The notes under the pieces are model-generated. The model did not search any database and was not told where the DNA came from. It saw nothing but the letters and a program-made list of their open reading frames with translations. From positions 1 to 64,000 of the forward strand of contig CAYHBD010000010.1 of NCBI GenBank assembly GCA_964354805.1: a stretch of 64,000 nucleotides of DNA, read 5' to 3'. Made by a program: the position numbers and the translations under genes. This document shows, one piece after another, positions 1-64,000 of the stretch. Positions within the stretch are counted from its first letter, which is position 1, and every line of letters begins with the position of its first letter. This DNA is from an uncultured archaeon (GTDB lineage Archaea > Iainarchaeota > Iainarchaeia > Iainarchaeales > GCA-2688035).

Positions 1-371
1 CCTATTCCTGTTACTTGGAATTGGTCGCCTTTGCCGATTGTTGCGTCTTCAAACCTGTATGTTTTGCCCCTGTATTTTATTGATGCGTATCCAGCCCTTC
101 CATCAAAGCGGATGCCGGTATAAGGGTTAATAATGATGTCAAAGGGCAGTTTGTTTTGGAAACTGAGGACAAGGTCTTCCCCTTCTGCCCCAAGAGCCCT
201 GCATATTAAGTCGCCTGTTCCGCTGCAGGCGTAGCCTCCGGGGGTTGCGACTATTAAAACCAAAATGCCCACAATTGTGGCTATCAGAATCAAGGCCCAA
301 CCATAAGTAAGCAGGTACTCCAAGCTGGCCTGAGCTTTCCGGCTTATTTTTGTTTTTATTTTTGCGAGCAT
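1..371 (-). CDS. Class III signal peptide (archaeal pilin-like) protein, truncated at window edge
   Basis: Manual translation from ATG at 371: MLAKIKTKISRKAQASLEYLLTYGWALILIATIVGILVLIVATPGG...; KA|QASLEY prepilin motif with E+5 followed by a hydrophobic helix. Not in the ORF track. Confidence 0.8.
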   Translation of the reverse strand, partial: MLAKIKTKISRKAQASLEYLLTYGWALILIATIVGILVLIVATPGGYACSGTGDLICRALGAEGEDLVLSFQNKLPFDIIINPYTGIRFDGRAGYASIKYRGKTYRFEDATIGKGDQFQVTGI

Positions 372-516
372 TTTACAGTAGTTATTATGTTTTTGGTTAA
401 TAAAAATGTTGCTGAAGGGCATGGAAAGCGGTTTGGCTCAGAAAAAAAGCGGTTTTTTGTTTGAAAAAACCTGAAAAACAAGGAATAAATACTGCTTTGG
501 TTTTATATACTGTGGA

Positions 517-2055
517 ATGAATTGCAGGTTTGCATTGTTTTTTGGGGCATTGCTTTTGCTGGCAATGGCTGTTTTTGCTTTGCCTCTGCCGCCAGGCAAT
601 ATCAGGGTTGAGGATGTTTCTGATGGCGCAAGGGTTTCCTGGAGCTATGATTTGAACGATTTTGTTTTCAACGTGTACAGGAACACTGTTGACAGCTTTG
701 ATGGCGCGGAACGGATTGCTTCCATCAGGGAAAAGAGTTTTGTCGACAAGGGCGTTGTCCCAATGGTTGACTATTTTTACTTTGTTACAGCCGTTGATAA
801 GGCTGGAGAGGAAAGCGTGCCAACAAAGCCGGTTATTGGAAGCGAGCGGTTCAATGTAACCTTGGTTGAGCCAACCAAAATGACTTTTTCTTTCGGGGAA
901 ACAATAAGGCTTGTTTTCCAGGTGAACAGCACTAAATTGAGCGAATTGCAGAACCTGCAGGCAGTGCTGATAAACAAGGAAAGCGGTGTTGTACAGCAAT
1001 TTGAGTTTGATAACGCAACAAAACGCTTTTCCATAGAAGTCAAGCTGCCAGAGCAGCAGCAGATTGAAACCGGAACAAAAAACATTAGCTTCATTATTCA
1101 GGCAAGCGCTGAATTGGATGGCGAGCCGCTGTATGACCTGAAGGGCTTTGATATTTCTTTGGGAACCCAGGTAATAACCCCTTGGAACATGGCAAGCCTA
1201 ATGCCCAGCTTGCTGCTTTTGGCTTTATGCAGTGTTGGCTTAATCTCATGGAAGTGGCTGATCTGGAAAAGGGCCAAGATGGACGGTCTTGAGCTGCAGT
1301 TGAGGGAGGTTTTCAAGGAGAGAGCCATTTGGCAAGACGATTTTATGCATAGAAGGGTTAGCGAAGAAATGTACAAAGAGAAGACGAGGGAGCTGCGGGC
1401 ACATCAGCTTGAATTGGAGAGAGCGCTTGGCATTGGCGGAAAAGGCATTGTTGTCAGGGCAAACCCATTGGAGGGGTGCACTGCTGGAGAGATTGAGGAG
1501 ATAATGGGCATTGTCAGGGCAATTGGAGTGCCAAGGGTTGGCTTTGTTGTTGTGGCAAAAAGGAAAATGAACAAGGACCAATTGAGAGCATATTTGATTG
1601 GCTTGGACAAAAGCGAAAAGGTTGCGAGAAAGGCTGCGGAAATGGTTTTCCAAAGGCATGAAGGCGAAAAGCAGAAAAAGGCAACTGGCAGTGAAAGCGA
1701 AAAGCAGGAAAGGGCAGTTGAGCAGAAGGAAAAGCAGGAATCGGCTGAAAAGCGGGAAAGCCATAAGCAGGAAGAAACGGAAAAGCGGAAAACGGCTGAA
1801 AAAAGGGAAAGTGATGAGAAGGAAAATGCTGAAGAGCGGAAAGGCGAAAAGCAGGAGAAACCATCAGAGGATGAAAAACAGGATAGAGCGGAAAAAACAA
1901 AGCAGGAAACAGCAGGATCCGATGATGGCCCTGAAATAAAAGCAGAGTGGCAGCGAACAGCGGAAAAAGAAGAAAGCGAAGTGAATAAAAGCGGGAAAAA
2001 CCGGAAAAAAGAGGCAAAAAAAGGCAACAGAGCGTGGAGCTGGGAAAAAGATTAG
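517..2055 (+). CDS. Membrane-anchored protein with N-terminal fibronectin type III-like domain and charged C-terminal tail
   Basis: Signal peptide; FN3-like motifs (VSW, FNVYR, YFYFVTAVDKAGEES); TM helix near aa 228-250; E/K-rich low-complexity C-terminus. Confidence 0.7.
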   Translation: MNCRFALFFGALLLLAMAVFALPLPPGNIRVEDVSDGARVSWSYDLNDFVFNVYRNTVDSFDGAERIASIREKSFVDKGVVPMVDYFYFVTAVDKAGEESVPTKPVIGSERFNVTLVEPTKMTFSFGETIRLVFQVNSTKLSELQNLQAVLINKESGVVQQFEFDNATKRFSIEVKLPEQQQIETGTKNISFIIQASAELDGEPLYDLKGFDISLGTQVITPWNMASLMPSLLLLALCSVGLISWKWLIWKRAKMDGLELQLREVFKERAIWQDDFMHRRVSEEMYKEKTRELRAHQLELERALGIGGKGIVVRANPLEGCTAGEIEEIMGIVRAIGVPRVGFVVVAKRKMNKDQLRAYLIGLDKSEKVARKAAEMVFQRHEGEKQKKATGSESEKQERAVEQKEKQESAEKRESHKQEETEKRKTAEKRESDEKENAEERKGEKQEKPSEDEKQDRAEKTKQETAGSDDGPEIKAEWQRTAEKEESEVNKSGKNRKKEAKKGNRAWSWEKD

Positions 2056-2156
2056 TTGCCTAAACCACTGCTGGCTGAAGCCCATAGTGCCTTAGTTCTT
2101 AATTAAAAAACTTTTCCTGTTTGAATTTAATCTCCTTTAACAGGGGCTGGTTTTTT

Positions 2157-5117
2157 TTGGAAGCGAGAATTGAGGTTTTCAGCAAAATAGCTGACGCAAG
2201 GGCAGCGGTAAAGCTGCGCAAAGCGCACGCAGCAGGTAGCAAGCAGGTGAATAAAATTGAACTTGTGGATGTTTACACAATCAGCAGCAAAAATTTGAGT
2301 GAAAAGGATTTGCAGCAGTGCGCAGAGCTTCTTTCAAACCCGGTAGCGCAGGGGTTTTTTATTGGCAAGCCATTTGTTCCCTCACATGATTTCAGCCACG
2401 CAATTGAAATAGGCTTCCTTCCCGGAGTTACGGACAATGCCGGAAACACGGCTGCTGAAACAATAATGGATTTCTTTAAGGAAAAGGCAGCAGGCACAAG
2501 GGTTTACAGCAGCCAGATGCTTTTCCTGCAGGGCAATGTTTCAAAAGAGAATGCAGAGAGCATTGCAGCAGGATTTGCAAATAGTTTGATTGAAAGGATT
2601 CACATTAAAAGCAGGCAGCAGTACACTGAAGGGAAAGGCATGGGCATTGTTGTTCCACTGGTCAAATTGAAGCAGCTACAGCAGGCAGACATTGTTGATT
2701 TGGATGCAAGCGATGCTGAATTGATTGAGATTGGAAAAAAAGGGATTGCGAATGCGGACAGAAGCAGGAGAGGGCCACTTGCGCTTGACTTGGAGAGCAT
2801 GCGCGCAATAAAAAAATACTTCAATTCAGCCGGAAGAAAGCCGACAGATGTTGAACTGGAATCATTGGCCCAGACCTGGAGCGAGCACTGCAAGCACACA
2901 ATCTTTGCGGCAGAACTGGATGAAATAAAAGGGGGCTTGTTCAAGGAGAGAATAAAAAAAGCAACACAATTGGTTAGGGCAAAAAAAGGCAGCAAAGACC
3001 AGTGCATTTCTGTTTTTGTTGACAACAGCGGTGCAATAATTTTTGATGAAAAATTTCTTGTGTCTGACAAGGTTGAAACACACAACAGCCCAAGCGCTTT
3101 GGATCCCTTCGGCGGGGCAATAACAGGCATTGTGGGCGTAAACAGGGATGCAATTGGATTTGGCCTGGGCGCAAAGCCAATAGTGAACAGGTATGGATAC
3201 TGCTTTGCAGATCCAAAAGATGCGCTGCTTTTATACAAGGCGCAGAACAGGCAGAATCCAATGCTTTCGCCTGAAAGAATAATGCTTGGAGTGATTGAAG
3301 GAGTAAAGGTTGGGGGCAACTGCTCTGGAATTCCAACGCCGCAGGGCTTCATGTACTTTGATGAAAGGTATAAGGGAAAGCCCCTGGTTTTTGTTGGAAC
3401 AATGGGATTGATTCCAAAGAAGAGCAAAGGGAGAAATGCAGCTGAAAAAAAGGCAAGAAAGGGCGATGCAATTGTAATGGTTGGAAACCGCGTAGGCTTG
3501 GACGGAATCCATGGTGCAACATTCAGCAGCGAGGCATTGAGCTCAGGAAGCCCTGCAACAGCTGTCCAAATAGGAGATCCGATTACGCAGAAAAAGATGA
3601 GCGATGCAATTGTGAAAGAAGCAAGGGACCTTGGCCTGTATGACAGCATCACTGACAATGGGGCTGGGGGCCTGAGCTGCTCTGTTGCAGAAATGGCCAA
3701 GGAATGCAACGGCTGCTTGGTTGAATTGGAAAAGGTTCCTTTGAAATATCTGGGAATGCAGCCATGGCAGACATGGATTTCGGAAAGCCAGGAGAGAATG
3801 ACGATTGCAATACCAAAGGAAAAAGTGAAAAAATTCATTAAATTGATGGATTCAAGGGGTGTTGAGGCAACTGTAATCGGGGAATTCAACGGCAGCGGAA
3901 AATGCGTTGTAAAATTCAACGGAAAGAAAGTAATGGACATTGATTTGCGCTTTTTGCACGATGGCTTGCCGAAAAAAGTGTTGAAAACAAAAGAAGCCCT
4001 GCAAAAGCACACTGAACCAGATTTTGCAGAACCAGGCGATTACAATGATGAATTGGAAAAAATGCTTTCAAGGCTGAATATCTGCAGCAAAGAGTTCATT
4101 TCAACGCAGTACGACCATGAAGTGCAGGGCAGCTCAGTGCTCAAACCACTGCAGGGCAAAGGAAGGGTGAACGCAGAGGCAACGGCAGTAAGGCCTGTTC
4201 TTTCAAGCGAAAAATGCATTGCTGTTTCACAGGCACTTTATCCGAAATACGGGGATATTTCAATGTATGAAATGGCAGCCTGTGCAATAGATTCGGCAAT
4301 AAAGAATCTGGTTGCTGTTGGGGCAAAGCTGCAGGACATTGTTCTGCTTGACAACTTCTGCTGGTGCAGCAGCAATGAGCCGGAAAGGCTGTGGCAGCTG
4401 AAGCAGGCAGTGCAGGCATGCTTTGATTGCGCTGTACAATTTGAAACACCGTTCATTTCTGGAAAGGACAGCATGTTCAACGACTTCAAGGGATTTGATG
4501 CCGACAGCAGGGCAATAAAAATCAGTGTTCCGCCAACTTTGCTTATTAGTTCACTTGCTGTAATGCAGGATTCCTGGAAAGCTGTTTCAATGGATGCAAA
4601 GATTGCAGGCGATTTGGTGTATATTCTGGGAGAAACAAGAAATGAGCTTGGAGCAAGCGAATACTTTGCTTCAAAGCAAGGCATTGGAAACAATGTGCCA
4701 AAGGTTGATGCAGGCAGGGCAATAAAATTATACAATGCTTTGGGCAAGGCGATTGAGGCTGAATTGGTTGCCTCTGTTCAGCCAGTTGGCTTAGGCGGAG
4801 TGGGAATTGCAATTGCAAAGAAATGCATTGCAGGAGCGCTTGGCGCAAGGCTGGACTTGAGGAAAGCGCCGAAATCAGGCAATGTGCAAAGGAATGATAC
4901 GCTGCTTTTCAGCGAAACCCAGAGCAGGCTTGTTGTTACAATTGCAAAAGAGAACAGAGAGAAATTTGAGCAGCTTTTGCAAGGGAATGCGTTTGCGTGC
5001 GTTGGGGAAATTTCCCATGGCAATTTGGAGATAGTTGGATTGGATGGCAAAAAAATAATTGATTCTGCAATTGCAGATTTAGAGGAAGCCTACAAAAAAC
5101 CATTGAGGGGTTATTGA
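2157..5117 (+). CDS. purL: Phosphoribosylformylglycinamidine synthase subunit PurL with N-terminal PurS-like extension
   Basis: Motifs QTWSEHCKH, KVETHNSPSALDPFGGAITG, DNGAGGLS, SESQERM, SGKDSM; TTG start at 2157 inferred. Confidence 0.95.
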   Translation: MEARIEVFSKIADARAAVKLRKAHAAGSKQVNKIELVDVYTISSKNLSEKDLQQCAELLSNPVAQGFFIGKPFVPSHDFSHAIEIGFLPGVTDNAGNTAAETIMDFFKEKAAGTRVYSSQMLFLQGNVSKENAESIAAGFANSLIERIHIKSRQQYTEGKGMGIVVPLVKLKQLQQADIVDLDASDAELIEIGKKGIANADRSRRGPLALDLESMRAIKKYFNSAGRKPTDVELESLAQTWSEHCKHTIFAAELDEIKGGLFKERIKKATQLVRAKKGSKDQCISVFVDNSGAIIFDEKFLVSDKVETHNSPSALDPFGGAITGIVGVNRDAIGFGLGAKPIVNRYGYCFADPKDALLLYKAQNRQNPMLSPERIMLGVIEGVKVGGNCSGIPTPQGFMYFDERYKGKPLVFVGTMGLIPKKSKGRNAAEKKARKGDAIVMVGNRVGLDGIHGATFSSEALSSGSPATAVQIGDPITQKKMSDAIVKEARDLGLYDSITDNGAGGLSCSVAEMAKECNGCLVELEKVPLKYLGMQPWQTWISESQERMTIAIPKEKVKKFIKLMDSRGVEATVIGEFNGSGKCVVKFNGKKVMDIDLRFLHDGLPKKVLKTKEALQKHTEPDFAEPGDYNDELEKMLSRLNICSKEFISTQYDHEVQGSSVLKPLQGKGRVNAEATAVRPVLSSEKCIAVSQALYPKYGDISMYEMAACAIDSAIKNLVAVGAKLQDIVLLDNFCWCSSNEPERLWQLKQAVQACFDCAVQFETPFISGKDSMFNDFKGFDADSRAIKISVPPTLLISSLAVMQDSWKAVSMDAKIAGDLVYILGETRNELGASEYFASKQGIGNNVPKVDAGRAIKLYNALGKAIEAELVASVQPVGLGGVGIAIAKKCIAGALGARLDLRKAPKSGNVQRNDTLLFSETQSRLVVTIAKENREKFEQLLQGNAFACVGEISHGNLEIVGLDGKKIIDSAIADLEEAYKKPLRGY

Positions 5118-5917
5118 TGAAGCCAAATGTTTTGGTTTTGACAGGCTATGGAATAAACTGCGAGGAGGAAACAGCCTTTGCTTTTGCAAAGGCAGGCGCT
5201 GCTGCAAAAATAGTTCACGTGAACGATTTGATCAAGCAGCCAAAGATGCTGCAAGGCTTTCAGATTTTTGCTTTCCCAGGCGGCTTTTCATATGGAGATG
5301 ATACCGGTTCTGGGAATGCCCTTGCTAACAAAATAAGGAACAATTTGTGGAATGATTTAATGCGCTTTATTGAAAAAGAAAACCTTGTAATCGGCATTTG
5401 CAACGGCTTCCAGGTGATTGCAAACCTCGGCCTGCTGCCTGCAATCGGCAAAAAATACGGCGATAGAACAATTGCTTTGGCGCACAACAACAGCGCAACA
5501 TACGAGTGCAGGTGGGTGCACCTGCGAAATTACAGCAAAAAATGCGTTTTCACCAAGGGGATTGATGAGATAAGAATGCCTGTTGCCCATGGGGAGGGAA
5601 AGTTCACTGCTGAAGAAAAAATTCTGCAGCAATTGGCTGCCAATGACCAGATTGTATTCAAATACATGAAAGCGGGAAAACCAGCTAATAGCGAATTCCC
5701 GTTCAATCCAAATGGCTCAATGCAGGACATTGCTGGAATATGCGATGAGAGCGGCAGAATTCTCGGCTTAATGCCCCATCCGGAGAGAAACATTTTCTTC
5801 ACACAGCAGGATGACTGGGCAATGCAGAAACAACTGTTAAAAAGAAGTGGGGGCTACATGCCAGCTGAAAGCGCTGGCATGCAGATTTTCAGAAACGCAG
5901 TGAATTTCTTCAAGTAA
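5114..5917 (+). CDS. purQ: FGAM synthase glutaminase subunit PurQ
   Basis: GYGINCE, PGGFSYGD, GICNGFQ, AHGEG, GLMPHPER. Confidence 0.95.
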   Translation: MMKPNVLVLTGYGINCEEETAFAFAKAGAAAKIVHVNDLIKQPKMLQGFQIFAFPGGFSYGDDTGSGNALANKIRNNLWNDLMRFIEKENLVIGICNGFQVIANLGLLPAIGKKYGDRTIALAHNNSATYECRWVHLRNYSKKCVFTKGIDEIRMPVAHGEGKFTAEEKILQQLAANDQIVFKYMKAGKPANSEFPFNPNGSMQDIAGICDESGRILGLMPHPERNIFFTQQDDWAMQKQLLKRSGGYMPAESAGMQIFRNAVNFFK

Positions 5918-6075
5918 TTTTTGTGAGATGAAACCTTCAAAATTCACCCAATTTCCATTTACTCCCTTCCATTTGAAAAAAATTCACTTTATTTCAATAA
6001 ATTTCTTTTCCCAAATTTCTCGTTTTTCTATTTTATTTCAAATTTCAATTTCTTTTCATTAACCTTTTGCATTTT

Positions 6076-6513
6076 CTACTTTATTTCAACTTTCACGCCC
6101 TTTCCCTTAACCAAAGGGTGCTTTTTTGGCAGATTCACTGTAAGTATGCCATCCTTGAATTCGGCTTTTATCTTGCCTGCAACAACCTCGCTTGGCAAAG
6201 GAATCTTCCTGAAAAAGCCCTGATAAGCCCGCTCATGAAAATAATAGCCCTCTTGCTCTCTTTCCTCTTTTTTCTCTTGCCTGCTCTCAGCCCTTATTGC
6301 AAGGCTGTCCTCGTCAATTGAAACATCAATATCCTTTTTGTCAATACCAGGCAGCTCGGCTGTCAGCAACAGTTCCTTTCCCTTGTCGACAACATCAACC
6401 AAAGGCTCGCGCAAGCCAGAAAACTCGTTTGGAAAAGCAAACAAGTCAAACAGGTTTCTGCGCATCTTCCTCATTGGCCTGAAAGGATCCAATAAATCCA
6501 GCTCATTAACCAT
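6076..6513 (-). CDS. Small heat shock protein (Hsp20/alpha-crystallin family)
   Basis: PLVDV...AELPGIDKKDIDV...ERAYQGFFRKIPLP...AEFKDGILTVNLPK. Confidence 0.93.
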   Translation of the reverse strand: MVNELDLLDPFRPMRKMRRNLFDLFAFPNEFSGLREPLVDVVDKGKELLLTAELPGIDKKDIDVSIDEDSLAIRAESRQEKKEEREQEGYYFHERAYQGFFRKIPLPSEVVAGKIKAEFKDGILTVNLPKKHPLVKGKGVKVEIK

Positions 6514-6701
6514 ATTTCCACCTCCAGAGAATACTATAAATGTCTAAATTATTTAGTCATTTTTAATATCTTTTAGACACAAGGGTTTTTAAATGGTGCT
6601 GGTTGGGCAGGCGGCTGCTTTGCCATGACCATGCCGGTCGGACCTAATTGTTTAAGCAGGGGGCAATCCAGTTGATTCAAGAAACAGTTTTCGGAAGAGG
6701 C

Positions 6702-6914
6702 TTATTCTTCTTCAAATGCCTCGTCAAAGCTGCCTGCTTCGTCTTCTTCGTCTATGTCTTTTTCTTTGGCTATTTTGAGCTTTGGCTTTCCTGCCTTTAT
6801 CTCAACAACCAGTTCCAGGTTGCACTCTGGGCAGTTGAGGAAATCGCCCTCATCGTATTCCTCAATCTCCAAATCGAAGCTTTGCTTGCAGTCAGGGCAC
6901 CTGAATTTTGCCAT
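6702..6914 (-). CDS. LysW/ArgW-like zinc-ribbon acidic protein
   Basis: CPDC...CPEC zinc ribbon with acidic tail ending in E; lacks the canonical EDWGE terminus. Confidence 0.6.
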   Translation of the reverse strand: MAKFRCPDCKQSFDLEIEEYDEGDFLNCPECNLELVVEIKAGKPKLKIAKEKDIDEEDEAGSFDEAFEEE

Positions 6915-7037
6915 TAAAAAACACCTTTGCAGCTGCTGGAAAACAGCGAATTAGCCTATGATTTTTTTCGAGCCTAAATGTTTTTAAAGCCTACTTTTTG
7001 CCGAAAAAGGTTAACCGGAAAACTTGAAAGAATTAAA

Positions 7038-7240
7038 AAAGCCTTTTTGCTCACGCAAAAAGCCTTGGGAAAAGAAGCAGTGCTGTTGCACTGCAAAGCC
7101 TTTTGCACTGCGGTGCAAAAGCCTTGGGAAAAAAGAGTTTTGCATCCGCAAAACAAAGCCTTTTTTGCTTTCAGCAAAAAAGCCTTGGGAAAAAGTGCCT
7201 GACGGCAGAGCCTTTTTTTTACGGAGCAAAAAAGCATTGG
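7038..7240. repeat. Array of REP/BIME-like palindromic units (AAGCC-TTTT stem-loop-AAAA-GCCTTGGGAAAA)
   Basis: Three to four units interleaved with small hairpins (GCAGTGC..GCACTGC; GTTTTGC..GCAAAAC); same units recur at 18.8, 20.1, 31.9 and 34.6 kb. Confidence 0.8.
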
Positions 7241-7346
7241 CGCAATGCCAAGCAACACTTTGAACAAAGAGAATAAAAAAAATTGTTTCATTGTTCAAAG
7301 TGTTGGCAATGAAACAAAAAGAAATATTTTGATGCTTGGCATTGTG
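7241..7346. repeat. MITE-like inverted-repeat element with nested hairpin insertion
   Basis: Outer IR CGCAATGCCAAGCA...TGCTTGGCATTGTG; inner IR CAACACTTTGAACAA (7253-7267)/TTGTTCAAAGTGTTG (7291-7305); shorter copies at 19997-20049 and 33449-33502. Confidence 0.7.
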
Positions 7347-7358
7347 GGGAAAGGAAAG

Positions 7359-7961
7359 CTAAATTCCCAGCAGGCCAATAATTATGAATGCAACCAGTGA
7401 AACAAGAATTGCAGCAATTGCTCCAGAGTCTGTTGCCTTTTTCACTGTTATGCACATAATGTAAAAGCCGAACAATTCAATTAATGCAGTGATTGCTAAA
7501 AGGGCATAGAAAAGCGGAATGTTGATTGAGTCAATGTTTGCACTCAATATTTGATTCACTTGGGCAGCTGCTGCGAAAACATCTCCCTCAACATTGCCAA
7601 GTTCAGCTGCAACGTTTGCCGGAATAACCGAAAAGGCAATAGTTGAAATAATGTAACCAACAATCCAAATAATCTGCAGCAATGCAAGCGCCGACAACAG
7701 CCCAGAAAATTTTCCCTTCAGCACTTTCCTGTTCAGGATAAAACACAGTGCAAAAATAATTAGCACAAAAACAATAAAGAAAACAAAACTGCTTGCAATT
7801 CCGCTTACAGCCAGTTCAATGCTCACTGTTTTTTTCAAAGCTGCAATCATTCCCAGCCAGACAATTGCAGCAGCCAAAACCAGGCCAAGAGCCAATGCCA
7901 CATTAGGCTTTTCAAAAGCAGACGAAACAGCCTTTCCAGGGGAAAGAATATTCAAATTCAT
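7359..7961 (-). CDS. Multi-pass membrane protein, Yip1-like
   Basis: N-terminal ILSPxxAF motif and ~5 hydrophobic helices. Confidence 0.55.
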   Translation of the reverse strand: MNLNILSPGKAVSSAFEKPNVALALGLVLAAAIVWLGMIAALKKTVSIELAVSGIASSFVFFIVFVLIIFALCFILNRKVLKGKFSGLLSALALLQIIWIVGYIISTIAFSVIPANVAAELGNVEGDVFAAAAQVNQILSANIDSINIPLFYALLAITALIELFGFYIMCITVKKATDSGAIAAILVSLVAFIIIGLLGI

Positions 7962-8128
7962 GTTTTACAAACCTGCATATAATAACGTTTTGTTTTATTT
8001 AAATTTAACGCATAAGCGCCTGCAGGTTCTATTGTTTGAATGGCGATTGGGGCTGCAAAGGAGAAACAACAAAAACACAAATAGAAAAGAATTAATACTT
8101 TGAAGCGGTTAGTTTAGCAGGTGCCCCT

Positions 8129-8365
8129 ATGGCAAAACAACCATCTCTTGCAATGAGGCTTTATACGCTTCTGCACAACGAGAAGAGATATCTTATTGTC
8201 GCAACAGTAGCATATGTTTTCTTTGCCATAATGGATGCAGTACTTTCTTATTCTTCACCCGAGTGGATGGCAGAGTCCGAGTGGGTTCAAATCGTGCTTG
8301 CAATCGGAATAGTGGTATTTGCCACTTTGTGGTTCATATTTTACATCTACAATCGCGACTGGTAG
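8129..8365 (+). CDS. Small two-TM hypothetical protein
   Basis: Two hydrophobic segments; AGGTG RBS-like upstream. Confidence 0.55.
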   Translation: MAKQPSLAMRLYTLLHNEKRYLIVATVAYVFFAIMDAVLSYSSPEWMAESEWVQIVLAIGIVVFATLWFIFYIYNRDW

Positions 8366-8416
8366 GCTAGAGAAAGAGAACAGACACCCCCAGGGCGGCA
8401 AATTTGAATTAATTTT

Positions 8417-9502
8417 CTATCGCGTTACCTGCATTTCCTCAATCTGCTGCAGTAGCTGCGCAGGCTTGCCCTTGCTGAAATATTTCCTCACAGGCAGCAG
8501 CAATTCATTCAGGTAAAAGGCTGTTGCCTTCTTCAAATCAAGCGGATGCAGCTCGCCTCTTGCAAACGCATCCTGCAATTGCTGGAAAGAAGCGAATTCA
8601 ACATCTCCGCCGAATTTGCTTTCCCTCTCAATTTTCATTTTCTTGTTTCGTTCAAAAACAATATATTTGCAGTACTCAAGCACTGGGTTTTGCTCAACCT
8701 GCTTTTCAGGGCAATACGCCTTGTTTATTTTCCTCTGCACTTCCTGCTCTGAATCAGTCATAAAGATTGCCGAATCGGGAATGCTCTTGCTCATCTTCAT
8801 TGCAATCTCATGCTCAACACCTGCACCCTCGCCTGCGCTTGGCATCTGCAATCCCATTAGCATGTGGTGGTGAACAGCAACAGGCTTCCAAAATCCTATC
8901 TTTTCTCCAATTTCGCGAGCAAGCATGTTCACCTTTCTCTGGTCCATTCCAAGCTGGGCAATGTCAACCTGCAAATGGAAAATGTCAGCTGCCTGCATGC
9001 AGGGATAGAGAATCTGCGCAGCGCTCAATGCATCTGATTCCTTCCTTCCCATTATCTGGCTGCATCTCACAATGCGATTCACAGTGCTGTTTGTTGCAAC
9101 AGCCATTACCTTCTTCCAGTATTCAGTGTCCTTCACTGCCTCTGAAGCCCAGACAAATTCGACTTTTTTAACGCTCAAGCCGCACGCCTTCCACACCTCA
9201 ATCAGGTATTTTCCCGCTGTCTGGATATTGCCCAAGTCAGCGCCAAGCTTTTTGTTCGCCCAGGCATGCCAGTCAGCAACCCACATCTTGAATCTGCAGC
9301 CAGCAGCAAGCATTTTCTCAATATTGATTGCCCGCAGCAAGCCCTGCGCAATGTGCACCTGCCCGCTTGGCTCAAAGCCATCGTATGCAATCGGGTGCTT
9401 TTTTTGCTCGAGCAGCAGCTGCAAATCTGCAAGCGTAATTATTTCCTCGCCGACCTCGCTTATCAAAGCAAGCCTTTTTTGCGCATCCATGCCAAAAACC
9501 AT
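8417..9502 (-). CDS. tyrS: Tyrosine--tRNA ligase (archaeal/eukaryotic type)
   Basis: YDGFEPSGQVHIAQG, YPCMQAADI, GMDQRKV, KMSKS. Confidence 0.95.
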   Translation of the reverse strand: MVFGMDAQKRLALISEVGEEIITLADLQLLLEQKKHPIAYDGFEPSGQVHIAQGLLRAINIEKMLAAGCRFKMWVADWHAWANKKLGADLGNIQTAGKYLIEVWKACGLSVKKVEFVWASEAVKDTEYWKKVMAVATNSTVNRIVRCSQIMGRKESDALSAAQILYPCMQAADIFHLQVDIAQLGMDQRKVNMLAREIGEKIGFWKPVAVHHHMLMGLQMPSAGEGAGVEHEIAMKMSKSIPDSAIFMTDSEQEVQRKINKAYCPEKQVEQNPVLEYCKYIVFERNKKMKIERESKFGGDVEFASFQQLQDAFARGELHPLDLKKATAFYLNELLLPVRKYFSKGKPAQLLQQIEEMQVTR

Positions 9503-9550
9503 TAAATATTAAATGAAATGTTTATTTAAATTTGTGGCGACTGCAATATT

Positions 9551-10468
9551 TTATTTAAAACCGGTTTTCCGCTTAATTGCTGCCCTGATTTTGGCAATTG
9601 CTTTTTTTTCATAGTAAGATACAGTTGTTGTTGAGGATGCCCCGAATTTCATTACAATTTCTTGGAGCATTTTGCCTTCGAGACGCCATTTTACAACCTG
9701 TTTTTCCTTTTCACTTAAGCCAGCTTTATCTGCAATCTTGAGTATCTGCTTTTTAATGTCTTCAAATCCAAGCTCTGCGGTTCTTTTAATAATTCCTTTT
9801 TCACCAAGCCTTCTTAAAAAATGCCTTGCAGATTCCGGAATTGTATCAACTGTAAAATAAGCGTCACTCTCTAATGGCTTTGTCATCCTTACGCCAGCAC
9901 CCTCATAAATAATAGGCATTTCTTTGCTTCTTGCCATTGCCACCCTAATTGCGTTTCGGCAAAATAAGTCGGCTCCATTTGTCATCCAGCTGAACACAGT
10001 CATTCCCCTGCCCTTAGCCCCTTTTCTGTTTGGGTCATAATAATCAAGGTTTTCCAAAACATTTGCAATCACGCTGTTTCGAAAGTCGCCAAATGTGCCA
10101 AGTTCTCTTTTTGTTGTATCTGAGGCTTTCCTCCACCACTTGCCGACTACCATTGAAAGACCTTTTTTATGTTCTTCAAGAAGGCTTGCTTTCTGCTTTG
10201 CTTTAAACAAATTCAAGCGCTGCCTTCTTCTGCGCTGCATTGCTGAAATCTGCTCTTTTCTGATCCGCATCACTTCACTCGGGGGTCTGACGCCATAGCG
10301 CTGGTTAATCCGATTTATGGTCGTTTGACTGCGATTGAATCGCCTTCCAATTTCGCTTATTGACAAAGCTGGATCCAGCAATGCTTTCAGAATCGCAGGC
10401 AATTGTCGCCTTGTTTCTTTTGCTCGCACTGCCCAAGACTTATTTTGCCTAAGCGGTTTTTTTGCCAA
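9551..10468 (-). CDS. Sigma-70-like protein (region 2- and region 4-like segments) with extra N-terminal HTH
   Basis: Region 2-like LLEEHKKGLSMVVGKW...LDYYDPNR...FSWMT; region 4-like LSEKEKQVVKWRLEGKMLQEIVMKFG...YEKKAIAKIR; GGAGG RBS before TTG at 10468. Confidence 0.65.
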   Translation of the reverse strand: MAKKPLRQNKSWAVRAKETRRQLPAILKALLDPALSISEIGRRFNRSQTTINRINQRYGVRPPSEVMRIRKEQISAMQRRRRQRLNLFKAKQKASLLEEHKKGLSMVVGKWWRKASDTTKRELGTFGDFRNSVIANVLENLDYYDPNRKGAKGRGMTVFSWMTNGADLFCRNAIRVAMARSKEMPIIYEGAGVRMTKPLESDAYFTVDTIPESARHFLRRLGEKGIIKRTAELGFEDIKKQILKIADKAGLSEKEKQVVKWRLEGKMLQEIVMKFGASSTTTVSYYEKKAIAKIRAAIKRKTGFK

Positions 10469-10521
10469 AATAAATCCTCCTGTAAGTATTATAAAACTTG
10501 AACTATTTATTAATTCTGCAT

Positions 10522-10935
10522 ATGCGCACCGTAATGGCTTTTGGGACTTTTGATTTGCTGCACAAAGGGCATCGGCATTACCTGCTGGAGGCGAAAGCGC
10601 TTGGTGACGAGCTTGTTGTGGTTGTTGCAAGGGACGAAAACGTGCTGAAAATAAAGGGCAAAAAGCCGCTCAACAGCGAGCAGCAGAGGCTGAAAGCTGT
10701 TGAGGGAACAGGGATTGCTGACCAAGTTGTTTTGGGAGACAGGGAAATGAGAAGCTGGGAAATTGTGCAGCGCTTTCACCCAACAATTATTGCATTGGGC
10801 TATGACCAGTGGCCTGCAATAGAATCGCTTAGAAAGGAACTGAATGCAATTGGATTAAGCCCGCTGATTGAAAGAATAAGCGCTTTTGAGCCGCACCGCT
10901 ACAAGAGCAGCAAGATGCGGAACTCAAAGAACTGA
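10522..10935 (+). CDS. ribL: Archaeal FAD synthetase (cytidylyltransferase family)
   Basis: FGTFDLLHKGH, VVVARD, LGYDQ, YKSSK. Confidence 0.85.
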   Translation: MRTVMAFGTFDLLHKGHRHYLLEAKALGDELVVVVARDENVLKIKGKKPLNSEQQRLKAVEGTGIADQVVLGDREMRSWEIVQRFHPTIIALGYDQWPAIESLRKELNAIGLSPLIERISAFEPHRYKSSKMRNSKN

Positions 10936-10977
10936 ATTTAATGCAAAGCCAGGCGGCAAAATGCGCAAAGTAAGGTG

Positions 10978-11208
10978 CTATTTCTTTTTCTTTAAAAAAA
11001 GCCTGCCCAAAATGCCGATTGCAACGAAGTAAATTGAAACCCCGATAACGCACCAGAAGAGCGTGTAATACATTTTGTTCCAGACAAGGAGCTTGGAAGA
11101 ATTGAAAGTGAGCAAAGCCATTACAATAGCCAGGGCAAAGCATATTCCAAGCATCAGGCTGCCAAGCATGACAAATCTGCGCAGTGTTTTTTCCCTAAGC
11201 GGTTTCAT
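10978..11208 (-). CDS. Small two-TM hypothetical protein
   Basis: Two hydrophobic helices flanked by basic termini. Confidence 0.55.
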   Translation of the reverse strand: MKPLREKTLRRFVMLGSLMLGICFALAIVMALLTFNSSKLLVWNKMYYTLFWCVIGVSIYFVAIGILGRLFLKKKK

Positions 11209-11352
11209 CGCTATTAGTAAGGAAAACGTGCTATAAAAACTTTTTTGTTGCCCTCAAAAAAGCCATAAGCGGTTAGCAGTTACTACCACCCCCCTTGTAA
11301 CTCATTTTTGTTAAGCAAAACATTTTTAAGTAATGCACGGCATAATTTTGGT

Positions 11353-11892
11353 ATGAACAGGACAAGGCTGCTTGTTTTTTCCGGTATGCTGGCTGCTTTG
11401 AGCCTTTTGCTGCAGTTCTACCACCTTTTCTACAAGTTTGTTTTCATTGACATTGACATTGTTGGCCTGCCATGGATGATTGCGTCAATGCTGTTCGGCT
11501 TGGAGGCAGGCTTGATTGTTTCAGGCATTTCTGCAATAGGGATTGCTTTCATTGCCGAAACGCAGTGGGTCGGGGCTGCAATGAAGTTTTTTGCGACAAT
11601 TGTGGCTGTTGTTATCATCGGCGCAGTAAGGTCAAGGTTTGGGTTCAACAAAAAACTTTTGTTCGCAGGTTTCCTGGCATCAATGGTTTTGAGGCCTGTT
11701 CTGATGGTTTTTTTCAACTACTATTTTGCCATACCTGTTTTTTTCAAAGTGCCGACAGAGGCTGCATTGAAGCAATTTCCTGTTGAAATAGTTCTGGTTG
11801 CAAACGCTATTCTCATGGCAATAGAGTTTGCGTTAGCCTACTTTATTGTTTTCAAAACAAGGCTTAGGGCGCAGTTGAATGTTCAGGGCTGA
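11353..11892 (+). CDS. ECF transporter S component (substrate unknown)
   Basis: ~6 TM with GMLAALS (AxxxA-like) motif; directly upstream of ECF ATPase and T genes. Confidence 0.8.
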   Translation: MNRTRLLVFSGMLAALSLLLQFYHLFYKFVFIDIDIVGLPWMIASMLFGLEAGLIVSGISAIGIAFIAETQWVGAAMKFFATIVAVVIIGAVRSRFGFNKKLLFAGFLASMVLRPVLMVFFNYYFAIPVFFKVPTEAALKQFPVEIVLVANAILMAIEFALAYFIVFKTRLRAQLNVQG

Positions 11893-13054
11893 AAATATTG
11901 GGATTTCTTTCGGCAAAAAGCAGGTAATCGGCGGCTTCAATATTCGCTTTGCTGAAGGGCAAAGATTGGCAGTAATAGGCAGGAATGGCAGCGGCAAAAC
12001 AACGCTTGCCTTGTACTTAAGCAGCGTGATACCAGAATTCATTGAGGCAAATGTTTGGGGAAAGTGCAATTTCAGGGAAAAAACAGGCCTGCTGATGCAG
12101 AACCCTTCAGCGCAGTTCTTTTCGCTTTCGGTAAAAGAGGAACTGGCTGGCTTGAACATTGATTGTAAACGCTTTGGCATTTCGCACTTGGTTGAAAAAA
12201 CTGTTTTTGAATTAAGCGAGGGTGAAAAGCAAAAAGTGAACCTTGCAGTCAACCTTTCGGCCGGCTTTCCAATCCTTGCATTGGATGAACCGCTTGAATT
12301 GCTTGATCCCCTTGAATGCAACAGGTTCATGAAAATAATAGAAAAAGAAAAAGATGCTGCCCTGCTTTGGTTTGACAAGGATGAAAGATTTGCAAATAAA
12401 TTTCAAAAGGTTTTTTTGCAGCAGCCGGTTAAGCCTGGTTTGCCTGAAAAGAAGGAAAACAAAACAGGCAAAATTGCATTGAGGGCTGATTTTTCCTTTG
12501 AAAGGAACGGCTTTTCTCTTAATGTAAAAGATTTCAGGCTAATGCAGGGTGAAAAGATTGCGTTAATCGGATTGAATGGCTCTGGAAAAACAACATTGCT
12601 CAAGCTGCTTGCTGGGATTGAAAAAGGAAAAGGTGCTGTTGAAACGCATGAGCCAATCAGCTTTGTTCCGCAGGTGCCTAGCCATGTTTTCTTCAATGAA
12701 ACATTGCAAAGCGAGCTATTGAACAGGCAAAACGCAGAATCCCTTGGCATAACAGGCCTGCTGCAGCAGGCGCCCAACACTTTGAGCAAGGGGCAGCAGA
12801 AGCTGGCGAGCATTGCAACAATTAGGAAAAGCGGGATTGCTTTCCTCGATGAGCCCACAACATGGCTTGATTGTTTCAGCAAAGCAAGGGTCTACAATTT
12901 TATTAACGAAAGCAGGCAGCCGATGGTAATTGCAACGCACGACAGGGAATTGCTGCGCTACTGTGACAGGGTTTTTTTGGTTGAAAAGGGGGTGTTGAGG
13001 CAATGTTCCAATACAGCGGTAAATCGCTTTTTTCAAAGCAGCCTGAGTGGCTGA
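11879..13054 (+). CDS. ECF transporter ATPase with two ABC domains
   Basis: GRNGSGKT/LSEGEKQ/LDEP and GLNGSGKT/LSKGQQ/LDEPT/ATHD. Confidence 0.9.
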   Translation: MFRAENIGISFGKKQVIGGFNIRFAEGQRLAVIGRNGSGKTTLALYLSSVIPEFIEANVWGKCNFREKTGLLMQNPSAQFFSLSVKEELAGLNIDCKRFGISHLVEKTVFELSEGEKQKVNLAVNLSAGFPILALDEPLELLDPLECNRFMKIIEKEKDAALLWFDKDERFANKFQKVFLQQPVKPGLPEKKENKTGKIALRADFSFERNGFSLNVKDFRLMQGEKIALIGLNGSGKTTLLKLLAGIEKGKGAVETHEPISFVPQVPSHVFFNETLQSELLNRQNAESLGITGLLQQAPNTLSKGQQKLASIATIRKSGIAFLDEPTTWLDCFSKARVYNFINESRQPMVIATHDRELLRYCDRVFLVEKGVLRQCSNTAVNRFFQSSLSG

Positions 13055-13605
13055 AGCTCGGGATTTTTGCAGCAATTACTGTTCTCGCATTTTTGTTCAC
13101 TGAGATTTGGCAGCAGGCTTTTCTTTTCCTTTTCAGCCTAATGGTGCTGCTGCTCAGCAGATACAAAGAGGTGCACAAATTATTCTTTGGCATGCTTCCG
13201 TTCCTGCTGCTTGTTGATTTTTCGTTTTACTTCTTCTTTTGGAACACAACTCTTGACCTGAACAAATTGGTAATAGCCTCAAACCTGAGGATTCTGTCGA
13301 TTTTGTTTGCGGCAACATTCTTTGTTTTCTCTACAGACTTGTACAAGGCAGCCAAGTTTATGGAAAAAAAGCATTTTCCGGAAAGCATTTATTTGCCGTT
13401 CTATGTAATGTTGCGTTTTCTGCCTGAACTGGAAAGAGACCTGGTTGAAATAAGAAGCATCCAGAAAACAAGGGGCATTACTGCAAAAAAACCATTCAAA
13501 TACCTGAAATCAATTCTTCTGCCCCTGCTTTTCACAATGTTCGAAAAAGCAGAAGACATCTCAATCGCCTACTACCTGCGGAAAAAAAGGGAAAAAGCTA
13601 TTTAG
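13003..13605 (+). CDS. ecfT: ECF transporter transmembrane T component (EcfT/CbiQ family)
   Basis: LRFLP...QKTRG motif and TM helices. Confidence 0.85.
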   Translation: MFQYSGKSLFSKQPEWLKLGIFAAITVLAFLFTEIWQQAFLFLFSLMVLLLSRYKEVHKLFFGMLPFLLLVDFSFYFFFWNTTLDLNKLVIASNLRILSILFAATFFVFSTDLYKAAKFMEKKHFPESIYLPFYVMLRFLPELERDLVEIRSIQKTRGITAKKPFKYLKSILLPLLFTMFEKAEDISIAYYLRKKREKAI

Positions 13606-13645
13606 CTGACCATTGCCTGTTCAATGCCGGAAGGAAAAAATCCGT

Positions 13646-14908
13646 TTAGCGCATTATTGTCTCTGTTCTGCCAGGCCCGATTGAAACAATCTTTATTGGA
13701 ACGCCGATTTCCTTTTCAATGAACTGAACATACTGCCTTGCTGCAGGAGGCAGTTGCTGGAACTTCTTTTCTGTTCCCTTAATATTGAATCCCTTGAATT
13801 TTTTGAAAATAGGCTTGCACTGCCCGATCTGCTGCAAATCAGTCGGGCACTGCTGCATGCTTTTCTCTTCACACTTGTATGCAACGCAAACATTTATTTC
13901 CTGCAATCCGCTGAGCACATCCAGCTTTGTTAAAGCAATCTCCGTAAAGCCGTTCAACCTTTGGGCTGTTTTCAGCAAAACCAAATCAAGCCAGCCAACC
14001 CTCCTCGGCCTTCCTGTTGTTGTCCCAAATTCAGCGCCAACCTCCCTGATTTTGTCGCCAAGCTCGTCCAGCAACTCTGTTACAAAAGGGCCACTGCCAA
14101 CTCTTGTGGTATAAGCCTTTGCAACTCCAATCACGCGCTGGATTGACTGCAATCCCAGCCCAACTCCAGTGAAAATGGCTCCGGCAGTCGGGTGGCTGCT
14201 TGTGACAAAAGGATAAGTTCCAAAATCAATATCCAAAAAAGTGCCTTGTGCGCCCTCAAACAAAACGGTTTTCTTTTGCTTTAATGCTTCGGTTACTGCA
14301 ACTGAAACATCAGCCAAATGCTCTTTCAATTTTTGCCCGAATGCATTATATTCTGAAAAAATCTGTTCTTTTGACAATTGCATTTCGCTGTTGTAAACAG
14401 CGTGCAGCATTTTTTCCTTCACTGGAAAAACAGAATCCAATCGCTCTTTTAATCTTCCTTCATCAACCAGTTCGCAGAACCGAATCCCTGTTCTGTCTGC
14501 CCTGTCAGCATAGCATGGGCCAATGCCCCTGCCTGTTGTGCCGATTTTCTCTTTTCCTTTTGCCTGCTCTGCTGTTGCATCAAACATTTTGTGCCAGGGC
14601 ATCACAATCTGGGTTCTCGGGTCAATAAAAAGTGTGTACTTGCATTTTCCCTCTAATTCCTGCATTTCCTCCAGCAGCACAGCTGGGTCAAGGGCAACCC
14701 CTGCTGCAATGCAGCATTTCTTTCCCTGGATTGCGCCGCTCGGCATCAGGTGGAATTTGAATTTCTCGCCTTTCACAACAACAGTGTGCCCTGCATTGTT
14801 TCCGCCGTTAAAGCGGACAACAAAATCCGCTTTGCCAGCAAGCAAATCAACTATTTTGCCCTTTCCTTCATCACCAAACTGCGCACCAATAACAACGCTA
14901 GCAGGCAT
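13646..14908 (-). CDS. purA: Adenylosuccinate synthetase
   Basis: GAQFGDEGKGK, GGNNAGHT, GTTGRGIGP, EGAQG, GTTTGRPRR; start trimmed to MPASVVIG. Confidence 0.97.
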   Translation of the reverse strand: MPASVVIGAQFGDEGKGKIVDLLAGKADFVVRFNGGNNAGHTVVVKGEKFKFHLMPSGAIQGKKCCIAAGVALDPAVLLEEMQELEGKCKYTLFIDPRTQIVMPWHKMFDATAEQAKGKEKIGTTGRGIGPCYADRADRTGIRFCELVDEGRLKERLDSVFPVKEKMLHAVYNSEMQLSKEQIFSEYNAFGQKLKEHLADVSVAVTEALKQKKTVLFEGAQGTFLDIDFGTYPFVTSSHPTAGAIFTGVGLGLQSIQRVIGVAKAYTTRVGSGPFVTELLDELGDKIREVGAEFGTTTGRPRRVGWLDLVLLKTAQRLNGFTEIALTKLDVLSGLQEINVCVAYKCEEKSMQQCPTDLQQIGQCKPIFKKFKGFNIKGTEKKFQQLPPAARQYVQFIEKEIGVPIKIVSIGPGRTETIMR

Positions 14909-14973
14909 TTGAAAACTCACCAATAGAAAGCGAACACAGAAAGGGTTTTTAAATAAATGCAGCGAAAACGAAA

Positions 14974-16401
14974 TTAGGCCTGTTTCTCTTTTTGTTTTCC
15001 TTCTTTCAGTCTTTCTTTGGATTTTGTTATTTGGCTTGTAATGCCTTCCAGCCATTTTTGTTTGCTTTGCTCAAACTCTTTTTTTGCCTTGTCCACATCT
15101 TCTTTGGTTTGCGCGCTGAGCAGCTTTGTGGCAGCTTGTTTTTGTTTTTCTTCCAGTTCTTTCAGGTCAATCTTTTCAAACATTTCATCGGTTTTCTCAA
15201 CAGCAGGCTTTTTTGCTACAAAAACGCCAACCGTTGTGCCGATGTTTGAGAATAAAATTATTAGGAAAACTATCTGGACAAGAGCTGTCTGCTCTGCTAT
15301 TGCCGCGCCCATTATTGCAGGATATGTTGCAAGGATTGCTGCTGCAAGGCCCCTGGCCATCAAATTCTGCAGAATGGCCTTGTCTTCGCGCAGCTCTTTT
15401 TTTATTTTCACAAAAAGCCATGCTGCAACAGCCCTTGCAACTATGATGAGAAACATTAATGCAAGGGCGATTGCAACCAGTTCAATTGTTACGCTGCTTA
15501 ATTCAAAGATTATTCCAATGTAAATGAAGAAGAATGTCCTGATGAAGAAGCTTATTTCTTTTTGGAAAAGGGTTATGTCAGTGTCAAGCTGGCATTGCCG
15601 CATTTTCAGGAAGGAAGTGATTTCTTTTGCGTTTCCAAGTACCAGCCCAAAAACAAGGGCTGCAATTGCCCCGTTTGCATGGGCGTATTCCGTTAAAAAA
15701 TACAGGAAAAAGAGCACTGCGATTGTGAGAATGTACTGGTGCTCTTTTACTGCCCTTAAATCGCGAAGCAGCACAAGCCAGTATATTGCAAAAACAAAGC
15801 CAAGGACAGCCGCAATCGAGAATGCCCCGAGCAGGCTTTCAACCACCTGCCTTAATTCAAGTGTTTGCATCAAAAATATTTCAATCAATGCGATTGTTGC
15901 AATAATGCACAATGCGTCAGTTAAGGCGCTTTCAAGCGCTAGAACAATCCTTGTTTCCTCTTTCACCTGCAGGCTGTTCACCAAAGGAATTATTATTGCG
16001 CTGCATGTTCCGGAAATTATTACCCCAAGCATTAGGGCGACAAGCATGTTCCACCCAAGCAAAAACATCATTGAGGCAGTGAACAAAACAGTCAGGGCAA
16101 AGCAAAATATTGCAAATCCAAAGGCAGGGCTAACCTCTTTTATTACCTTGTAAAAATTCAGCTTCAGGCCGCCCTCAAACAACAGCATTATCAAAGTCAG
16201 GGCAGCAAAAAACGGGACAATTGTCTTAAAGAAACCTATTGTCGGAACATCGATAAAATTAAACAAGGGCCCTATTGCCAGGCCAACCAGCATTAGCAAA
16301 ACAGTGTCTGAAATTTTTGTTTTCTTGAACAAAATCTGGCCAAAAAAGCCAATGACAATCACGCTTGCAACCAGCAGGAAGCCGCTCAATACATCAACCA
16401 T
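14974..16401 (-). CDS. Cation:proton antiporter (CPA1/NhaP-like)
   Basis: ~12 TM; LFEGG, ESALTD, ARGLAAA motifs. Confidence 0.85.
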   Translation of the reverse strand: MVDVLSGFLLVASVIVIGFFGQILFKKTKISDTVLLMLVGLAIGPLFNFIDVPTIGFFKTIVPFFAALTLIMLLFEGGLKLNFYKVIKEVSPAFGFAIFCFALTVLFTASMMFLLGWNMLVALMLGVIISGTCSAIIIPLVNSLQVKEETRIVLALESALTDALCIIATIALIEIFLMQTLELRQVVESLLGAFSIAAVLGFVFAIYWLVLLRDLRAVKEHQYILTIAVLFFLYFLTEYAHANGAIAALVFGLVLGNAKEITSFLKMRQCQLDTDITLFQKEISFFIRTFFFIYIGIIFELSSVTIELVAIALALMFLIIVARAVAAWLFVKIKKELREDKAILQNLMARGLAAAILATYPAIMGAAIAEQTALVQIVFLIILFSNIGTTVGVFVAKKPAVEKTDEMFEKIDLKELEEKQKQAATKLLSAQTKEDVDKAKKEFEQSKQKWLEGITSQITKSKERLKEGKQKEKQA

Positions 16402-16517
16402 AAACAGTAAATTAAAACAGCAAGGTAGTATTAAAAGCTTGGGGATGGACTCAGAACAGGGCAATGTTTTTTGGCTGCAAAAACAACTTTTTTAAACTGT
16501 TTGAAAGCAAATATTGT

Positions 16518-17975
16518 ATGGTTGGCAAAAATAATAGCCCTGAACTGGCTCTGACTTTTGATGATGTTCTTCTTCTTCCAGGAGCAAGCGATGTTCTGCC
16601 CAAGGATGCAAGCCTGCAGACAAGGCTGAGCAAAAAAATCAAATTAAATATTCCATTGCTGAGCGCTGCAATGGACACTGTTACTGAAAGCGAGACTGCC
16701 ATTGCAATAGCAAGGCAGGGCGGCCTTGGAGTAGTGCACAGAAACATGGGCATTGAGGAACAGGCAACCGAGGTTGAAAAGGTAAAGAGAAGCGAATTCC
16801 TGATTATAAACAACCCCATATGCGTCCAGCCAAATGATTCGCTTGAAAAAATCATGCAATTGGTTAAGGCAACAAAGGTGAAAAGCTTTCCGGTAACCGA
16901 GGCAGGAAAGGTTGTTGGAATAATTACAAGCAGGGACATGCTGTTTGAAACTGATTTAAGGAAAAAAGCAGCAGACATAATGACAAAAGAAGTGATAACA
17001 ATTGACCATGAGCCGAGCGTTGACGAGGCAAAGGCATTGCTGCACAAGCACAGGGTTGAAAAGCTGCCAATAGTTGACAAGGAAAAGCGCTTGGTTGGAA
17101 TGCTTACTGCAACAGACATAAGAAAGCAGGAAAAATTCCCTGAAGCATCAAAAGACAAGGCAGGCAGGTTAATGGTTGCAGCAGCTGTTGGCCCAAGCGA
17201 TGACGAAAGGGTTTCCAAATTGCTGGCAGTGGATGTGGACGCAATATTCATTGACACAGCGCACGGGCACAGCAAAATGGTAATAGATGCAGTGAAAAGA
17301 TTCAAGCGGCTGTTTAAGGCAGAGGTTATTGCCGGAAATGTTGCAACAGCAGCAGCTGTTCATGACCTTGCTGCTGCCGGAGCAGATGCGATAAAGGTCG
17401 GTGTTGGCCCTGGAAGCATTTGCACCACTCGCGTTATAACCGGGGTTGGAGTGCCGCAATTCAGCGCAATAATGCACTGCGCTGAGGCAGCGGAAAAATA
17501 TGATATTCCAATTATTGCTGACGGCGGAGTGAAATACAGCGGAGACATTACCAAAGCGATTGCTGCTGGGGCAAGCAGTGTAATGATTGGCAGCATCTTT
17601 GCAGGCTGCGATGAAACTCCAGGGAGAACAATTTTCCTGAACAACAGGAAATTCAAGCAATACAGGGGAATGGGTTCGGTTGCAGCAATGCAGAAAGGCA
17701 GCAACGAGCGCTATTTGCAGGGGCATGTGGATGAGAAAAGCAAGCTTGTTCCTGAGGGAGTTGAAGGGATTGTTCCATTCAAGGGAAGCATTGCCGAAAC
17801 AGTTTTCCAATTGCTTGGCGGCCTTAGGAGCGGAATGGGAATGGTTGGCGCAAAAAACATTGCCATGCTGAGAACAAAAACAAATTTCATCAGAATAACA
17901 GAAGCAAGCCTGCGGGAATCGCATCCGCATGATGTCATAATAACAGAGCAGAGCCCGAATTATCCCGGGATGTAA
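16518..17975 (+). CDS. guaB: IMP dehydrogenase with CBS domains
   Basis: [41 protein letters not shown]. Confidence 0.97.
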
Positions 17976-17985
17976 TTCAAATTTT

Positions 17986-18573
17986 CTATTCCAAGCCAAT
18001 TCTGTCTTTTATTTTTTTAATTGCCTCTATAGATAAAGTAAAAAAATCGTCCATAGGCAGTCCAGCCGGTTCTATTTCTTTGACTAGCTCTCTGTTGCAA
18101 TTTGCCGCAAATTTTTTGTCATTGAATTTTTTCTTTAATCCTTTTGCGTCCATTTCTGAGATTCTTTTTCCCCTCATTAAGGCATATGCATAAATGATTC
18201 CGGTCAATGTTTCGGCAGCGGTAAGACAATGCTGTATTTTTGAGTTTCTTTTTTTGTCTTTTAACAGGGGAATTTCATCATAACCAATCCCATGAGATTG
18301 TACGTTTTCTATGAATGTATCATCAAAACCTTTTGCTTTCAGTATTTCTACTGCTTTAATGCAGTGTTCTCTCCAATCATTTCTTGTTAATGCCCAATCA
18401 ACGTCGTGTAATAAGCCGAGCATCCCCCAATACTCAATGTTTTCGCCAAATTTTTCAGCTAACGCCCTCATAATCGCTTCTGTTTCTAAATAATGGTTCA
18501 TATCAGAATTAGCTTGGGGCATACTTTTCAGTAAAACAATTGCTTCTTCTCTTGTTATCGGCAAACTATTCAT
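17986..18573 (-). CDS. HD-superfamily hydrolase (HDIG type)
   Basis: H...GLLHDVDW...H...SH motif set; FAANCNRE C-terminal motif. Confidence 0.8.
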   Translation of the reverse strand: MNSLPITREEAIVLLKSMPQANSDMNHYLETEAIMRALAEKFGENIEYWGMLGLLHDVDWALTRNDWREHCIKAVEILKAKGFDDTFIENVQSHGIGYDEIPLLKDKKRNSKIQHCLTAAETLTGIIYAYALMRGKRISEMDAKGLKKKFNDKKFAANCNRELVKEIEPAGLPMDDFFTLSIEAIKKIKDRIGLE

Positions 18574-18610
18574 TTTCTCACATTGGTTTATTGACCTATT
18601 TAACAGCCAG

Positions 18611-18623
18611 TGCACGGGGGCGG
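18611..18623 (-). repeat. Duplicate of tRNA-Leu 3' end
   Basis: TGCACGGGGGCGG is identical at 18611-18623 and 18691-18703. Confidence 0.75.
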
Positions 18624-18690
18624 TTTCAACACGCCACTACGTAGGCGTGGTTGTGCCCGTTCGACCCAACAGGGCTTCTTCGAAGCCCTA

Positions 18691-18871
18691 TGCACGGGGG
18701 CGGGTTCGAACCGCCGAACGCACTAAGCGACAGGATTTCGCAAGCCCTCTCTTTGTTTTCTTTTTCCCAGGGCTTTTCTTGGCGAAGCCCTTTTTCTTTC
18801 CCAAGGCTTTCTTTTTTCAAAAAAGAAAGGCTTCTTGAGTCCTGCGGGTTTGACCGCTTCCCTACCCGTGC
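18691..18871 (-). tRNA. tRNA-Leu(CAA) with ~97-nt intron at 37/38 (18737-18833)
   Basis: Acceptor GCACGGG/CCCGTGC-A; anticodon stem CAGGA/TCCTG with CT-CAA-G; long variable arm; GGTTCGAACC T-loop; BHB-like junction with one mismatch. Confidence 0.9.
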
Positions 18872-18919
18872 ATTAAGATAATTTTAATAAGAAAAAGGAA
18901 TATTAAAAGCTTGCCCTTC

Positions 18920-19330
18920 TCAAAATTCGAGCAAATCCCCGACTTTTATCATCGGGAACCTGCCTTCCGCCCTGACAAAGATTGCACCGTGCTCTCCTTT
19001 CACCATGGCATTGGGGCTCTTGCTTCCTAACTGCAAATCAATGATGCGCAATTGCGTAGCCTGCACTTTTGTTTTCGCCTTTTTGCTTATTACACCGCTT
19101 GCAACAATGCCCTGCAGCATTAGGCTGTCCTGCACATGGAAAACCCCGGTAACCTGAAAGGCATTGCCCATCATTGGCGTTTCAGCAATTGTAACTATTT
19201 CGTCCTTTACCTTTTTCTTTTCTTTAAGCTCAACTTCCATTGCCTTGCGCTTGCTTGCCTCAGGAATGCACACTCCAAGGCTGCGCTTTTTATCCTTTTC
19301 AAAAAGGCGCTGCAGAATCTCCATAACCAA
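18920..19330 (-). CDS. EF-Tu domain II-like beta-barrel protein (Pbp11-like)
   Basis: FQVTGVF...LQGIVASG...KGEHGAIFV...IKVGDLLEF pattern. Confidence 0.55.
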   Translation of the reverse strand: MVMEILQRLFEKDKKRSLGVCIPEASKRKAMEVELKEKKKVKDEIVTIAETPMMGNAFQVTGVFHVQDSLMLQGIVASGVISKKAKTKVQATQLRIIDLQLGSKSPNAMVKGEHGAIFVRAEGRFPMIKVGDLLEF

Positions 19331-19342
19331 CCCTCTGCTCCC

Positions 19343-19430
19343 TTATATTATAGGTTATACTTAATCTCGCCCACATGAGGCTAAACAACTTCTCCTCTTC
19401 CCCAACCTTTATATTATAGGTTATACCTAA
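19343..19430. promoter_or_regulatory. 18-bp direct repeat in a divergent promoter region
   Basis: TTATATTATAGGTTATAC at 19343-19360 and 19409-19426. Confidence 0.55.
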
Positions 19431-19463
19431 ATGATTAAAAAATTGCCCATTCTTACTATTATC

Positions 19464-19949
19464 ATGAAACCGGCTGTTTACTGGAGAAGTGCCCTTGGCC
19501 TTTTCTGGGCATTCATGTTCTTCATTCTATTGTCACTTGTAATAGGCTTAACCTACTTGGAGAAGCTTGTCTTCTACCCTTATGCGATTTTTTTAAGCGC
19601 AATCCTTATTGTTTTCCTTGCTGCATTCGCATTATTCAAAAAAAGGTCAAAGGCAGGGCTTTACCTTTGCTTAATCCTCTCAGCACTTTTTGCATTAAAC
19701 CAGATTGCGACACTTTTCATTCTGTTAACCCAGCCATCTGAAATCCTGCCAACAGAGGTATTCAGCGCAGTTGCCAGCCTGCAGTCAACGCCCTTCCCGT
19801 TGATTGTTTCAGCCCTGCTTTTAATCTGGGCTCTGCTGCTCTGCATTGTCACCTGGAAGAGCAGGCCGTTGTTTGCGCCTGACATGCAAAAGGAACAAAT
19901 TGCATGGTTTGAACAGGTGCAAAAAACAGAGGCTTATTCCTTCAAATAA
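19464..19949 (+). CDS. Four-TM hypothetical membrane protein
   Basis: Four hydrophobic segments. Confidence 0.6.
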   Translation: MKPAVYWRSALGLFWAFMFFILLSLVIGLTYLEKLVFYPYAIFLSAILIVFLAAFALFKKRSKAGLYLCLILSALFALNQIATLFILLTQPSEILPTEVFSAVASLQSTPFPLIVSALLLIWALLLCIVTWKSRPLFAPDMQKEQIAWFEQVQKTEAYSFK

Positions 19950-19996
19950 CGGCTTTGCCGAAGCAAGTTTTATGCTCAATTTATTCTTTCTTTCCC

Positions 19997-20130
19997 CACA
20001 ATGTCAAGCATCAAAATATTTCTTTTTTGTTTCATTGCTTGGCATTGTGCCAAGGCTTTCTTTTCTAAAGAAAGGCTTGCCGAAGGCATTTTTTCCCAAG
20101 CCTTTTGCACCGTAGTGCAAAAGGCTTGCC
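19997..20130. repeat. MITE-like IR element plus REP-like units (inverted relative of the 7.04-7.35 kb cluster)
   Basis: CACAATGTCAAGCA...TGCTTGGCATTGTG (19997-20049), followed by the reverse complement of AAGCCTTTTGCACTACGGTGCAAAAGGCTTGGGAAAA. Confidence 0.75.
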
Positions 20131-20168
20131 GAAAGAATAAAATACAAGTTTAAACATAAAGTAAAGCA

Positions 20169-20615
20169 ATGAAAAAGGAAATTTTCTTAATTGTTTTTCT
20201 TTTTGGTGCTGTTGCTTTAAGCGGCTGCACTCAACCAGGGTCTGTTACTGTTTTCAAATACGTTTGCTTTGATGGCACGGTTGTGGAAAATCAATCTGAT
20301 TGCCCTGCATTGCCTGATGTGAATTGCGAGCTAAGCTGCCCTTGCTCATGCCCCACGCCTGTTTTGCCTGAGACAAGCCAGGAGGAATTCATTCAGGGCC
20401 AGATAGATAAAGCAAACTACTGCTCTGTAAAAGAGGACTGTGTTCTGGCTGAAAGCAAGTGCCCCTTCGGCTGCACTATTTTCGTCAACAAGAGCGAACT
20501 TGCCAGAATAAACAAAATAATCAGCGAATACAGGCAAGTATGCAATCTTTCCTGCACGCCCCTGAAATACTATAACTGCGATGAAAACAAGTGCGTTGAA
20601 ACAGACTGGGGTTAA
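20169..20615 (+). CDS. Cys-rich lipoprotein
   Basis: Lipobox ALSGC; many Cys (CFDG, CPFGC). Confidence 0.75.
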   Translation: MKKEIFLIVFLFGAVALSGCTQPGSVTVFKYVCFDGTVVENQSDCPALPDVNCELSCPCSCPTPVLPETSQEEFIQGQIDKANYCSVKEDCVLAESKCPFGCTIFVNKSELARINKIISEYRQVCNLSCTPLKYYNCDENKCVETDWG

Positions 20616-20671
20616 AGGGCTGGCAACTCGGGCGAAAGAATAAAATAGGGGTTTGGCGTATAATTAATTAG

Positions 20672-20860
20672 GTGAATGCTTTGTTTAGATTTTTCAGGAG
20701 AAGAAAACTAATTCCTGTCCCTGCTTCCGGCAACACTCCGGGTGACAGAAGAGTTAGACCACCGATAATGACCGGCGTTCATCCATCTGTGGGAAGGGTT
20801 TACTTTGACCGATTTCTTGAGTTGTGGAAGCCAAACAAAAGAAAATCAAAAGAGCAATAG
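20672..20860 (+). CDS. Small basic orphan protein
   Basis: 62 aa; FFRRRK at N-terminus; own promoter-like motif upstream. Confidence 0.4.
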   Translation: MNALFRFFRRRKLIPVPASGNTPGDRRVRPPIMTGVHPSVGRVYFDRFLELWKPNKRKSKEQ

Positions 20861-20898
20861 CTGGAATTTTGCCCGAATTATTCTTCCCCTTAATTTTT

Positions 20899-20909
20899 CG
20901 CAGGGGCTG
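20899..20909. repeat. att site (distal copy of tRNA-Ser 3' end)
   Basis: CGCAGGGGCTG equals 31781-31791. Confidence 0.85.
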
Positions 20910-21014
20910 TAAGGAAATGCTTACAGTTTAGTGCAGTTACCTTAGTGTAATATAATAACCATTCTTATTTAAATATATTCGCTTATTACCTTAATGTAAC
21001 ATTGAGGTGTTTTT

Positions 21015-21170
21015 GTGCCAAATCTACAGTTTTCAAAGGGCAGATGGAGCTTAACCATTCCTTTTGAAATGGTTGAATCAAAAGGCTGGCAGAAAGGCCA
21101 GCGCCTGCTATGCAATTTCAACGCCCAGGGCAACATTGAATTAAGCGAATTAAAGCCAAAAACAAAATAG
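21015..21170 (+). CDS. AbrB/MazE/SpoVT-like DNA-binding protein (51 aa)
   Basis: Manual translation MPNLQFSKGRWSLTIPFEMVESKGWQKGQRLLCNFNAQGNIEL...; GAGGTG RBS; not in the ORF track. Confidence 0.7.
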   Translation: MPNLQFSKGRWSLTIPFEMVESKGWQKGQRLLCNFNAQGNIELSELKPKTK

Positions 21171-21286
21171 GCCTGCTGCTCGTTTTCTGCCGTTGTAAAG
21201 CGCAGGTTTTTAAAGCTTTTTTTGAGGAAAAAGGTTTTTATAGTAGAAAAGCCTTTTTGTTACAAAACAAAGAAGGGAAAAAAAAG

Positions 21287-21733
21287 ATGCCTAAAGCACT
21301 GTTTTATATTGAGGGCAAAAACGTGCAGCATATTGGTTGCAGGCTAATTGTTACAAAACAATTAATCCACACTGGGCTCACTAAAGGCGGGGCATTCAAT
21401 TTGCCTGACGGCAGGGTTGAAATTGTTTTGGAAGGGAGCGAAGACCAATTAAAAAACGCCCACAACTATATTAAAGACAATTTGATTGAATGGATAAAGC
21501 AATCAGCAAACGAAAGGGAAGAACTAAAGCGATTGATTGGAAACCCAAAGCCTGATGTCAAAATCAGTGAATTAGAGTTTAACGATTCACTGCTTGTGCT
21601 TGACATTGGGTTATTCAGCCATTCATTAACCTTTGACCAAATATACAAGGGAATAGACGTTTACAAAGATTTAACAAAATCAATCCTGCTTCTTAATCAA
21701 ACACTAAAAAACAAAAACTCAGCCGGGAACTAA
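21287..21733 (+). CDS. Acylphosphatase-like protein with C-terminal extension
   Basis: GKNVQHIGCR (cf. GxVQGVGFR) and NLPDGRVEIVLEG. Confidence 0.75.
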   Translation: MPKALFYIEGKNVQHIGCRLIVTKQLIHTGLTKGGAFNLPDGRVEIVLEGSEDQLKNAHNYIKDNLIEWIKQSANEREELKRLIGNPKPDVKISELEFNDSLLVLDIGLFSHSLTFDQIYKGIDVYKDLTKSILLLNQTLKNKNSAGN

Positions 21734-22064
21734 AAGAAGGCACTATTATAGTGAAAAAAGAAAGAGTAGCCTTCCGCTGCTGGCACTGCTTTGAATAGCT
21801 GATTGTTTTTCCTTGCTTTGAAAGGAACTTGGCAATATCCCGAACAGAACCATTTTGGGGAGCAGAACCTTCTTTGCCCTTAACATGTTTGCCTGATTTA
21901 TAAGCACTGTAAAACTGTTTTACAGTGCCTGCTTTTGATTGCAGCCATGCTCTCGCTAAAACAATCGAGCCCTCTACATCGTGAAAGTCTGTGTCCCGCT
22001 GCTCCGGCAACAAATGCCTGCTGCTTGAATTTTATATAAAACTCTAAAAAAAGCAAAAGGAGGC

Positions 22065-22140
22065 GGGGCGGGAAAAAAAGAGAAAAAAACCCGCCCTGTT
22101 TTTTTTTCAAATAGCAGGCGTTGAAACGCCTGCTGCTTTT
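22065..22140. terminator. Paired GC-rich hairpins with T-tracts at the end of the element's minus-strand operon
   Basis: GGGCGGG...CCCGCCC followed by T-run; AGCAGGCGTT-GA-AACGCCTGCT (22113-22134). Confidence 0.45.
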
Positions 22141-22250
22141 TCTTTTTTTTCAAGCAATTGCTTTGTCTTTTCTATTTCTTCCATTTAAATGCACTGCTTG
22201 AAATAAGCCGGGAAAAAATTGAAACCCGTGTGGCGCATAACAAAACCCTT

Positions 22251-22616
22251 TCAGGCAATTTGTGTTTCAACCAGCTGCCTTGACCACATGAACAAAACCA
22301 AGACAACAACAAGGATTAAAATAATCCAGCCGAAAGAAAAAAAGAAGCCTACAACATCAAAGCTGGTGGCGAAGCTTTCCTGACTGGCTTGAACAACATC
22401 CTGCAGCTGTGCCTTTATGCCCGCATCCTCAATTGTTGAAAAGCTTTGCTCTGCATCAGCAATCAGCGACTGCCCTTGTGCCATGAATGAAATATTTATC
22501 AATTGGGTGAATGGCAAAAGCAGGGCAAACAAAAACAGCAGGAAAATGGAGAGCGAAACGAAAGCCATGAACAAGGAAACACTGCCCCTGCCGCCTAATT
22601 TTTTTATCTCAAACAT
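22251..22616 (-). CDS. Two-TM helical hairpin protein with prepilin-like N-terminus (candidate virion/pilin protein)
   Basis: KKLGGRG|SVSLF followed by a hydrophobic helix, amphipathic linker and second hydrophobic helix. Confidence 0.55.
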   Translation of the reverse strand: MFEIKKLGGRGSVSLFMAFVSLSIFLLFLFALLLPFTQLINISFMAQGQSLIADAEQSFSTIEDAGIKAQLQDVVQASQESFATSFDVVGFFFSFGWIILILVVVLVLFMWSRQLVETQIA

Positions 22617-22664
22617 TTGCCATCACACCAACACACATATTATGTGCCTTCCAATTAAAATTTT

Positions 22665-22892
22665 TTACGCTCCGATTTTTTTTTCAATTGCCACAATTTT
22701 TTCCAATGTAGTTTTTTTCATTTCACTCTCTGGCCATCGCTCAACTTGCGCTTTCAGCAAGCCCACTTCAATTTTCTGAAAGCCTGATATTGTTTTGCGC
22801 TCCTCGCTGCCCAGGTTCTTCTTCGCAGCTCGCTTTTGCAAGCGAACAAACTGATTAAGACAACTAAAAACGCTTTCAAAGTCCAAATACAT
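22665..22892 (-). CDS. Hypothetical protein (element)
   Basis: GGAGGTGG RBS before ATG at 22892. Confidence 0.55.
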   Translation of the reverse strand: MYLDFESVFSCLNQFVRLQKRAAKKNLGSEERKTISGFQKIEVGLLKAQVERWPESEMKKTTLEKIVAIEKKIGA

Positions 22893-22962
22893 CAAACCAC
22901 CTCCTTTTTCGTTCACTTTCCCGAGATAAACAATCTAAATTAAACACAACCCAACATATTCA

Positions 22963-23874
22963 TTACACTTTTAGCCGCCCTGTTGAAATCAGGGCATTTA
23001 ATGCTCGCTGCAAGTTCCTTGAAACAACTTCACCACAGGAGAAATGCGCTCTAATCAAACCCACGTCAGCATAAGGCTTTCCCCTTTTATCAATGCCCGT
23101 TAAGTCTTTAATCTGCCGAACGGCTTCCTCAAGCAATGGCTTGAAATCAATCTTTTCAATCGCCTTACCTTTCTCCCGCAGCAACTGCTCGTGCCACCTG
23201 GCAAGATTAACATCAATGTAATCAGCTTTCTTTTTCTCATAAGCGTCAACCAGCTCTTTTCTCGGCAGCGGAATAGATATTTTATCAATCCTTGAAACCT
23301 CGCCTTTCACATCCCTAACCCTGGGCTTTGGCATATACTGTTTCCCGCTCATAGCCGAAACAGTGCTCCAGTAAAACTGTGCAAAACTGCGCTTGCTGCG
23401 AAAATCAATGCTCTCAAACTTTGCAATGCCCGTTATGCCAACCTTGCGCACAACACTGTCAATTTGTGAAATCATGGGTGCACACATGAAAACAATAAAC
23501 CCTTTTGCCCTGTAGGTTGTAACTGTGAAATTCATCCGCTTGTTTTCCTTTGTCATCGCATTCCGGGCGCTCGCTGCCTTTTCGCTGCCAGCAATTTCAT
23601 CAAAAAGAATAACGCTGCCCCGCTTTAATTTTCCCTTTGAATCCCCGTTTCGCATAAGCCCAATAAAGTCTTCAACACTGAAAACAATGCGGTCGCTATT
23701 AAAGCCCGAATCCAAGTCTTGCCCAAAACGAATAGCTGCCGTGCTTTTGCCCGTGCCAGGCTTCCCAATAAACAAGAACGTGCAGTTTTGTTTTTGGCGA
23801 TAAATATCCCGCCAGACCTGGCGATAAATGAAATTTCTTTTGATTTTCAACGGCATTACCTGCGTCATACTCAT
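22963..23874 (-). CDS. P-loop ATPase (viral Zot/B251-like; candidate packaging or assembly ATPase)
   Basis: Walker A GKPGTGKS; Walker B VILFDE; YRAKG and IDSVVR segments; no TM helix. Confidence 0.75.
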   Translation of the reverse strand: MSMTQVMPLKIKRNFIYRQVWRDIYRQKQNCTFLFIGKPGTGKSTAAIRFGQDLDSGFNSDRIVFSVEDFIGLMRNGDSKGKLKRGSVILFDEIAGSEKAASARNAMTKENKRMNFTVTTYRAKGFIVFMCAPMISQIDSVVRKVGITGIAKFESIDFRSKRSFAQFYWSTVSAMSGKQYMPKPRVRDVKGEVSRIDKISIPLPRKELVDAYEKKKADYIDVNLARWHEQLLREKGKAIEKIDFKPLLEEAVRQIKDLTGIDKRGKPYADVGLIRAHFSCGEVVSRNLQRALNALISTGRLKV

Positions 23875-24344
23875 TCCTCAAAATCAAAGTTTTTGCTTTT
23901 CACCGGCATCAAATTTGCTGCTCCAAACTGGGAAATGAGCAAGTCTTGAAGCTCACTCAACAAATCAAGGTATTGGTCAACCCCGTCATTAAAAAAAAAC
24001 GTTTGCCCGTTTACCTGAACCTGTTCAAGCAGCCGCAGCCGTATTTTTGCCCCGTTTATTTCCAATACATATTTTTGGTGCATTTTTGTTTTCAGTTTTG
24101 CGGACTTTGTTTTGTAGTCTTCCGTTAAAAAAGAGTTCAGCATGCTCTCAATCGTTCTGATTGCAGAATAAGCTCCTCTTGCAACCGCAACCCGCCCGTC
24201 AAACGTTTTGCGCCTCGCTTGCGAAACAGAAACCAAAAAATTATAACGGTCAAGTTCCTGCAAAACCAAGTATTGCAGGTTTGTTCGTTCATTGCGAATG
24301 TCCTCCACATTCATGCTCGCCAGAAAGCCCGTTTCCTCACTCAT
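23871..24344 (-). CDS. Hypothetical protein (element)
   Basis: Start/stop overlaps with both neighbours. Confidence 0.65.
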   Translation of the reverse strand: MSEETGFLASMNVEDIRNERTNLQYLVLQELDRYNFLVSVSQARRKTFDGRVAVARGAYSAIRTIESMLNSFLTEDYKTKSAKLKTKMHQKYVLEINGAKIRLRLLEQVQVNGQTFFFNDGVDQYLDLLSELQDLLISQFGAANLMPVKSKNFDFEE

Positions 24345-24727
24345 TTAGTTTTCGCCTCCGCTTTTTCAATCAAGTCCGAAAAATCGCAGCCTTTTGGCTC
24401 GGACTTAAAAACCACTGCAAGCAACAGTTTGAGTTTAAAGTTTGCTGCCCGAACATTCCTAAATTTTTCCTCGCAATCTTGGTTTTGGCGAAAATCCAAA
24501 ACGGCCTGCTCAAAACCTTTTTCGTCAGGAATCAGGCCTCGGGCGAAAACAATAGCTTCAAGGTTGTCCACTGCTACGCTAAAATAAATCATGCCATCCT
24601 CAAACTTTCCGAGTTCTGCGCTTTTTGGCAAAATGTTCAACGCAGCCCACAAAGCCGCATCGGTGCATCGTTCCGCCAAATTCTTCCTGCTAAAACCTGA
24701 CCATTCGTTATCTTCCTGTTTTTTCAC
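24341..24727 (-). CDS. Hypothetical protein (element)
   Basis: GAGGTGA RBS; coupled to the downstream ORF. Confidence 0.65.
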   Translation of the reverse strand: MKKQEDNEWSGFSRKNLAERCTDAALWAALNILPKSAELGKFEDGMIYFSVAVDNLEAIVFARGLIPDEKGFEQAVLDFRQNQDCEEKFRNVRAANFKLKLLLAVVFKSEPKGCDFSDLIEKAEAKTK

Positions 24728-24732
24728 CTAAA

Positions 24733-24993
24733 TCACCTCATTGATTTTTTTTTATAAAAAAAAATTGGGCGCTTCATTACAACTCTCTGGCTTTCAAAAA
24801 AGTCACTACGCCAGCATTCAATCTTTGAAACAAAAAAACCCTGCGCCTGCAATTCCCGCAGCTCACTCTCGGTTTTAGGCACGGCCATCTCAAAGGCTGA
24901 CGGGTAAACCATCTGCGGCAGGCGGCGGGATGGAGTGAGCCGCCTGCCTTTTAACTTGGAGGTTTTTTTTCCACGAATTAAAATATGTTTCAT
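24733..24993 (-). CDS. Basic hypothetical protein (element)
   Basis: Start MKHILIRG at 24993 overlaps the upstream stop (ATGA); the longer ORF-track version is unlikely. Confidence 0.55.
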   Translation of the reverse strand: MKHILIRGKKTSKLKGRRLTPSRRLPQMVYPSAFEMAVPKTESELRELQAQGFFVSKIECWRSDFFESQRVVMKRPIFFYKKKSMR

Positions 24994-25169
24994 TTTGCAA
25001 CCCGCCCAGCAAATTTTCCATGTAAATAAAAAACATAAACCCCAAAAAGGAAAACAATTGCAAGCACAGCGAAAGCCAGCAGAATATTCAAAATGGAAAA
25101 AAGCAGGCCAATGCCACAGGCCGCAACAGCAAGCAGCAAGCAGGCAACAGCGAGCAAAAGTTTTTTCAT
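24990..25169 (-). CDS. Small hydrophobic protein (59 aa, two TM)
   Basis: Manual translation MKKLLLAVACLLLAVAACGIGLLFSILNILLAFAVLAIVFLFGVYVFYLHGKFAGRVAK; ATGA overlaps at both ends. Confidence 0.7.
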   Translation of the reverse strand: MKKLLLAVACLLLAVAACGIGLLFSILNILLAFAVLAIVFLFGVYVFYLHGKFAGRVAK

Positions 25170-25426
25170 TCAACCATCACCCACCACACGGTTGTAGAAT
25201 TTGAAACTTCAATTTTAACAAGTCCAGCGATACGCAATTCTTGCAAAGCAATTATTGTTTCGGTTTCCGAAAAACCGTTGTTTGGATTTCCATAAATCTC
25301 CCAAGCCAAAAAATGCTTATCGCTTGGTCGCGTTTCCGCTCTATTCCAATTCGGCATTTTCACGTTTTTGGCTTTTGGCAATTCAAGAATCTTTTTCAAC
25401 AAGAGTTGCTGTTGCATAGTGTTCAC
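25166..25426 (-). CDS. Small protein, possibly winged-helix
   Basis: C-terminal ALQELRIAGLVKIEV...VWWV resembles a wHTH recognition helix plus wing. Confidence 0.5.
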   Translation of the reverse strand: MNTMQQQLLLKKILELPKAKNVKMPNWNRAETRPSDKHFLAWEIYGNPNNGFSETETIIALQELRIAGLVKIEVSNSTTVWWVMVE

Positions 25427-25736
25427 CTTCCAAAAAACTTTGTTTTGACTCTAATTTTTGGCGTTTGGCTTCAAGCCAATTTTTTAGCTCGCTTTCCAAA
25501 CCCTGTAAGTATTCAGGGACTGCGGTCATGCGCCAAATTTCTTTTGCTGCCTCAAGGTCTTGTTCAAAAATTGTTTGGCGTTTTTGTTGCCTGGTGAGAA
25601 AAGCCGCGCACTTCAAAAACTGTTTCGTTTCCTTTTGCATTGCGCGGTCTAAAGCCAAGCGGGATTTGCCTGATATCCGAATGCCTAACTCTTTTATTAA
25701 CTCACTAACCGCTGCGCTTCGCAATAACTTGCTCAT
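25383..25736 (-). CDS. Histone-fold protein with C-terminal helical extension
   Basis: AAVSELIKELGIRISGKSRLAL...AAFLTRQQKRQTIFEQDLEAA aligns by eye with HMf-type RVS..A..AL...A..AGRKTIKAEDIELA. Confidence 0.8.
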   Translation of the reverse strand: MSKLLRSAAVSELIKELGIRISGKSRLALDRAMQKETKQFLKCAAFLTRQQKRQTIFEQDLEAAKEIWRMTAVPEYLQGLESELKNWLEAKRQKLESKQSFLEGEHYATATLVEKDS

Positions 25737-25942
25737 AAAAAAACCTCCTGAGATTCTATTACAATAGGCGCAATATCAGCCCTTTTTTTAAGCAAACCAA
25801 TGGATTGGAGCGCAAAATCAGCGCGCAATGTTGAAAAGAGGCAAAACCAAGCGCGCTGCCCTATAGCAAATGGCTTTTGAACACGTTCGAAAATGCGAAC
25901 CGGTTTTTTCTCATTGATTTTTGACTGCAAATCACTTTCCAT
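25733..25942 (-). CDS. Hypothetical protein (element)
   Basis: Overlaps neighbours; contains the GGAGGT RBS for the histone-fold gene. Confidence 0.5.
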   Translation of the reverse strand: MESDLQSKINEKKPVRIFERVQKPFAIGQRAWFCLFSTLRADFALQSIGLLKKRADIAPIVIESQEVFL

Positions 25943-26171
25943 TCAAAACACCAACCTGCTGCGTTTTTTTCAAAATATATCCTGTCGCATCAAAAGGGCT
26001 ATTTGGAATAAAGCAATGAGCGCACCGGTGCCCAAGCCCCCGGCCATGTTTGTGCAAACAATGGCAGAAATCGCACCAAAACTGCCAGCCGCCCAAAAAA
26101 TCCTGCCTGGGTTCAACCAAAACGATTGGAATGCCGTCTTTGTGGCCTAAAATAACAGTTTTTTCAGGCAT
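25932..26171 (-). CDS. Small Cys/His zinc-binding protein (phage-type)
   Basis: WCDFCHCLHKHG...GHRCAHC...SPF..TGYIL; start uncertain (26171 or 26237). Confidence 0.6.
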   Translation of the reverse strand: MPEKTVILGHKDGIPIVLVEPRQDFLGGWQFWCDFCHCLHKHGRGLGHRCAHCFIPNSPFDATGYILKKTQQVGVLNGK

Positions 26172-27756
26172 TTGCAACCACTCCCTCTCCGTTTTGTGTG
26201 GGCGGTCTGCCACTCTGGGCATTCTTACCCACGACATATTGCTCTGCCCTCTTTTTCTTCCGTTTTTTAGCCAAAACAGCCTGTTTTTCGATTGTTCCAA
26301 AATTTGTTACTCCCGATATGCGGTGCAATTCATGCAATTCATTTTCATTTGCATGATTTGCATTAATTGCATTATTTGTATCAACTGCATGAATTGCATT
26401 AATTTCTATTTCTTCCCATTTTGGTATTGAAAAAGTAAGAACATCTGGAAGGGGTATATAAATTGCGACATCTTTTTTGGATTCCTCAACATGGGTTTTG
26501 GTTTTTTCCAAAAAGCCAAGCTGAACCAATCGGTCAAGTGTATTTCGTAACCAGCGTTCTTCCCATCGAGAAAATCGTATATTTATGTTTTGTAGGGTTC
26601 CCCCATCTGGGAAGTATTTTATCAAAATTTCAATCAGTTCCTTTTCTTCTCTCGCAAGTGGAATCATCAAAGAATTGCTTGTTGTTTGCAATAAAGCAAT
26701 TCTTGCATTTCCATAATCTTCCGGAGTAGCAAGTATTTTTCCCTGCAAATCTTTTTGTCTTTGGTGTTGGTGCAAACAGGCGCTTCCTTTAATATAATCA
26801 AGGAAGCGGGAGAAAATTGTTCGTTGAATAACCTGGCAATTCCTTGATTTTTTTATCCAGTATTCAGCTAATGCGTGGGTTATTTTTTCTGCATATGGAA
26901 TAATCACTTCAATGAAATCAAGGCCGTAATAAAATCTTTTTGCCAATTCATTTTTTTCTTCTTGTTCTTGTCCTGCATCCTCACTCGCCTGTTTTAAATT
27001 TATTTGTAATGTTTGTTGTGAACTTTCATCCATGTACAAGAAAGGCAATCGCCTCAGTGCTTCATCTCCAGCTTTTACCTTTGCTGCGGTTGTGAGAAAT
27101 GTTGGTTTGCCTTTAATACTCAAATCTTTTGCTGCTCCCTCATGCACGATTGTAACTGTATTTATTTTGTTTGGGTTTGCGCTCATCAGAGTTTTGACTG
27201 ATTCGGAATTTAAAATTTTGCTGTTCACATCTTCGAGATAAACAAAATAGTTATTCCAATCTCGGTTCTGATGGCGAGCCAACGCATAATCCAACGCTTT
27301 TTCGCTTACTCTTCGCCTTGCAAAAATGTTTTCCTCAGGAAAAATATTAAGCGTTTCACTTACTACAAAATCTTTTCCTGTTCCTGGGGCAGCATTAGCA
27401 CAGAGGTTGCTACTTGTGCTTCTTTTATTTTTTACTTTTGCAAGACAACAAATAAGAATAATTGTTTTAATGGAATTTGTTTCGCCGACAACACTTTTTT
27501 GCACTTCGATTGTGAGGTTATTTAAAAGTTGTGGCTGGGATAAATATGCTATTAGTTCTGGGTTGGAGTCAATTTGTATTGCCTCTTCTTTTTTTCCTTG
27601 CATTTCACGTTCCAACTCAGCGAGTTCAACAACCTCTTTTTTTACTAAAACCATTGCAATTTTGTAATCAAGCTTTACAATACTACCTTTCGGTTGTTCT
27701 CCAGTGAGTTTAGTGTAATCTTCAAATTTCAAAATTTTGCACAGCACTTTGCTCAT
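26164..27756 (-). CDS. Helicase-like AAA+ ATPase (SF3/MCM-related) with C-terminal wHTH
   Basis: VVGE, Walker A APGTGKD, Walker B VYLED, ALRR; directly downstream of the primase. Confidence 0.75.
   Translation of the reverse strand: MSKVLCKILKFEDYTKLTGEQPKGSIVKLDYKIAMVLVKKEVVELAELEREMQGKKEEAIQIDSNPELIAYLSQPQLLNNLTIEVQKSVVGETNSIKTIILICCLAKVKNKRSTSSNLCANAAPGTGKDFVVSETLNIFPEENIFARRRVSEKALDYALARHQNRDWNNYFVYLEDVNSKILNSESVKTLMSANPNKINTVTIVHEGAAKDLSIKGKPTFLTTAAKVKAGDEALRRLPFLYMDESSQQTLQINLKQASEDAGQEQEEKNELAKRFYYGLDFIEVIIPYAEKITHALAEYWIKKSRNCQVIQRTIFSRFLDYIKGSACLHQHQRQKDLQGKILATPEDYGNARIALLQTTSNSLMIPLAREEKELIEILIKYFPDGGTLQNINIRFSRWEERWLRNTLDRLVQLGFLEKTKTHVEESKKDVAIYIPLPDVLTFSIPKWEEIEINAIHAVDTNNAINANHANENELHELHRISGVTNFGTIEKQAVLAKKRKKKRAEQYVVGKNAQSGRPPTQNGEGVVANA
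26324..26403. repeat. Degenerate 9-bp tandem repeat (TGCAT-T/G-AAT-like), about 9 units
   Basis: TGCAATTCA TGCAATTCA ... TGCATGATT TGCATTAAT TGCATTATT TGTATCAAC TGCATGAAT TGCATTAAT. Confidence 0.7.
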
Positions 27757-28604
27757 TTTCTCGCCTCCAGCAAACACAAATCACAAATAGAGCGCTTTCC
27801 AATCGAGCCAGCAAATTTCTGAATCTGCTTGCAATTAAATTCCGGCTTATACTGGCCCCAACACTTCAACCGAGCAACTGTTAAGTTTTCTTGTTGCTGG
27901 GTTTCAACAAGCTTTTGCAGCAAAGTTTCATTGCCTCTAAAATATGCAAAGGCGTTGGGAGAAAAGCGGCTATTCTGTTGTTTGTTGTTTAAATCAATTT
28001 TGTTGTTTAAGCCGTATTCAAAAAAAGGGCAGTGTTTTTGATTATCTATTCTCCCTGAGGGAGTCTTATACATAAATTTTTTTTCGTTCTCTTTTTTTAC
28101 CGCTTCAACAATTTCCTGCGGCAAAACATTCGTTCCCTTTGCTTCTCGAATCAGTATTTTTAACCTGCCTGTTTTGCGATGTGGTGTTCCTGCAATATGC
28201 CACATCCGTTTGTTTCCAAAGTTTGCCTCATCGAAACTTTTGGAAAGTTCTTCATTCGTCAGCCATAGTGTCAGTGCTTTTTTTACCATTGGGCGAATCT
28301 CTGGCTCAATTAATTCAAGCCCCTGCCATTCCATTTCAAGATGGAAGCTTTTATTTCCGCCATCATAATATTGGTATGCAATACCTTTCATATCGAGCAG
28401 CGAGCAAACAAAATTCATGACCTGTTTGTTTGTTTCTTTTTGTTCAAAATCTGTTTCAAGGCAAAGTTGTTCTGGCCTGATTAATTCGTAATTTGGTTCA
28501 CTTTTCATTTCTTTTTTCCATTGTTCAGGCGTTCTCCACTTGCTCCACCCATCTTTGTATTTTTTTAGGTTGCCTTCAGCAACAAGGTAAAGAAATTCAC
28601 TCAT
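27753..28604 (-). CDS. Archaeo-eukaryotic primase (AEP) with C-terminal PriL-like Cys cluster
   Basis: Motif I LETD, motif II GGNKSFH, motif III D..RMWHIAGTPHRKTG; C-terminal HCPF...FNC...ICDLC. Confidence 0.75.
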   Translation of the reverse strand: MSEFLYLVAEGNLKKYKDGWSKWRTPEQWKKEMKSEPNYELIRPEQLCLETDFEQKETNKQVMNFVCSLLDMKGIAYQYYDGGNKSFHLEMEWQGLELIEPEIRPMVKKALTLWLTNEELSKSFDEANFGNKRMWHIAGTPHRKTGRLKILIREAKGTNVLPQEIVEAVKKENEKKFMYKTPSGRIDNQKHCPFFEYGLNNKIDLNNKQQNSRFSPNAFAYFRGNETLLQKLVETQQQENLTVARLKCWGQYKPEFNCKQIQKFAGSIGKRSICDLCLLEARK

Positions 28605-28701
28605 CAAAATTCCCCCGGCAAACTTCGCATTCCCCGCATAATTCGGGCATAAAAAGGCAAAAGCGAGGACACCAAATAGCACGAAAAATTTTAAGGCTCA
28701 T
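28597..28701 (-). CDS. Tiny Cys-rich ORF (34 aa)
   Basis: MSLKIFRAIWCPRFCLFMPELCGECEVCRGNFDE; GGAGG RBS; fills the operon gap. Confidence 0.4.
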   Translation of the reverse strand: MSLKIFRAIWCPRFCLFMPELCGECEVCRGNFDE

Positions 28702-28873
28702 GTCTGCTTCCTCCATTTTTGTTTTCAATCGCAGACAGCCTGCTGGCTACATCCATTAACCTTTCTTCAGCCTGTCGCAGCCTGGAGTTTAAGGCTTCAA
28801 TTTCTTCCTGCTGTCGTTCAAAAGAGCGGGCAGGGTGGCTGGTGCAAAAGCCTGTGTTGAGGCTGCTACGCAT
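28691..28873 (-). CDS. Small coiled-coil protein
   Basis: Heptad-like IEALNSRLRQAEERLMDVASRLSAIE. Confidence 0.5.
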   Translation of the reverse strand: MRSSLNTGFCTSHPARSFERQQEEIEALNSRLRQAEERLMDVASRLSAIENKNGGSRHEP

Positions 28874-29054
28874 GAGGCAACACCTCAACTTTTTGAATCA
28901 GGGAAAAAGCAAAAACTTGGGGCAATCCAAACTTATCAATCATGCCGAGCTTATCATCCGTAACAGAAATTATTTTGCCTGAATACACCCTCTGTTGTCC
29001 GCAATCAAAAACAACAACCTTGCAAAATTTTCCAAGAAAAAGTTTCCAATCCAT
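28866..29054 (-). CDS. Sm/LSm-like small beta-barrel protein
   Basis: FLGKFCKVVV...YSGKIISV...LGMID...FSLIQKVE; GGTGAGG RBS (alternative start 29120). Confidence 0.6.
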   Translation of the reverse strand: MDWKLFLGKFCKVVVFDCGQQRVYSGKIISVTDDKLGMIDKFGLPQVFAFSLIQKVEVLPHA

Positions 29055-29116
29055 TTCCTCACCTTTTTTATTTTTTTTCTCGCCTTCGCAGCTCGGCGCA
29101 AACCGCTTGAAAAAAT

Positions 29117-29254
29117 TCATTCGGCATTTTTTTCAGCCTCCAGCGCAGAATGGAGCAGATGCAGCAGCAAGGCCGTGCGTGTGTTGAATTGTTGTTTTTT
29201 TGCGTCAATGCGCCCAAGTAATTCAGCTGGGCAGTTGAATTGAACCAAAGGCAT
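29117..29254 (-). CDS. Ribbon-helix-helix (CopG-like) protein, 45 aa
   Basis: Manual translation MPLVQFNCPAELLGRIDAKKQQFNTRTALLLHLLHSALEAEKNAE; AGGTGA RBS; first gene of the operon. Confidence 0.65.
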   Translation of the reverse strand: MPLVQFNCPAELLGRIDAKKQQFNTRTALLLHLLHSALEAEKNAE

Positions 29255-29414
29255 TATTTTGTCACCTGAATGTAATGGTGCGGTTGGAATTTATAAATGT
29301 TTTTCTTTTTTTTACTACTTTTTTTTGTGGTAGGTATTGCTTTTTCTACTACTAAAATAAGGTTTTAATGGGAAAGCCATAGTTTTATAAAGAGAAACCC
29401 CTATTATTTGTAGT

Positions 29415-30401
29415 ATGCCTACTACTGAAAGAAAAGAGCTGGAAGACCTTGCAAATTGCTTGGGAACACCAAAAACAAGCAGGGTTTTGCAGTTAATTGA
29501 GCTTTCAAACAATGGGCTGCTGATGCAAGACCTCTTTTCCCTGCTTAACGCACCAAAAGACAAGGGCACCCAGGATGCTTTAAAATTGCTGCAAGAAAGT
29601 GGTCTTATTGAAAAGCGAAAAGGCACAAACGTAAAAACAATCAGGGCAACATGGCAGCAAGAGCGCAACAAACTGCCTGCGCTGATCGAAATAAATATTG
29701 ATGCAGGCCTGCGTTTTGGCTCGAGGTTTTTTTGCAAGCAAAACCCGGTTGCGCTTTTCTTTGAAAAAATAATAAACAAAAATGGGTTGAGCAAAGAACA
29801 GCAAGCGCTTTCTCCTTGCCTTGATGCAATTGGAAAAGAGATTGCGGCGAGATGGGAATGGCAAAAGCTGGCTGTTGATTTTAACACAGAACTACTGCCT
29901 GCTTTTGCTCAAAACTTTGAAAGCATTGGCAAAGAATTGGGAAATGCGTCTTTAAACAAAATATTAATAGCTAAAAAGGGCGCTGCAGAAGGTTTGGAAA
30001 TGCTTAATCAAAAAACGATTGAGGTAATGGAAGAAATGAAGAAGGAAAAAAAAGCAGGCCGTTTGGCTTTTGTTGCAAGCCTGAAAGAAGAAAAAACGCT
30101 TTCCACACATTTGGATTATGTTTCACATATGCTGCAGCGCTTGCTTGTTGAAGAATTTATTCAGCACTACACCCGCTTTTATGAGTATGTTGCAAAAGAG
30201 CAAGCGCCGGCAATTGATTTGGATAAAATAAATTTTATTGTTTCCCTGCTGCAAGAGGTTGAATCACGCCTTTCAAAAAACGCCCTTGTTTTTGAGATTG
30301 TTTCCCGCTTGCAAAACTTCAACAACCTTTTAAGCGTTGCAATGGAGCAAAGGAAAACAATGGTGCTTTTGGAAAATAAGAAAGTGGCAGAAGGCAATTA
30401 G
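29415..30401 (+). CDS. Winged-helix (ArsR-like N-terminus) regulator with helical C-terminal domain
   Basis: LGTPKTSRVLQLI...ALKLLQESGLIEKRK; divergent from the RHH gene. Confidence 0.6.
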   Translation: MPTTERKELEDLANCLGTPKTSRVLQLIELSNNGLLMQDLFSLLNAPKDKGTQDALKLLQESGLIEKRKGTNVKTIRATWQQERNKLPALIEINIDAGLRFGSRFFCKQNPVALFFEKIINKNGLSKEQQALSPCLDAIGKEIAARWEWQKLAVDFNTELLPAFAQNFESIGKELGNASLNKILIAKKGAAEGLEMLNQKTIEVMEEMKKEKKAGRLAFVASLKEEKTLSTHLDYVSHMLQRLLVEEFIQHYTRFYEYVAKEQAPAIDLDKINFIVSLLQEVESRLSKNALVFEIVSRLQNFNNLLSVAMEQRKTMVLLENKKVAEGN

Positions 30402-31699
30402 CCGTTTTCTGCCAGTATTTTTTTATTCATCCCCGTTTTCTGCGCCATTTTTACCATGAATCCCAAAACTTCTTTTTGCATTGCCGGGTTTTTGAATGCC
30501 AATTGCATTGTTTCAATCAGCAGGTTGTTTTCTTTGCTTTCTTTTGCCAGCACGTTGTCCAATCCGAGTGTTGCTCCGCATTGCTCGCAAAATCCATTGC
30601 TTTCTGTGCTGCTGCAAATCGGGCATTCTTTTGGCATCATGCAATTGCCTGCGTTCAGTTCAAAGTATGGCTTCTCAAAGTCCACCGGCTTTATATGCGT
30701 ATAATTCAGGCTAATCCTTTTGCTTTTGCTCCACCCAAACCAAGCATACTTTATATCCTCGCCCCAGCCGCTGCATCTGCTGGCCATCATGTGCCTGAAA
30801 ACGCTGGTTGCCTTTCTTTCAGGCAATTCAACGCCGCCTGCTGCAAAGGCTCGCAGAACCAGCTGTCGTGCAGCAACATAGCTTAGCCTGTTGCCAAAGC
30901 GGTCAGGGAACAATGGTGCTTCTTGGTTATCGTGTTGGTAATTCTGCAGCCATTTTGTAATGTATGGCTTGCAGAGATAGCCGATAACCGTTCTCGGTTT
31001 GGTTTTTGAAACAGGAAAGTGCAGCAGCAGATAGTTTTTTCCCTCTGCCTGCTTTATGTCGCTTACGTTCATGCCAACTGCTTCGGTTATTCGGCATCCA
31101 GCATCATTCATAATTGAAAGCAGTGCCTGGTTGCGGAAATAGAGCGGGCTGTTTGCCCTGACCAGCTTTGATGCCCTTATTGTTTGCCCTTCTCTTTGTG
31201 CCTTGCTTACCAATGCGTGTTTTTCTATTATGCCCTTAATCTGTTCCTGTGTGGGCAGTTCAATTAAATCTTCTACATCAGGCCGCTTGGGCATCTCAAT
31301 GTTGTCAATTGCCTCAGGGTATTTGCCCTTTTTCATGTTGAAATGGTATCGCAAAAACTTTTTTGTCAGCCAAAAGTATTTCTCTACGCTGCCCCAGCTT
31401 AATGAACCTTTATCCATTCTGTCAAGCATGGAATTGAACCAAGCTTCGTTATCTGCTGCTGTTATGGCTTCAACGTTTTGCTTGTTGTGCCACAGCAGGT
31501 AATGATAGCTCACATCCAAGTCTTTGCATTGGGTGTTAATTCTTGCACCCTTGTCTTTTGCGTTGTATCTCACAAGAGCTTGCTTGCATTCTTCGCTCAA
31601 TTCGCTGTCCTGAATTTTTTGCAGCAGGCCTGCTGTTTCTTTTCGCCTATTATGAATATCAATCTCTTCTTTACCATTTGAATTAGGCTTCGCAGCCAT
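30398..31699 (-). CDS. int: Tyrosine recombinase/integrase with C-terminal zinc ribbon
   Basis: GCRITEA (R), SKTK (K), SVFRH (HxxR with S for H), FGWS, NYTH (Y); CPIC...FCEQCG; adjacent to tRNA-Ser att. Confidence 0.9.
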   Translation of the reverse strand: MAAKPNSNGKEEIDIHNRRKETAGLLQKIQDSELSEECKQALVRYNAKDKGARINTQCKDLDVSYHYLLWHNKQNVEAITAADNEAWFNSMLDRMDKGSLSWGSVEKYFWLTKKFLRYHFNMKKGKYPEAIDNIEMPKRPDVEDLIELPTQEQIKGIIEKHALVSKAQREGQTIRASKLVRANSPLYFRNQALLSIMNDAGCRITEAVGMNVSDIKQAEGKNYLLLHFPVSKTKPRTVIGYLCKPYITKWLQNYQHDNQEAPLFPDRFGNRLSYVAARQLVLRAFAAGGVELPERKATSVFRHMMASRCSGWGEDIKYAWFGWSKSKRISLNYTHIKPVDFEKPYFELNAGNCMMPKECPICSSTESNGFCEQCGATLGLDNVLAKESKENNLLIETMQLAFKNPAMQKEVLGFMVKMAQKTGMNKKILAENG

Positions 31700-31780
31700 T
31701 CGCAATCACCTCACTTTAGGGCTGCATTACTACACCGCAACCCTTAAAAAAGGCAACTGCGAATGAACTGCGAACACTGA

Positions 31781-31996
31781 CGCAGGGGCTGGGATTTGAA
31801 CCCAGGCTCCCTTTCGAGAACGAGCTCGCCGCAATTTTCGCTTGAAAAAGAAACCAATTTTCTTTTACTGAATCTTTTCTTTTTCAAAAAGAAAAGGCTT
31901 GTTTTGCAAAGCAAAACCCCTTTTCCCCAGGCTTTTTTGCGGAAGCAAAAAAGGCTGTTAGCAGGCTCGCGCGTTAAACCACTCCGCCACCCCTGC
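31781..31996 (-). tRNA. tRNA-Ser(GCT) with ~132-nt intron at 37/38 (31827-31958)
   Basis: Acceptor GCAGGGG/CCCCTGC-G; anticodon stem CGAGC/GCTCG with CT-GCT-A; long variable arm; GTTCAAAT T-loop; central helix CUGC/GCGG. Confidence 0.9.
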
Positions 31997-32053
31997 AGCT
32001 AGAAAATATTAACGGTGAAAACAATTAAAATTCATCGGTTGCAAAGTTTCTTT

Positions 32054-32446
32054 ATGCCTAGAGTGCTAAGGGGAAAGAAAGCACGGGCGCCCAGAGTGCC
32101 TGCTAAAAAAATGGCAGCCAGGCGTTCAAGGTTTAAGGATGCAGTCAGCGGGATTTGCAATTCTCTGGAATATTCTGTTCCCTGGATTGGTTATGCAAGC
32201 CAGGTTGGAAAGCGCCCTGAAACGCTGGGGAAGGCCCTTGCGCTTGTTGGCAAAAACCGAGGGCAGGCATTTAAAATATTTTACAGGCTTGCTTTAAGAG
32301 GCGGAAACAGCAAGGCTTTTGCGAGAAGGCTTGCAAATTATTTTGTGAAGAAAGAATTTGACCCATACTCAAACCAGGCAAAAGAGTTAAATCTTTGGTT
32401 TCGCAGGGAAGCAAAAAATATAAAAAGGCGAAAGGGTTATATTTAA
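32054..32446 (+). CDS. Basic orphan protein
   Basis: MPRVLRGKKARAPRVPAKKMAARRSR N-terminus. Confidence 0.55.
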   Translation: MPRVLRGKKARAPRVPAKKMAARRSRFKDAVSGICNSLEYSVPWIGYASQVGKRPETLGKALALVGKNRGQAFKIFYRLALRGGNSKAFARRLANYFVKKEFDPYSNQAKELNLWFRREAKNIKRRKGYI

Positions 32447-32450
32447 GTGA

Positions 32451-32735
32451 ATGAGCGAATTTTTGTTTCTGGATGTTGTTGCAGTCATAGCCGGTGTGGC
32501 GGCGATTCACTTTGTTTTGAAAGCACAGAAGCACTTTGGATTGCTAGTCCAGCCTGCTTTCCAGCTGCTTACAACAGTAATCGGCCTGCTGATGGCGACA
32601 ATTGTTGCGAAATACTTCGTTGAAAAAGAGGGCGCGCTGAGCGCGTTGAACAACGCTGTAATAATCGGAATGCTGCTGGCGATCTGCATGGCAATGTGGA
32701 TATTTAACCAAAAAATGCCGAGAATAAAAAAGTGA
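32451..32735 (+). CDS. Small three-TM membrane protein
   Basis: Three hydrophobic segments. Confidence 0.6.
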   Translation: MSEFLFLDVVAVIAGVAAIHFVLKAQKHFGLLVQPAFQLLTTVIGLLMATIVAKYFVEKEGALSALNNAVIIGMLLAICMAMWIFNQKMPRIKK

Positions 32736-32806
32736 AAAACGGCTTTTTCTCCATCTGCTTTTTTTGTTTTTAAAAGGTTTAGGGAAAGTTTAACTGAACG
32801 CCATTA

Positions 32807-32965
32807 CGCCCGAGGAAGGACTTGAACCTTCGACCATCCGATTTCCGCATGGCCTTCCAAGGAAGGTATCCACCGTTAAAACACGATTTAACAGTCGGAT
32901 GCTCTACCTGTTGCCCCAGAAGAAACTGTTTTTTCACAGCTTGCTTCTGTCTGAGCTACTCGGGC
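32807..32965 (-). tRNA. tRNA-Asn(GTT) with two introns (15/16: 32911-32950; 37/38: 32843-32888)
   Basis: Acceptor GCCCGAG/CTCGGGC-G; D stem GCTC/GAGC; anticodon stem TCCGA/TCGGA with CT-GTT-A; both junctions fold as BHB-like motifs. Confidence 0.88.
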
Positions 32966-33448
32966 ATGGATTAATAATATGATAAAGAGAACTGGATTTA
33001 AATAAAAAGCTTGCTGAATTGGCGTTTTGCAAAAAAATTGGATTATTGCACACTGCTTTTGATTGCAGGCGATGCAATAAAAACAGCGAGAAAAAAAGCG
33101 CTTTAACCCGCTTATACGTGCAAAGAAGCGAAATTAACACTTTTTTCAGAAAATAGGGCTTTGTTAATTGCTTAATGCAATGCAGGCCCTGTTTTGTTAT
33201 GGCTGTTTTTAAATACCAATGCAAAATGCATTATACATAATTCGGGGGGCGTTATTCTTGCTTTGTTTCAGAAAAAGAAGAAAATCCTGCTTTTATACAT
33301 AAAAGGGAACCTATATTAAGCACTTTGGGTATAATATTAGCGCAGTTTTTCAAAGTGTTGCATTAGGGAATAAAAAAATTTCATTTGCAATATTTTGATC
33401 AAAGTGCTGCAGAGGGGTGTAATTTTATTATCTTTCGCAGCGCTTTGT

Positions 33449-33502
33449 CACAATGCCAAGCAGCGAAAACAAAAAACAAATGTTCTTTAGCTTGACATTG
33501 TG
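33449..33502. repeat. MITE-like IR element copy
   Basis: CACAATGCCAAGC...GCTTGACATTGTG. Confidence 0.65.
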
Positions 33503-33536
33503 TTGCTGTTAAAATTTTTTTGAAAGGGGTGGTAAG

Positions 33537-34616
33537 TTGAAGAGTCTGATTGAAAATGCAATGGACAAGTCCACTGGAAAAGTGGATGAGGATAAAATCG
33601 AGGAATTTGGAACTCCAAAGATAATGGTTGTTGGAGTCGGCGGAGCAGGCTGCAACGCGGTTAACAGGCTTGCAAACATGGGAATTTCAGGCGCACAGCT
33701 GGTCGGAGTGAACACTGACAAGCAGCACCTTGCATTGATCAACGACGAGTTGACAAAAATCCTGATCGGAAAAAGCGTTACAAGGGGCCTGGGTGCAGGT
33801 GGCTATCCGGAGATTGGGGCAAAGGCAGCAGAGGTCAGCAGGAATTCATTGGAGGAAGTGCTGAGCGATGTTGACATGCTTTTTATTTCAGCCGGAATGG
33901 GCGGAGGCACTGGAACAGGAGCAGCTCCAATAATTGCGGAGATTGCAAAAGAGCAGGGCGCAATCGTTATTGGAATTGTGACATACCCGTTCGCTCTGGA
34001 AAAAGCAAGATTGATCAAAGCAGAAGATGGAATCGAGGCACTGAGGCAGGTTACTGACACAGTGGTTGTAATAGACAACAACAGGCTGGTTGAACTGGTT
34101 CCAAATCTGCCAATCCAGGACGCATTCAAGGTTGCGGATGAAGTCACAGCAAGAACAGTCAGGGGAATAACTGAAACAATCACGCAGCCAAGCCTGATTA
34201 ACCTGGACTTTGCTGATGTAAGGGCAGTAATGTGCAACAAGGGCCTGAGCGTTATCGCTGTCGGGGAAAGCAAGAGCGTTGACAGGGTGAACGAGGTAGT
34301 TGAAGACACTTTGAAGAACGCTTTGCTTGATGTCGACATTGGCGGTGCAACAGGCGCAATGATCCACATTACAGGCGGACCAGACCTGACTCTTGGAGAA
34401 GCAAACGCTGTAGGGGAAATGCTGACCGACAGGATTGACCCGAAAGCACAGGTAATCTGGGGCGCAAGGGTTGACCCAACATTCGAGAACAAGATAGAGG
34501 TAATAACAATCTTCACAGGAGTCACCTCCCCATACATTAAAGGGCCAAATCCAATCCCGAGCTCGAGCTATACACCGGCATCAAAAAGCGATTTGGGAAT
34601 AGATTATTTAAGATAA
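33537..34616 (+). CDS. ftsZ: Cell division protein FtsZ
   Basis: GVGGAGCNA, GMGGGTGTG, INLDFADV. Confidence 0.97.
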   Translation: MKSLIENAMDKSTGKVDEDKIEEFGTPKIMVVGVGGAGCNAVNRLANMGISGAQLVGVNTDKQHLALINDELTKILIGKSVTRGLGAGGYPEIGAKAAEVSRNSLEEVLSDVDMLFISAGMGGGTGTGAAPIIAEIAKEQGAIVIGIVTYPFALEKARLIKAEDGIEALRQVTDTVVVIDNNRLVELVPNLPIQDAFKVADEVTARTVRGITETITQPSLINLDFADVRAVMCNKGLSVIAVGESKSVDRVNEVVEDTLKNALLDVDIGGATGAMIHITGGPDLTLGEANAVGEMLTDRIDPKAQVIWGARVDPTFENKIEVITIFTGVTSPYIKGPNPIPSSSYTPASKSDLGIDYLR

Positions 34617-34666
34617 GCCTTTTTTGCTTCCGCAAAAAAGCCTTGGGAAAAAGGCCTTTGGGAAAA
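34616..34666. repeat. REP-like unit between convergent genes
   Basis: AGCCTTTTTTGCTTCCGCAAAAAAGCCTTGGGAAAA, one mismatch to the tRNA-Ser intron copy. Confidence 0.8.
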
Positions 34667-34767
34667 CAAAAAAGCAGGGGGCAGAAAAATTACCCCTTTC
34701 TTTTTTCTTTTTTTTATTTAAATTTTAATTTCTGTTTCTTTAATTTTTGCAAGTTCAGTTCATTAAT

Positions 34768-36306
34768 TCACAGCAGCAGGGGCAGCGCGTTCAGCAGCAG
34801 CAGCCCTGCAACAATCCAGAGAAAAAGCCTGCCAATGAATTTTTCTGTTTCTTTTTTGCTCATCCCAAGAAAGCCGAAGTATGGCAGGAGTATGATTTTT
34901 GCTATTTTTCCGCCGTCGAACGGAACAACAGGCAGGAAGTTCACTGTAGCAATCAGGAAGTTCAGCAGGATAAGCCAGAAGAAGAAATCAATCAATACAT
35001 TGCTTACTGTGGAAAACAGCTTGAATGATTCAGGGATTGCATAATTTGGATTCATTTTTTCCTCTATTTCAAAACGCGCCAAGCCCAATTCGTTTGGGGT
35101 AATTGTTTCCCGCAGCAAGGCACCGTTCACATCAAGCAGCATTGTAAAAGGCTTTTTCCTGTTATTGCTCAATTCGTTGGAAACATCCTCCTGGAAGGAA
35201 ATGTTTTTGTCGTTCACCTGCAATATCTGCATTCCTGCCTTCAGCTTCCCGAAAGCGGGATTTGCATATTTCTCCCCACAGATGTCAATGTTCTGGTCAA
35301 CGCTGGTTATTACAACGCCTGTAACGCTGTTCTGCCTTATTTCATTCGCCCAGCCGCCAAAGAATGGGATAGTGACAGCCAGATAAAAAACAGTTATCAG
35401 CAATGTAATTGCCATGCTTGCATACAAATTCGCTGCCGGCCCAGCAGCGTAAACACGAGCCTGCTCTCTTTCATTTTCTTTCTGCAGCTGTTTCTCATCA
35501 GGCTCAACAAACGCCCCAACTGGGAATATGCCAATTAAAAGCAGGCCAGTGCTCTTGATTGCAAGCTTTATTTTTCTCGCAAGCACTCCGTGCATCCCTT
35601 CGTGCAATACAAGAATTATTACAAAGCTAATCCATGCATGAATTGGCACTGTTATTGGAACATTTGGGATCTGCACGCCTGGAATTATTGGAGCAACTCC
35701 AGGGCAGGCCTGCTTTCCGGCAAGCATGCTCTGCACTATGAACAGGCCGTATGCAAGCAGGATAATTGTCATTGTGCCAGCCAGGCCAAATACGCCGAAA
35801 GCAATTTTTGCAACAGCATCCCAGTTTTCAGTGAAAGGGTTTTGGAACAGCATCTGGAAAAAATAAAAACGCGCTGAAAGCGCTTCAATCAAAACATACA
35901 GGGCTGCGCTTGATGCAAAAAAAATCGCAATCCTTTCAATGCGCTGCTTTTTCCTGCAGAACAGGAAATCAATTGCAACAGCGCCAAAGCCCATTATCAA
36001 GCCAATGTCAGCGAACCAGTTCAGGGCGCGCTTGTGCCTGGTGAATTTGTCAAACAAGGGAACAAAGCGCTTTGTCCTGAAAAGTGAAACAAAATAGTAT
36101 GTTTCAGCCTTTCCGCTTTTTTTCAGCAAATAGGTTGAAGCAAAAATGAATGCAATTATGCCAATTGCCCACAACACTATTTCATTTAGCAGAAGCGAAC
36201 CAATATCAGTGAATGCGTTCAAAAAAAACAGCTGCATCAGCAAAATTAGCATGTTCCAGTTTTTAATTTTATGCCAAGCTGGCATCGCAAAGGCAAACAG
36301 GGTCAT
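34768..36306 (-). CDS. Site-2 protease (M50) with PDZ-like insert
   Basis: HEGMH, GAFVEPDE, AAGPAAN, NFLPVVPFDGG; true start probably somewhat downstream. Confidence 0.9.
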   Translation of the reverse strand: MTLFAFAMPAWHKIKNWNMLILLMQLFFLNAFTDIGSLLLNEIVLWAIGIIAFIFASTYLLKKSGKAETYYFVSLFRTKRFVPLFDKFTRHKRALNWFADIGLIMGFGAVAIDFLFCRKKQRIERIAIFFASSAALYVLIEALSARFYFFQMLFQNPFTENWDAVAKIAFGVFGLAGTMTIILLAYGLFIVQSMLAGKQACPGVAPIIPGVQIPNVPITVPIHAWISFVIILVLHEGMHGVLARKIKLAIKSTGLLLIGIFPVGAFVEPDEKQLQKENEREQARVYAAGPAANLYASMAITLLITVFYLAVTIPFFGGWANEIRQNSVTGVVITSVDQNIDICGEKYANPAFGKLKAGMQILQVNDKNISFQEDVSNELSNNRKKPFTMLLDVNGALLRETITPNELGLARFEIEEKMNPNYAIPESFKLFSTVSNVLIDFFFWLILLNFLIATVNFLPVVPFDGGKIAKIILLPYFGFLGMSKKETEKFIGRLFLWIVAGLLLLNALPLLL

Positions 36307-36722
36307 TCGCTTTTCAATTTTATGCCAAGCGCTTTTTCCAGCTTTGCAATCAATGCATCGTTTGGCTTTATCGCCTGGGCCTCTATCCTGTGCAGTAATG
36401 ATTCCTTTTCAAAAACCCTTGCAGCCAATTCCTGCACAGTGAGCTGTTTTTGCTCTCTTGCCTTTCTAATCCTTGCACCGAAATCAGGCACAATGTCCAG
36501 GCCCAAATTAAATTCTTCCCTTTCATAAAATGGCTGACCAATTGTTTGGGCCGGCTTTGCGGCAGATTGCCAAGGCACATTAGCAGGAGCAGCTGTTGGC
36601 CCAGCCAAAGGCTTTTTCTCCGTTCCAAAGGCAACGCATTCAGAGCAGACAATCAGCATGCTGCCATCCAACTCAATTGTTCTGCCTTTTCCTGCCTCAG
36701 CACCGCAAATCTCGCACTGCAT
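36303..36722 (-). CDS. mbf1: Archaeal multiprotein bridging factor 1 (Zn ribbon + HTH)
   Basis: MQCEICG...VCSEC; IRKARE...ELA...KLEKALGIKL. Confidence 0.9.
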   Translation of the reverse strand: MQCEICGAEAGKGRTIELDGSMLIVCSECVAFGTEKKPLAGPTAAPANVPWQSAAKPAQTIGQPFYEREEFNLGLDIVPDFGARIRKAREQKQLTVQELAARVFEKESLLHRIEAQAIKPNDALIAKLEKALGIKLKSE

Positions 36723-37178
36723 GTGATTGAATAAGGGAAAGAAATTTTATTAAAACAAAGAGTAAAATGAAATGGGCAATCAATTTCAAGTGAGCCTTTT
36801 AAGCAGCTTTTCTTTTCTTTGAAGGATTCTCTTAGTTTTGTCTTCTTTTGCTTGAGCTTCTTGCAGCGATTTTAGAGTCCCTTCTGAGCTTCCAAATCTA
36901 AGGTCAGTCCATATCCCTTGCACTCTTTCATGCATTTGTCTATGTACAGCTGTACTCTGTTGAGCCATTGCAAGAGCCTGCTTCAAACCAGGCATTCGGT
37001 TCTCAAGGCGCCGCCTTATTTTTCTTTTCACACAAGAGCGCCTTACAGCAGCGCTGGCTCTTCTTACAATGCCCATTTCAAACACAACAACACAGGTTCT
37101 TGTATTAATTTTTGTTTAACCATATTAATAAATTTTCCCTCAAGCACTGCATGAGATTGAATAAAGGAAAGAAATTTT
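36714..37178. repeat. 35-bp direct repeats (36714-36748, 37144-37178) flanking an orphan ORF
   Basis: GCACTGCATG(T/A)GATTGAATAA(G/A)GGAAAGAAATTTT; includes the mbf1 start codon. Confidence 0.8.
36786..37085 (-). CDS. Basic orphan protein
   Basis: MGIVRRASAAVRRSCVKRKIRRR N-terminus (start 37085 or 37076). Confidence 0.5.
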   Translation of the reverse strand: MFEMGIVRRASAAVRRSCVKRKIRRRLENRMPGLKQALAMAQQSTAVHRQMHERVQGIWTDLRFGSSEGTLKSLQEAQAKEDKTKRILQRKEKLLKRLT

Positions 37179-37196
37179 TTAAACAGAATGCAGGAA

Positions 37197-37646
37197 TCAG
37201 CTGATTGTTATTTCCCCGCTGCAGCTGATTGTGGCACTTTTGTTGAATCCAAAGGCATCAGTGTAATTTATTTCAATTGAACTATAACTATGGCTGCCTA
37301 TGGTGCCTGCAATTGGCGTCAAATCAATGTCAATGCCTGGCGCAACACTGCTTGGGCAGCCTGGCACATTTTCAGCAAAGGCATTGCTGCCAGTGCAACT
37401 AATGCCTGTAAGAGCGCCGCCTGTTAAGTTTGTCAGCTTTATTGTTCCAAGCGGCATGGAGTTGACCAATGTTCCGCTCTTGCTTAAATTGTGGGCTTTG
37501 AACATTATTTTTGTTGGCTCACTGCTGCTGCAAACTATCTCGGCTTGCAGGGCCGAACCAATGGCAGCAGAGGGCGGAGGCTGCGCAGTGCAGCCGAAAA
37601 GCAAAAAGAGCGCAAAAGCGCTTGCAAGCAATAAAATAAGCTTCAT
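37197..37646 (-). CDS. Lipoprotein with beta-rich extracellular domain
   Basis: Lipobox LLFGC; CSSSEPTKI...KLTNLTG...TISC shared with 51188-51772. Confidence 0.65.
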   Translation of the reverse strand: MKLILLLASAFALFLLFGCTAQPPPSAAIGSALQAEIVCSSSEPTKIMFKAHNLSKSGTLVNSMPLGTIKLTNLTGGALTGISCTGSNAFAENVPGCPSSVAPGIDIDLTPIAGTIGSHSYSSIEINYTDAFGFNKSATISCSGEITIS

Positions 37647-37701
37647 TAGAAACAGCAAAATAACGCTTTTCATGTTTTTAATTATTTCTGCGATGGCTTT
37701 G

Positions 37702-38256
37702 TCAATTACCCCTGCTGATAGCAGCCAATACTTTCTGTGCAGCATCTCTTACTTCCATTTTTTGGTCATTTTTCATCTCTTCAAGAAATTTTATTACCTT
37801 CAAATCTGCTGAAAGTGGTAAATACAATATTGCATATTTTCTTTCAAGTGGGTTATCAAGTTTTTTTATCAGTTCAATCAATTCAGGTAAATGTTGCTTT
37901 TCTCCCAATTGTGCAAGTGCGCCTAAAAGCGATGCTCTTTTCTCTGGCTTTGTCTCTTTTTCCAACAGCTTTATTAGAAAGGGTTTAATTTTTACACCGC
38001 CAGTATCCCTAATTTTGCAAACCCAACCCAGACCATGCGCCCTAATGCCCAAATCATTCCTGCTAAGCTGAAAAACTGTGTTAACTAATGTTTTATGCAT
38101 TCCTCGCATTCCAATTTCTTTTGCAAAGTTTGCCCTTTCTTTCCGAGCAGCTGTTATGTTTGCCCTTTCTTTCCGAGCAGCTATTCTTAGAGATTGAATA
38201 ATTGCACTTCGAGCTGTTTGCCCTAACCGACCAGAGGACTTTCGCGCCCTAACCAT
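37702..38256 (-). CDS. HEAT-repeat protein with basic N-terminus
   Basis: LIKLL..E...RAS..AL..LG; ND...EVRDAA..VL; internal AARKERAN x2 (25-bp exact DNA repeat, period 30). Confidence 0.65.
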   Translation of the reverse strand: MVRARKSSGRLGQTARSAIIQSLRIAARKERANITAARKERANFAKEIGMRGMHKTLVNTVFQLSRNDLGIRAHGLGWVCKIRDTGGVKIKPFLIKLLEKETKPEKRASLLGALAQLGEKQHLPELIELIKKLDNPLERKYAILYLPLSADLKVIKFLEEMKNDQKMEVRDAAQKVLAAISRGN

Positions 38257-38474
38257 ATTCCACCATAGGAAATAAGATTACCAATTATTTTAAAAGCAAA
38301 AAGGAATTAGGGAAGGAAAGGGTTTGGAAACCGTTTCCTTCACAACTAATAGAATTGGTTTGAACTTATGGCAAATGACTTTAATTTTTGAACATTTTAC
38401 TGCCATTTGCTATTTGTAAAAGACATTTTTTGTCCAATTATTTATGTCTTTTACTATAAGTATCTGCTCAACAT

Positions 38475-39095
38475 TTATTGCCGAAAAAACTTTTTTTTAT
38501 AGTATTCTTCATTTTTAGCCCGGCTATTTTTTATTCCTGCTTCTTTTAGCCGTGCACAAAGTTTTTCCATGGGCAATCCTACAATGTTGGTGTAGCTTCC
38601 TTCGATTTTTTCTATTAAAAATTTTCCTTTTCCTTGTATTGCGTATGCTCCCGCCATATCCCTGGGTTCGCGTGTTGCAATGTAATCAGTTATTTCTTTT
38701 TCACTCAGTTTTTTGAATTTTACTTTTGTTTTTTCAAAATCAACAATTTGTTTTTTTGTATTTGTTTCGACAAGTGCGATTCCAGTGTAAACCGAGTGCC
38801 ATTTTCCACTAAAGCCTTTTAACATTTTTTTTGCGTCTTCAGCATTTTTTGGTTTTCCAATTAACTTGTTTTCAAAGAAAACAATTGTGTCAGCGCCAAT
38901 AATCAAAGAATTTGTAAACTTGTTTGCTAGTGCCATTGCTTTCATCAAAGCATTTTTTTGCGCTATTTGTTCTATAGACAAGTCATTCAATTCATTGATT
39001 TCTTTGACATTTGCAGGAACAATAATAAAGTCCAAGCGAATCTTTCTTAACAAATCAGCCCTTCTAGGAGAACCAGAAGCCAAAATAACTCTCAT
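38475..39095 (-). CDS. maf: Maf family nucleoside triphosphate pyrophosphatase
   Basis: ILASGSPRR, IGADTIV, GKP, AGAYAIQG, GLP. Confidence 0.93.
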   Translation of the reverse strand: MRVILASGSPRRADLLRKIRLDFIIVPANVKEINELNDLSIEQIAQKNALMKAMALANKFTNSLIIGADTIVFFENKLIGKPKNAEDAKKMLKGFSGKWHSVYTGIALVETNTKKQIVDFEKTKVKFKKLSEKEITDYIATREPRDMAGAYAIQGKGKFLIEKIEGSYTNIVGLPMEKLCARLKEAGIKNSRAKNEEYYKKKFFRQ

Positions 39096-39150
39096 TGGAA
39101 TAATTCCCCAAATTCAACTTCTTATGCCGACTAACAATAACCTCCAACAT

Positions 39151-39969
39151 TTACTTCACTCCCTGCCTCAAATGCTGTTTAAGCAATTTTATTGCTTCTT
39201 CCACTGTTTTGTTCTTGTGGACAACAGCGCAAACCGCTTTGACAAAAGCCGTTGGATTCTCATGCTGGAAACTGTTCCTTCCCATCGCAACCCCTGCGCC
39301 GCCTGCTTTAATGCTTTCCTCAATCATTTTGAGAGTCTGTATTTCATCTGCCTTGCTTCCGCCTGCGATAATTACTGGCACTGGGCAGCCTTCAACCACT
39401 TCCTTAAAAGATTCAACACTGCCAGTATAATTGGTTTTCACTATATCTGCTCCCAGCTCTGCTGCAGTTCTTACTATGTGTTTTATAATTTCCACATTTT
39501 TATCATCTTTTGCATACATGCCCTTTGGGTAAGCCATTACAAGCAATGGGATACCCCACTCTCTGCATTGCAGTGAAACCATTGCAACATCATGCAGCAT
39601 CTCTGGCTCGGTTTTTGAACCAATGTTCAACTGCATTGAAACTGCATCTGCTCCAAGCTTCAAGGCATGCTGCACTGTATTTACCATGACACGCCTTTCC
39701 GTGTCAATAGCAAGGTTTGTTCCAGCATTCAAGTGCAAAATTAATCCAATATCTTTGCCGTAGCCTCTTAGCCCGCTCAGCGCAGAGCCTACATGCAAAA
39801 CAACTGCGTTTGCCCCCCCTTTTGCCACTGCATCAACGATTTTTGGTATGTCCACAAGCCCTTTTATTGGGCCATATGCAACAGGATGATCCAATGGAAT
39901 TATGACTGTTCTCTTTGTTTCCCTGTCTGTTATCCGCTCTAATCTTATTTCTTTTCCCATTCCGGACAT
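39151..39969 (-). CDS. Class I aldolase, DhnA family, ADH synthase (AroA'/MJ0400)-like
   Basis: GKEIRLERI, PLDH, AAELGADIVKT, AGG, GRN. Confidence 0.85.
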   Translation of the reverse strand: MSGMGKEIRLERITDRETKRTVIIPLDHPVAYGPIKGLVDIPKIVDAVAKGGANAVVLHVGSALSGLRGYGKDIGLILHLNAGTNLAIDTERRVMVNTVQHALKLGADAVSMQLNIGSKTEPEMLHDVAMVSLQCREWGIPLLVMAYPKGMYAKDDKNVEIIKHIVRTAAELGADIVKTNYTGSVESFKEVVEGCPVPVIIAGGSKADEIQTLKMIEESIKAGGAGVAMGRNSFQHENPTAFVKAVCAVVHKNKTVEEAIKLLKQHLRQGVK

Positions 39970-40023
39970 TCAGTAACCCCCTTTCTTGCTTTTTAATCAA
40001 TGCATAAATACATTTTTATTTGC

Positions 40024-40638
40024 TTAGGCTTTTTCTATCCTTCTTATCACGCAAACCATATCATCAGATTTGTGCCTCACTTGGTAGTATTCGACCACAT
40101 TGAATGACTCTAGGATATCGTTCACCCATTTGTCAATGCTCCACAAATTTCTATAAATGCCATCTCCTTCAAATTGCTTAATGTTTGATTCTGAAAGTAT
40201 GGGTAGACCAAATATGATGTAGTCTGCCAGCTTTAACTGCTTTTCCAGCAGTTCAACAATCTGCTTTTTTTCAAAGTGCTCTATGACGCCGTGGTGAGTG
40301 CAGGCATCAAAGCTGTTTGGCTTGAAATTTTCGTCGATTTTGAAAGCGTCTGCTTGCATGAAGCAAATGTCCTTTCCAAAGTTTCTGCCATTCATGCGTG
40401 CTATCTCCAATACCTTTGCATCCAGTTCAGCGGCAGTTACTTTGAAACCAAATGTTGAAAGGCATATTGCAAGTCTCGCTCCACCACATCCAACTTCAAG
40501 CAGTTTTGCGGGTGGCTTCGCATATTTCAGCACGGTATTATAATAGGGCTTGTAGATGGCCATGTATTCCTTGAACCGTTCTTCGTTTAGAATTCTTTTT
40601 TTGTAGTATTCAAGCCACTCGTTTTTATTCCATCCCAT
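40024..40638 (-). CDS. Class I SAM-dependent methyltransferase
   Basis: LLEVGCGGA; GVIEHF. Confidence 0.85.
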   Translation of the reverse strand: MGWNKNEWLEYYKKRILNEERFKEYMAIYKPYYNTVLKYAKPPAKLLEVGCGGARLAICLSTFGFKVTAAELDAKVLEIARMNGRNFGKDICFMQADAFKIDENFKPNSFDACTHHGVIEHFEKKQIVELLEKQLKLADYIIFGLPILSESNIKQFEGDGIYRNLWSIDKWVNDILESFNVVEYYQVRHKSDDMVCVIRRIEKA

Positions 40639-41440
40639 TTTTTACGCCCCTGATTTCTCTTCTAAAATTTTGCACAAGTTCTGATGCTGTTCTTGATAAA
40701 ATTACAGCATCTGCTCCAAGGCTTACAAAGCAGTACCCTTTGTCATAATACGATTTTGCTTCTTTCCAAGAAGAAGCCGCTCTTCCAAGAGCAACATTTG
40801 CAACCTTTGCGGCTTCTTCGACTTTGCTTATGGCAGACTGCACTTCTTTGTGGTCTTTGTCTCCAATGTGACCCATTTCAGCTGAAAGATCTGTTGGCCC
40901 AATAAAAATAGCATCGATGCTTTCAACCGTTAGGATGCTGGCAATGTTGTCAACTGCCTCAATTGTTTCAATTTGCAAAATAACTGCAATATCTTCATTG
41001 GCTGTTTTAACATACTTGCCCGCATCTAAGCCATAGGATACTGCCCTTGTAATAGTTGAAGCCACCCCCCGGCAGCCAAGCGGCGGATACTTGCATGCAG
41101 CGACGGCTTCTAGTGCCTCTTTTCTGTTGCTAATTGACGGAATTACGATGCCGTTTACCCCTATGTCAAGCACTCGCTTAATTGCGGTTTTGCTGTTTTC
41201 AGGGACTCTCGCCAAGCAAGCGCAATCTGCAGCGTTTATTGCCTGAGCTTGCGACAACAAGGTCTGAAAATCATTTGGAGCGTGCTCGCAGTCTATTAAG
41301 AGCCAGTCAAAACCAGCAAGTGCCATTGTTTCTGCAACTGCATTGCTTCCTGTAACCAGCCAAGCTCCACATGTTTTTTCCATAGCTTGCAATGATTGCT
41401 TTATACCACTGCCTTTGGAGAAAGCCATCTTTTCACCCAT
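40625..41440 (-). CDS. HpcH/HpaI family aldolase
   Basis: GFDWLLIDCEH, KYPPLGCRG, QIET, FIGPTDLS. Confidence 0.9.
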   Translation of the reverse strand: MGEKMAFSKGSGIKQSLQAMEKTCGAWLVTGSNAVAETMALAGFDWLLIDCEHAPNDFQTLLSQAQAINAADCACLARVPENSKTAIKRVLDIGVNGIVIPSISNRKEALEAVAACKYPPLGCRGVASTITRAVSYGLDAGKYVKTANEDIAVILQIETIEAVDNIASILTVESIDAIFIGPTDLSAEMGHIGDKDHKEVQSAISKVEEAAKVANVALGRAASSWKEAKSYYDKGYCFVSLGADAVILSRTASELVQNFRREIRGVKNGME

Positions 41441-42122
41441 TGCCCCTGGATGCCAAATAGGCCTCCTTTTCCCTTAGAATTGCGATATCTGCAAACTTCA
41501 AATGGTTTTTAATAAAACCCTGTTTCCTGTAGAAAATGGTTCTTACAATAACATGACAGATTATCTGCATAACATCTTCAATTATTTGCTGGTCATAGCT
41601 TGGCACAACCCACGACAGGTTAGCCACTTTTGCGATTTTGCCTCCATCGTTTCCAGACAAGGAAACCGTGAAATTTCGCTCTTTTGCATATTTTAAGGCG
41701 TTGAATACATTGTCTGCATTGCCGCTTGCAGAGATTCCTATAACTATGTCGTTTCTCTGCAAAAAATTTCTCAACTGTTCGACAAAGATTTGGTCGTAGT
41801 GCCTGTCATTTGCCAAGCCTGTTAAATGACAAAGGTTTTCATGCAAAGCCAATGCCTTTAACCTTTTTCTGTCTTCAAGCTTGGCGCTTGCATCCCAATT
41901 CAGGTTATGGGCAAAATGTGCTGCAATACTAGCGCTGCCGCCGTTTCCCATGATGTAAACTGTCCCATTTGAATCTCTTGCTTTAAGAATAAGTTCCGCC
42001 AGTACTGCAAACTTTTCAGCCTCCAGAAAGCTAACGGCAGAAATCAGACCCTTTTTGTAATAGTCTACAAACTCCGCATTTTTTGGATAATCCACAAGAT
42101 TTGCTTTTTTCCAATTTTGCAT
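41433..42122 (-). CDS. SIS-domain phosphosugar isomerase (GmhA-like)
   Basis: GNGGSA, AND..YDQIF, GISASGN, IED. Confidence 0.85.
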   Translation of the reverse strand: MQNWKKANLVDYPKNAEFVDYYKKGLISAVSFLEAEKFAVLAELILKARDSNGTVYIMGNGGSASIAAHFAHNLNWDASAKLEDRKRLKALALHENLCHLTGLANDRHYDQIFVEQLRNFLQRNDIVIGISASGNADNVFNALKYAKERNFTVSLSGNDGGKIAKVANLSWVVPSYDQQIIEDVMQIICHVIVRTIFYRKQGFIKNHLKFADIAILREKEAYLASRGNG

Positions 42123-42378
42123 CTTCACCACTTCAACAACCAAAAATGCCTTTTATAAGGTCTCTTTGAACGCAGGCACAAATTGTTTCTTTGATGCTTT
42201 AGTTTCCATTTTCTCAATCCCTTTTTTTAATTTTTTGGTTGTGTCCGCTAATTGGTTAACATTTTGTGGTCAGCAATAAATATTATGACCGCCCCCTATG
42301 TTATAAAAGACCAACACGGAGATGGTCAATAATGCTAACCCTTAAAGGAAATATAATGGTATATGATAACTTAAATCT

Positions 42379-42597
42379 GTACGTGTTTAGCTCTTGAGGT
42401 GGACCAGTAGCTGGTTGTAGGGGTTGAGTCCGCGTTGTTCCCACGTGATTATGAGGCTTGTCAATATATCGTGGTTTTTGGTCCCTTTTTTTGTTTCGAA
42501 GACAACCATAGATTTTTCGTTGTACCACCGTTTCTCGCAATGCTCGTTCTGCTTTGTTGTTGGTTGTTTCTGTGTCTATAGCGAAACTATTATACAT
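42379..42597 (-). pseudogene. IS66-family transposase C-terminal remnant with terminal IR
   Basis: TNNKAERALR..VVQRKI.G; frameshift in the T-run near 42486-42492; end GTACGTGTTTAG at 42379. Confidence 0.7.
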
Positions 42598-42617
42598 TTG
42601 AACTTTCTTATTATTGC

Positions 42618-43103
42618 ATGACTTGGAATTTGACTCGTGGTAAAGAGTTTCTGCCGGATTTTTCTCTTAACGAGTTGAAACAATACGCTACGGCAGAGAA
42701 GAAAGCGCAACCGCGTTTGCGGTTGTTGGTTGCATTAAACCGAAAAGAAGGAAAAAGCATTGACCAGATTGCAGACACAGCTGGGTTGCACAGGCGTGCA
42801 GTGCATGATATTTTGCATCGTTTTGAGGAGCATGGCATCCAAGCTGCCGAGTCTTTGCCAAAATCTGGGCGGCACAATCGCTTGGCTGTTAGCCAGTTAA
42901 AAGACTTGAAGAAACGATTGTTGAAGTCGCCGAAAGCCAGTGGCTTTGATGAAGGTTTTTGGAACAGGTGCATGGTTCGACAACTCATTCGCCGACAGTA
43001 CAGCGTACGCTTTTGTAAAAGCTGGATACTACAACTATTGACTCGGCTCGGTTTTTCATACAAAAAAACCTGTGCAGGCAATTTGGCTGAAAATTTTCCG
43101 TAA
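42618..43103 (+). pseudogene. IS630-family transposase N-terminal HTH fragment (no DDE domain)
   Basis: RLRLLVAL...IAD...SGR...P...GF..GFW...LLTRLGFSYKK, then truncated. Confidence 0.8.
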
Positions 43104-43142
43104 AAAACCCTTTTTAATTTGTTTTGCGCTCCATTTCTGCTT

Positions 43143-44168
43143 ATGGGAACTGCAATTGGCGAACTGCTGCAGAAAGAGGAAATCGACCTGAATTTTTTGA
43201 GCGGGAGAAAGGTTGGAATTGACAGCTTCAATATCCTGTACCAGTTTCTTTCAAGCATAAGAAGCCATGACGGCACTCCATTAATGGACAGCAAGGGAAG
43301 GATAACCTCGCACCTTACCGGGCTATTATATAGAACAATAAACCTGCTTGAGGCAGGGGCAAAGCCTGTTTTTGTTTTTGACGGAAAGCCCCACGAACTG
43401 AAAGGCGAAACCATAAGGGAAAGGCACAAGATAAGGACAGAGGCAAAAAAGAAGTTTGAGAAAGCGAAAAAAGAGGGCAAAATGGAAGAGGCAAGAAAGT
43501 ATGCCCAGCAGGCTGTTCAGCTTAAGGGCGAAATGATTGATGATGCAAAAAAGCTGGTTGAATTAATGGGTCTGCCTGTTGTCCAGGCTCCGAGCGAGGG
43601 CGAGGCCCAGATTGCAGCAATGGTTGAAAAAGGAGATTTGTATGGGTGCATTTCACAGGACTTTGATGCGCTTTTGTTCGGCACACCAAAGCTACTGCGA
43701 AACATTACAGTAAGCGGGAAAAGGAAAGCGCCGGGAAAAGATTTCTATTATGAGATAAAACCAGAGATGATTGAGCTGGAAAAAAATTTGAAAGCGCTTG
43801 GCATTGACAGGAAAAAGCTGATTTGGATTGGCATTCTGATTGGAACAGATTTCAATGAAAAGTTTCCGAAGATCGGCCCCAAAACAGCGCTGCAGCTTGT
43901 TCAAAAGCACAAAAGCTTTGAGGAAATAATAAAGGAAACAAAGCACCGCCCTGAATTTGATTACAAAGAGATTGAGGAAATTTTTTTGCACCCAAATGCA
44001 ACTGACAAATACGAAATAAAATTTTCTCTGCCCCAAAAAGAAAAAATCCTGAGCTTTTTGTGCGAAGAGCACGATTTCTCGGAAGAGAGGGTTAAAAGCG
44101 CATTAAGCAAGCTGGAGGAAAAGGCCCTGGAAAAAGGAGCGCAGAGCAGATTGAGCCAATGGGGCTAA
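43143..44168 (+). CDS. fen: Flap endonuclease 1
   Basis: YQFLSSIR, FVFDG, APSEGEAQ, SQDFDALLFG, GTDFN; C-terminal PIP box QSRLSQW. Confidence 0.97.
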   Translation: MGTAIGELLQKEEIDLNFLSGRKVGIDSFNILYQFLSSIRSHDGTPLMDSKGRITSHLTGLLYRTINLLEAGAKPVFVFDGKPHELKGETIRERHKIRTEAKKKFEKAKKEGKMEEARKYAQQAVQLKGEMIDDAKKLVELMGLPVVQAPSEGEAQIAAMVEKGDLYGCISQDFDALLFGTPKLLRNITVSGKRKAPGKDFYYEIKPEMIELEKNLKALGIDRKKLIWIGILIGTDFNEKFPKIGPKTALQLVQKHKSFEEIIKETKHRPEFDYKEIEEIFLHPNATDKYEIKFSLPQKEKILSFLCEEHDFSEERVKSALSKLEEKALEKGAQSRLSQWG

Positions 44169-44329
44169 TGCTATCTGTCTCAATCACCCCCCTGCAAAGC
44201 AGATTGGACCAGGGGGGCTAATGCCATATAAATAGCTCAACCATTCGGTTGATTTTTTTCAACCAAACTAATATTAATCGGGTTCAGCACTCTCTTCTTT
44301 AAAGAAGCTGTTAGTGGAGTTGACCTGAA

Positions 44330-45145
44330 CTGAAAGCCAAGAGCGCAATTGCTTTTCTTGCAATCCTGCTGTTATTCAGCGAGTGCTTTGCGCTGCAGGC
44401 AAGCGCTTTTTCTTTCAGCGACCTTTTCTCGATTTTTTTTAAGCCGGGCGCAATTCAAAGCAGCGGAGTTTTTTCCCTTCCGACAGCAAAATCCACGGCT
44501 GAAAAGGATTTGAGCAGCAGCTGCGTTAAATTGCTTAATGCAACCTCGCTTGGAAAAAAATATCTCTCAGCATGGGGCAACGATGAATTGCAGGGCTATT
44601 GCAAATTCCTGAAAGAGTTCCCATCAGGTTTTGGAAATGCCGTGATTAATGTAATGAAAAAAGAGTGGTACACGGACAGCTTGGTAAAACAAGCAGTTGA
44701 ATTAGACAGCGCTGGCGATTTCAAGAATTTTTTCAAGAAAGGCCACCCAATGACAATCATCAAGGACAGGTACAATCCAAGCAAAAGCAAAAAAGTGGAT
44801 GGCCTTTTTGATGTTGGGAGCAGGGAGAATTACATTAAAGCAAGGGCAGTGAGCACTGAACTGCGCAAATGGGAAGATTTGAAAAACGCAATCCTTTCAG
44901 AAGCCGAATACTTCAAATACAGCCCTTTGGGCGGGCGCTATGACAACACCATTGTAATAGAGCTTAGGAAGGGAACAAAGCTTGACACCAAAGCACTGCA
45001 GCAGGCAATATGGTTTGCGTACGAGGAAGACAGATTGAAGATGATCAACATCTCAAGAGTTGGAGTATACGATGCCAAAAAAGACAGCGTGCTCCTCTAT
45101 GACAAAGAAGACTGGGAATGGAACGCAAGAACAGTGAAAGACTGA
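44330..45145 (+). CDS. Secreted hypothetical protein
   Basis: Frame is open upstream of the ORF-track start and encodes a signal peptide (LKAKSAIAFLAILLLFSECFALQASA) from CTG at 44330. Confidence 0.55.
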   Translation: MKAKSAIAFLAILLLFSECFALQASAFSFSDLFSIFFKPGAIQSSGVFSLPTAKSTAEKDLSSSCVKLLNATSLGKKYLSAWGNDELQGYCKFLKEFPSGFGNAVINVMKKEWYTDSLVKQAVELDSAGDFKNFFKKGHPMTIIKDRYNPSKSKKVDGLFDVGSRENYIKARAVSTELRKWEDLKNAILSEAEYFKYSPLGGRYDNTIVIELRKGTKLDTKALQQAIWFAYEEDRLKMINISRVGVYDAKKDSVLLYDKEDWEWNARTVKD

Positions 45146-45262
45146 TACAGCAACCGAATGAAGATGAAAAAATAACCAACTTTTTTAAGAGTAACAACCG
45201 CTGCTGAAACAAAGTCTTTTATTCATTTTCTTGAGGGAATTAGTTTAGGTGTTGGGGGTTGA

Positions 45263-48200
45263 ATGAATAAAATAAATTTGAATGGATTTGAAGCAAACAG
45301 GGTCTTCATCTATTTTTTATTAATAACTGCCATTGTTTTAATCAGCGGTGTTGCTTTAAGCTATGACCAAAACAGTGAACAACTTCTTCCCACAATGGGC
45401 GTTGAAAATATTGACCTAAATGAACAAGCTTTGAGAGAAACTCATTTCAAGCAATTACCTGAAGTAAGCGGAACCGGAACATACTTCAAAATCGAAAACA
45501 GCGATTTAAATGCCGGACTTTTGAGTTCGGTTTCTATCTCAGTAAGATTGTTTTCCGCAGGAAACATGATTGAATATAGTATTGGGCCAATTAGTAGAAC
45601 ATTGACGCTCCCACTTAGCATAGATGCAAGCGATGCAGAACCAACAACTGAACAAAAAACAACAATTACGCTTGATGGCTTAGCGCTAAACACAACCTAT
45701 TACATGTACGAAGACAGTTATATGAATGAAAAACCGTTTACAACAGATTCAAAAGGGACTTATTCCTACGAACAAGATCTGTCCACCCAGCATAGTGTTT
45801 GGATTCAAACTTTAGAATCGAATACTTATTTTATTAGAGATGACGCAACTGGCGGAGACTGCGAAGGAAAGTCAATTGGAATTTGGAATCTAAGTACAAA
45901 AACATGTACTTTAACGACTGATTTAACAGAAACCGTACAAATCGATTCAAATAATATTACATTGAGCTGTAACCAACACAGCATCAATGGCAGTGTTTTT
46001 GTCCGCCAAAAAAATTGGATAGTTATAGAGGATTGTAACGTCTATGGATCTAACTATGGCATTAGATTGGAGCTTTCAAATTATAATAAAGTTAATAACA
46101 ACACCTCTTCGAATGTTTATAGCGGAATATTGGTGGCTAATGGTGCCAATAATACTTTCACGAATAATAACATCCAGCGTAGTAGGTATTGTGGGATTTG
46201 GTTAGATCTGACGGGGTCCTATTCAGAACCTACTGGAAACAATCTTATTAATGACAACAATATTTTAAATGGTTACTACAATGGAATTTGTCTGGCCGAC
46301 GCTAATCATAACTATATTAGCAATAATAAAATATCAAACATTAGTCGCGTTGGATGGACCACGGATGGAATTTGGTTCTCAAATTCTCATTTTAATACAG
46401 TCTCTAACAACACCATTAGTTCTATTGGCAGTGGGGGCGTGAGTATCGCAGATTCTTCTCATAACAATATTGTTGATAACAATATATCCAATACATCGGC
46501 AGGAATTTTTGTGTGGGGTGCCAATAACATTATTGCCCACAATGCTATCTCAAACAGTGAAGATGGAATCTATCTTAGGGGTTCTATGGATACTATTGTT
46601 ACGGGCAATTGGATTTTAAATAACGCATATGGGGTACATTTAAGAGAATACACAATAGGCCCCCTCTTAACTTTAACTAACAACATTATCACAGATAATA
46701 ATTATGGGGTCTTTTTTGAGCTTTATACGGCAACTCCACCTATTGTAAATAAAATAGCTTATAACGACATTTTTAACAATATTAGATACAATTTTGTCAA
46801 TACCCTGCCATATAATGTAAAAGCAGAGTACAATTGGTGGGGGGCAACAGACGAAAACAAAATAGCCAGGAATATATATGATTATTTTGATTATAATCGT
46901 TACGGCATTGTTGATTACACCCCTTGGCTGATGGCTCCATTTGAAGAAAGTCTTGCCTGCTTTAACGGCGTAAAAGACTACAACGAAACAGACATCGACT
47001 GCGGTGGCAGTTGCTTGGCATGCGAAGAAGGAAGGCGCTGCCTGCAAAATAGTGACTGCATAAGCCAATACTGCAATATCTTGTACAACATCTGTGATGT
47101 GCCAGGCGATTTGTACATTGAGTGGGTTAAGCCGATTCAAGTAATTGAGGATGTTAACCTAGTTGCAGGCAAGGCAACTGTTGTAAGAGTGAAGGTAGTG
47201 AACAATGGGCCTGAAGTGGAGACAGGGATTGCATTAGACTATGGTAATAGTGGCAGCAGGGAAACTCAGACTGTTCTTATAAGGGCTTTTTCGTCCGAAA
47301 TAGTTGATTTTTATTCAACACCGTATGACATAGCCGGAGCATATCAAATAACCGCAGAGGTGGATTCACTAAAAAATATTTCAGAAATAAACGAAAGCAA
47401 TAACACAAAAGAAGTGGACGTGAATGTGGTTGATGTCTTGGATTTTGATGTATTGTTTGTTCCAGCTTATTATTTTGAGTATGGGGCTTCTTTTGACGAT
47501 TATGTGAAAGACTGGTTCATAAATTATGAGTTTCTCTTAGGCACTTATCCTATACCAAACAACAAACTACATATCTGGCCACAATCTCAACAATTTACCA
47601 GTTGGTTGATTGCTGAAAGGTCTGGCTCGCATACTAGTACAGATGTCAGAAAGTTAGAATCTGCGTTGTGGGGTTATAAGATGAAAAATTATCCCCAATT
47701 TGATAGAGTTGTGGGGATTGTTCATGAAAACTGGATGTCTGAATCTTCTGGTGACGCATGGATGCCGGTAATGCCTTCTGTGGTGGTGATACAGCCTCAA
47801 AAGTACTATATGGCATTGGCTGCGCATGAATTAGGGCATACATATAGCTTGTGTGATGAATCCCAAAAATCGTTGTATGATACTCAGAATTTTTGGTATT
47901 GGTGGGGTTGTGCAAATAAGTATCCATCCTATTGTTCACAAAACCCACAGTGTTCGGGCAGTTTTGATATTAATGGCTTTTGGGTTGAGAAAAAAGAAGA
48001 AAGGAAAACGCTGGTTGATGAAGGAGAGTACTATTACAGCATGATGGGTGCTTGGGGCAATAATGATAGGGCTTGGATTTCGGATTCGGATTACTTGCAT
48101 CTTCTAAAGGAATTTCAGACTCCTCACACTGACTTAAACCAAGTAATTATAGTCAGCGGCACAATTGACAAGGCAGGGGACATAAACTTTTTCACTTTTT

Positions 48201-51154
48201 ATTTAGCTGAAAGCGTGGTTACCGGCACTTTGGATGGAAACTATGTATTGGAGTTGCAGGATGGCAGCGGGCAAGTGATTCAGGATTACAATTTCTCAGA
48301 CCCCTTTTTTGGATGTGATTCTGATTTAAATACAACAGGCTTTGCGTTCACTATTCCATTTGATTCTAGGGCACATAAAATTGTTGGAAAATATTTTAAT
48401 GAAGTAAAAGACGAGCGAATCATTACCTCAAACGCTCCAACTGTTGAAATCTATTCGCCTAAGGATGAAGATATTTGGAGTGGAATGCAAACAATAAACT
48501 GGAACGCAAGCGATGCGGACGGTGACACAGATTTAAGCTACACATTGGAATACAGTGATGACAACGGAGAAAAATGGTATCTGATAACAACTGAATACAA
48601 AGAAAAAAGTTTTGCTTGGAATACTGATGGCGTCCAACCAGGAAACGCATACAAAATAAAAGTAACTGCAAGCGATGGAGTGAAAACTGGGGAAAGCAGC
48701 TCCAGCGCATTTACTATTCAAAACCCAGGCATTGAAATCCAGCCATTCATTTGGAGCTTTGGAAGCGCTGCACAAGGAAGCGTTATCTCAAAACAATTTA
48801 GCATAACAAACTCTGGAAACGCTGACTTGGAATTGTATAACTTCAATGCGCCGGCAAATGTAGTCATTTCAGGGCTGCAGCTTCCGCTGACGTTGTCGCC
48901 TAGGCAAAACATTCAATTCAATGTTGAATTAAACACTGCTTTGTTGGATGGAACAATTGATGAAAATGCAGTGTTTTATTCAAATGACCCAAATGAATCG
49001 GAAAAACACTTTTTTATTGAGGGCACTATTTTTGCACCCAAAACAATGGATGGAAACCTGCATTTAGCAGACATGAATTCATACCTAAAAGAACAAGTGC
49101 ATTATAGCGGGGCTACCTCAGCTCAAATGATTCTGAATTACATGAGAGAAGCTGCCGGATACCCACAGCTTCCACAGGAAACAATCTACTACTATGGACA
49201 CAAGTACAATTTATCAGATAATAATGAGTTACTGGAATTGGATGCTAATGCAATGAATGCTGTTTTAGGGCATTTTGACCCATACGATTTTATTATAAGC
49301 GAACCTTATGACCTCTATGACTCGCTCGCAGACGGCAACCCATATCAGGGTTATAGCTTTACTATTGACACTTTTGATGCAAACACCGACCCGGAAGCTG
49401 CAAGCAATTATATGAGTGGCATTGCCCATTGGATGGCTTATCCTGTGAAAAGAAAAGCGTGGTGGTTTGACAGTGAATTGGTTGCAAAACCAAACACGCC
49501 AGCAGCAATCCCATTATATGGCAACTATGCTCACTGGGCAGTTGTAAACGGCTTTGCAGCAAGCGGAAACCCAGTGCCAAACCCAAGCGTAAACCCCTGG
49601 CAGTCAGACCCAGTTACAATTTATGGTTTCTGGTTGACTGACCCGGCAGAAGAAGGCATAGGACAGCATGTTTTTGTTACAGCAGCTGACGCAAATGCTG
49701 TCTACTTCAAGCCAATGGATTCAAACGATTCTTTCAAAGGAAAGTATTTGCAGATTGCAGAGCCGCCAGTGCTTCCACCAGAGGAAAGCGGATTAGAAAT
49801 TGAAGCAGGCAACAAGTTTAAAGCAGAAATTCCAGCGCCTGTTTCACAACAAGCTAACTTGCGCTTTGTTGGAGTTGAAAGTGAAGTAGAGCCAGAAATG
49901 AGGACAATGTCCATAAAGAATGCTGGAGCTGGGGCTGCTGCAGGGGAAGAAGAGCCCATGCAAGAGAAAAAGAGCTGGAGAGATTTGGTTGATTCCCACT
50001 TGTTGTTAGACCAAAGCGCGGTTGCTGCATTTGAGGGCGCTGAAATGGCTGAACCATTGCAGGTGCATGAATTAGTGGAAAACAGGGACTATTATCTAGT
50101 GCCATTCAACAAAGAAGGCTTGACATCAGGCGTAATAATGTTGGATGCAGAAGAAGGGTACTTTAAGCAAGCGAGCTGGACAACAGAGCCAGAACAGTAT
50201 CCTGCAGTTGAAGAACAAAATGCTGTCTCACTCGTAAAAAAAGAAATCAATCCAAAGCCAACAGAAAGCTTGGCAGTTGAATTCAATTCATTTGCTGAAG
50301 CAAGCGCACAGCTTGCATGGCAACCGAATAATTACAGCAAAAGCCCGTTCAAACCATACTGGGTAATAGAAATGGGGGGTGGCAGATGGATTGCAACACA
50401 AGAAGGAAAATTGTACGAAATTCTGCCACCTACATCTACTAAAGCAGACACACAAGTCATTGAAATTGCTACTGTGCCACCAGAATCAAACGGCTTTACA
50501 AACTTGGGCAAATACTTTGAAATAATCAACCCAAACATAGATGACGGTTCATTCTCAGCAACCCTGGCATTCTTCTACAACGATGCAGACAACGATGGAA
50601 TAGTAGACGGAACAAACATAGAAGAACAAAATTTGAACGTATACTATTACAAAGAAGAAAAAGGCTGGACAGAAATAACAGAGCCCGAAAGAAACACAGA
50701 AGCAAACACAATCAGCACAACAACCAATCATTTCACGCTGTTTGCGTTAATGAAAGAAAACCCGGAACCCGAGCTAGAGCATACTCAGCCATCGACGCCA
50801 GCAGACAGAGGCAGCACTGGTGGTGGCGTAAGCGGCGGGTCTGGAATTATTGCTAACAAGCAAACAAATGGCGTTGAAAACATTGAAAGCGAATTGGGTG
50901 ACTCTGCAAAAGGCATTATAGAGAAGGAAGAACCAAGTGAGAAACAAATTGAAGAAATGGGGGTCATTGCTGAAGCTGGGGAAGAAAAAGGGGTTATAGA
51001 AGAAACCAGCGAAATGAAACCGCAAACAATAACAGGATTGATAGTATTCGGTAGCGATAAAACAATTGTCATGCTTTTAGGTTGCCTGCTAATCGCCCTT
51101 ATTATAATAGTGAAAACTTATTTAAGCAAAAAAAGTGCGGGCAACACATTTTGA
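45263..51154 (+). CDS. Giant surface protein: beta-helix (NosD/PbH1), Cys-rich module, CARDB, HExxH metallopeptidase, Ig-like, C39-like domain, C-terminal TM anchor
   Basis: Asn-rich GI.L repeats; ETDIDCGG; ISEINESNN; AAHELGHTYSL; YSGATSAQMILNY/HWAVVNG/DP; C-terminal hydrophobic helix. Confidence 0.8.
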   Translation: MNKINLNGFEANRVFIYFLLITAIVLISGVALSYDQNSEQLLPTMGVENIDLNEQALRETHFKQLPEVSGTGTYFKIENSDLNAGLLSSVSISVRLFSAGNMIEYSIGPISRTLTLPLSIDASDAEPTTEQKTTITLDGLALNTTYYMYEDSYMNEKPFTTDSKGTYSYEQDLSTQHSVWIQTLESNTYFIRDDATGGDCEGKSIGIWNLSTKTCTLTTDLTETVQIDSNNITLSCNQHSINGSVFVRQKNWIVIEDCNVYGSNYGIRLELSNYNKVNNNTSSNVYSGILVANGANNTFTNNNIQRSRYCGIWLDLTGSYSEPTGNNLINDNNILNGYYNGICLADANHNYISNNKISNISRVGWTTDGIWFSNSHFNTVSNNTISSIGSGGVSIADSSHNNIVDNNISNTSAGIFVWGANNIIAHNAISNSEDGIYLRGSMDTIVTGNWILNNAYGVHLREYTIGPLLTLTNNIITDNNYGVFFELYTATPPIVNKIAYNDIFNNIRYNFVNTLPYNVKAEYNWWGATDENKIARNIYDYFDYNRYGIVDYTPWLMAPFEESLACFNGVKDYNETDIDCGGSCLACEEGRRCLQNSDCISQYCNILYNICDVPGDLYIEWVKPIQVIEDVNLVAGKATVVRVKVVNNGPEVETGIALDYGNSGSRETQTVLIRAFSSEIVDFYSTPYDIAGAYQITAEVDSLKNISEINESNNTKEVDVNVVDVLDFDVLFVPAYYFEYGASFDDYVKDWFINYEFLLGTYPIPNNKLHIWPQSQQFTSWLIAERSGSHTSTDVRKLESALWGYKMKNYPQFDRVVGIVHENWMSESSGDAWMPVMPSVVVIQPQKYYMALAAHELGHTYSLCDESQKSLYDTQNFWYWWGCANKYPSYCSQNPQCSGSFDINGFWVEKKEERKTLVDEGEYYYSMMGAWGNNDRAWISDSDYLHLLKEFQTPHTDLNQVIIVSGTIDKAGDINFFTFYLAESVVTGTLDGNYVLELQDGSGQVIQDYNFSDPFFGCDSDLNTTGFAFTIPFDSRAHKIVGKYFNEVKDERIITSNAPTVEIYSPKDEDIWSGMQTINWNASDADGDTDLSYTLEYSDDNGEKWYLITTEYKEKSFAWNTDGVQPGNAYKIKVTASDGVKTGESSSSAFTIQNPGIEIQPFIWSFGSAAQGSVISKQFSITNSGNADLELYNFNAPANVVISGLQLPLTLSPRQNIQFNVELNTALLDGTIDENAVFYSNDPNESEKHFFIEGTIFAPKTMDGNLHLADMNSYLKEQVHYSGATSAQMILNYMREAAGYPQLPQETIYYYGHKYNLSDNNELLELDANAMNAVLGHFDPYDFIISEPYDLYDSLADGNPYQGYSFTIDTFDANTDPEAASNYMSGIAHWMAYPVKRKAWWFDSELVAKPNTPAAIPLYGNYAHWAVVNGFAASGNPVPNPSVNPWQSDPVTIYGFWLTDPAEEGIGQHVFVTAADANAVYFKPMDSNDSFKGKYLQIAEPPVLPPEESGLEIEAGNKFKAEIPAPVSQQANLRFVGVESEVEPEMRTMSIKNAGAGAAAGEEEPMQEKKSWRDLVDSHLLLDQSAVAAFEGAEMAEPLQVHELVENRDYYLVPFNKEGLTSGVIMLDAEEGYFKQASWTTEPEQYPAVEEQNAVSLVKKEINPKPTESLAVEFNSFAEASAQLAWQPNNYSKSPFKPYWVIEMGGGRWIATQEGKLYEILPPTSTKADTQVIEIATVPPESNGFTNLGKYFEIINPNIDDGSFSATLAFFYNDADNDGIVDGTNIEEQNLNVYYYKEEKGWTEITEPERNTEANTISTTTNHFTLFALMKENPEPELEHTQPSTPADRGSTGGGVSGGSGIIANKQTNGVENIESELGDSAKGIIEKEEPSEKQIEEMGVIAEAGEEKGVIEETSEMKPQTITGLIVFGSDKTIVMLLGCLLIALIIIVKTYLSKKSAGNTF

Positions 51155-51187
51155 ATGGTGTCTTTGTCTTTTTGGCGTCAAAAGCCT

Positions 51188-51772
51188 TTATGCAAGGAAT
51201 AAAGCTAATGCATAGAAAAATACGGCTAAGAGTATTATGTATGGGCCCAAAAGTTTGAGTTTGCGTTTTCTTTTAAAACGCCCAGCTATGATAAAAGCCA
51301 TGCCCAAGAAAAAGATAGGAAAAGACAGCAAACGAAAGATGAACGCCATTTGCCCTCTTGTGATTGCTTCTTCTAGGGAAGTGCTCAAAGAGCCAACACA
51401 AGTAATAGTTAAGATCTCTTTCTCACCAGACTGGGGTATATAAGTCATTAAAATTTCACTGTGGTGGAAAGTAACTCCAGGAAGTAAATTCCCTTCGATT
51501 TGAAATTCTTCCCCAGAGCCTATCACTCCCTCAAGCGGTTTTTCAATTACGAATACATCGCTTTTAGATTCAATCGAAGTTATGGTAATATTTCCTTCCG
51601 TTTTATTAATTAACTTTACAAAAGAAGCCCCCTCCTCCGGCCTTATAAAACGGGAGTCTTTTAGCAATATTTTAGTTGGATTAGAAGTACTGCAAACTGT
51701 TCCCACTGATATCGCAACAGCAATATTGGATAATAAAACCAAGCAAATCAACATAGCGAAATATTTTTTCAT
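51188..51772 (-). CDS. Signal-peptide protein with two C-terminal TM helices
   Basis: CSTSNPTKI...KLINKT...TITC domain related to 37197-37646. Confidence 0.65.
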   Translation of the reverse strand: MKKYFAMLICLVLLSNIAVAISVGTVCSTSNPTKILLKDSRFIRPEEGASFVKLINKTEGNITITSIESKSDVFVIEKPLEGVIGSGEEFQIEGNLLPGVTFHHSEILMTYIPQSGEKEILTITCVGSLSTSLEEAITRGQMAFIFRLLSFPIFFLGMAFIIAGRFKRKRKLKLLGPYIILLAVFFYALALFLA

Positions 51773-51878
51773 TTCAATTCTAATTAACGCTAAACTTGTA
51801 TTTAAAGTTTGATTCGTGACATTTTTGGGTACATTAATGAACTAATTAATAAAAAAACAACAACTTGGAGTTTTCCAA

Positions 51879-52529
51879 TCAGCTGTGCTTTCCCTTCAGC
51901 GGAACGAAGACAAAGCAGCACTTGCTTTCTTTTTCAACAGCTTTCCCTTTTTGCTTTTCAATTAAAACCATTTCCTGCGAAAACCTGCCTCCAAGCGGTG
52001 CAACCAATTTTCCTTTTTCACGCAGCTGTTCAATCAATGGCTCTGGGATCTGCCTGCACGCAGCGCTGATTAAGATTCTGTCAAAGGGCGCTTCCTCTTT
52101 CCATCCAAGGGTTCCATCGCTGCAGCGCAAAAAAACGTTTTCGCAGCCAAGCAGAGCAAGGGCTTTCACTGCCTGCTGGTGCAGGGCATGCAATAGCTCA
52201 ATACCAAACACAGCCCCTTTTTTCCCAACAAGCTCTGAAAGCAGTGCTGCAACGTAACCGCTTCCTGCCCCCACTTCCAGAACCTTGTTTCCTTTCTGCG
52301 CTGAAAGCATTTCAAGCATTATTGCAATAGTGCTAGGCTGCGATATTGTCTGCCCTGAACCAATTGGGAAAGCGCTGTCAGCGTAAGCGTAATCAATCAG
52401 CGCTGCTGGAAAAAATTTTTCCCTTGCAACAGCGAGAAAAGCGTTGCGCACTGCTTCGCTTTGAATGCTGCAGGCTGCCTGCATTTCCCCTACCAATCGC
52501 TTTCTTTTCTGTTCAAAGCTTTCGCTCAA
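51879..52529 (-). CDS. pcm: Protein-L-isoaspartate O-methyltransferase
   Basis: GQTISQP, LEVGAGSGY, DGTLGW..APFDRI, FVPL. Confidence 0.95.
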   Translation of the reverse strand: MSESFEQKRKRLVGEMQAACSIQSEAVRNAFLAVAREKFFPAALIDYAYADSAFPIGSGQTISQPSTIAIMLEMLSAQKGNKVLEVGAGSGYVAALLSELVGKKGAVFGIELLHALHQQAVKALALLGCENVFLRCSDGTLGWKEEAPFDRILISAACRQIPEPLIEQLREKGKLVAPLGGRFSQEMVLIEKQKGKAVEKESKCCFVFVPLKGKHS

Positions 52530-53455
52530 CTAGATCGCTCTCTTTCCCTAATCAATTGCATTAAATCCCGGAATTTGCTTAATGTGCTCAGCTCTTCTTC
52601 CGCAATTATCGGGATTTGCTCAAAGCGCTTCACTTTTTTGTCCTTTGCAATAATGAAGGGCTCTGCCTTGAATACTTTTTTTGTTTTTTCCAGGTCAATT
52701 GCCTTTCTTTTAATTTCCATTCCATGGCTTACTTTTCCGATTAACAGGCTTTCAGCCGGGCTGCTATATGCCTTGAACGGAGCGTGCTTGAATAAAGCTA
52801 TTTTAATGCCAAGCTCATGCACCTGCTCCAAAGCCCTGTCGTCAATGTGCTCGCTGTAAAAGCCCTTAATCTCTTTTTCGCTCGGCTGAGCAGCTGCAAA
52901 CAAATCGATTTTTTTAATCAAAGCAGTTGCAAGCGCGTCCTCAAGCTTTTCAGCCATTGAAAGCGAAGCTGTTGCGCCCTTCTCATACCTGTGGATTGAT
53001 TCAACAGTGCTTTCAACCTGTTCTGCAAGTTGTTGCAGCGTCAAGCCAAGCTGCTTTCTCCTCTGCCTGAGCTTCTCCTTGTCCAATTCAACAATGCTCT
53101 TTCCCTTGAAGTAGCGCACTGAGGGAAACCTCTCGGCCAGCAGCCCCTTAAAGCTATCAATGTTCAAAGCAGCCAGGCCATACCTCTCATACAGAACGCC
53201 GTTGCTCAAAGCAAAAGCCTTGCTTTTTTCGCCCAAAATCAAAACAGTTGCATTGAACAGGGAAGCAATCTTCCGCAGCTCTGCAGCGTGCTCTTCCCTC
53301 ATTGCATCAATGTTGTTGAAAACCTTCACAACAAGAGTCAAATCAGGCCTTTTTGCAACCAAATCAAAGCAGGCATTGCTGTGCAGAAAGCCCTCAACAT
53401 CAAAACCGTTCTCCTTGAGCAAAGCAATTGCCCTCAACAAAATCGTTTCCCGCAT
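52526..53455 (-). CDS. Archaeal HTH transcriptional regulator (COG1395-like)
   Basis: CFDLVAKR...KVFNNIDA...YERYG; Cro/C1-type HTH; APF. Confidence 0.8.
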   Translation of the reverse strand: MRETILLRAIALLKENGFDVEGFLHSNACFDLVAKRPDLTLVVKVFNNIDAMREEHAAELRKIASLFNATVLILGEKSKAFALSNGVLYERYGLAALNIDSFKGLLAERFPSVRYFKGKSIVELDKEKLRQRRKQLGLTLQQLAEQVESTVESIHRYEKGATASLSMAEKLEDALATALIKKIDLFAAAQPSEKEIKGFYSEHIDDRALEQVHELGIKIALFKHAPFKAYSSPAESLLIGKVSHGMEIKRKAIDLEKTKKVFKAEPFIIAKDKKVKRFEQIPIIAEEELSTLSKFRDLMQLIRERERSS

Positions 53456-53514
53456 TTCGCATCGCCAAAGCAAATATTTAAATTAAGTTAAAAACCCTTT
53501 TTTAATGGTATTCA

Positions 53515-53805
53515 ATGCCTCTGTTCAGAAGAAAGAAAATGCCATTGCTGCCTGGGAAAACATTTAAACCAAGGAAGCATATTGACAGAAGGGAAGAAAA
53601 CTGGGCTTTGAATGTTCTGCCAAGCGGCATCAGTAAAGAGCCGACCTTTGTTGTTTACAAAGCCGATTACCCAAAAATGGCTGAACCAACGCCCGCTGTA
53701 GTTAGAGGCGGCGCGTTTACAGTGGAATTGCTTGAAAGAAGAGGGCAGGCTGCAAAGAAAAAAGGCTTTTTACAACGGATTATAGAACGGTTTTGGAAAA
53801 AATGA
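53515..53805 (+). CDS. Basic orphan protein
   Basis: MPLFRRKK N-terminus. Confidence 0.5.
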   Translation: MPLFRRKKMPLLPGKTFKPRKHIDRREENWALNVLPSGISKEPTFVVYKADYPKMAEPTPAVVRGGAFTVELLERRGQAAKKKGFLQRIIERFWKK

Positions 53806-53891
53806 ATTTCGAATTTTCAATTTCACAGCACGCATCGTAAAATAGCAAGGTTTAAATTCTTTGAAAGCATAGGTTTTATTGGTGAAATAAC

Positions 53892-54131
53892 ATGGGAAAA
53901 AGAGTGGAAGCGTTTCGTAGAAAGATTGGTTTGCAGGGTAGAAGAGAGGGAAAGGAGAGGCCATATTACCCTGGTGTTTCCCCTGGAGTGCCAGTACGGA
54001 AGGGGGTCCAGGGTGTGAAGGGGATGTATGAAATCCAAACAGCCCCAAACAGTAAATTCGTGTCTTTTGATAGGCGTCGCAGATTGCGCGATAGACTGTT
54101 TGGAAGAAAACAGCGTCCCGAACCAAAATAA
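53892..54131 (+). CDS. Basic orphan protein
   Basis: GGTGA RBS; Arg-rich; flanked by 16-bp repeats (53816-53831, 54151-54166). Confidence 0.5.
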   Translation: MGKRVEAFRRKIGLQGRREGKERPYYPGVSPGVPVRKGVQGVKGMYEIQTAPNSKFVSFDRRRRLRDRLFGRKQRPEPK

Positions 54132-54157
54132 GTTTTTCTGCTTTATAGTGTTCAGTT

Positions 54158-54991
54158 TCACAGCACTCCTGCAAGGAAGCCGAGCAATGCAACCAGCATT
54201 GCGATTTTTGAGAGCACCTGTGCCCTGCCAAATTTTCTTTGAACAGCTTTAGCAAAAGAGAGCAAAAAAAGCAGGTTCGCGATTGAAACAATGGCAAGAA
54301 AAGCAATTTTGTTAAAGCCAAGCAGGGCAAAAGGGGCATAAACAGCAATTATTGCAGCCAAATAATAAAGGAAAACAATTCCAATAACCTTTTTTTCGCT
54401 CAACAGCATTGGCAGGCTTTTCTTAAAGCCCCTGTCCTGCTTCACATCCTGCAAATCCTTTATCAGCTCTCGAGCAAGGTTCGCAAACAAAGCTGCAAGC
54501 GCAAGAAATGCAACAATCTCATATTTGCCAATCAATGATGCGCCGAAAACAAGCGTGAAGGCAGTTCCAGAAGCAACAACAAAATTGCCGATATACTTTG
54601 TCTTTGAAAGAAAAGCACTGTAAACAATTAGTAGGGCAGTGAAAACAAAAGCTATTGCAGTGCTTGCTGCTGGCAGATAATTTAATGCAAGCGCATTGCC
54701 TGCAATGAACAGCACAATTGCATAGCACAGCGCTGTTTTTGGCTTTATTTTTCCGCTTGGCAGTGGCTTGCCTGGGTGCAACTTTTTGTCCAAATTCCTG
54801 TCAAAGTAATCGTTTATCACCATGCCGCCAGCGCAAACAAGGAAAGCGACAGCCATTGCAATGCCAATTCCTTGGTTCAATTGAATTGCGCTGCCTGCAA
54901 TGCTGCTGCCAATGAATGTTCCAAAAGCAGCCATTGTGCAGTTCAACGGCCTGATGATTGAAACGAAATCCAGCAGTGACATCTGAATCAA
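54158..54991 (-). CDS. UbiA-family prenyltransferase, digeranylgeranylglyceryl phosphate synthase-like
   Basis: IIRPLN, INDYFDRNLD..P.KPLPSG, ARELIKDLQD..D. Confidence 0.85.
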   Translation of the reverse strand: MIQMSLLDFVSIIRPLNCTMAAFGTFIGSSIAGSAIQLNQGIGIAMAVAFLVCAGGMVINDYFDRNLDKKLHPGKPLPSGKIKPKTALCYAIVLFIAGNALALNYLPAASTAIAFVFTALLIVYSAFLSKTKYIGNFVVASGTAFTLVFGASLIGKYEIVAFLALAALFANLARELIKDLQDVKQDRGFKKSLPMLLSEKKVIGIVFLYYLAAIIAVYAPFALLGFNKIAFLAIVSIANLLFLLSFAKAVQRKFGRAQVLSKIAMLVALLGFLAGVL

Positions 54992-55065
54992 GTATTGCTG
55001 AAAAGGGTTATAAAATTATTATTTTATTATTCAATGGATGAATTAAGGAAAAGCGGTGTTTTTGC

Positions 55066-55935
55066 TTGACTGTTGAGTTGAGTGTTCTTGCAGCGTTTGG
55101 CGCAATGCTTTGCTGGGGCTTTGGTGACTTTTTAATACAGAAAAGCGCGAGAAAGGTTGGTGACATTGAGGCGCTTGCTTTCATTGGCATAATCGGCTCA
55201 ATAATTCTCCTGCCTTTTGTTGTTCTTGAGCTGCCGCTTCTTTTTTCTTTTGAAAATATTGCCCTGCTTTGCTTTGTTGGAATTGTAACTCTTGTTGTTG
55301 CCTTGTTTGATTTTGAGGCATTGAAGCAGGGAAAGCTTTCCGTTGTGGAAATTGTGCTGGAAATAGAGCTGCCTGCAACAGTGCTGCTTGGGTTTTTGTT
55401 CTTTGCCGAAATTGTTTCAACCCAGCAAATAATATTGATTCTGTTTATTCTGTTGGGTGTTGCCCTGATTTCGCTTTCAAATATTTCAAAGCAGCAGTTC
55501 TTGAAAGGGTTAGAAAAAGGAATTCTGCTGGCAATAATATCCGGCATTGGGCTGGCTTTTTTGAACTTTTTCACAGCAGTTGCCAGCAGAAAAGTTTCGC
55601 CAATAATGGCAGTTTGGGCGCCATTTGTTGTTTTCACAATCCCTTGCCTGGCAATCATCTGGCGCAGGGAAGGTTTCAAAAAGCTTGCCGGAAACGCGGC
55701 CAAGTACAAATTCACTTTGCTCGGAATGGGCATTTTTGACACAATTGCCTGGGTTTTCTTTGCAATAGCTGTTTTCGAAAAACCGCTTGCCATCACAATA
55801 GCAATAACGGAAAGCTATCCTGCTGTAGCACTGCTGCTTGCAGTCTGCATAAACAAAGAGAAAATAAGAAAACACCAGTATGCAGGCGCGGCAATTGCGC
55901 TGGCAGCCTGCATTTTGCTTGGGTTGCTTGCATAA
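55066..55935 (+). CDS. DMT/EamA family transporter
   Basis: Ten TM helices in two repeats; WG.GDF, YP. Confidence 0.85.
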   Translation: MTVELSVLAAFGAMLCWGFGDFLIQKSARKVGDIEALAFIGIIGSIILLPFVVLELPLLFSFENIALLCFVGIVTLVVALFDFEALKQGKLSVVEIVLEIELPATVLLGFLFFAEIVSTQQIILILFILLGVALISLSNISKQQFLKGLEKGILLAIISGIGLAFLNFFTAVASRKVSPIMAVWAPFVVFTIPCLAIIWRREGFKKLAGNAAKYKFTLLGMGIFDTIAWVFFAIAVFEKPLAITIAITESYPAVALLLAVCINKEKIRKHQYAGAAIALAACILLGLLA

Positions 55936-55988
55936 TTGGCTTTTTTGCCAAAAAAGTTCTTCAACAAACCATTGCCCAAAAGATTGGG

Positions 55989-58226
55989 CTATTTTTTACC
56001 GGTTTTCATTTTCGGCTTGAATCTCTTAATCAAAAGCGAGTTTGTTACAACGCTTACTGAACTGAATGCCATTGCGCTGCCTGCAATCACCGGGCTTAAA
56101 AGCCAGCCGGTGAAAGGGTAAAGCGCTCCTGCTGCAACAGGGATTCCAATAACATTGTAAACAAATGCCCAGAAAAAGTTCTGCTTTATTTTTCGCATTG
56201 CAAAAGTGCTGAGCTGGATTGCTGCAACAACATCCCTTGGATCGTTCTTTACAAGCACAATGTCCCCTGCTTCAATCGCAATATCTGTCCCTGAGCCGAT
56301 TGCTATTCCCAAATCTGACTGGGCAAGCGCCGGGGCATCGTTTATCCCGTCGCCAACCATTGCAACTTTTTTGCCCTGCTGCTGCAGTTTCTTTATCTCT
56401 TTCTCTTTTTCAGCAGGCAGCACCTCCGCAAGCACTGTGTTAATGCCAGCCTGTTTTGCTATTGCTGCAGCAGTCCTTGCATTGTCTCCGGTAATCATTG
56501 CAACCTGCTTTCCCATTGCCTGCAATGCGGCAACAGCTTCCCTGCTATGCTCTTTCAGCGTGTCGGCAACAGCAACAACGCCTGCTGCTTTACCATCCAA
56601 TGCAAGAACCATTGCTGTTTTGCCCTGTGCTTCAAGGCTTTCAAGGGTTGAATTAATTACCTTCAAATCAATTTTTCTTTCCTGCATCAGTTTCCGGTTT
56701 CCAAGCAGAATCCTTTTCCCCCTGAATTTTGCTTCCACCCCTTTTCCTGTGATTGAATCAAATGAATCAGCATCAGGCAGCTGCATGCTGCTTTCCCTGG
56801 CCTTGTTAACTATGGCTTCTGCAAGCGGGTGCTCGCTTCTTTTTTCGGCAATTGCAGCATAAAGCAAAACATCTTTTTGCTGCATTGAGCCAGATACAAC
56901 CACCTCTGTAACAACAGGCTTGCCAACTGTAAGGGTTCCTGTTTTGTCAAAAACAATTGTGTCAATCTCTTTTGCTTTCTGCAGCGCGGCAGCGCTCTTG
57001 ATCAGAATGCCCTGCTCTGCGCCCTTTCCAGTGCCAACCATTACAGCTGTCGGTGTTGCAAGCCCCATTGCGCAGGGGCAGGCAATTATCAGCACTGAAA
57101 TGAAAACAGTTAATGCAAACAAAAAGCCCTGCCCTGTTGCAAGCCAGAATAAGGCTGCTGCAAGCGCAATCACAATGACTGCAGGGACAAAGTATGCGGA
57201 AATTTTGTCGGCAAGCTGCTGTATTGGGGCCTTGCTTGCCTGGGCATCCTGCACTAATTTGATTATTTGCGCAAGCATTGTTTCGCTGCCGACTTTTTCT
57301 GCCCTGAATTTGAATGAGCCTGTTTTGTTGATTGTTGCCCCAATCACCTTGTCATTGGCGGATTTTTCAACTGCAATGCTTTCACCTGAAACCATGCTTT
57401 CGTCAACGCTGCTGTGCCCTGCAATAACTGTTCCGTCAACAGGCACCTTCTGGCCTGGCTTCACCACAACAATGTCTCCGATCTGCACTTCTTCGATTGG
57501 TATTTCAATTTCTTTTCCGTTCCTTTCAACAATTGCTTTTTTCGGCTGCAGGCCAATCAGCTTTTTTATTGCCTGGCTTGTCCTGCCCTTTGCAACAGCC
57601 TCCAAATACTTTCCAAGCAAAATGAAGGTTATCAGGAAAGCAGCTGTTTCATAGTACAATCCCATTTCTGAGAAAATAGCTGAACCGGAAAGAATTGAAA
57701 AAGTTGCGATTACGCTGTAAACATATGCAGAACCAACGCCCATTGCAACAAGGCTGTCCATTGAAGGGCTTTTTCGCAGCAAAGCCCTAATGCCCCTTGA
57801 AAAAAATCCCCTGCCAACAAAAATTACAGGCGTTGCCAACAGAAACTGCAGCACTGCCTCGTTGCGCATTATTATTTCTGGAAGTGGCAGACCAAGCATT
57901 GCTGCAGCCATAAAATACATTAAGGGAAGGCTGAACAAAAGTGAAATTATGAAATTCCTTTTGAAAGAATTGGTTTCTTTTTCCCTTGCCTCTTTCTCCA
58001 AATCAGGCTTTACAACAGCATAACCTGCTTTTTTTATCGCCTCTTCAAGCGCGCTTTCATTAGCAATGCTTGGGTCAAAGCTAATTGTCGCCTTCTCTGT
58101 TGCAAAGTTAACGTAGGCACTGCGAACTCCTTTGGTTTTGCGCAGTGCTTTCTCTATTGTTGCAGCGCAGCTTGCGCAGTGCATTCCCTTAACCAGGATT
58201 GTTTTTTCTTCCTGCATAAAAATCAA
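55989..58226 (-). CDS. copA: Cu(I)-translocating P1B-type ATPase
   Basis: GMHCASC, CPC, DKTGT, SEHP, GDGIND, YN and MAFSS. Confidence 0.95.
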   Translation of the reverse strand: MIFMQEEKTILVKGMHCASCAATIEKALRKTKGVRSAYVNFATEKATISFDPSIANESALEEAIKKAGYAVVKPDLEKEAREKETNSFKRNFIISLLFSLPLMYFMAAAMLGLPLPEIIMRNEAVLQFLLATPVIFVGRGFFSRGIRALLRKSPSMDSLVAMGVGSAYVYSVIATFSILSGSAIFSEMGLYYETAAFLITFILLGKYLEAVAKGRTSQAIKKLIGLQPKKAIVERNGKEIEIPIEEVQIGDIVVVKPGQKVPVDGTVIAGHSSVDESMVSGESIAVEKSANDKVIGATINKTGSFKFRAEKVGSETMLAQIIKLVQDAQASKAPIQQLADKISAYFVPAVIVIALAAALFWLATGQGFLFALTVFISVLIIACPCAMGLATPTAVMVGTGKGAEQGILIKSAAALQKAKEIDTIVFDKTGTLTVGKPVVTEVVVSGSMQQKDVLLYAAIAEKRSEHPLAEAIVNKARESSMQLPDADSFDSITGKGVEAKFRGKRILLGNRKLMQERKIDLKVINSTLESLEAQGKTAMVLALDGKAAGVVAVADTLKEHSREAVAALQAMGKQVAMITGDNARTAAAIAKQAGINTVLAEVLPAEKEKEIKKLQQQGKKVAMVGDGINDAPALAQSDLGIAIGSGTDIAIEAGDIVLVKNDPRDVVAAIQLSTFAMRKIKQNFFWAFVYNVIGIPVAAGALYPFTGWLLSPVIAGSAMAFSSVSVVTNSLLIKRFKPKMKTGKK

Positions 58227-58275
58227 ACAAAATCCATTATGTTAATTATTGCGATTTGCTTTAAACAATTGCCCC

Positions 58276-59034
58276 CTATTTTGCCCCGCAGCCGCAGCTT
58301 GCTGTTCCGCAGCAGCTGCCGCCCTGGGCGGCAGCAGAGCCAGCCTGCAATTGCTTTGCAGCAATGCCTTCGCTCAGCTGTACTCCGCCGCTATTAAAGC
58401 CTTCCGCATTCGATTCGCTTACAACCTTTGCACTGTAAGTTTTGAATACCTCGATTGAGAGCAGCTGCTGCTTTGTTGTTTTGGCCGAATCAAATGTTAC
58501 ATCAAAAAAATTCGGGAACTGGAATGCAACGCTTGTTACCCCTGAAAGCTTGCGCAGCTCGCTTGAAATCAATGGTGCGTGGCCGCTGCAAGGGATTTCA
58601 ACCTGCAGCCTCAACTGTGAAATTGTTTGGTTGGTTGCGTTTGCAGCAGGCAATGTAGCAAGGCTTCCTGTATCAAAGTTTGCTGTCATTGGAAATATTA
58701 CAAGGAAAAGCAGCAGGTTAACCGCAATGGTGCTTCCGTACATTGTTGCAAGGTATTGCTTTTTTCTTGCAATTCCTGCAATTGAAAGAATGCCGTTCCT
58801 GCGCAAATAAAAAGCAGACGCAATTGTTGCAAAACCTATTGAGATTGCTATTAGAATGTAAAAAAACCACGGGTTCAGCAGCAGGGGCTTGAATAATTCA
58901 ACAGCAAATGTTGCTCCAAGCACCGAAGCAGCAATGAACCCAATGCAGCCAAGGTGCGGAATCAACCCAAACAAGATTCCCTGCCTTATGCTCGTTTTTT
59001 CTTTTGCTTTGTTTTCCGTTGAAATGTCTTGCAT
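58276..59034 (-). CDS. Membrane protein with HMA-like domain and Cys-rich tail
   Basis: PHLGC in TM1; IPCSGH HMA-like domain; C-terminal SCCGTASCGCG. Confidence 0.7.
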   Translation of the reverse strand: MQDISTENKAKEKTSIRQGILFGLIPHLGCIGFIAASVLGATFAVELFKPLLLNPWFFYILIAISIGFATIASAFYLRRNGILSIAGIARKKQYLATMYGSTIAVNLLLFLVIFPMTANFDTGSLATLPAANATNQTISQLRLQVEIPCSGHAPLISSELRKLSGVTSVAFQFPNFFDVTFDSAKTTKQQLLSIEVFKTYSAKVVSESNAEGFNSGGVQLSEGIAAKQLQAGSAAAQGGSCCGTASCGCGAK

Positions 59035-59058
59035 AAAATCACCTGCAACAATTGCAGC

Positions 59059-59089
59059 TGAAACCATATATATGGTTTCATGAAACCAT
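59059..59089. promoter_or_regulatory. Overlapping perfect palindromes (candidate operator)
   Basis: TGAAACCATATATATGGTTTCA (59059-59080) and ATGGTTTCATGAAACCAT (59072-59089). Confidence 0.75.
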
Positions 59090-59127
59090 TGAAAATTGTT
59101 TAAAAACAGTAGGTAGCACAAGTTTTC

Positions 59128-59643
59128 TTGATGGAACTGAAAATAGATTTCAGCAACAGGAAGGCAATCGCAGGCCTGATTGCCCTTGCATGCGTAATAG
59201 CTCTTGCCTTGTATCTGCCAAGCGTGATTTCGGCAACCAAATCAGAGGTATGCACGGTCGATGGGGTGTGCCTGCATGAGAAACAGCTCACGTTCTTAAC
59301 CCAGCTTGTGCCTGTTTTTGTGCTTGGGGGCATAGTCATTGGCGCAGTGGTTTTCTTTTTCGTGACATCAAAGCTGGAAGACAAGCAGAGGAATGTTAAG
59401 AAACTGTCAAGCGTAATGCTAAAATTCCTCAACCCTGATGAAAGAAAGCTTGTTGATTTGCTGATTGAAAACAACGGAAAGGCATTGCAGGCTGAACTGA
59501 CAAGGCTGCCTGGCATGAGCAAGGTCAAAAGCCACAGGATAATCCAAAGGCTCATGGACAGGGGCGTAATAGAAAAGGAAACACTTGGAAAAACAAATAT
59601 TGTGCGCTTCAGCAAAGAAATAAAAGAGGGGCTGTTGCAGTAA
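59128..59643 (+). CDS. Membrane-anchored wHTH regulator (COG2512-like)
   Basis: Two TM helices with CTVDGVCLHE loop; LNPDER..Q.EL..MSKVK.HR..L..RGVI..GKTN. Confidence 0.8.
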   Translation: MMELKIDFSNRKAIAGLIALACVIALALYLPSVISATKSEVCTVDGVCLHEKQLTFLTQLVPVFVLGGIVIGAVVFFFVTSKLEDKQRNVKKLSSVMLKFLNPDERKLVDLLIENNGKALQAELTRLPGMSKVKSHRIIQRLMDRGVIEKETLGKTNIVRFSKEIKEGLLQ

Positions 59644-60083
59644 TGTCGAAAAAAACATGGCAGCAATTCCATGCCGATGTCAAGAAATTGGTAGCTGGCT
59701 TTGGCAGCTATAAGCCTGATGTCATTGTACCTTGCATGCTCGGCGGCCTAATTCCAGGCGCAATAATTGCAAAAGCTTTGGGAATAAACGATGTAAGGCC
59801 GATTGACATTGAGAGAAAAGGAATGGAGAGAAGGCTTGCATACGATGTGCAGGGCAGCATTGCAGGAAAAAAGGTTCTTATAGTAGAGGATGATTTGCCT
59901 ACTGGGATAGGGCCAGCGCTTATAAAGAAACAGTTTGAGCAAAGAGGCGCAGCAGTGAAAATAGCCGCTGTTTACGTTAACAGCGAGAGCAAGCATCTTG
60001 CTGACTTTTATGCTGCCGAACTGCAGCAATTGCCAGATTACCCTTGGAAAAAACAGCATGCAGGCGACAGGCTGAGAAAATAA
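59643..60083 (+). CDS. Type I phosphoribosyltransferase
   Basis: GGLIPG; VLIVEDDLPTG; YPW. Confidence 0.8.
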   Translation: MSKKTWQQFHADVKKLVAGFGSYKPDVIVPCMLGGLIPGAIIAKALGINDVRPIDIERKGMERRLAYDVQGSIAGKKVLIVEDDLPTGIGPALIKKQFEQRGAAVKIAAVYVNSESKHLADFYAAELQQLPDYPWKKQHAGDRLRK

Positions 60084-60126
60084 GCTTTAAATCATTCTTC
60101 TATAAATTAATAAAAGGGGATTCGAT

Positions 60127-60924
60127 TTGATTGACTCAGCTGCATTGCTCGAAAAAGTGCGCGCCCAGAAACCTTTGGTGCATCATATAACCAATTGGGT
60201 AACTATTTACGATTGCGCGAACATTGTGAGGGCAATCGGCGCCCTGCCTGTAATGGCTCACGCAATTGAGGAAAGCGCTGAAATGCAATCTATAGCAAAT
60301 GCGCTTGTTCTGAACATTGGCACACTTACCCCCTCATTGGTTGAAAGCATGATTGCTGCTGCAAAAAAGGCGAATGAATTGCAGCTCCCTGTTGTATTGG
60401 ATGCTGTCGGAGTTGGAGCAACAAGGCTGCGGACAGAAAAAGCAAAAGAGATTCTTGAAAAAGTTCGTGTTGATGTATTGAAAGGAAACAAAAGCGAAAT
60501 AGCAAAATTGGCCGGTGCTGATGTTCTCACTCGGGGGGTTGAAGCAAGTGCCGTTGAAGGAAATATTATTGAGTTGGCAAAAAAACTTGCAGCAGAGAGG
60601 CAAAATACTGTTGTTGTAACAGGTGCGCAAGACATTGTTGCATCTGCAGGGAAAAATTTTCTGGTGAAGAACGGGCATTCCCTAATGGGCAAATTCGTTG
60701 GAACAGGCTGCATGGCTGCCTCTTTGATTGGATGCTTTGCTGCTGTTGAAAAAGATTATGCAAAAGCAAGCGCTGCTGCCTTGAGCTGCTTTGGGATTGC
60801 AGGCGAGCTTGCGGCAAAAAAAGCAAAGGCACCGGCTGCATTCAAGCAGCAGCTGTTTGATGAATTGTACAATCTCAAGCCAGCGGTTGTTAAAAAAAAG
60901 CAGAAAATAGAGGAATTAAAATGA
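60127..60924 (+). CDS. thiM: Hydroxyethylthiazole kinase
   Basis: PLVHHITNWV, LNIGTL, KGNKSEI, GTGC. Confidence 0.95.
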   Translation: MIDSAALLEKVRAQKPLVHHITNWVTIYDCANIVRAIGALPVMAHAIEESAEMQSIANALVLNIGTLTPSLVESMIAAAKKANELQLPVVLDAVGVGATRLRTEKAKEILEKVRVDVLKGNKSEIAKLAGADVLTRGVEASAVEGNIIELAKKLAAERQNTVVVTGAQDIVASAGKNFLVKNGHSLMGKFVGTGCMAASLIGCFAAVEKDYAKASAAALSCFGIAGELAAKKAKAPAAFKQQLFDELYNLKPAVVKKKQKIEELK

Positions 60925-61556
60925 GTGCAAAGGCAAAAATTGCCGGGCTGTACTTTATCACAGACGGCAGGCTTAGCAAACAGGGCATTTTTGCTGATGT
61001 GCGACAGGTTATAGCAGCAGGCTGCAGCATTGTGCAGTACAGGGAAAAAGAGAAGGAAACAGGTGAAATGGTTGCAGAGGCAAAGCAGATTGCTGCCCTG
61101 TGCAAAAAGAACAAAATTTTGTTTTTAATTAATGACAGGATTGATGTTGCTTTGGCTGTTGATGCTGATGGCGTTCATTTGGGTCAGCAGGATATGCCTG
61201 TTGTAATTGCAAGGAAACTGCTTGGGAAAAATAAAACCATTGGCTTAACAGTGCACAGTGTTGAAGAAGCAGCGCAAGCGCAAAATCAGGGTGTTGACTA
61301 TGTAAGTGTTTCCCCGATTTTTTCTACAGCAACAAAGCAGGATGCAGGAAAGCCTGTCGGCATTGAATTGATTAAAGAGATTAAAAGAGCGGTGAAAGTG
61401 CCTGTTGTTGCAATAGGCGGCATTAATGAGCAGAATGTGCAGCAGGTTTTGCAGACAGGCGCTGACAGTGTTGCAATAATTTCAGCAATTGTATGCGCTG
61501 GCAATGCTGCAGAAGCAGCAAGAAGGATTATTAAAAAAATAAGTGAATTTGAATGA
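60921..61556 (+). CDS. thiE: Thiamine-phosphate synthase
   Basis: QYREK, INDRID, GVHLGQQD, TATK, AIGGI. Confidence 0.95.
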   Translation: MSAKAKIAGLYFITDGRLSKQGIFADVRQVIAAGCSIVQYREKEKETGEMVAEAKQIAALCKKNKILFLINDRIDVALAVDADGVHLGQQDMPVVIARKLLGKNKTIGLTVHSVEEAAQAQNQGVDYVSVSPIFSTATKQDAGKPVGIELIKEIKRAVKVPVVAIGGINEQNVQQVLQTGADSVAIISAIVCAGNAAEAARRIIKKISEFE

Positions 61557-62797
61557 CAACACAATTGGAATTTGCAAAGGCAGGAAAGACGACAAGGGAA
61601 ATGCAGCAAGCTGCAAAAAGCGAGCCTGTTAATGCAAGGCAGCTGCAAAAGCTGATTGCGACAGGAAAAGCTGTTCTGCCAGCAAACAGCAGGCACCGCA
61701 ACCTTAAGCCTATCGCAATCGGCAGCGCCCTGCGCACAAAAGTGAATGCGAACATTGGCACTTCGCCGCTTAAGGCAAGCTTGCGAGAGGAATTGCAGAA
61801 AATGCGGGTTGCTGTTGCTGCAGGCGCTGATGCAGTAATGGATTTGAGCATTGGCGGAAACATTGATGCAATAAGAAAAGCAATTCTGCGCAAAGCGACT
61901 GTTCCAATTGGAACAGTTCCAATTTACCAGGCGTTTGTTGGAAAGAATCTGAGTGCTGTAAGCGAAGATGATATGTTCGATGCAATTGAAAAGCACTGCA
62001 ATGACGGAGTTGATTTCATTACTGTTCACAGCGGAGTGACAAGAAAAGCGATTCCGCTCGTGCGCAAAAGGCTTACCGGAGTTGTAAGCAGGGGCGGCTC
62101 GCTGCTTTTGAGGTGGATGCAGTACAATGCCCTGGAAAACCCGCTTTACAAAAACTTTGATTATGTTCTGGAAATTGCAAAAAAGAATGATGTAACTCTC
62201 AGTCTGGGCGATGGATTGAGGCCAGGCTGCCTGCATGACGCAACCGACAGGGCGCAATTGCAGGAGCTGAGGCTGCTCGGCAGCCTTGCGAAGAGGGCAA
62301 AAGCAAAGGGAGTGCAGGCAATGATCGAAGGACCAGGGCATGTTCCATTGAATCAGATTGAACGAAATGTGAAGATGCAGCAGCGCCTGTGCAATAACGC
62401 GCCTTTTTATGTTCTCGGTCCTATTGTTACAGACATTGCGCCGGGCTATGACCATATCACAAGCGCAATTGGAGGCGCATTAGCAGCATACTATGGCGCT
62501 TCTTTCATTTGCTATGTTACGCCAAGCGAGCACTTGAGCTTGCCAAACGCGCAAGATGTGCGAGATGGCGTCATTGCAGCAAGGATTGCAGGGCATGCTG
62601 CTGATATTGCAAAGGGCTTGAAGGGGGCACAGCATTGGGATAATGAAATGTCTTTTTACAGGAAGAAACTGGATTGGGAAAAAATGTTTCAATTGGCAAT
62701 CGATAAAGAGAAAGCAATTGCTTACAGGAAGAGGTCAAAGATAAAGGGAAAGGAATGCACAATGTGCGGTGAATTTTGTGCAATGAAGGGGATGTGA
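61553..62797 (+). CDS. thiC: Phosphomethylpyrimidine synthase
   Basis: KVNANIGTS, MDLS, GTVPIYQ, SRGG, EGPGH, CTMCGEFC. Confidence 0.97.
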   Translation: MTTQLEFAKAGKTTREMQQAAKSEPVNARQLQKLIATGKAVLPANSRHRNLKPIAIGSALRTKVNANIGTSPLKASLREELQKMRVAVAAGADAVMDLSIGGNIDAIRKAILRKATVPIGTVPIYQAFVGKNLSAVSEDDMFDAIEKHCNDGVDFITVHSGVTRKAIPLVRKRLTGVVSRGGSLLLRWMQYNALENPLYKNFDYVLEIAKKNDVTLSLGDGLRPGCLHDATDRAQLQELRLLGSLAKRAKAKGVQAMIEGPGHVPLNQIERNVKMQQRLCNNAPFYVLGPIVTDIAPGYDHITSAIGGALAAYYGASFICYVTPSEHLSLPNAQDVRDGVIAARIAGHAADIAKGLKGAQHWDNEMSFYRKKLDWEKMFQLAIDKEKAIAYRKRSKIKGKECTMCGEFCAMKGM

Positions 62798-62812
62798 AAA
62801 TTTGGGCAGAAA

Positions 62813-63772
62813 ATGCAAAAGAGGGCAATGAAAATGCAGCTGAAGGAAATCGGCGAAATGGCTTTAATCAAGAGGATTGCAAGAAAACCAAAGCACAAGG
62901 AAGTGCTGGTTGGAATTGGCGATGATGCCGCTGTTGTAAGGTTTGGCGGAAAGCGGCTGGTGCTTACTGTTGACACTTTGGTGCAAGATGACCATTTTTC
63001 CCTTAAATGGTTTTCAGCAAAGCAGGTTGGAATGAAGGCAATTGAAATAAACGTTTCGGACATCGGCGCAATGAACTCTGTCCCATTGTATGCCCTGGTT
63101 TCACTCTGCCTGCGGAAAGATACCCCGCTTGCGTTTGTTGACGGCTTGTATGAAGGGATTTACAGCGCTGCGCGAAAATATAAAGTTGATATAATTGGCG
63201 GAAACATGGCTCATGGAACCCAGATAGTGGTTGATATAATGCTGGTTGGGGAGGCAAAGGGAAAAATTCCCTTGCGAAGCAATGCAAAACCAGGTGATTT
63301 GATTATCGCAAGCGGAACTCTTGGGGCATCAACAGCAGGCCTGAACCTGTTTTTGAAAAAAATAAAGGGATTCAATGCTGTGAAGAAAAAGCACTTGGAA
63401 CCAAAAGCCCAGCTGCGCAAAGCATATGCCATTGCAAAATACGCTAACGCGATGGAAGACTGCAGCGATGGCCTGGCAAGCGAGGTCAGAAACATATGCA
63501 ATGCAAGCAAATGCGGTGCGGTAATTGAATGGGAGAAAGTGCCTGTTTCAAGGGAAACAGAAAAAGCTGCAAAAGCGCTTGGAAAAGAGGCAAAAGACTT
63601 TGCCCTCTTCGGCGGCGAAGACTTTGAATTGATTGCAACAGTGCCGCGCAGGTTTGCGAAAAAAGTTCCTGGCTTTGTTGTTGGCGAAATAATTGGAGAA
63701 AGGAAAATTTACCTGAAAAAAGGCGGAATTAAGAGAGAATTAAAAAAGGCGGGCTTTGACCACTTTGCTTAG
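62813..63772 (+). CDS. thiL: Thiamine-monophosphate kinase
   Basis: GIGDDAA, NVSDIGAM, DCSDGL, GGEDFEL, GFDHF. Confidence 0.95.
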   Translation: MQKRAMKMQLKEIGEMALIKRIARKPKHKEVLVGIGDDAAVVRFGGKRLVLTVDTLVQDDHFSLKWFSAKQVGMKAIEINVSDIGAMNSVPLYALVSLCLRKDTPLAFVDGLYEGIYSAARKYKVDIIGGNMAHGTQIVVDIMLVGEAKGKIPLRSNAKPGDLIIASGTLGASTAGLNLFLKKIKGFNAVKKKHLEPKAQLRKAYAIAKYANAMEDCSDGLASEVRNICNASKCGAVIEWEKVPVSRETEKAAKALGKEAKDFALFGGEDFELIATVPRRFAKKVPGFVVGEIIGERKIYLKKGGIKRELKKAGFDHFA

Positions 63773-63784
63773 AACAAGCCGATT

Positions 63785-63943
63785 TTACGCCTTCTTTACC
63801 TTGTGCTTCAGCCTGAGTGCTTTGCTTCCGCACTTTCTGCATTTTCTCGGCTTTCCCGTGCCGCTCCTGTTCTTTGCATTGCACCGCATGCAAACCCACT
63901 GGTTCTTGAACAGCCTTGCATCAGCTTCCTCAACCCTTGCCAT
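63785..63943 (-). CDS. rpl40e: 50S ribosomal protein L40e
   Basis: Manual translation [52 protein letters not shown]; not in the ORF track. Confidence 0.88.
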
Positions 63944-64000
63944 AAAAAACACCTAATGCCCAGAAATCGATTTAAATTCGAAACAGGCTCAATTAATCTT

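What the first reader, a model, noticed from the sequence alone, without database searches (positions are those of the whole stretch)
18737..31958. REP/BIME-like palindromic repeats occupy tRNA introns
Seen: the introns of tRNA-Leu (18737-18833) and tRNA-Ser (31827-31958) are built from the same AAGCC-[T-stem/loop/A-stem]-GCCTTGGGAAAA modules found intergenically at 7038-7240, 20050-20130 and 34616-34666. The Ser intron unit AGCCTTTTTTGCTTCCGCAAAAAAGCCTGGGGAAAA differs by one base from the copy after ftsZ. It is followed by the same GTTTTGC..GCAAAAC mini-hairpin seen at 7137-7154. Inference: either a non-autonomous repeat uses BHB introns as a safe harbour, or excised/circularised intron RNA seeds the intergenic copies. 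I know of no description of this link.
Basis: partly seen in the sequence, partly recalled or inferred. Interest (0 to 1): 0.8.

Follow-up and report, generated by a model that had tools for sequence, protein, structure and literature searches.

The report
Triplex-type repeat starts archaeal tRNA introns
In this tiny archaeon (Iainarchaeota), a roughly 40-base DNA repeat shaped like a three-stranded helix is scattered between genes and also forms the first bases of 17 of 24 tRNA introns, which relatives often lack entirely, so it is a concrete candidate for how archaeal tRNA introns arise.

Summary
Observation confirmed exactly. Both introns (18737-18833, 31827-31958) are position-37/38 introns with a splice helix in the right register, and each starts with the repeat. 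The genome holds about 129 units (5-7 in controls); 17 of 24 canonical tRNA introns begin with one, about 25-fold enriched.

It is not a REP: no GTAG/CGTC tag, same-direction arrays, no flanked RAYT. It is a pyrimidine/purine hairpin plus a third purine tract that mirrors the stem (149 of 157 units), the class II intrastrand-triplex design of E. coli BoxC/PIT.

Orthologous Leu-CAA genes either lack an intron (11) or have one that starts with a unit (12). The ftsZ copy is missing at that site in 16 of 17 relatives. At tRNA ends the unit's head abuts the acceptor stem on either strand (38 vs 1), favouring DNA-level insertion over seeding by intron RNA; no reverse transcriptase was found in 23 family genomes. 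No mobilising enzyme was found; triplex formation and splicing are untested. This scan already noted the family in at least 17 genomes and elsewhere in this one; I found no paper describing it.

The parts
18691..18871 (-). tRNA-Leu(CAA) gene, interrupted at 37/38
   Evidence: ARAGORN with introns; orthologues
18737..18833 (-). 97-nt intron; 3 of 4 central-helix pairs and a 7-bp outer helix in BHB register
18791..18833 (-). Triplex-type unit starting at intron nt 1: TTTC-type hairpin, 8-nt spacer, 9-nt mirror purine tail
18760..18790 (-). Second, partial module (spacer and tail of the GCCCTGGG subfamily)
   Evidence: sequence
18739..18742 (-). Intron tetramer that pairs with tRNA positions 32-35 (BHB central helix)
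31781..31996 (-). tRNA-Ser(GCT) gene, interrupted at 37/38
31827..31958 (-). 132-nt intron; 4 of 4 central-helix pairs, no contiguous outer helix (relaxed motif)
31921..31956 (-). Unit 1 of the Ser intron (T6 stem), one mismatch to the ftsZ copy
31901..31917 (-). Mini-hairpin linker module, also at 7137-7154
31858..31900 (-). Unit 2 of the Ser intron: TTTTC-type hairpin with 9-nt mirror tail
31829..31832 (-). Intron tetramer that pairs with positions 32-35
7040..7240 (+). Intergenic array: three full units, one variant and linker hairpins, all in the same orientation
20046..20126 (-). Intergenic pair of units
34615..34652 (+). Unit overlapping the ftsZ stop codon, in front of the hairpin/T-tract terminator; absent at this site in 16 of 17 readable relatives
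   Evidence: (loose ends at 34614/5 and 34652/3)

Best explanation
The unit is a small non-autonomous DNA repeat of Iainarchaeota: head (A plus 4 nt ending in C), T-rich arm, loop, A-rich arm, 8-nt spacer, then a purine tail that mirrors the A-rich arm. SHOWN: three-tract covariation, patchy copy number, empty orthologous sites, head-first polarity at tRNA boundaries, and introns in splice register. INFERRED: (1) single-stranded DNA folds into an intrastrand triplex that an unknown protein or template-switching step recognises; (2) the unit's head is joined at unpaired positions beside helices, such as the 3' foot of the tRNA acceptor stem on either strand, the anticodon loop, or stop-codon/terminator edges; (3) an insertion at 37/38 survives only if its last bases pair with tRNA positions 32-35 so that EndA removes it, which makes it a new intron that then collects more modules and is copied between tRNA genes of the same genome. 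The mobilising enzyme is not identified.
For: Mirror rule: tail A-run before G equals the outer T-run in 149/157 units (permuted mean 72.5, max 94); free-offset test 81 mirror, 31 tie, 0 direct. About 19 units in 1,509 intron nt vs 0.8 expected. Leu-CAA 12/12 introns unit-first and 11 intronless; Ser-GCT 8/9 unit-first and 10 intronless, with both states within one genus. ftsZ site empty in 16/17 relatives, a different subfamily inserted at the same stop in G015. Head-flush 24 downstream-sense + 14 upstream-antisense vs 1 tail-flush. No strand bias away from tRNAs, 35:27. Central helix at least 3 of 4 pairs in 24/24 introns. G016 Leu and Ser introns share nearly the same first 55 nt.
Against: No enzyme gene bracketed by units in G000 or the fetched loci; Y1 HUH, DUF559 and RT do not track the repeat. 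No tree was built, so intron gain versus loss is not polarised. The acceptor-stem-foot rule does not itself explain the 37/38 site. Within-genome likeness is clear in G016 only, not in G000 or G009. Kin and pattern-fetched loci are not independent samples.
Confidence: 0.55

Rival explanations
1. Intron-first: the unit evolved as the outer helix of a tRNA intron; whole introns are copied between tRNA genes by DNA recombination or conversion (as proposed for Thermoproteales) and intergenic copies are spill-over.
For: Short unit-free introns (Arg-TCT, Gln-CTG, Gln-TTG) are small CTTT...AAAG-like hairpins resembling the core. G016 Leu and Ser introns are near-identical at the 5' end. Precedent in PMC4090602.
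Against: About 85% of G000 units lie outside introns (94 intergenic, 15 coding, 20 intronic). In the copies inspected I saw no exon or splice-helix remnants. It does not explain head-flush copies at both tRNA termini or the mirror tail.
Confidence: 0.2
2. Functional host element: the unit is kept by selection as an RNA signal (U-tract terminator behind tRNAs, processing aid, or, when transcribed from the other strand, a U-U-A triple helix) and spreads as a by-product.
For: Strict sense orientation inside tRNAs, 54:1, and fixed position at intron start and tRNA ends. The most perfect mirror units are concentrated at tRNAs.
Against: Congeners with few units have intronless Leu-CAA and Ser-GCT genes (G004, G018). 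Orientation is random in spacers and coding regions. Purine-motif triplexes do not form in RNA (PMC4666352). A terminator inside an intron would be harmful (inference).
Confidence: 0.15
3. RNA seeding: excised linear or circular intron RNA is re-ligated or reverse-transcribed and reinserted.
For: The unit head coincides with the intron 5' end and lies 0-3 nt behind tRNA 3' ends, both RNA cleavage sites.
Against: No RVT_1 in 23 family genomes or in G037/G038, which carry unit-led introns. At tRNA 5' ends the observed orientation (14 antisense head-flush, 0 sense tail-flush) is the opposite of what RNA ligation to the leader predicts.
Confidence: 0.08
4. Chance A/T hairpins or an assembly artefact.
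For: A/T runs are common in this genome; folding z-scores of single units are modest, -0.7 to -1.8.
Against: 129 vs 5-7 in controls; reversed-pattern control about 0 across 215 genomes; independent contigs and relatives show the same structure.
Confidence: 0.01

Closest known systems
BoxC / PIT / TM-ECO class II intrastrand-triplex repeats of E. coli and other bacteria (Holder et al. 2015, PMC4666352)
   Same: Order 5' pyrimidine tract, purine tract, 3' mirror purine tract; dispersed, multi-copy, no gene-orientation bias, no established mobilising enzyme.
   Different: A/T-rich rather than G/C-rich, archaeal, fixed 8-nt spacer with its own head pairing, forms tRNA introns and abuts tRNA ends (the paper's text has no occurrence of 'tRNA'); triplex not shown physically here; no sequence homology.
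Transposed tRNA introns of Thermoproteales (Fujishima et al. 2010, as summarised in PMC4090602)
   Same: One intron sequence family across many isotypes, constrained by the BHB motif, mechanism unknown, presumed DNA-level.
   Different: Here the family is mostly outside tRNAs (spacers, coding regions, tRNA flanks), is modular, only its 5' part is shared, and it has triplex geometry.
REP/BIME with RAYT (Nunvar et al. 2010, PMC2817692; GTAG/CGTC-tagged repeats, PMC3733652)
   Same: 30-45 nt imperfect hairpin, over 100 copies, mosaic arrays, often at stop codons, lineage-specific copy number.
   Different: No GTAG/CGTC tag, arrays in the same orientation, no Y1 gene flanked by inverted units, extra mirror tail.
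Canonical archaeal 37/38 BHB tRNA introns (EndA/RtcB; PMC5829648)
   Same: Position 37/38, central helix in register, endA present.
   Different: Outer helix often short or absent (relaxed motif) although only one single-domain endA was found; intron body is a dispersed repeat.

Membership tests
Canonical 37/38 BHB tRNA intron | Insert between tRNA positions 37 and 38 | tested here: met
   intronless orthologues join exactly at this point
Canonical 37/38 BHB tRNA intron | 4-bp central helix in register with 3-nt bulges | tested here: met
   Ser 4/4, Leu 3/4; genome-wide 17 of 24 at 4/4 and 7 at 3/4, G-U allowed
Canonical 37/38 BHB tRNA intron | Outer helix h' closing the intron side (strict motif) | tested here: inconclusive
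   7 bp in Leu-CAA, 0 contiguous in Ser-GCT, 2 or fewer in many others
Canonical 37/38 BHB tRNA intron | Splicing endonuclease encoded | tested here: met
   one endA, TIGR00324 above cut-off
Canonical 37/38 BHB tRNA intron | Removal shown in RNA | not testable with these tools
   no RNA holder listed
Class II intrastrand-triplex repeat (PIT/BoxC/TM design) | Pyrimidine - purine - mirror purine order with covarying tracts | tested here: met
Class II intrastrand-triplex repeat (PIT/BoxC/TM design) | Over-represented and dispersed relative to scrambled controls | tested here: met
Class II intrastrand-triplex repeat (PIT/BoxC/TM design) | G/C-rich TM-ECO consensus sequence | tested here: not met
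   tracts are T/A runs with single C/G interruptions; works like it, not a sequence member
Class II intrastrand-triplex repeat (PIT/BoxC/TM design) | Triplex formed by the oligonucleotide | not testable with these tools
   needs DMS/CD/UV/NMR
REP/BIME-RAYT | Y1 HUH (rayt) gene flanked by inverted repeats of the family | tested here: not met
   two G000 tnpA genes and 28 Y1 loci of relatives are not bracketed
REP/BIME-RAYT | Alternating orientation in composite arrays | tested here: not met
   arrays are mostly same-strand, e.g. 7040/7097/7157
REP/BIME-RAYT | GTAG or CGTC terminal tag | tested here: not met
   heads are AGCC/CAGC/CACC types; only position -1 (A) carries information upstream
REP/BIME-RAYT | Short imperfect palindrome at high copy number, extragenic | tested here: met
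Retro-element / RT-seeded repeat | Reverse transcriptase in carriers | tested here: not met
   0 of 23 family genomes (61-93% complete); none in G037, G038; divergent or viral RT not excluded

The most novel reading that the evidence does not exclude
An undescribed structure-guided insertion system in DPANN archaea: a triplex-folding ssDNA module is joined head-first beside nucleic-acid helices without a fixed target sequence by an enzyme outside the Y1 HUH, DUF559 and RT families, and is the direct source of new tRNA introns, that is, an intron-generating element for BHB introns.
Probability: 0.3. Interest if true: 0.88.

Novelty: new variant of a known kind. Interest (0 to 1): 0.68.

Why it matters
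How archaeal tRNA introns are gained is open: a 2026 census of Asgard archaea tested copying, mobile elements and reverse transcription and found no general route (10.64898/2026.10.13.758758), and the Thermoproteales mechanism is unknown (PMC4090602). Here there is a named donor sequence, filled and empty orthologous sites within one genus, and a polarity rule, so the question becomes testable with strain comparisons and in vitro splicing. It also gives natural covariation evidence that intrastrand-triplex geometry is maintained, which bears on the unexplained BoxC/PIT repeats. Practically, these introns hide tRNAs from default annotation (0 found in this window).

Tried and rejected
Default ARAGORN and Rfam found no tRNA in the window; intron-aware ARAGORN did. 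RAYT/HUH: G000's two Y1 genes have their own unrelated hairpin ends, which look IS605-like to me from memory; units near Y1 genes in G012 and G017 belong to a neighbouring gene's upstream gap and a tRNA-Arg intron. DUF559: none in G000, 1 of 22 family genomes, not flanked. RT: none in the family. Genes bracketed by units look like housekeeping or surface proteins from their N-termini, not checked against Pfam. Two viral-contig scans gave no match. No RNA holder listed. Tail as an alternative Watson-Crick partner (direct repeat): rejected, 0 vs 81. Fixed tetranucleotide target as in IS605: not seen. No att duplicate of the tRNA-Ser 3' end of 14 nt or more in the window. Literature: no paper holds REP + archaea + tRNA intron; the Iainarchaeota + tRNA + intron search listed two papers whose titles and abstracts are unrelated; the library lacks most subscription papers. 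No species tree was built.
Full report
1. Observation. The window is contig C10 of a 1.38-Mb, 88.5%-complete genome whose repeat-sharing relatives are titled Iainarchaeum/ainarchaeum. Intron-aware ARAGORN finds tRNA-Leu(CAA) and tRNA-Ser(GCT) on the minus strand. The Ser-intron 36-mer and the copy at the ftsZ stop differ by one base, with no match in 100 shuffles (ftsZ). The other intergenic copies are there. Genome-wide there are 129 units against 5-7 in order-5 Markov controls. Contigs from independent metagenomes cover 18382-18733 and 18800-19054, and relatives have the same architecture, so this is not a chimera.

2. Anatomy. A unit is: A, four head bases ending in C, a T-rich arm, a variable loop, the complementary A-rich arm, an 8-nt spacer starting with G, and a purine tail. 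Head and spacer covary (AGCC with GCCT or GGCT, CAGC with GCTG, CATC with GATG). The tail mirrors the A-rich arm. With units chosen without looking at the tail, a T3-C arm gives an A3-G tail in 65 of 68 and a T4-C arm an A4-G tail in 81 of 85; overall 149 of 157 against a permuted mean of 72.5. With free offsets, mirror beats direct repeat 81 to 0 with 31 ties. Copies are related by descent, so these counts overstate independence, but the rule holds across subfamilies and doubly interrupted arms. This is the class II intrastrand-triplex order defined for BoxC/PIT/TM-ECO (PMC4666352). Triplex formation is inferred, not shown; that paper states purine-motif triplexes do not form in RNA, so the geometry points to DNA or to the opposite strand.

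3. Link to tRNA. Seventeen of 24 canonical introns start with a unit within 0-3 nt of the 5' splice site (16 plus Pro-GGG). About 19 units (20 raw hits) lie in 1,509 intron nt against 0.8 expected from the non-coding share. All 24 introns pair positions 32-35 with their own -6 to -3 bases (17 at 4/4, 7 at 3/4), so each 3' end is fitted to its host; the outer helix is often weak. One single-domain endA was found; PMC5829648 reports alpha4-type enzymes with an extra loop in DPANN lineages that have many disrupted tRNAs. I did not check that loop. Ten G000 tRNAs have a unit flush behind the 3' end and two have one flush before the 5' end on the opposite strand. Pooled over 297 distinct tRNA genes: head-flush downstream-sense 24, head-flush upstream-antisense 14, tail-flush 1; inside 54 sense, 1 antisense. 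Those loci were partly fetched by unit patterns, which enriches units but not polarity. Away from tRNAs there is no strand bias (35:27 between co-directional genes, 9:6 in coding regions, automatic gene calls).

4. Relatives. Strict copy number runs from 0 to 112 within one genus, and a second pattern hits 47 of 215 phylum genomes. Leu-CAA: 12 genes have an intron and all start with a unit; 11 have none. Ser-GCT: 8 unit-first, 1 unit-free intron, 10 intronless. Both states occur within genus g5. In G016 the Leu and Ser introns share almost the same first 55 nt, more than either resembles an orthologue; G000 and G009 do not show this. After ftsZ, 16 of 17 readable relatives lack a unit at the stop; G015 has a different subfamily there, and G017 and G019 have one behind the terminator. 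The unit therefore behaves as an insertion. Gain versus loss of introns is not polarised, as no tree was built.

5. Enzyme. G000's two Y1 HUH genes are not flanked by units. Across relatives Y1 presence does not track the repeat and no Y1 locus is bracketed. DUF559 is absent from G000 and found in 1 of 22 family genomes. No RT was found in the family, nor in G037 and G038 (97% and 99% complete), which carry unit-led introns. No nuclease-like gene bracketed by units turned up, and viral contigs gave no match.

6. Mechanism. Most likely (0.55): a non-autonomous DNA repeat whose single strand folds into a triplex is joined head-first at unpaired sites beside helices. The acceptor stem is palindromic, so its 3' foot exists on both strands, which predicts exactly the two orientations seen. 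RNA ligation would predict the opposite orientation at the 5' end. Insertions at 37/38 persist when their last bases allow EndA cleavage and so become introns, later gaining modules and being copied between tRNA genes. Rivals: intron-first copying (0.2), a selected RNA signal (0.15), RNA/RT seeding (0.08), artefact (0.01).

7. Comparison and novelty. It works like BoxC/PIT in design and like Thermoproteales intron transposition in effect. It fails three defining REP/BIME-RAYT features (and the PMC3733652 abstract). I found no paper describing it, and a 2026 Asgard census leaves intron arrival open. This scan has noted the family before, in at least 17 genomes and on other contigs of this one; my triplex reading was written down before consulting those notes, and they are not independent evidence. 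Verdict: real, new variant of a known kind, interest 0.68.

Noticed in passing
window:21200-31705: About 10-kb island just downstream of tRNA-Ser(GCT): tyrosine integrase at 30398-31705(-), weak primase-like and clamp-loader/DnaA-like ATPase hits. Leu-CAA and Ser-GCT lie only 1.4-8 kb apart in relatives versus 13 kb here. Probable integrated element; no att duplicate found.
   Followed up: partly
window:18611-18631: Imperfect duplicate of the last ~20 nt of tRNA-Leu(CAA), about 60 nt downstream of it, enclosing two hairpins (fold z -2.6).
   Followed up: partly
window:7240-7345 and 20001-20050: A second, longer A/T-rich repeat module attached to units whose tail is replaced by a short hairpin; the same hairpin tail recurs on C8, C16 and C30.
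   Followed up: no
G000 C25:7609-7644(-), C28:55333-55368(-): Units just upstream of tRNA-Pro(CGG) and tRNA-Cys on the opposite strand; the transcript would read U-tract, U-tract, A-tract right before the tRNA, the order of the MALAT1-type RNA triple helix (resemblance from memory, untested).
   Followed up: no
G000 C8, C16, C22, C30, C42, C44: About 15 units fall inside predicted coding regions in either orientation; earlier scan notes report in-frame copies in IleRS, Dus and pilins.
   Followed up: no
G000 C30:27106, C9:80936, C45:30, C18:1231: tRNAs with introns at non-canonical positions (Arg-CCT appears to have two introns), although only one single-domain endA was found.
   Followed up: no
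L050 (G037 tRNA-Ser GCT): A unit whose spacer has grown to about 70 nt by inserted hairpins while the distant tail still mirrors the arm.
   Followed up: no
L062, L104, L111, L140: Records titled Falkowbacteria or Chloroflexi carry units at coordinates matching family members G013, G020 and G021, so those titles are probably mislabelled archaeal genomes.
   Followed up: partly
L001:572-1015, L002:1268-1804: Two solo IS200-like tnpA genes with their own hairpin ends, unrelated to the repeat.
   Followed up: yes

Follow-up and report, generated by a model that had tools for sequence, protein, structure and literature searches.

A site-specifically integrated ~10.9-kb mobile element with a spindle-virus-type AAA+ ATPase and a histone-fold protein in an Iainarchaeota (DPANN) archaeon

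What kind of genetic entity occupies the ~10.9 kb between two copies of the sequence CGCAGGGGCTG in this tiny archaeon, a member of a little-studied host group? In the window, the whole stretch of 64,000 nucleotides that was analysed, the sequence is present at 20899 and 31781 only, and it corresponds to the part of a tRNA-Ser(GCT) gene that runs from the end of the T-stem through the acceptor 3' strand to the discriminator base; an integrase gene adjoins this tRNA gene.

20899-20909, plus strand: left att core, direct repeat CGCAGGGGCTG (exact 11-mer match)
31781-31791, plus strand: right att core, identical to the tRNA 3' end
31779-31997, minus strand: tRNA-Ser(GCT), the integration target, interrupted by a 132-nt intron (intron-aware ARAGORN)
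30398-31705, minus strand: tyrosine integrase, gene whole in the integrated state (PF00589, 3.7e-9, passing the curated cut-off; phrog_1 and phrog_216, 'integrase')

Due to the intron, the tRNA is missed by ARAGORN at default settings and by Rfam, while intron-aware ARAGORN, the 11-mer search and the PF00589 match established that the att repeat and the integrase described in the earlier note are real. The core is short (11 bp), and with many queries, 10-12-nt matches to the ends of tRNAs turn up often; the repeat might therefore flank ordinary host genes by chance. As a control, 11-mers from the last 25 nt of the 35 testable tRNAs in the host genome were searched for recurrence 3-30 kb downstream. 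Recurrence was observed for three tRNAs, two of which represent a generic T-loop motif, probably that of other tRNA genes, while the third is tRNA-Ser(GCT); no comparable recurrence was thus found for the 34 other tRNAs. Moreover, three relatives (G012, G016 and G009) have kept the order IMPDH, tRNA-Leu, tRNA-Ser, FtsZ, with an orthologous tRNA-Ser at the matching locus, and carry 0.4-1.4 kb in place of the ~12 kb in this genome, with none of the element's proteins found at that locus. The genes in question are patchily distributed, and the same genes occur on circular relatives. The empty sites and the circular relatives effectively refute a chance repeat around host genes, an explanation we consider scarcely credible, and the locus holds a mobile element, integrated site-specifically and still intact, in line with the earlier proposal of an integrated element. 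Across the left junction, an independent Logan contig from another run (L062) is 100% identical; no conservation of the left flank (19950-20898) was seen in relatives, which leaves the repeat as the only marker of the left boundary.

Upon integration the SSV1 integrase gene is split, whereas that of the element is not. Archaeal elements that integrate into tRNA genes and keep the integrase gene whole are reportedly the pNOB8 type in the classification of She and colleagues. The element shares with these the intact integrase gene beside a tRNA 3' end and the direct repeats duplicating the tRNA end, but differs in its very short core, in the 132-nt intron of its target and in cargo genes that are unrelated to conjugative plasmids.

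The element consists of three parts, which are a replication module, a divergent singleton histone, and a conserved module in which orf128 and orf157 accompany an AAA+ ATPase and a two-TM protein. Its minus-strand genes are joined by start/stop overlaps of the ATGA type, seven in number and 4 nt each, in agreement with the translationally coupled operon of the earlier note, and the gene order listed there, including the 59-aa ORF at 24990-25169, stands with one addition, a 69-aa ORF between the Zn-finger and histone genes. The replication genes and their neighbours are as follows.

29415-30401, plus strand: divergently transcribed gene for a 328-aa protein, wHTH by eye and putatively regulatory (no family match)
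29117-29254, minus strand: 45-aa RHH-like protein whose gene opens the operon (phrog_4738, 'transcriptional repressor', 0.0025)
28866-29120, minus strand: 84-aa protein, earlier called Sm-like (putative)
28691-28888, minus strand: small coiled-coil protein (DUF7310 at 0.0027, below cut-off; homolog in relative L019)
27753-28604, minus strand: AEP-type primase with a 4-Cys C-terminal domain (phrog_16345 'primase' at 4e-6)
26164-27756, minus strand: P-loop Rep/helicase-like protein, Pfam PF27228 (MTBMA_p00010_2nd)
25932-26171, minus strand: Cys/His-rich small protein, Zn-finger-like by eye from its translation (no family match)
25733-25942, minus strand: orf69, overlapping the start of the histone gene by 4 nt (no family match)
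25166-25417, minus strand: 83-aa ORF, wHTH-like by eye (no family match)

In the primase, residues E50, D52, K85, S86, D125 and H142 and the four cysteines are invariant; the Rep/helicase retains G127-K128-D129 and E175-D176, and all of its ten homologs among 5.8 billion proteins belong to PF27228. Of the proteins named from the sequence in the earlier note, the AEP primase, the P-loop Rep/helicase, the histone fold and the AAA+ ATPase were recovered by the tools, which did not bear out the Sm-like, RHH, wHTH and Zn-finger assignments. For the Sm-like protein, Pfam, PHROG, NCBIfam and the host ORFs returned no match, leaving RimP at E=0.59 only. A divergent wHTH-like gene adjoins the integrase in the related elements as well. 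Relatives are found as circles of 9.7-12 kb; L020 is circular by a 30-bp terminal overlap and in L018 the primase gene is divided between the contig ends, and each of the two encodes primase, Rep, ATPase and integrase. Within the order, the ATPase is present in 18 of 196 genomes and the PF27228 Rep in 8 of 196, some copies of the latter with in-frame stops. No close relatives were found in IMG/VR, among INPHARED phages or in PLSDB.

The third part of the element and the genes around it lie on the minus strand.

24990-25169, minus strand: tm59, a very hydrophobic 59-aa protein in which two hydrophobic segments are accompanied by a basic tail (hydropathy scan; ATGA overlap with the stop codon of the preceding gene)
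24733-24993, minus strand: highly basic 86-aa protein (frame reading; overlaps the upstream gene by 4 nt; no family match)
24341-24727, minus strand: orf128, conserved module member (tblastn to a 126-aa protein of L051-53 at 1e-5)
23871-24344, minus strand: orf157, conserved ATPase partner (44% identity in L025, 34% in L026/L027)
22963-23874, minus strand: AAA+ ATPase of the SSV1 B251/His1 ORF16/LSV-48N family
22665-22916, minus strand: orf83, with an 83-aa ORF at the same position in L025 (no NCBIfam match)
22251-22616, minus strand: tm121, protein with two TM segments and a K/R-G|S leader, candidate membrane or virion protein

The ATPase family comprises 1,883 representative clusters, and its profile reaches LSV-48N (1.2e-72), His1 ORF16 (5e-14) and SSV1 B251 (2.8e-11), each as the sole match in its genome; LSV-48N was also reached by tblastn with the element's ATPase (7e-17). 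Membership in the spindle-virus AAA+ family is thus supported by sequence comparison, bearing out the virus-like character that had been ascribed to the protein. The gene set around the ATPase recurs as well. Relative L025 has counterparts of orf157, the ATPase, tm121 and a small ORF, while its helicase differs from that of the element. Although tblastn with orf128 gave no direct match in L025, a 135-aa protein in the corresponding position matches the 126-aa protein of L051 at 4e-10. In every case (L025, L026/L027) orf157 lies directly upstream of the ATPase. The larger relative L051-53 combines the family ATPase (3e-21), the orf128-like protein and a tm121 homolog of 61% identity with multi-TM proteins and adhesin-like giants bearing signal peptides. 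The tm121 homolog of L025 is 37% identical; with that of L051-53 the C-terminal TM is identical and under purifying selection. A fold search with the tm121 model (three helices, pLDDT 69) gave no significant match, and its TM-linker-TM-tail architecture is that of SSV1 VP3 and His1 VP21.

The function of B251-type ATPases, which are annotated as 'DnaA-like', is unsettled. A serious rival reading is that the element is an integrative plasmid lacking an extracellular stage, in which the ATPase would act in partition, in helicase loading or in the initiation of replication in a DnaA/DnaC-like manner and the small membrane proteins serve maintenance or transfer by cell contact or vesicles. The PHROG labels of the ATPase (DnaA-like, DnaC-like, clamp loader; phrog_5484 matches 41 of 50 family members) are in line with such a role, as is the Rep family name, which, judging from the locus tag, derives from a Methanothermobacter plasmid gene. 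Furthermore, the element lacks a canonical MCP and an adhesin, and B251-type ATPases are a core gene of PL6-family plasmids (Zhou et al., 10.1101/2025.02.15.638363). However, the ATPase always accompanies orf157, orf128 and hydrophobic proteins rather than replication genes, its module moves between different replicons, and in L051 the operon that it leads encodes membrane proteins and secreted giants. A dedicated primase and Rep are already present in the element, and the annotated records with ATPase homologs, from a search outside the plasmid collection, are all spindle- or lemon-shaped viruses. We consider the plasmid explanation less likely than a virus-related one, but a serious one nonetheless.

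We lean towards a temperate element related to spindle viruses, either an autonomous minimal virus or a satellite resembling pSSVx or SRCEs. Integration proceeded by recombination, through the integrase, of the 11-bp core in which tRNA-Ser(GCT) ends; the integrase gene was kept whole and the element supplies the tRNA with its new 3' end; after excision, the circle would be replicated by its own AEP primase and P-loop Rep/helicase. Orf128, orf157, the ATPase, tm121, the 59-aa hydrophobic protein and the basic protein would most likely act in packaging and release, in particles based on membrane or hairpin proteins. A satellite might borrow adhesins and capsid from a larger relative, although no L051-like helper provirus was found in this 88%-complete genome. 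The earlier proposal of a small virus or satellite is partly supported, by the mobile nature of the element, by its circular relatives, by the spindle-virus ATPase and by the lack of close relatives in the virus, phage and plasmid sets; virions are a putative feature, as a canonical hairpin capsid protein is not detectable in the element and an adhesin is missing. Capsid and other structural, terminase, portal and relaxase families gave no matches in the Pfam/PHROG scans of all ORFs other than the 59-aa, 83-aa (orf83) and ~89-aa ones. No large adhesin or spike gene was found in the element, and the canonical hairpin MCP profile, whose top matches are relatives L019 and L045, matched none of its ORFs.

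With SSV1 (Fuselloviridae), His1 (Halspiviridae) and Haloferax LSV-48N (PP151251) the element has the homologous ATPase in common, and in LSV-48N the product of the gene after the ATPase likewise has one TM segment at the N-terminus and another at the C-terminus. A temperate lifestyle with a tyrosine integrase, for the element as read from its genes, and small hydrophobic proteins together with a basic protein are further likenesses. Sharing at the sequence level is limited to the ATPase; the replication genes differ, and the element has neither a match to a VP1/VP21-type MCP nor a large tail or adhesin protein. The spindle-virus signature consists of this ATPase and a hydrophobic helical MCP (10.1101/2025.02.15.638363). 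Small elements pairing the ATPase and/or the MCP with plasmid-type primase-helicases, one DPANN lineage included, have been described (Zhou et al., 10.1101/2025.02.15.638363), so that the 'undescribed family' of the earlier note was overstated. Like SRCEs, the element has a small genome, a DPANN host, a plasmid-type AEP primase-helicase and an incomplete spindle-virus morphogenetic module with the AAA+ ATPase. In contrast, its host is an iainarchaeon rather than a member of the Nanohaloarchaeota or Halobacteria, it measures 10.9 kb compared to 2.7-9 kb, it encodes a PF27228-type Rep and a histone, tm121 and tm59 stand in place of a detectable canonical hairpin MCP, and no helper has been identified. 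Its integration into a tRNA gene and the integrase that it encodes may be a further difference from SRCEs.

The histone-fold protein sets this copy apart.

25383-25736, minus strand: hist117, histone-fold protein with a C-terminal helix of ~45 aa (PF00125 at 2.2e-5)

It scores 25.2 bits against PF00125 (cut-off 26.4), and its best PDB matches, HMfA and HMfB, cover the entire fold. The predicted model comprises helices at 3-17, 23-70 and 76-115, and the predicted homodimer, with handshake contacts, scored 0.75 compared to 0.00 for the best control. Coiled-coil (CC) histones occur in Iainarchaeota and other DPANN phyla, bridge DNA in vitro and mostly have strongly acidic tails (Schwab et al. 2024, PMC11390915). 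As in CC histones such as HMfC, the fold is followed by a long C-terminal helix; hist117 differs in lacking strongly acidic tails, in residing on a mobile element and in having no detectable sequence relative, the protein being absent from all related elements. Judged by its architecture, hist117 fits DNA bridging better than nucleosomal wrapping (PMC11390915), and it is probably a DNA-bridging or compacting dimer or tetramer private to this copy. Neither its distribution nor its architecture favours the suggestion that it chromatinises the element's genome; that it packages this genome is speculative.

Finally, the left end carries three further ORFs.

21015-21170, plus strand: 51-aa ORF, possibly AbrB/SpoVT-like by eye (no Pfam/PHROG match)
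21257-21733, plus strand: acylphosphatase-like gene, probable ATG at 21287 (PF00708 at 2.2e-6, above cut-off)
21693-21959, minus strand: small conserved ORF of ~89 aa (59% identity to a 63-aa protein in the matching relative position of L025)

A host-like cargo gene, decayed Rep copies in relatives and the observation of the integrated form alone, the second run included, could indicate a stranded or domesticated island, formerly mobile and now fixed, with genes decaying or co-opted. Such a history appears improbable, as all 20-odd ORFs are whole with no in-frame stops, the seven start/stop overlaps are kept, integrase and both att cores are intact, and the tRNA is predicted to be functional. 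The acylphosphatase-like gene, whose homolog with 65% identity is located among core host-looking genes in relative G035, probably represents host-derived cargo of the element.

The stretch at 20899-31791 is a spindle-virus-related element integrated at a tRNA gene of an archaeon of the Iainarchaeota (Diapherotrites, DPANN); it combines a plasmid-type replicon with an orphan histone and with membrane proteins of a non-canonical set. The earlier note had described an integrated element with an exact 11-bp repeat at the 3' end of a tRNA-Ser gene, and this observation as a whole was confirmed by the tRNA, the repeat, the integrase and the empty sites in relatives. Neither ARAGORN at default settings nor Rfam reported a tRNA in the window, because the tRNA-Ser gene is interrupted by a 132-nt intron; reading of the sequence revealed class II tRNA halves with a long insert between them (31770-32010, minus strand), and ARAGORN with introns allowed placed a tRNA-Ser(GCT) at c[31779,31997] and a tRNA-Leu(CAA) with an 87-nt intron at 18690-18872. 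The 11-mer CGCAGGGGCTG, the final 11 nt of tRNA-Ser(GCT), occurs in the window at two sites only (20899 and 31781, same strand), and no alternative repeat was found between 19900 and 22400. As a control for chance, all 11-mers from the last 25 nt of the 35 testable tRNAs of the genome were sought 3-30 kb downstream, which yielded three recurrences only, one being the att repeat of the element and the other two a generic T-loop motif, probably in other tRNA genes. The proposed integrase was likewise recovered, as a tyrosine integrase of 435 aa which adjoins the tRNA-Ser and matches PF00589 above its cut-off (3.7e-9) as well as phrog_1 and phrog_216; its gene is intact beside the att site and the direct repeats duplicate the tRNA 3' end, as is characteristic of tRNA-integrating elements. 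The genome (1.38 Mb in 49 contigs, ~88% complete) holds a single copy.

Among the 40 relatives searched, the flanking IMP dehydrogenase, tRNA-Leu, tRNA-Ser and FtsZ genes are kept and element DNA is almost absent. Empty sites, which the earlier note had proposed to look for, are provided by three syntenic genomes: in G012 the homolog of the 19431-19949 gene and the 3' end of tRNA-Ser are 424 bp apart, and in G016 and G009 the left-flank genes are separated from the tRNA-Ser by 1.3-1.4 kb, so that gaps of 0.4-1.4 kb match ~12 kb in the element-bearing genome. When all proteins of the element were compared with these three sites by tblastn, none was found there. The left junction is spanned by L062, a Logan contig of another run with 100% identity to 20648-23658, and is therefore not an assembly artefact. 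Relatives also lack the segment 19950-20898, which contains a repeat and a lipoprotein-like gene, and the exact position of the left edge is thus defined solely by the 11-bp repeat. The genomes G008 and G004 have 7.5-kb gaps at the same tRNA-Ser, which were ruled out as further copies by their unrelated gene content.

The gene order read in the earlier note, including tm59 and the basic 86-aa protein as separate ORFs, is correct, and neighbouring genes overlap by 4 nt in seven cases.

Genes of the element, with the basis of each assignment
30398-31705, minus strand: integrase (PF00589)
29415-30401, plus strand: 328-aa putative regulator, orf328 (no family match)
29117-29254, minus strand: RHH-like protein, 45 aa (phrog_4738, 0.0025)
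28866-29120, minus strand: 84-aa 'Sm-like' protein (no family match; RimP E=0.59)
28691-28888, minus strand: coiled-coil protein, 65 aa (DUF7310, 0.0027)
27753-28604, minus strand: AEP primase (phrog_16345, 4e-6; E-x-D, K-S-x-H, D, H and four Cys conserved)
26164-27756, minus strand: P-loop Rep/helicase, 530 aa (PF27228)
25932-26171, minus strand: Cys/His-rich protein (by eye)
25733-25942, minus strand: orf69 (no family match)
25383-25736, minus strand: histone-fold protein, hist117 (PF00125, PDB sequence matches, homodimer prediction)
25166-25417, minus strand: wHTH-like protein, 83 aa (by eye)
24990-25169, minus strand: tm59, very hydrophobic (reading of frame)
24733-24993, minus strand: basic 86-aa protein (reading of frame)
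24341-24727, minus strand: orf128 (homolog comparison)
23871-24344, minus strand: orf157 (homolog comparison)
22963-23874, minus strand: AAA+ ATPase (family profile)
22665-22916, minus strand: orf83 (position common to L025, a related element)
22251-22616, minus strand: tm121, two TM segments (homologs in the related loci L025 and L051-53)
21693-21959, minus strand: small conserved ORF (L025 homolog)
21257-21733, plus strand: acylphosphatase-like protein (PF00708, 2.2e-6)
21015-21170, plus strand: AbrB-like by eye, 51 aa (no family match)

Ten small or unknown proteins had no NCBIfam match. For the 84-aa protein, neither Pfam, PHROG nor NCBIfam returned any match, RimP at E=0.59 being all that was found elsewhere, and no similarity to any host ORF was detected; the Sm-like assignment thus stands as a suggestion made by eye. 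A similar small protein is found in the same position of the related contig L020. The acylphosphatase-like gene looks like host-derived cargo, with a 65%-identical homolog in G035 whose neighbours are, by eye, an RNase P subunit and the proteasome alpha subunit.

Replication of the element is likely to be of plasmid type. The AEP primase named in the earlier note holds up, as catalytic motifs I-III are kept (E50-x-D52, K85-S86-x-H, D125 and H142 are invariant in five homologs) and phrog_16345 is itself annotated 'primase'; the best matches of its profile among PDB sequences, 7nqf and 7nqd, are marginal (E~0.5), and the profile of the Rep gave no more than a marginal PDB sequence match. Only ten homologs of the Rep were found among 5.8 billion proteins, all belonging to PF27228 ('MTBMA_p00010_2nd') and one labelled Candidatus Diapherotrites. 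Their contigs have the same primase upstream, and all but the Diapherotrites MAG contig L022 carry an integrase. One of these contigs, L020 (Logan SRR31540289; 9,719 bp, GC 33%), encodes the primase, the PF27228 Rep, an ATPase of the element's family and an integrase, and its ends overlap by 30 bp. This is k-1 for an assembler at k=31, as we presume Logan to be, and L020 was therefore read as circular; it is apparently a complete circular genome and would serve as the reference of this element family. In L018 (12,051 bp) the primase gene is split across the contig ends, and this contig is thus circularly permuted. A search of the circular relatives for attP with host tRNA 3' ends gave chance-level matches of 10-15 nt only.

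Within the order, the Rep was detected in 8 of 196 genomes, several copies having in-frame stops. Two such homologs, G015:C76:9792-11174 and G133:C120:1434-2795, contain 2-3 in-frame stop codons and are decaying copies from related elements in relatives. Single-protein scans of IMG/VR with the Rep and the ATPase found nothing, profile scans recovered distant homologs only, on contigs of 42-81 kb, and a plasmid collection returned only weak Rep matches to bacterial primase fusions. The contigs with distant homologs include one head-tailed virus, which encodes a terminase and a portal as well as a Rep homolog. The Rep is therefore a replication protein of mobile elements in general, and membership of its family does not tell plasmids from viruses.

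By sequence profile, the ATPase of the element is a member of the family of SSV1 B251 and His1 ORF16. A 50-member profile of this family, which comprises 1,883 representative clusters mostly of 280-300 aa, matched exactly one ORF each in the spindle- or lemon-shaped viruses LSV-48N (CDS0023, 1.2e-72), His1 (ORF16, 5.1e-14) and SSV1 (B251, 2.8e-11), and the Walker A and B residues G37, G40, G42, K43 and S44 and D92 and E93 are (nearly) invariant in alignments A1 and A2. The best PDB match of the profile was 2r2a (7.9e-5), which we take to be the N-terminal domain of Zot, and phrog_5484 ('DnaA-like') matched 41 of the 50 members (best 4.5e-16). In tblastn searches against annotated phages the only record retrieved with the ATPase was that of LSV-48N, a lemon-shaped virus of Haloferax (27% identity over 94%, 7e-17), and tm121 retrieved none. 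LSV-48N has been described as founding a new family (PMC12714723); it has the ATPase alone in common with the element. Its gene after the ATPase also encodes a protein with an N-terminal and a C-terminal TM segment, like tm121. The ATPase is present in 18/196 genomes of the order and 5/22 of the family, beside different tRNAs.

Several related loci share more than the ATPase. The 8.3-kb L025 has an integrase, as the element does, and homologs of the primase (35% identity), orf157 (44%), the ATPase (42%), tm121 (37%, 8e-23) and the small conserved ORF (59%), together with an orf128-like protein in matching position and a helicase unrelated to the Rep of the element; L026 and L027 have orf157 and the ATPase in common with it. 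The closest homolog of tm121 (61% identity) is found in L051-53, which encode an integrase, an AEP-TOTE primase, a family ATPase (3e-21), an orf128-like protein and tm121 next to proteins of 172, 527 and 280 aa, three multi-TM proteins and signal-peptide proteins of 1034, 911 and 682 aa, the last with a laminin-G domain. The final 26 residues of tm121 (22251-22616), comprising the C-terminal TM helix and tail, are identical to those of the L051 homolog (L051:8501-8863) in proteins otherwise 50-60% identical. Eight of the codons differ synonymously, which rules out recent DNA exchange and indicates purifying selection; the conserved end of the protein is suggestive of an interaction surface under strong constraint. 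In the ESM Atlas, tm121 and orf157 stayed below counting level. The orf128-orf157-ATPase-tm121 module hence occurs in elements of 8-11 kb and in one much larger, adhesin-bearing element, making it a candidate helper/satellite pair or non-canonical capsid system.

A profile of known major capsid proteins (MCPs; SSV1 VP1 and VP3 and His1 VP21), weak as it holds three sequences, was run against 1,698 ORFs of all fetched elements and had no match at E<=1 in the element. Its top ranks were taken by hairpins of two relatives, L045:11842-12033 (63 aa, E=0.016) and L019:10140-10388 (82 aa, E=0.03), with two hydrophobic helices and L-x-P-L (L-I-P-L) at the start of helix 2, and some Iainarchaeota elements are probably true spindle-type viruses. 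The tm121 profile had no match among known MCPs, and Foldseek found none for its model in the PDB at E<=0.001. The likeness of tm121 and tm59 to VP3 and VP21 is limited to the TM-linker-TM-tail architecture; tm121 also has a conserved K/R-G|S leader. The element contains neither a large adhesin or terminal-fibre protein nor any large signal-peptide protein, its largest ORFs being the Rep (530 aa), the integrase (435 aa) and orf328; the larger relatives L051, L018 and L019 carry proteins of 765-1034 aa. No L051-like helper provirus was found in the 88%-complete genome. Matches on host contig C42 were ruled out as such a provirus since they are giant surface proteins of the host. These secreted proteins (C42:699-23912, up to 3,472 aa) are 33-42% identical to the large signal-peptide proteins of L051, which suggests that adhesin domains are exchanged between host and mobile elements.

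We find in the element a plasmid-type replicon (AEP primase and Rep) joined to the family ATPase, with no detectable MCP or adhesin, a combination of the kind seen in pSSVx/SRCE-like virus satellites. Zhou et al. (bioRxiv 10.1101/2025.02.15.638363) described a spindle virus genome of 9.0 kb together with SRCEs, circles of 2.7-9 kb with RCR Reps or AEP primase-helicases and one or both of the signature genes of spindle viruses, for this ATPase and a hydrophobic helical MCP, which were proposed to be pSSVx-like satellites. With its plasmid-type replicon and partial spindle-virus module the element fits this class. Thus, of the virus or satellite family envisaged in the earlier note, the integrated element with a spindle-virus ATPase stands and the epithet 'undescribed' is overstated, so that this interpretation is supported in part. 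The data are compatible both with a minimal virus that is autonomous and with a satellite that depends on a helper. An integrative plasmid is also plausible, and the same study reports the spindle-virus ATPase as a core gene of PL6-family plasmids (Zhou et al., 10.1101/2025.02.15.638363). We consider it unlikely that the element represents a new minimal temperate virus or satellite family of Iainarchaeota whose particles would be built from tm121, as a non-canonical two-TM protein with prepilin-like processing, together with the ATPase, and of which this member would condense its own DNA by a private, highly divergent histone of the coiled-coil type; if true, it would be the first small archaeal virus-like element known with a histone.

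The histone fold proposed for hist117 is borne out by an HMf signature, by sequence matches to HMfA and HMfB and by a predicted handshake dimer. PF00125 was matched at 2.2e-5 (25.2 bits, just under the cut-off of 26.4), and the best PDB sequence matches, HMfA and HMfB, cover the whole fold (residues 8-68); an R is present in L1, and R-Q-T...D is aligned to R-K-T...D of HMf (R-x-T-x4-D signature). In the single-sequence model (pLDDT 74), alpha1 is followed by one long helix for alpha2-3 and by a C-terminal helix at 76-115; in Foldseek this model had no PDB match at E<=0.001, and its weak top matches are mostly histone-fold proteins. A homodimer was predicted at 0.75, compared with 0.00 for the best control, with runs agreeing in at least 75% of contacts and a partner pLDDT of at least 69, a mark that 21 of 30 solved homomers reached, compared with none of 23 single chains. 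The predicted contacts (L1-L2, alpha2-alpha2) follow the handshake pattern. Histone dimers are well known, and the result therefore indicates likeness rather than proof of binding. A canonical histone is encoded by the host itself (C29:37116-37340), and hist117 matches it at E=0.047 only. Neither a word-indexed search of 5.8 billion proteins nor six-frame searches covering 196 genomes of the order revealed a relative of hist117, and no related element has a histone. Schwab et al. (2024; PMC11390915) described tetrameric coiled-coil histones in Iainarchaeota, with a histone fold and a long C-terminal helix, of which HMfC bridges DNA, as well as histones of phages and additional ones carried by haloarchaeal plasmids. 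Judged by its model, hist117 would share the coiled-coil architecture, with the C-terminal helix predicted at 76-115. It is best regarded as a private accessory gene that probably acts in DNA bridging or compaction, and it might be speculated that it packages the element's own DNA. Such an orphan histone borne by a mobile element offers a tractable case for histone-fold diversification and for movement of histones between cells and parasites.

To our knowledge, there is no cultured virus-host system for Iainarchaeota, and the element and its circular relatives L020, L018 and L025 provide concrete genomes of a mobile-element lineage of this phylum. The pairing of a spindle-virus ATPase with a plasmid replicon, recently recognised in haloarchaea and nanohaloarchaea, is hereby extended to another DPANN branch.

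Our analysis also touched on the tRNA genes themselves. Introns of tRNA-Leu(CAA) and tRNA-Ser(GCT) measure 103-149 nt among relatives (loci L012, L013, L015 and L016), G004 is without both and G012 without that of tRNA-Leu; intron presence is thus polymorphic among orthologous tRNAs. Copies of a ~100-bp repeat situated just left of the element (19968-20088) occur on contigs C16, C9 and C8 of this genome and in relatives, and a 28-nt piece of the repeat (20051-20078) is 96% identical to the tRNA-Ser intron of G012 and G008. It seems to be a mobile repeat that spreads into intergenic DNA and into the introns of tRNAs. At C42:83948-84039, ARAGORN in permissive intron mode also predicted a 'tRNA-Stop' that has the anticodon TTA and an intron of 17 nt; this could be either a suppressor-like tRNA or an erroneous prediction.

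Follow-up and report, generated by a model that had tools for sequence, protein, structure and literature searches.

A putative histone-fold protein with a C-terminal helix encoded by a small, probably integrated element of an Iainarchaeota-type archaeon

Do small integrative elements of archaea bring histones of their own, and what would such a protein do in a cell that already has histones? The question is raised by one gene in a stretch of archaeal DNA of 64,000 nucleotides (the window). The original prediction, made from the letters of this DNA, had placed at positions 25383–25736 a histone fold with a C-terminal extension and had assigned it to a mobile element; an open reading frame of 117 aa is found exactly there, on the minus strand, and its product is called P0001 below. 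The contig (C10) belongs to a genome of 1.38 Mb in 49 contigs that is 88.5% complete. Since the FtsZ of this genome is 80–89% identical to that of MAGs named Candidatus Iainarchaeum or Diapherotrites, the host is a DPANN archaeon of the Iainarchaeum/Diapherotrites group. Apart from P0001, the host genome has three histone genes. The features of the locus and the host histones are collected in Table 1.

Table 1. Features of the P0001 locus and histones of the host (window positions unless a contig or residues are named)
Feature	Position	Strand	Basis or remark
Putative integrated element, ~10.9 kb	20899..31782		Bounded by 11-bp direct repeat CGCAGGGGCTG
P-loop ATPase (303 aa) and preceding 157-aa gene	22963..24344	-	Weak AAA, Zot and nSTAND3 matches
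Histone-fold protein gene P0001, 117 aa	25383..25736 (stop codon included)	-	ORF list and translation; Pfam, PDB and hhalign histone matches
P0001 residues 73-117, C-terminal extension	25386..25520	-	AF2; heptad and charge analysis
P0001 residues 1-72, histone fold	25521..25736	-	AF2 with histone alignment, Foldseek, homodimer contacts, charge
P0001 fold elements (predicted)	residues: alpha1 2-17, L1 18-22, alpha2 23-50, L2 51-57, alpha3 58-72		AF2 with histone alignment
GGAGG, Shine-Dalgarno-like motif	25744..25748	-	Read directly from the sequence
Helicase-like replication protein, 537 aa, Walker A (GTGKD)	26164..27777	-	Weak MCM P-loop and ParB matches
Primase-like protein, 309 aa (lead only)	27753..28682	-	ESM Atlas neighbours
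Tyrosine integrase, 435 aa	30398..31705	-	Phage_integrase (Pfam) match of 37 bits, over the cut-off, E 3.7e-9
tRNA-Ser(GCT) with 132-nt intron, integration target	31779..31997	-	ARAGORN, introns allowed
Host canonical nucleosomal histone	G000:C29:37131-37322		67 bits
Host short alpha3-truncated, face-to-face-like histone	C11
Host coiled-coil (CC) histone	G000:C42:38473-38874		189 bits against a profile built from seven CC histones of its order

The gene for P0001 is clearly signalled. Its ATG (25734–25736) overlaps the TGA (25733–25735) of an upstream 69-aa open reading frame in an ATGA arrangement, the GGAGG motif stands 7 nt ahead of the ATG, and the gene lies inside an unbroken train of minus-strand genes that runs from about 29254 down to 22251. 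The Shine–Dalgarno-like motif and the ATGA coupling within this train are features expected of a gene that is translated and coupled; the ESM recognition value of P0001 is 3274.

The likeness of its product to histones exceeds chance. The segments that had been read as the archaeal histone pattern are all present: AAVSELIKE of alpha1 (residues 8–16), RIS of L1 (20–22), KRQTI of L2 (52–56), EQDLEAA of alpha3 (58–64) and the residues R53, T55 and D60. A precomputed domain table assigns PF00125 (Histone) to P0001, and the profile itself gives an E-value of 2.2e-5 and 25.2 bits against a curated cut-off of 26.4; PF00808 (CBFD_NFYB_HMF), the profile proposed for checking the prediction, reaches 13.2 bits against 21.4. 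Both Pfam scores thus fall under their curated cut-offs, which counts against the best explanation of the locus. Among PDB sequences, the top matches are HMfA (E 0.015) and HMfB, which align from one end to the other (residues 8–68); CHRAC-14 and H3 come next, and no MJ1647 chain appears up to an E-value of 10. By hhalign, P0001 matches an alignment of 22 Iainarchaeota nucleosomal histones over residues 5–65 (E 1.9e-5, probability 78%), and the HMM of the same alignment matches the P0001 frame alone (E 7e-5) when run on all open reading frames of at least 40 aa from the window and from seven related element loci. When P0001 was searched against the six-frame translations of 100 related genomes, six matches came back: four canonical histones of these genomes (25–34% identity over residues 5–73) and two unrelated frames. 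In the ESM Atlas, where the search by language-model features is independent of any alignment, the nearest clusters are all histone (score 0.94, 198 of 256 features in common), and several of them are 110–132 aa long. Taken one by one, these lines of sequence evidence are weak, yet they are consistent.

In the large protein sets, no relative of P0001 was found. Only P0001 itself was returned from a word-indexed set of 5.8 billion proteins and by phmmer from 1.84 billion representatives, and tblastn of P0001 and of the 537-aa helicase-like protein against a phage collection gave no match. With about 60 alignable positions at 25–30% identity, the donor of P0001 is not resolvable by phylogeny, and because no relative was found, no conservation stands behind its function or its selection. 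Since P0001 stands alone among 1.8 and 5.8 billion proteins, has Pfam scores under the cut-offs and lies on an island of a MAG of 88.5% completeness, the island might be defective and the gene a captured histone gene that is decaying or has lost its function, or its likeness to histones might be due to chance. We regard this as very unlikely, since the frame is intact, the Shine–Dalgarno motif is strong, the gene is translationally coupled, the neighbouring element genes are intact and several independent methods concur on the histone fold.

The structure predictions bear on the fold from a second side. In the single-sequence AlphaFold2 (AF2) model, P0001 forms helices at residues 3–17, 23–70 and 76–115, with no break at L2 and alpha2 and alpha3 fused; this model neither confirms nor refutes the fold, and the fusion counts against the best explanation. 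When AF2 is given P0001 aligned to the 22 histones, the model has a pLDDT of 81 and helices at 2–17, 23–50, 58–72 and 75–116. The top 50 Foldseek matches of this guided model in the PDB are all histone-fold chains, HMfA and HMfB superpose on it with an rmsd of 1.4–1.6 Å over 60–63 columns (with E-values of only about 1e-2), and searches of the ESM Atlas by shape and of BFVD concur. The guided model and the dimer prediction described below lean to a histone fold, the alignment having been hand-chosen. Taking the alignment-free evidence together with the alignment-guided model, residues 1–72 very probably form a histone fold, and the claim to that effect is supported by the Pfam match under the cut-off, the PDB sequence matches, hhalign, AF2, Foldseek and the ESM Atlas.

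The homodimer prediction that had been proposed as a check yields the handshake of histones. With our own alignment supplied, the P0001 homodimer is predicted with an ipSAE of 0.76 (best control 0.00); 81% or more of the contacts recur between runs, with a partner pLDDT of 71 or higher. Of 30 solved homodimers, 20 pass the mark used for this prediction, as does 1 of 23 single chains; these counts are rough since our own alignment was supplied. The predicted contacts, residues 20–22 with 55–56 and residue 33 with 33, are those of the classical handshake: L1 of each chain faces L2 of its partner, and the two alpha2 helices cross at residue 33. The confident contacts all fall within residues 1–72, with none in the extension. 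This result may reflect memory of solved histone dimers; it shows likeness to them and is no proof that P0001 itself dimerises.

The residues of P0001 at positions with assigned roles in HMfB (R10, R19, H49, L62, L46, G16, R52–D59 and T54; PMC6136690, and for the clamp and the L1–L2 pair also PMC10516927) divide into two groups. The intramolecular R52–D59 clamp is kept as R53–D60, the L1–L2 DNA site formed by R19 and T54 is kept as R20 and T55, G16 of the stacking face is kept as G18, and L46 of the dimer–dimer interface is kept as L47. Conversely, R10, a minor-groove anchor, is lost (E12), and two residues of the dimer–dimer interface are changed, H49 to Q50 and L62 to A63. One of the two minor-groove anchoring arginines is therefore kept (R20) and the other is Glu, a substitution that counts against the best explanation. 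P0001 keeps the clamp and the L1–L2 pair. From the HMfB-type dimer–dimer set (L46, H49, D59 and L62, with G16 at the stacking face) it departs at H49 and L62, and its alpha3 runs on into the extension. The fold domain (residues 1–72) has a net charge of +7 and a pI of 10.2, as compared with +3 for the host histone, and the extension (73–117) has a net charge of -3.

Besides histones, the structure neighbours of P0001 include NF-YB/C, CHRAC-14, TAF9 and CENP-S. Together with the loss of R10 and the operon shared with replication genes, these neighbours would suit a protein–protein or sequence-specific regulatory module of the NF-Y, TAF or CENP-S/X kind, for instance an element transcription or replication factor whose C-terminal helix binds another element protein, in place of an architectural role in packing DNA. 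Such a role is distinctly unlikely: in sequence, P0001 is matched best by nucleosomal histones of archaea and not by NF-Y or TAF, and direct binding to DNA would suit the RxTxxxxD motif, R20 and the strong positive charge of the fold domain.

The extension was expected to add about 50 helical residues. It is 45 residues long (73–117) and is predicted to be helical at residues 75–116. AF2 places a hinge at A72-V73-P74, followed by one helix. This helix is amphipathic only at about residues 73–90, with hydrophobics of the a/d type at L77, L80, L84 and W87; the heptad pattern does not reach far and has flaws, its a/d hydrophobics being clear at 77–88 alone, which counts against the best explanation.

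Compared with the canonical nucleosomal histone of its host, P0001 has the same fold and keeps the invariant positions S22, A44, R53 and D60 as well as the G at the stacking position. It is, however, only 25% identical over the whole length, has E for R10, Q for H49 and A for L62, and its L1 loop is shorter by one residue. At 117 aa, it also exceeds the canonical Iainarchaeota nucleosomal histones (66–69 aa). The host CC histone is unrelated to P0001 in sequence. In hhalign, P0001 and the seven CC histones of the order give a probability of 0.1% and an E-value of 0.78, that is, no sequence relationship; the N-terminal tails of these seven are acidic and the RxTxxxxD motif is missing from them, whereas P0001 is without an N-terminal tail and keeps R53-T55-D60. 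In the absence of a relationship to the CC histones, P0001 would be a fourth, separate histone of nucleosomal descent with a C-terminal helix of its own.

The likeness to the host nucleosomal histone raises the possibility that P0001 acts on host chromatin. The protein could heterodimerise with that histone or cap host hypernucleosomes, as a 'capstone' histone with a dimer–dimer face that has degenerated and is obstructed by the extension, and could thereby open or remodel host or element chromatin. Its nucleosomal-type fold aligns with the host histone over the whole length at 25% identity, and of the multimerisation set L47, D60 and G18 are kept while H49 and L62 are changed. At 25% identity, however, P0001 would hardly be expected to pair promiscuously, its homodimer prediction is a confident one, and the highly divergent MJ1647 did not cross-oligomerise with the canonical histone A3 (PMC10516927). 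We therefore consider such interference with host chromatin unlikely. A stronger version, in which the element histone acts against host chromatin by invading or capping hypernucleosomes or by shielding the element from histone-based silencing, seems improbable. It is equally doubtful that P0001 is an archaeal counterpart of the H-NS mimics and antagonists that bacterial plasmids and phages encode, that is, a captured, fast-diverged histone that gained an oligomerisation helix.

The DNA around the gene supports the assignment to a mobile element. The direct repeat CGCAGGGGCTG occurs at 20899–20909 and at 31772–31782 and, on the plus strand, equals the last 11 nt of tRNA-Ser(GCT), a gene that the default ARAGORN run and the Rfam run both failed to pick up. 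The tyrosine integrase directly adjoins the 3' end of this tRNA, and because this is the usual pattern, the tRNA-Ser-anchored repeat is preferred as the att site. By our own estimate, a specific anchored 11-mer would be expected by chance about 0.004 times in 15 kb. Among 80 FtsZ-anchored loci of related archaea, weak integrase matches occur in 5 and no other gene of the element was found; these loci do conserve the genes that lie right of ftsZ. A 16-nt exact repeat (21929/33053) was rejected as att because its right copy lies beyond a tRNA-Asn that is conserved beside ftsZ in a relative, and no second copy of the tRNA-Asn 3' end that could act as att turned up when one was looked for. Searches for an empty site gave only short repeat-like matches to the DNA of the left flank (20169–20898) in 40 relatives, and the alignment to the nearest ftsZ locus, where tRNA-Asn is present and tRNA-Ser absent, held no empty site. 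The shortness of the att repeat (only 11 bp) and the lack of an empty site count against the best explanation. The island is nevertheless very probably an integrated mobile element, as had been claimed, given the integrase, the att-like repeat at the tRNA-Ser 3' end and the absence of its genes from the 80 related loci.

Among the other genes of the element, that of the 309-aa protein has no Pfam or PDB sequence match for its product, and the nearest Atlas clusters (0.95–0.97) are viral hypothetical proteins, some of them with primase domains in 10–69% of their members. For the 537-aa protein, a PDB sequence search gave nothing useful and a scan of viral contigs gave no relative; homologues at 35–37% identity were found in two genomes of the same family, one of them on a contig that also carries a terminase-like gene and an integrase. 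The two-gene module of ATPase and 157-aa protein recurs on small element-like contigs of 11.8 and 14.1 kb, which carry a resolvase, or two proteins of more than 1000 aa, one with Laminin_G_3. Between the repeats there are also small open reading frames: an AbrB-like one, named from its sequence only and with no Pfam match, and RHH-like and Sm-like ones, the Sm-like one having a weak SH3-type match only. No capsid, portal, terminase or tail gene was recognised on the element by Pfam or PHROGs. The P0001 gene follows the primase-like gene, the helicase-like gene and a Cys-rich small frame and precedes small membrane or unknown frames and the P-loop ATPase. In the original prediction it stood between replication genes and putative morphogenesis genes; the latter are the membrane and unknown frames and the ATPase, candidates at most for such a role. 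A histone-like frame is absent from the related contigs with the ATPase module and from the contig of the helicase homologue, and the P0001 histone is an accessory gene of one element.

Histones with C-terminal additions are known from several systems. MJ1647 assembles into a homotetramer by way of its C-terminal extension; it can bridge DNA, and it stays apart from canonical histones (Ofer et al., 2023; PMC10516927). Its module has two helices, the short alpha4 and alpha5, and a K80–E95 salt bridge that is conserved; the family is chromosomal and restricted to Methanococcales (PMC10516927); canonical dimer–dimer contacts would require a rearrangement of this module (PMC10516927). P0001 resembles MJ1647 in joining a nucleosomal-like fold to a tail predicted as helical; all confident contacts of its predicted homodimer lie in the fold. 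In place of the two-helix module, however, one long helix is predicted, R19 is kept where MJ1647 has a substitution, and, unlike the chromosomal Mc histones of Methanococcales, P0001 is encoded on a mobile element of an Iainarchaeota-type DPANN archaeon. The CC histones, including HMfC of M. fervidus, have a long C-terminal helix that forms a tetrameric coiled coil, often have acidic tails and have been reported in Iainarchaeota (Schwab et al., 2024; PMC11390915); in vitro, HMfC acts as a DNA-bridging protein (PMC11390915). In P0001, too, a long C-terminal helix is predicted after the histone fold, with a heptad pattern that is only partial.

Histones encoded by viruses and other elements provide a second comparison, on which the claim that such histones are rarely described depends. 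Phage histones (A0A2E7QIQ9) have an alpha3 of 3–4 residues, a shorter alpha2 and no RxTxxxD motif (PMC11390915). In Caudoviricetes, viral tail-to-tail histones (VTTH) have a C-terminal helix proposed, as in phage histones, to tetramerise and to bridge DNA, and archaeal-like, HMf-like viral histones (MFVH) are encoded as well (bioRxiv 10.1101/2024.12.06.627149). P0001, like phage histones and VTTH, is an element-encoded histone fold with a C-terminal helix; unlike these alpha3-truncated proteins of tailed viruses, it has a long alpha3 (58–72) and the residues R53-x-T55-x4-D60. As cited in one paper (PMC10516927), MJECL25 is a histone paralogue on M. jannaschii extrachromosomal elements, described there as canonical (~67 aa), without an extension and close to the host histones. 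P0001 shares with MJECL25 and MFVH the condition of an archaeal nucleosomal-type histone on extrachromosomal or viral-type DNA; unlike MJECL25, it is 25–34% identical to any histone found and has a 45-residue extension. A review of viral histones contains no case from an archaeal virus (PMC9145170), a survey of integrated elements of Thaumarchaeota does not mention histones (PMC6563490), and in our literature search no paper described a histone carried by a small, non-tailed DPANN integrative element. The claim of rarity is tempered by the M. jannaschii paralogue, by the Caudoviricetes histones and by the 'phage', coiled-coil and Methanococcales bridging histones (PMC11390915). What sets P0001 apart is the combination of a nucleosomal-type fold, an apparently independently acquired long helix, no sequence relatives and a small non-tailed DPANN element.

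P0001 is most likely a DNA-organising protein for its element. The fuller reading that we prefer, and to which we attach middling confidence, is that of a real, fast-evolved accessory histone of the tRNA-Ser(GCT) element that acts as a bridging or organising dimer or tetramer. From the conserved residues and the charge, the dimer would bind some 30 bp of DNA through its L1–L2 sites, as histones usually do. It would not polymerise into hypernucleosomes, as suggested by E12, Q50 and A63 and by the helix leaving alpha3: this helix of 42 residues would exit alpha3 at the face that otherwise forms the four-helix bundle. The extension helix may then pair two dimers or recruit a partner. By analogy with MJ1647, HMfC, phage and VTTH histones, it could make a dimer of dimers, and P0001 would form bridges or loops in DNA, like MJ1647 and HMfC. 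In this manner, P0001 could compact, silence or organise the DNA of the element in the integrated state, during replication or in packaging.

Bacterial plasmids use H-NS-like proteins on host chromatin. The bridging histones with a C-terminal helix described so far are the chromosomal Mc and CC histones, those linked in an operon to RdgC, and the alpha3-truncated histones of tailed viruses. In P0001, the design of a fold plus an oligomerisation helix would have arisen again, on a nucleosomal-type histone and in a small non-tailed DPANN element. As P0001 is a singleton and every functional step is inferred, no family can be defined and the value of the case is limited accordingly. Because the host already has three different histones, the locus is nonetheless a compact natural test case, and it could show whether archaeal elements bring chromatin proteins for self-organisation, for self-silencing or for interference with the host.

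Three contigs share genes with the histone-bearing element. L014, a contig from a genome of the same family, encodes a homologue (433 aa) of the helicase-like protein with an Sm-like small ORF before it; after it come small Cys-rich ORFs and a terminase-like protein of 414 aa. The contig also has an integrase homologue. No histone is found on L014, which is probably a related element of tailed-virus-like or satellite-like character. Two further small contigs, L143 and L146, carry the element's ATPase module. The 157-aa gene upstream of the ATPase is common to the element and L143, which also encodes two large proteins (1123 and 1061 aa), one of them with a Laminin_G_3 domain, and L146 encodes a serine recombinase. 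Both may be members of a broader group of small elements in archaea.

The 16-nt sequence CTGCTTTTGATTGCAG occurs as an exact direct repeat with a spacing of 11,124 bp, its first copy lying within the element and its second between tRNA-Asn and ftsZ; it exceeds the 11-bp att-like repeat in length. The helicase-like ORF of 537 aa contains, within its 3' end, at least five 9-nt units in tandem (ATTTGCATG and similar); these might represent iterons or an origin located inside the coding region, or just a repeat in the peptide.

The long introns of tRNA-Leu(CAA) and tRNA-Ser(GCT) are built from palindromic A/T-rich modules (e.g., AAGCC...GGCTT), and similar modules occur in intergenic DNA, such as the repeats at 18801 and 20050. 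A further tRNA-like gene, undetected by default ARAGORN, by ARAGORN with anticodon-loop introns and by Rfam, is conserved in L015, the nearest relative, where it lies upstream of ftsZ.

Features of the window, contigs sharing genes with the element, and histone genes (G000, host genome)
Feature	Location	Strand	Remark
tRNA-Leu(CAA)	18690-18872	-	87-nt intron
16-nt repeat	21929-21944; 33053-33068		
9-nt tandem units	26343-26409		
tRNA-Ser(GCT)	31779-31997	-	132-nt intron
tRNA-like gene	32808-32966	-	>1 intron; 5' and 3' halves discernible by eye
L014	G015:C76:1-12816		
L143	ENA contig k141_1222002		14.1 kb; ATPase module
L146	JGI Ga0207997_1001539		11.8 kb; ATPase module
Apparent coiled-coil histone doublet	L135:525-1328 (G032:C2:130200-132400)	-	
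Nucleosomal histone	G000:C29:37131-37322		
Alpha3-truncated histone	G000:C11:9280-9354		face-to-face-like
Coiled-coil histone	G000:C42:38473-38874		

A same-order genome has an open frame of 268 aa that contains a tandem pair of complete coiled-coil histone units and looks like a doublet. The host genome encodes three distinct histone types (nucleosomal, alpha3-truncated and coiled-coil), a rich complement given a DPANN genome of 1.4 Mb.
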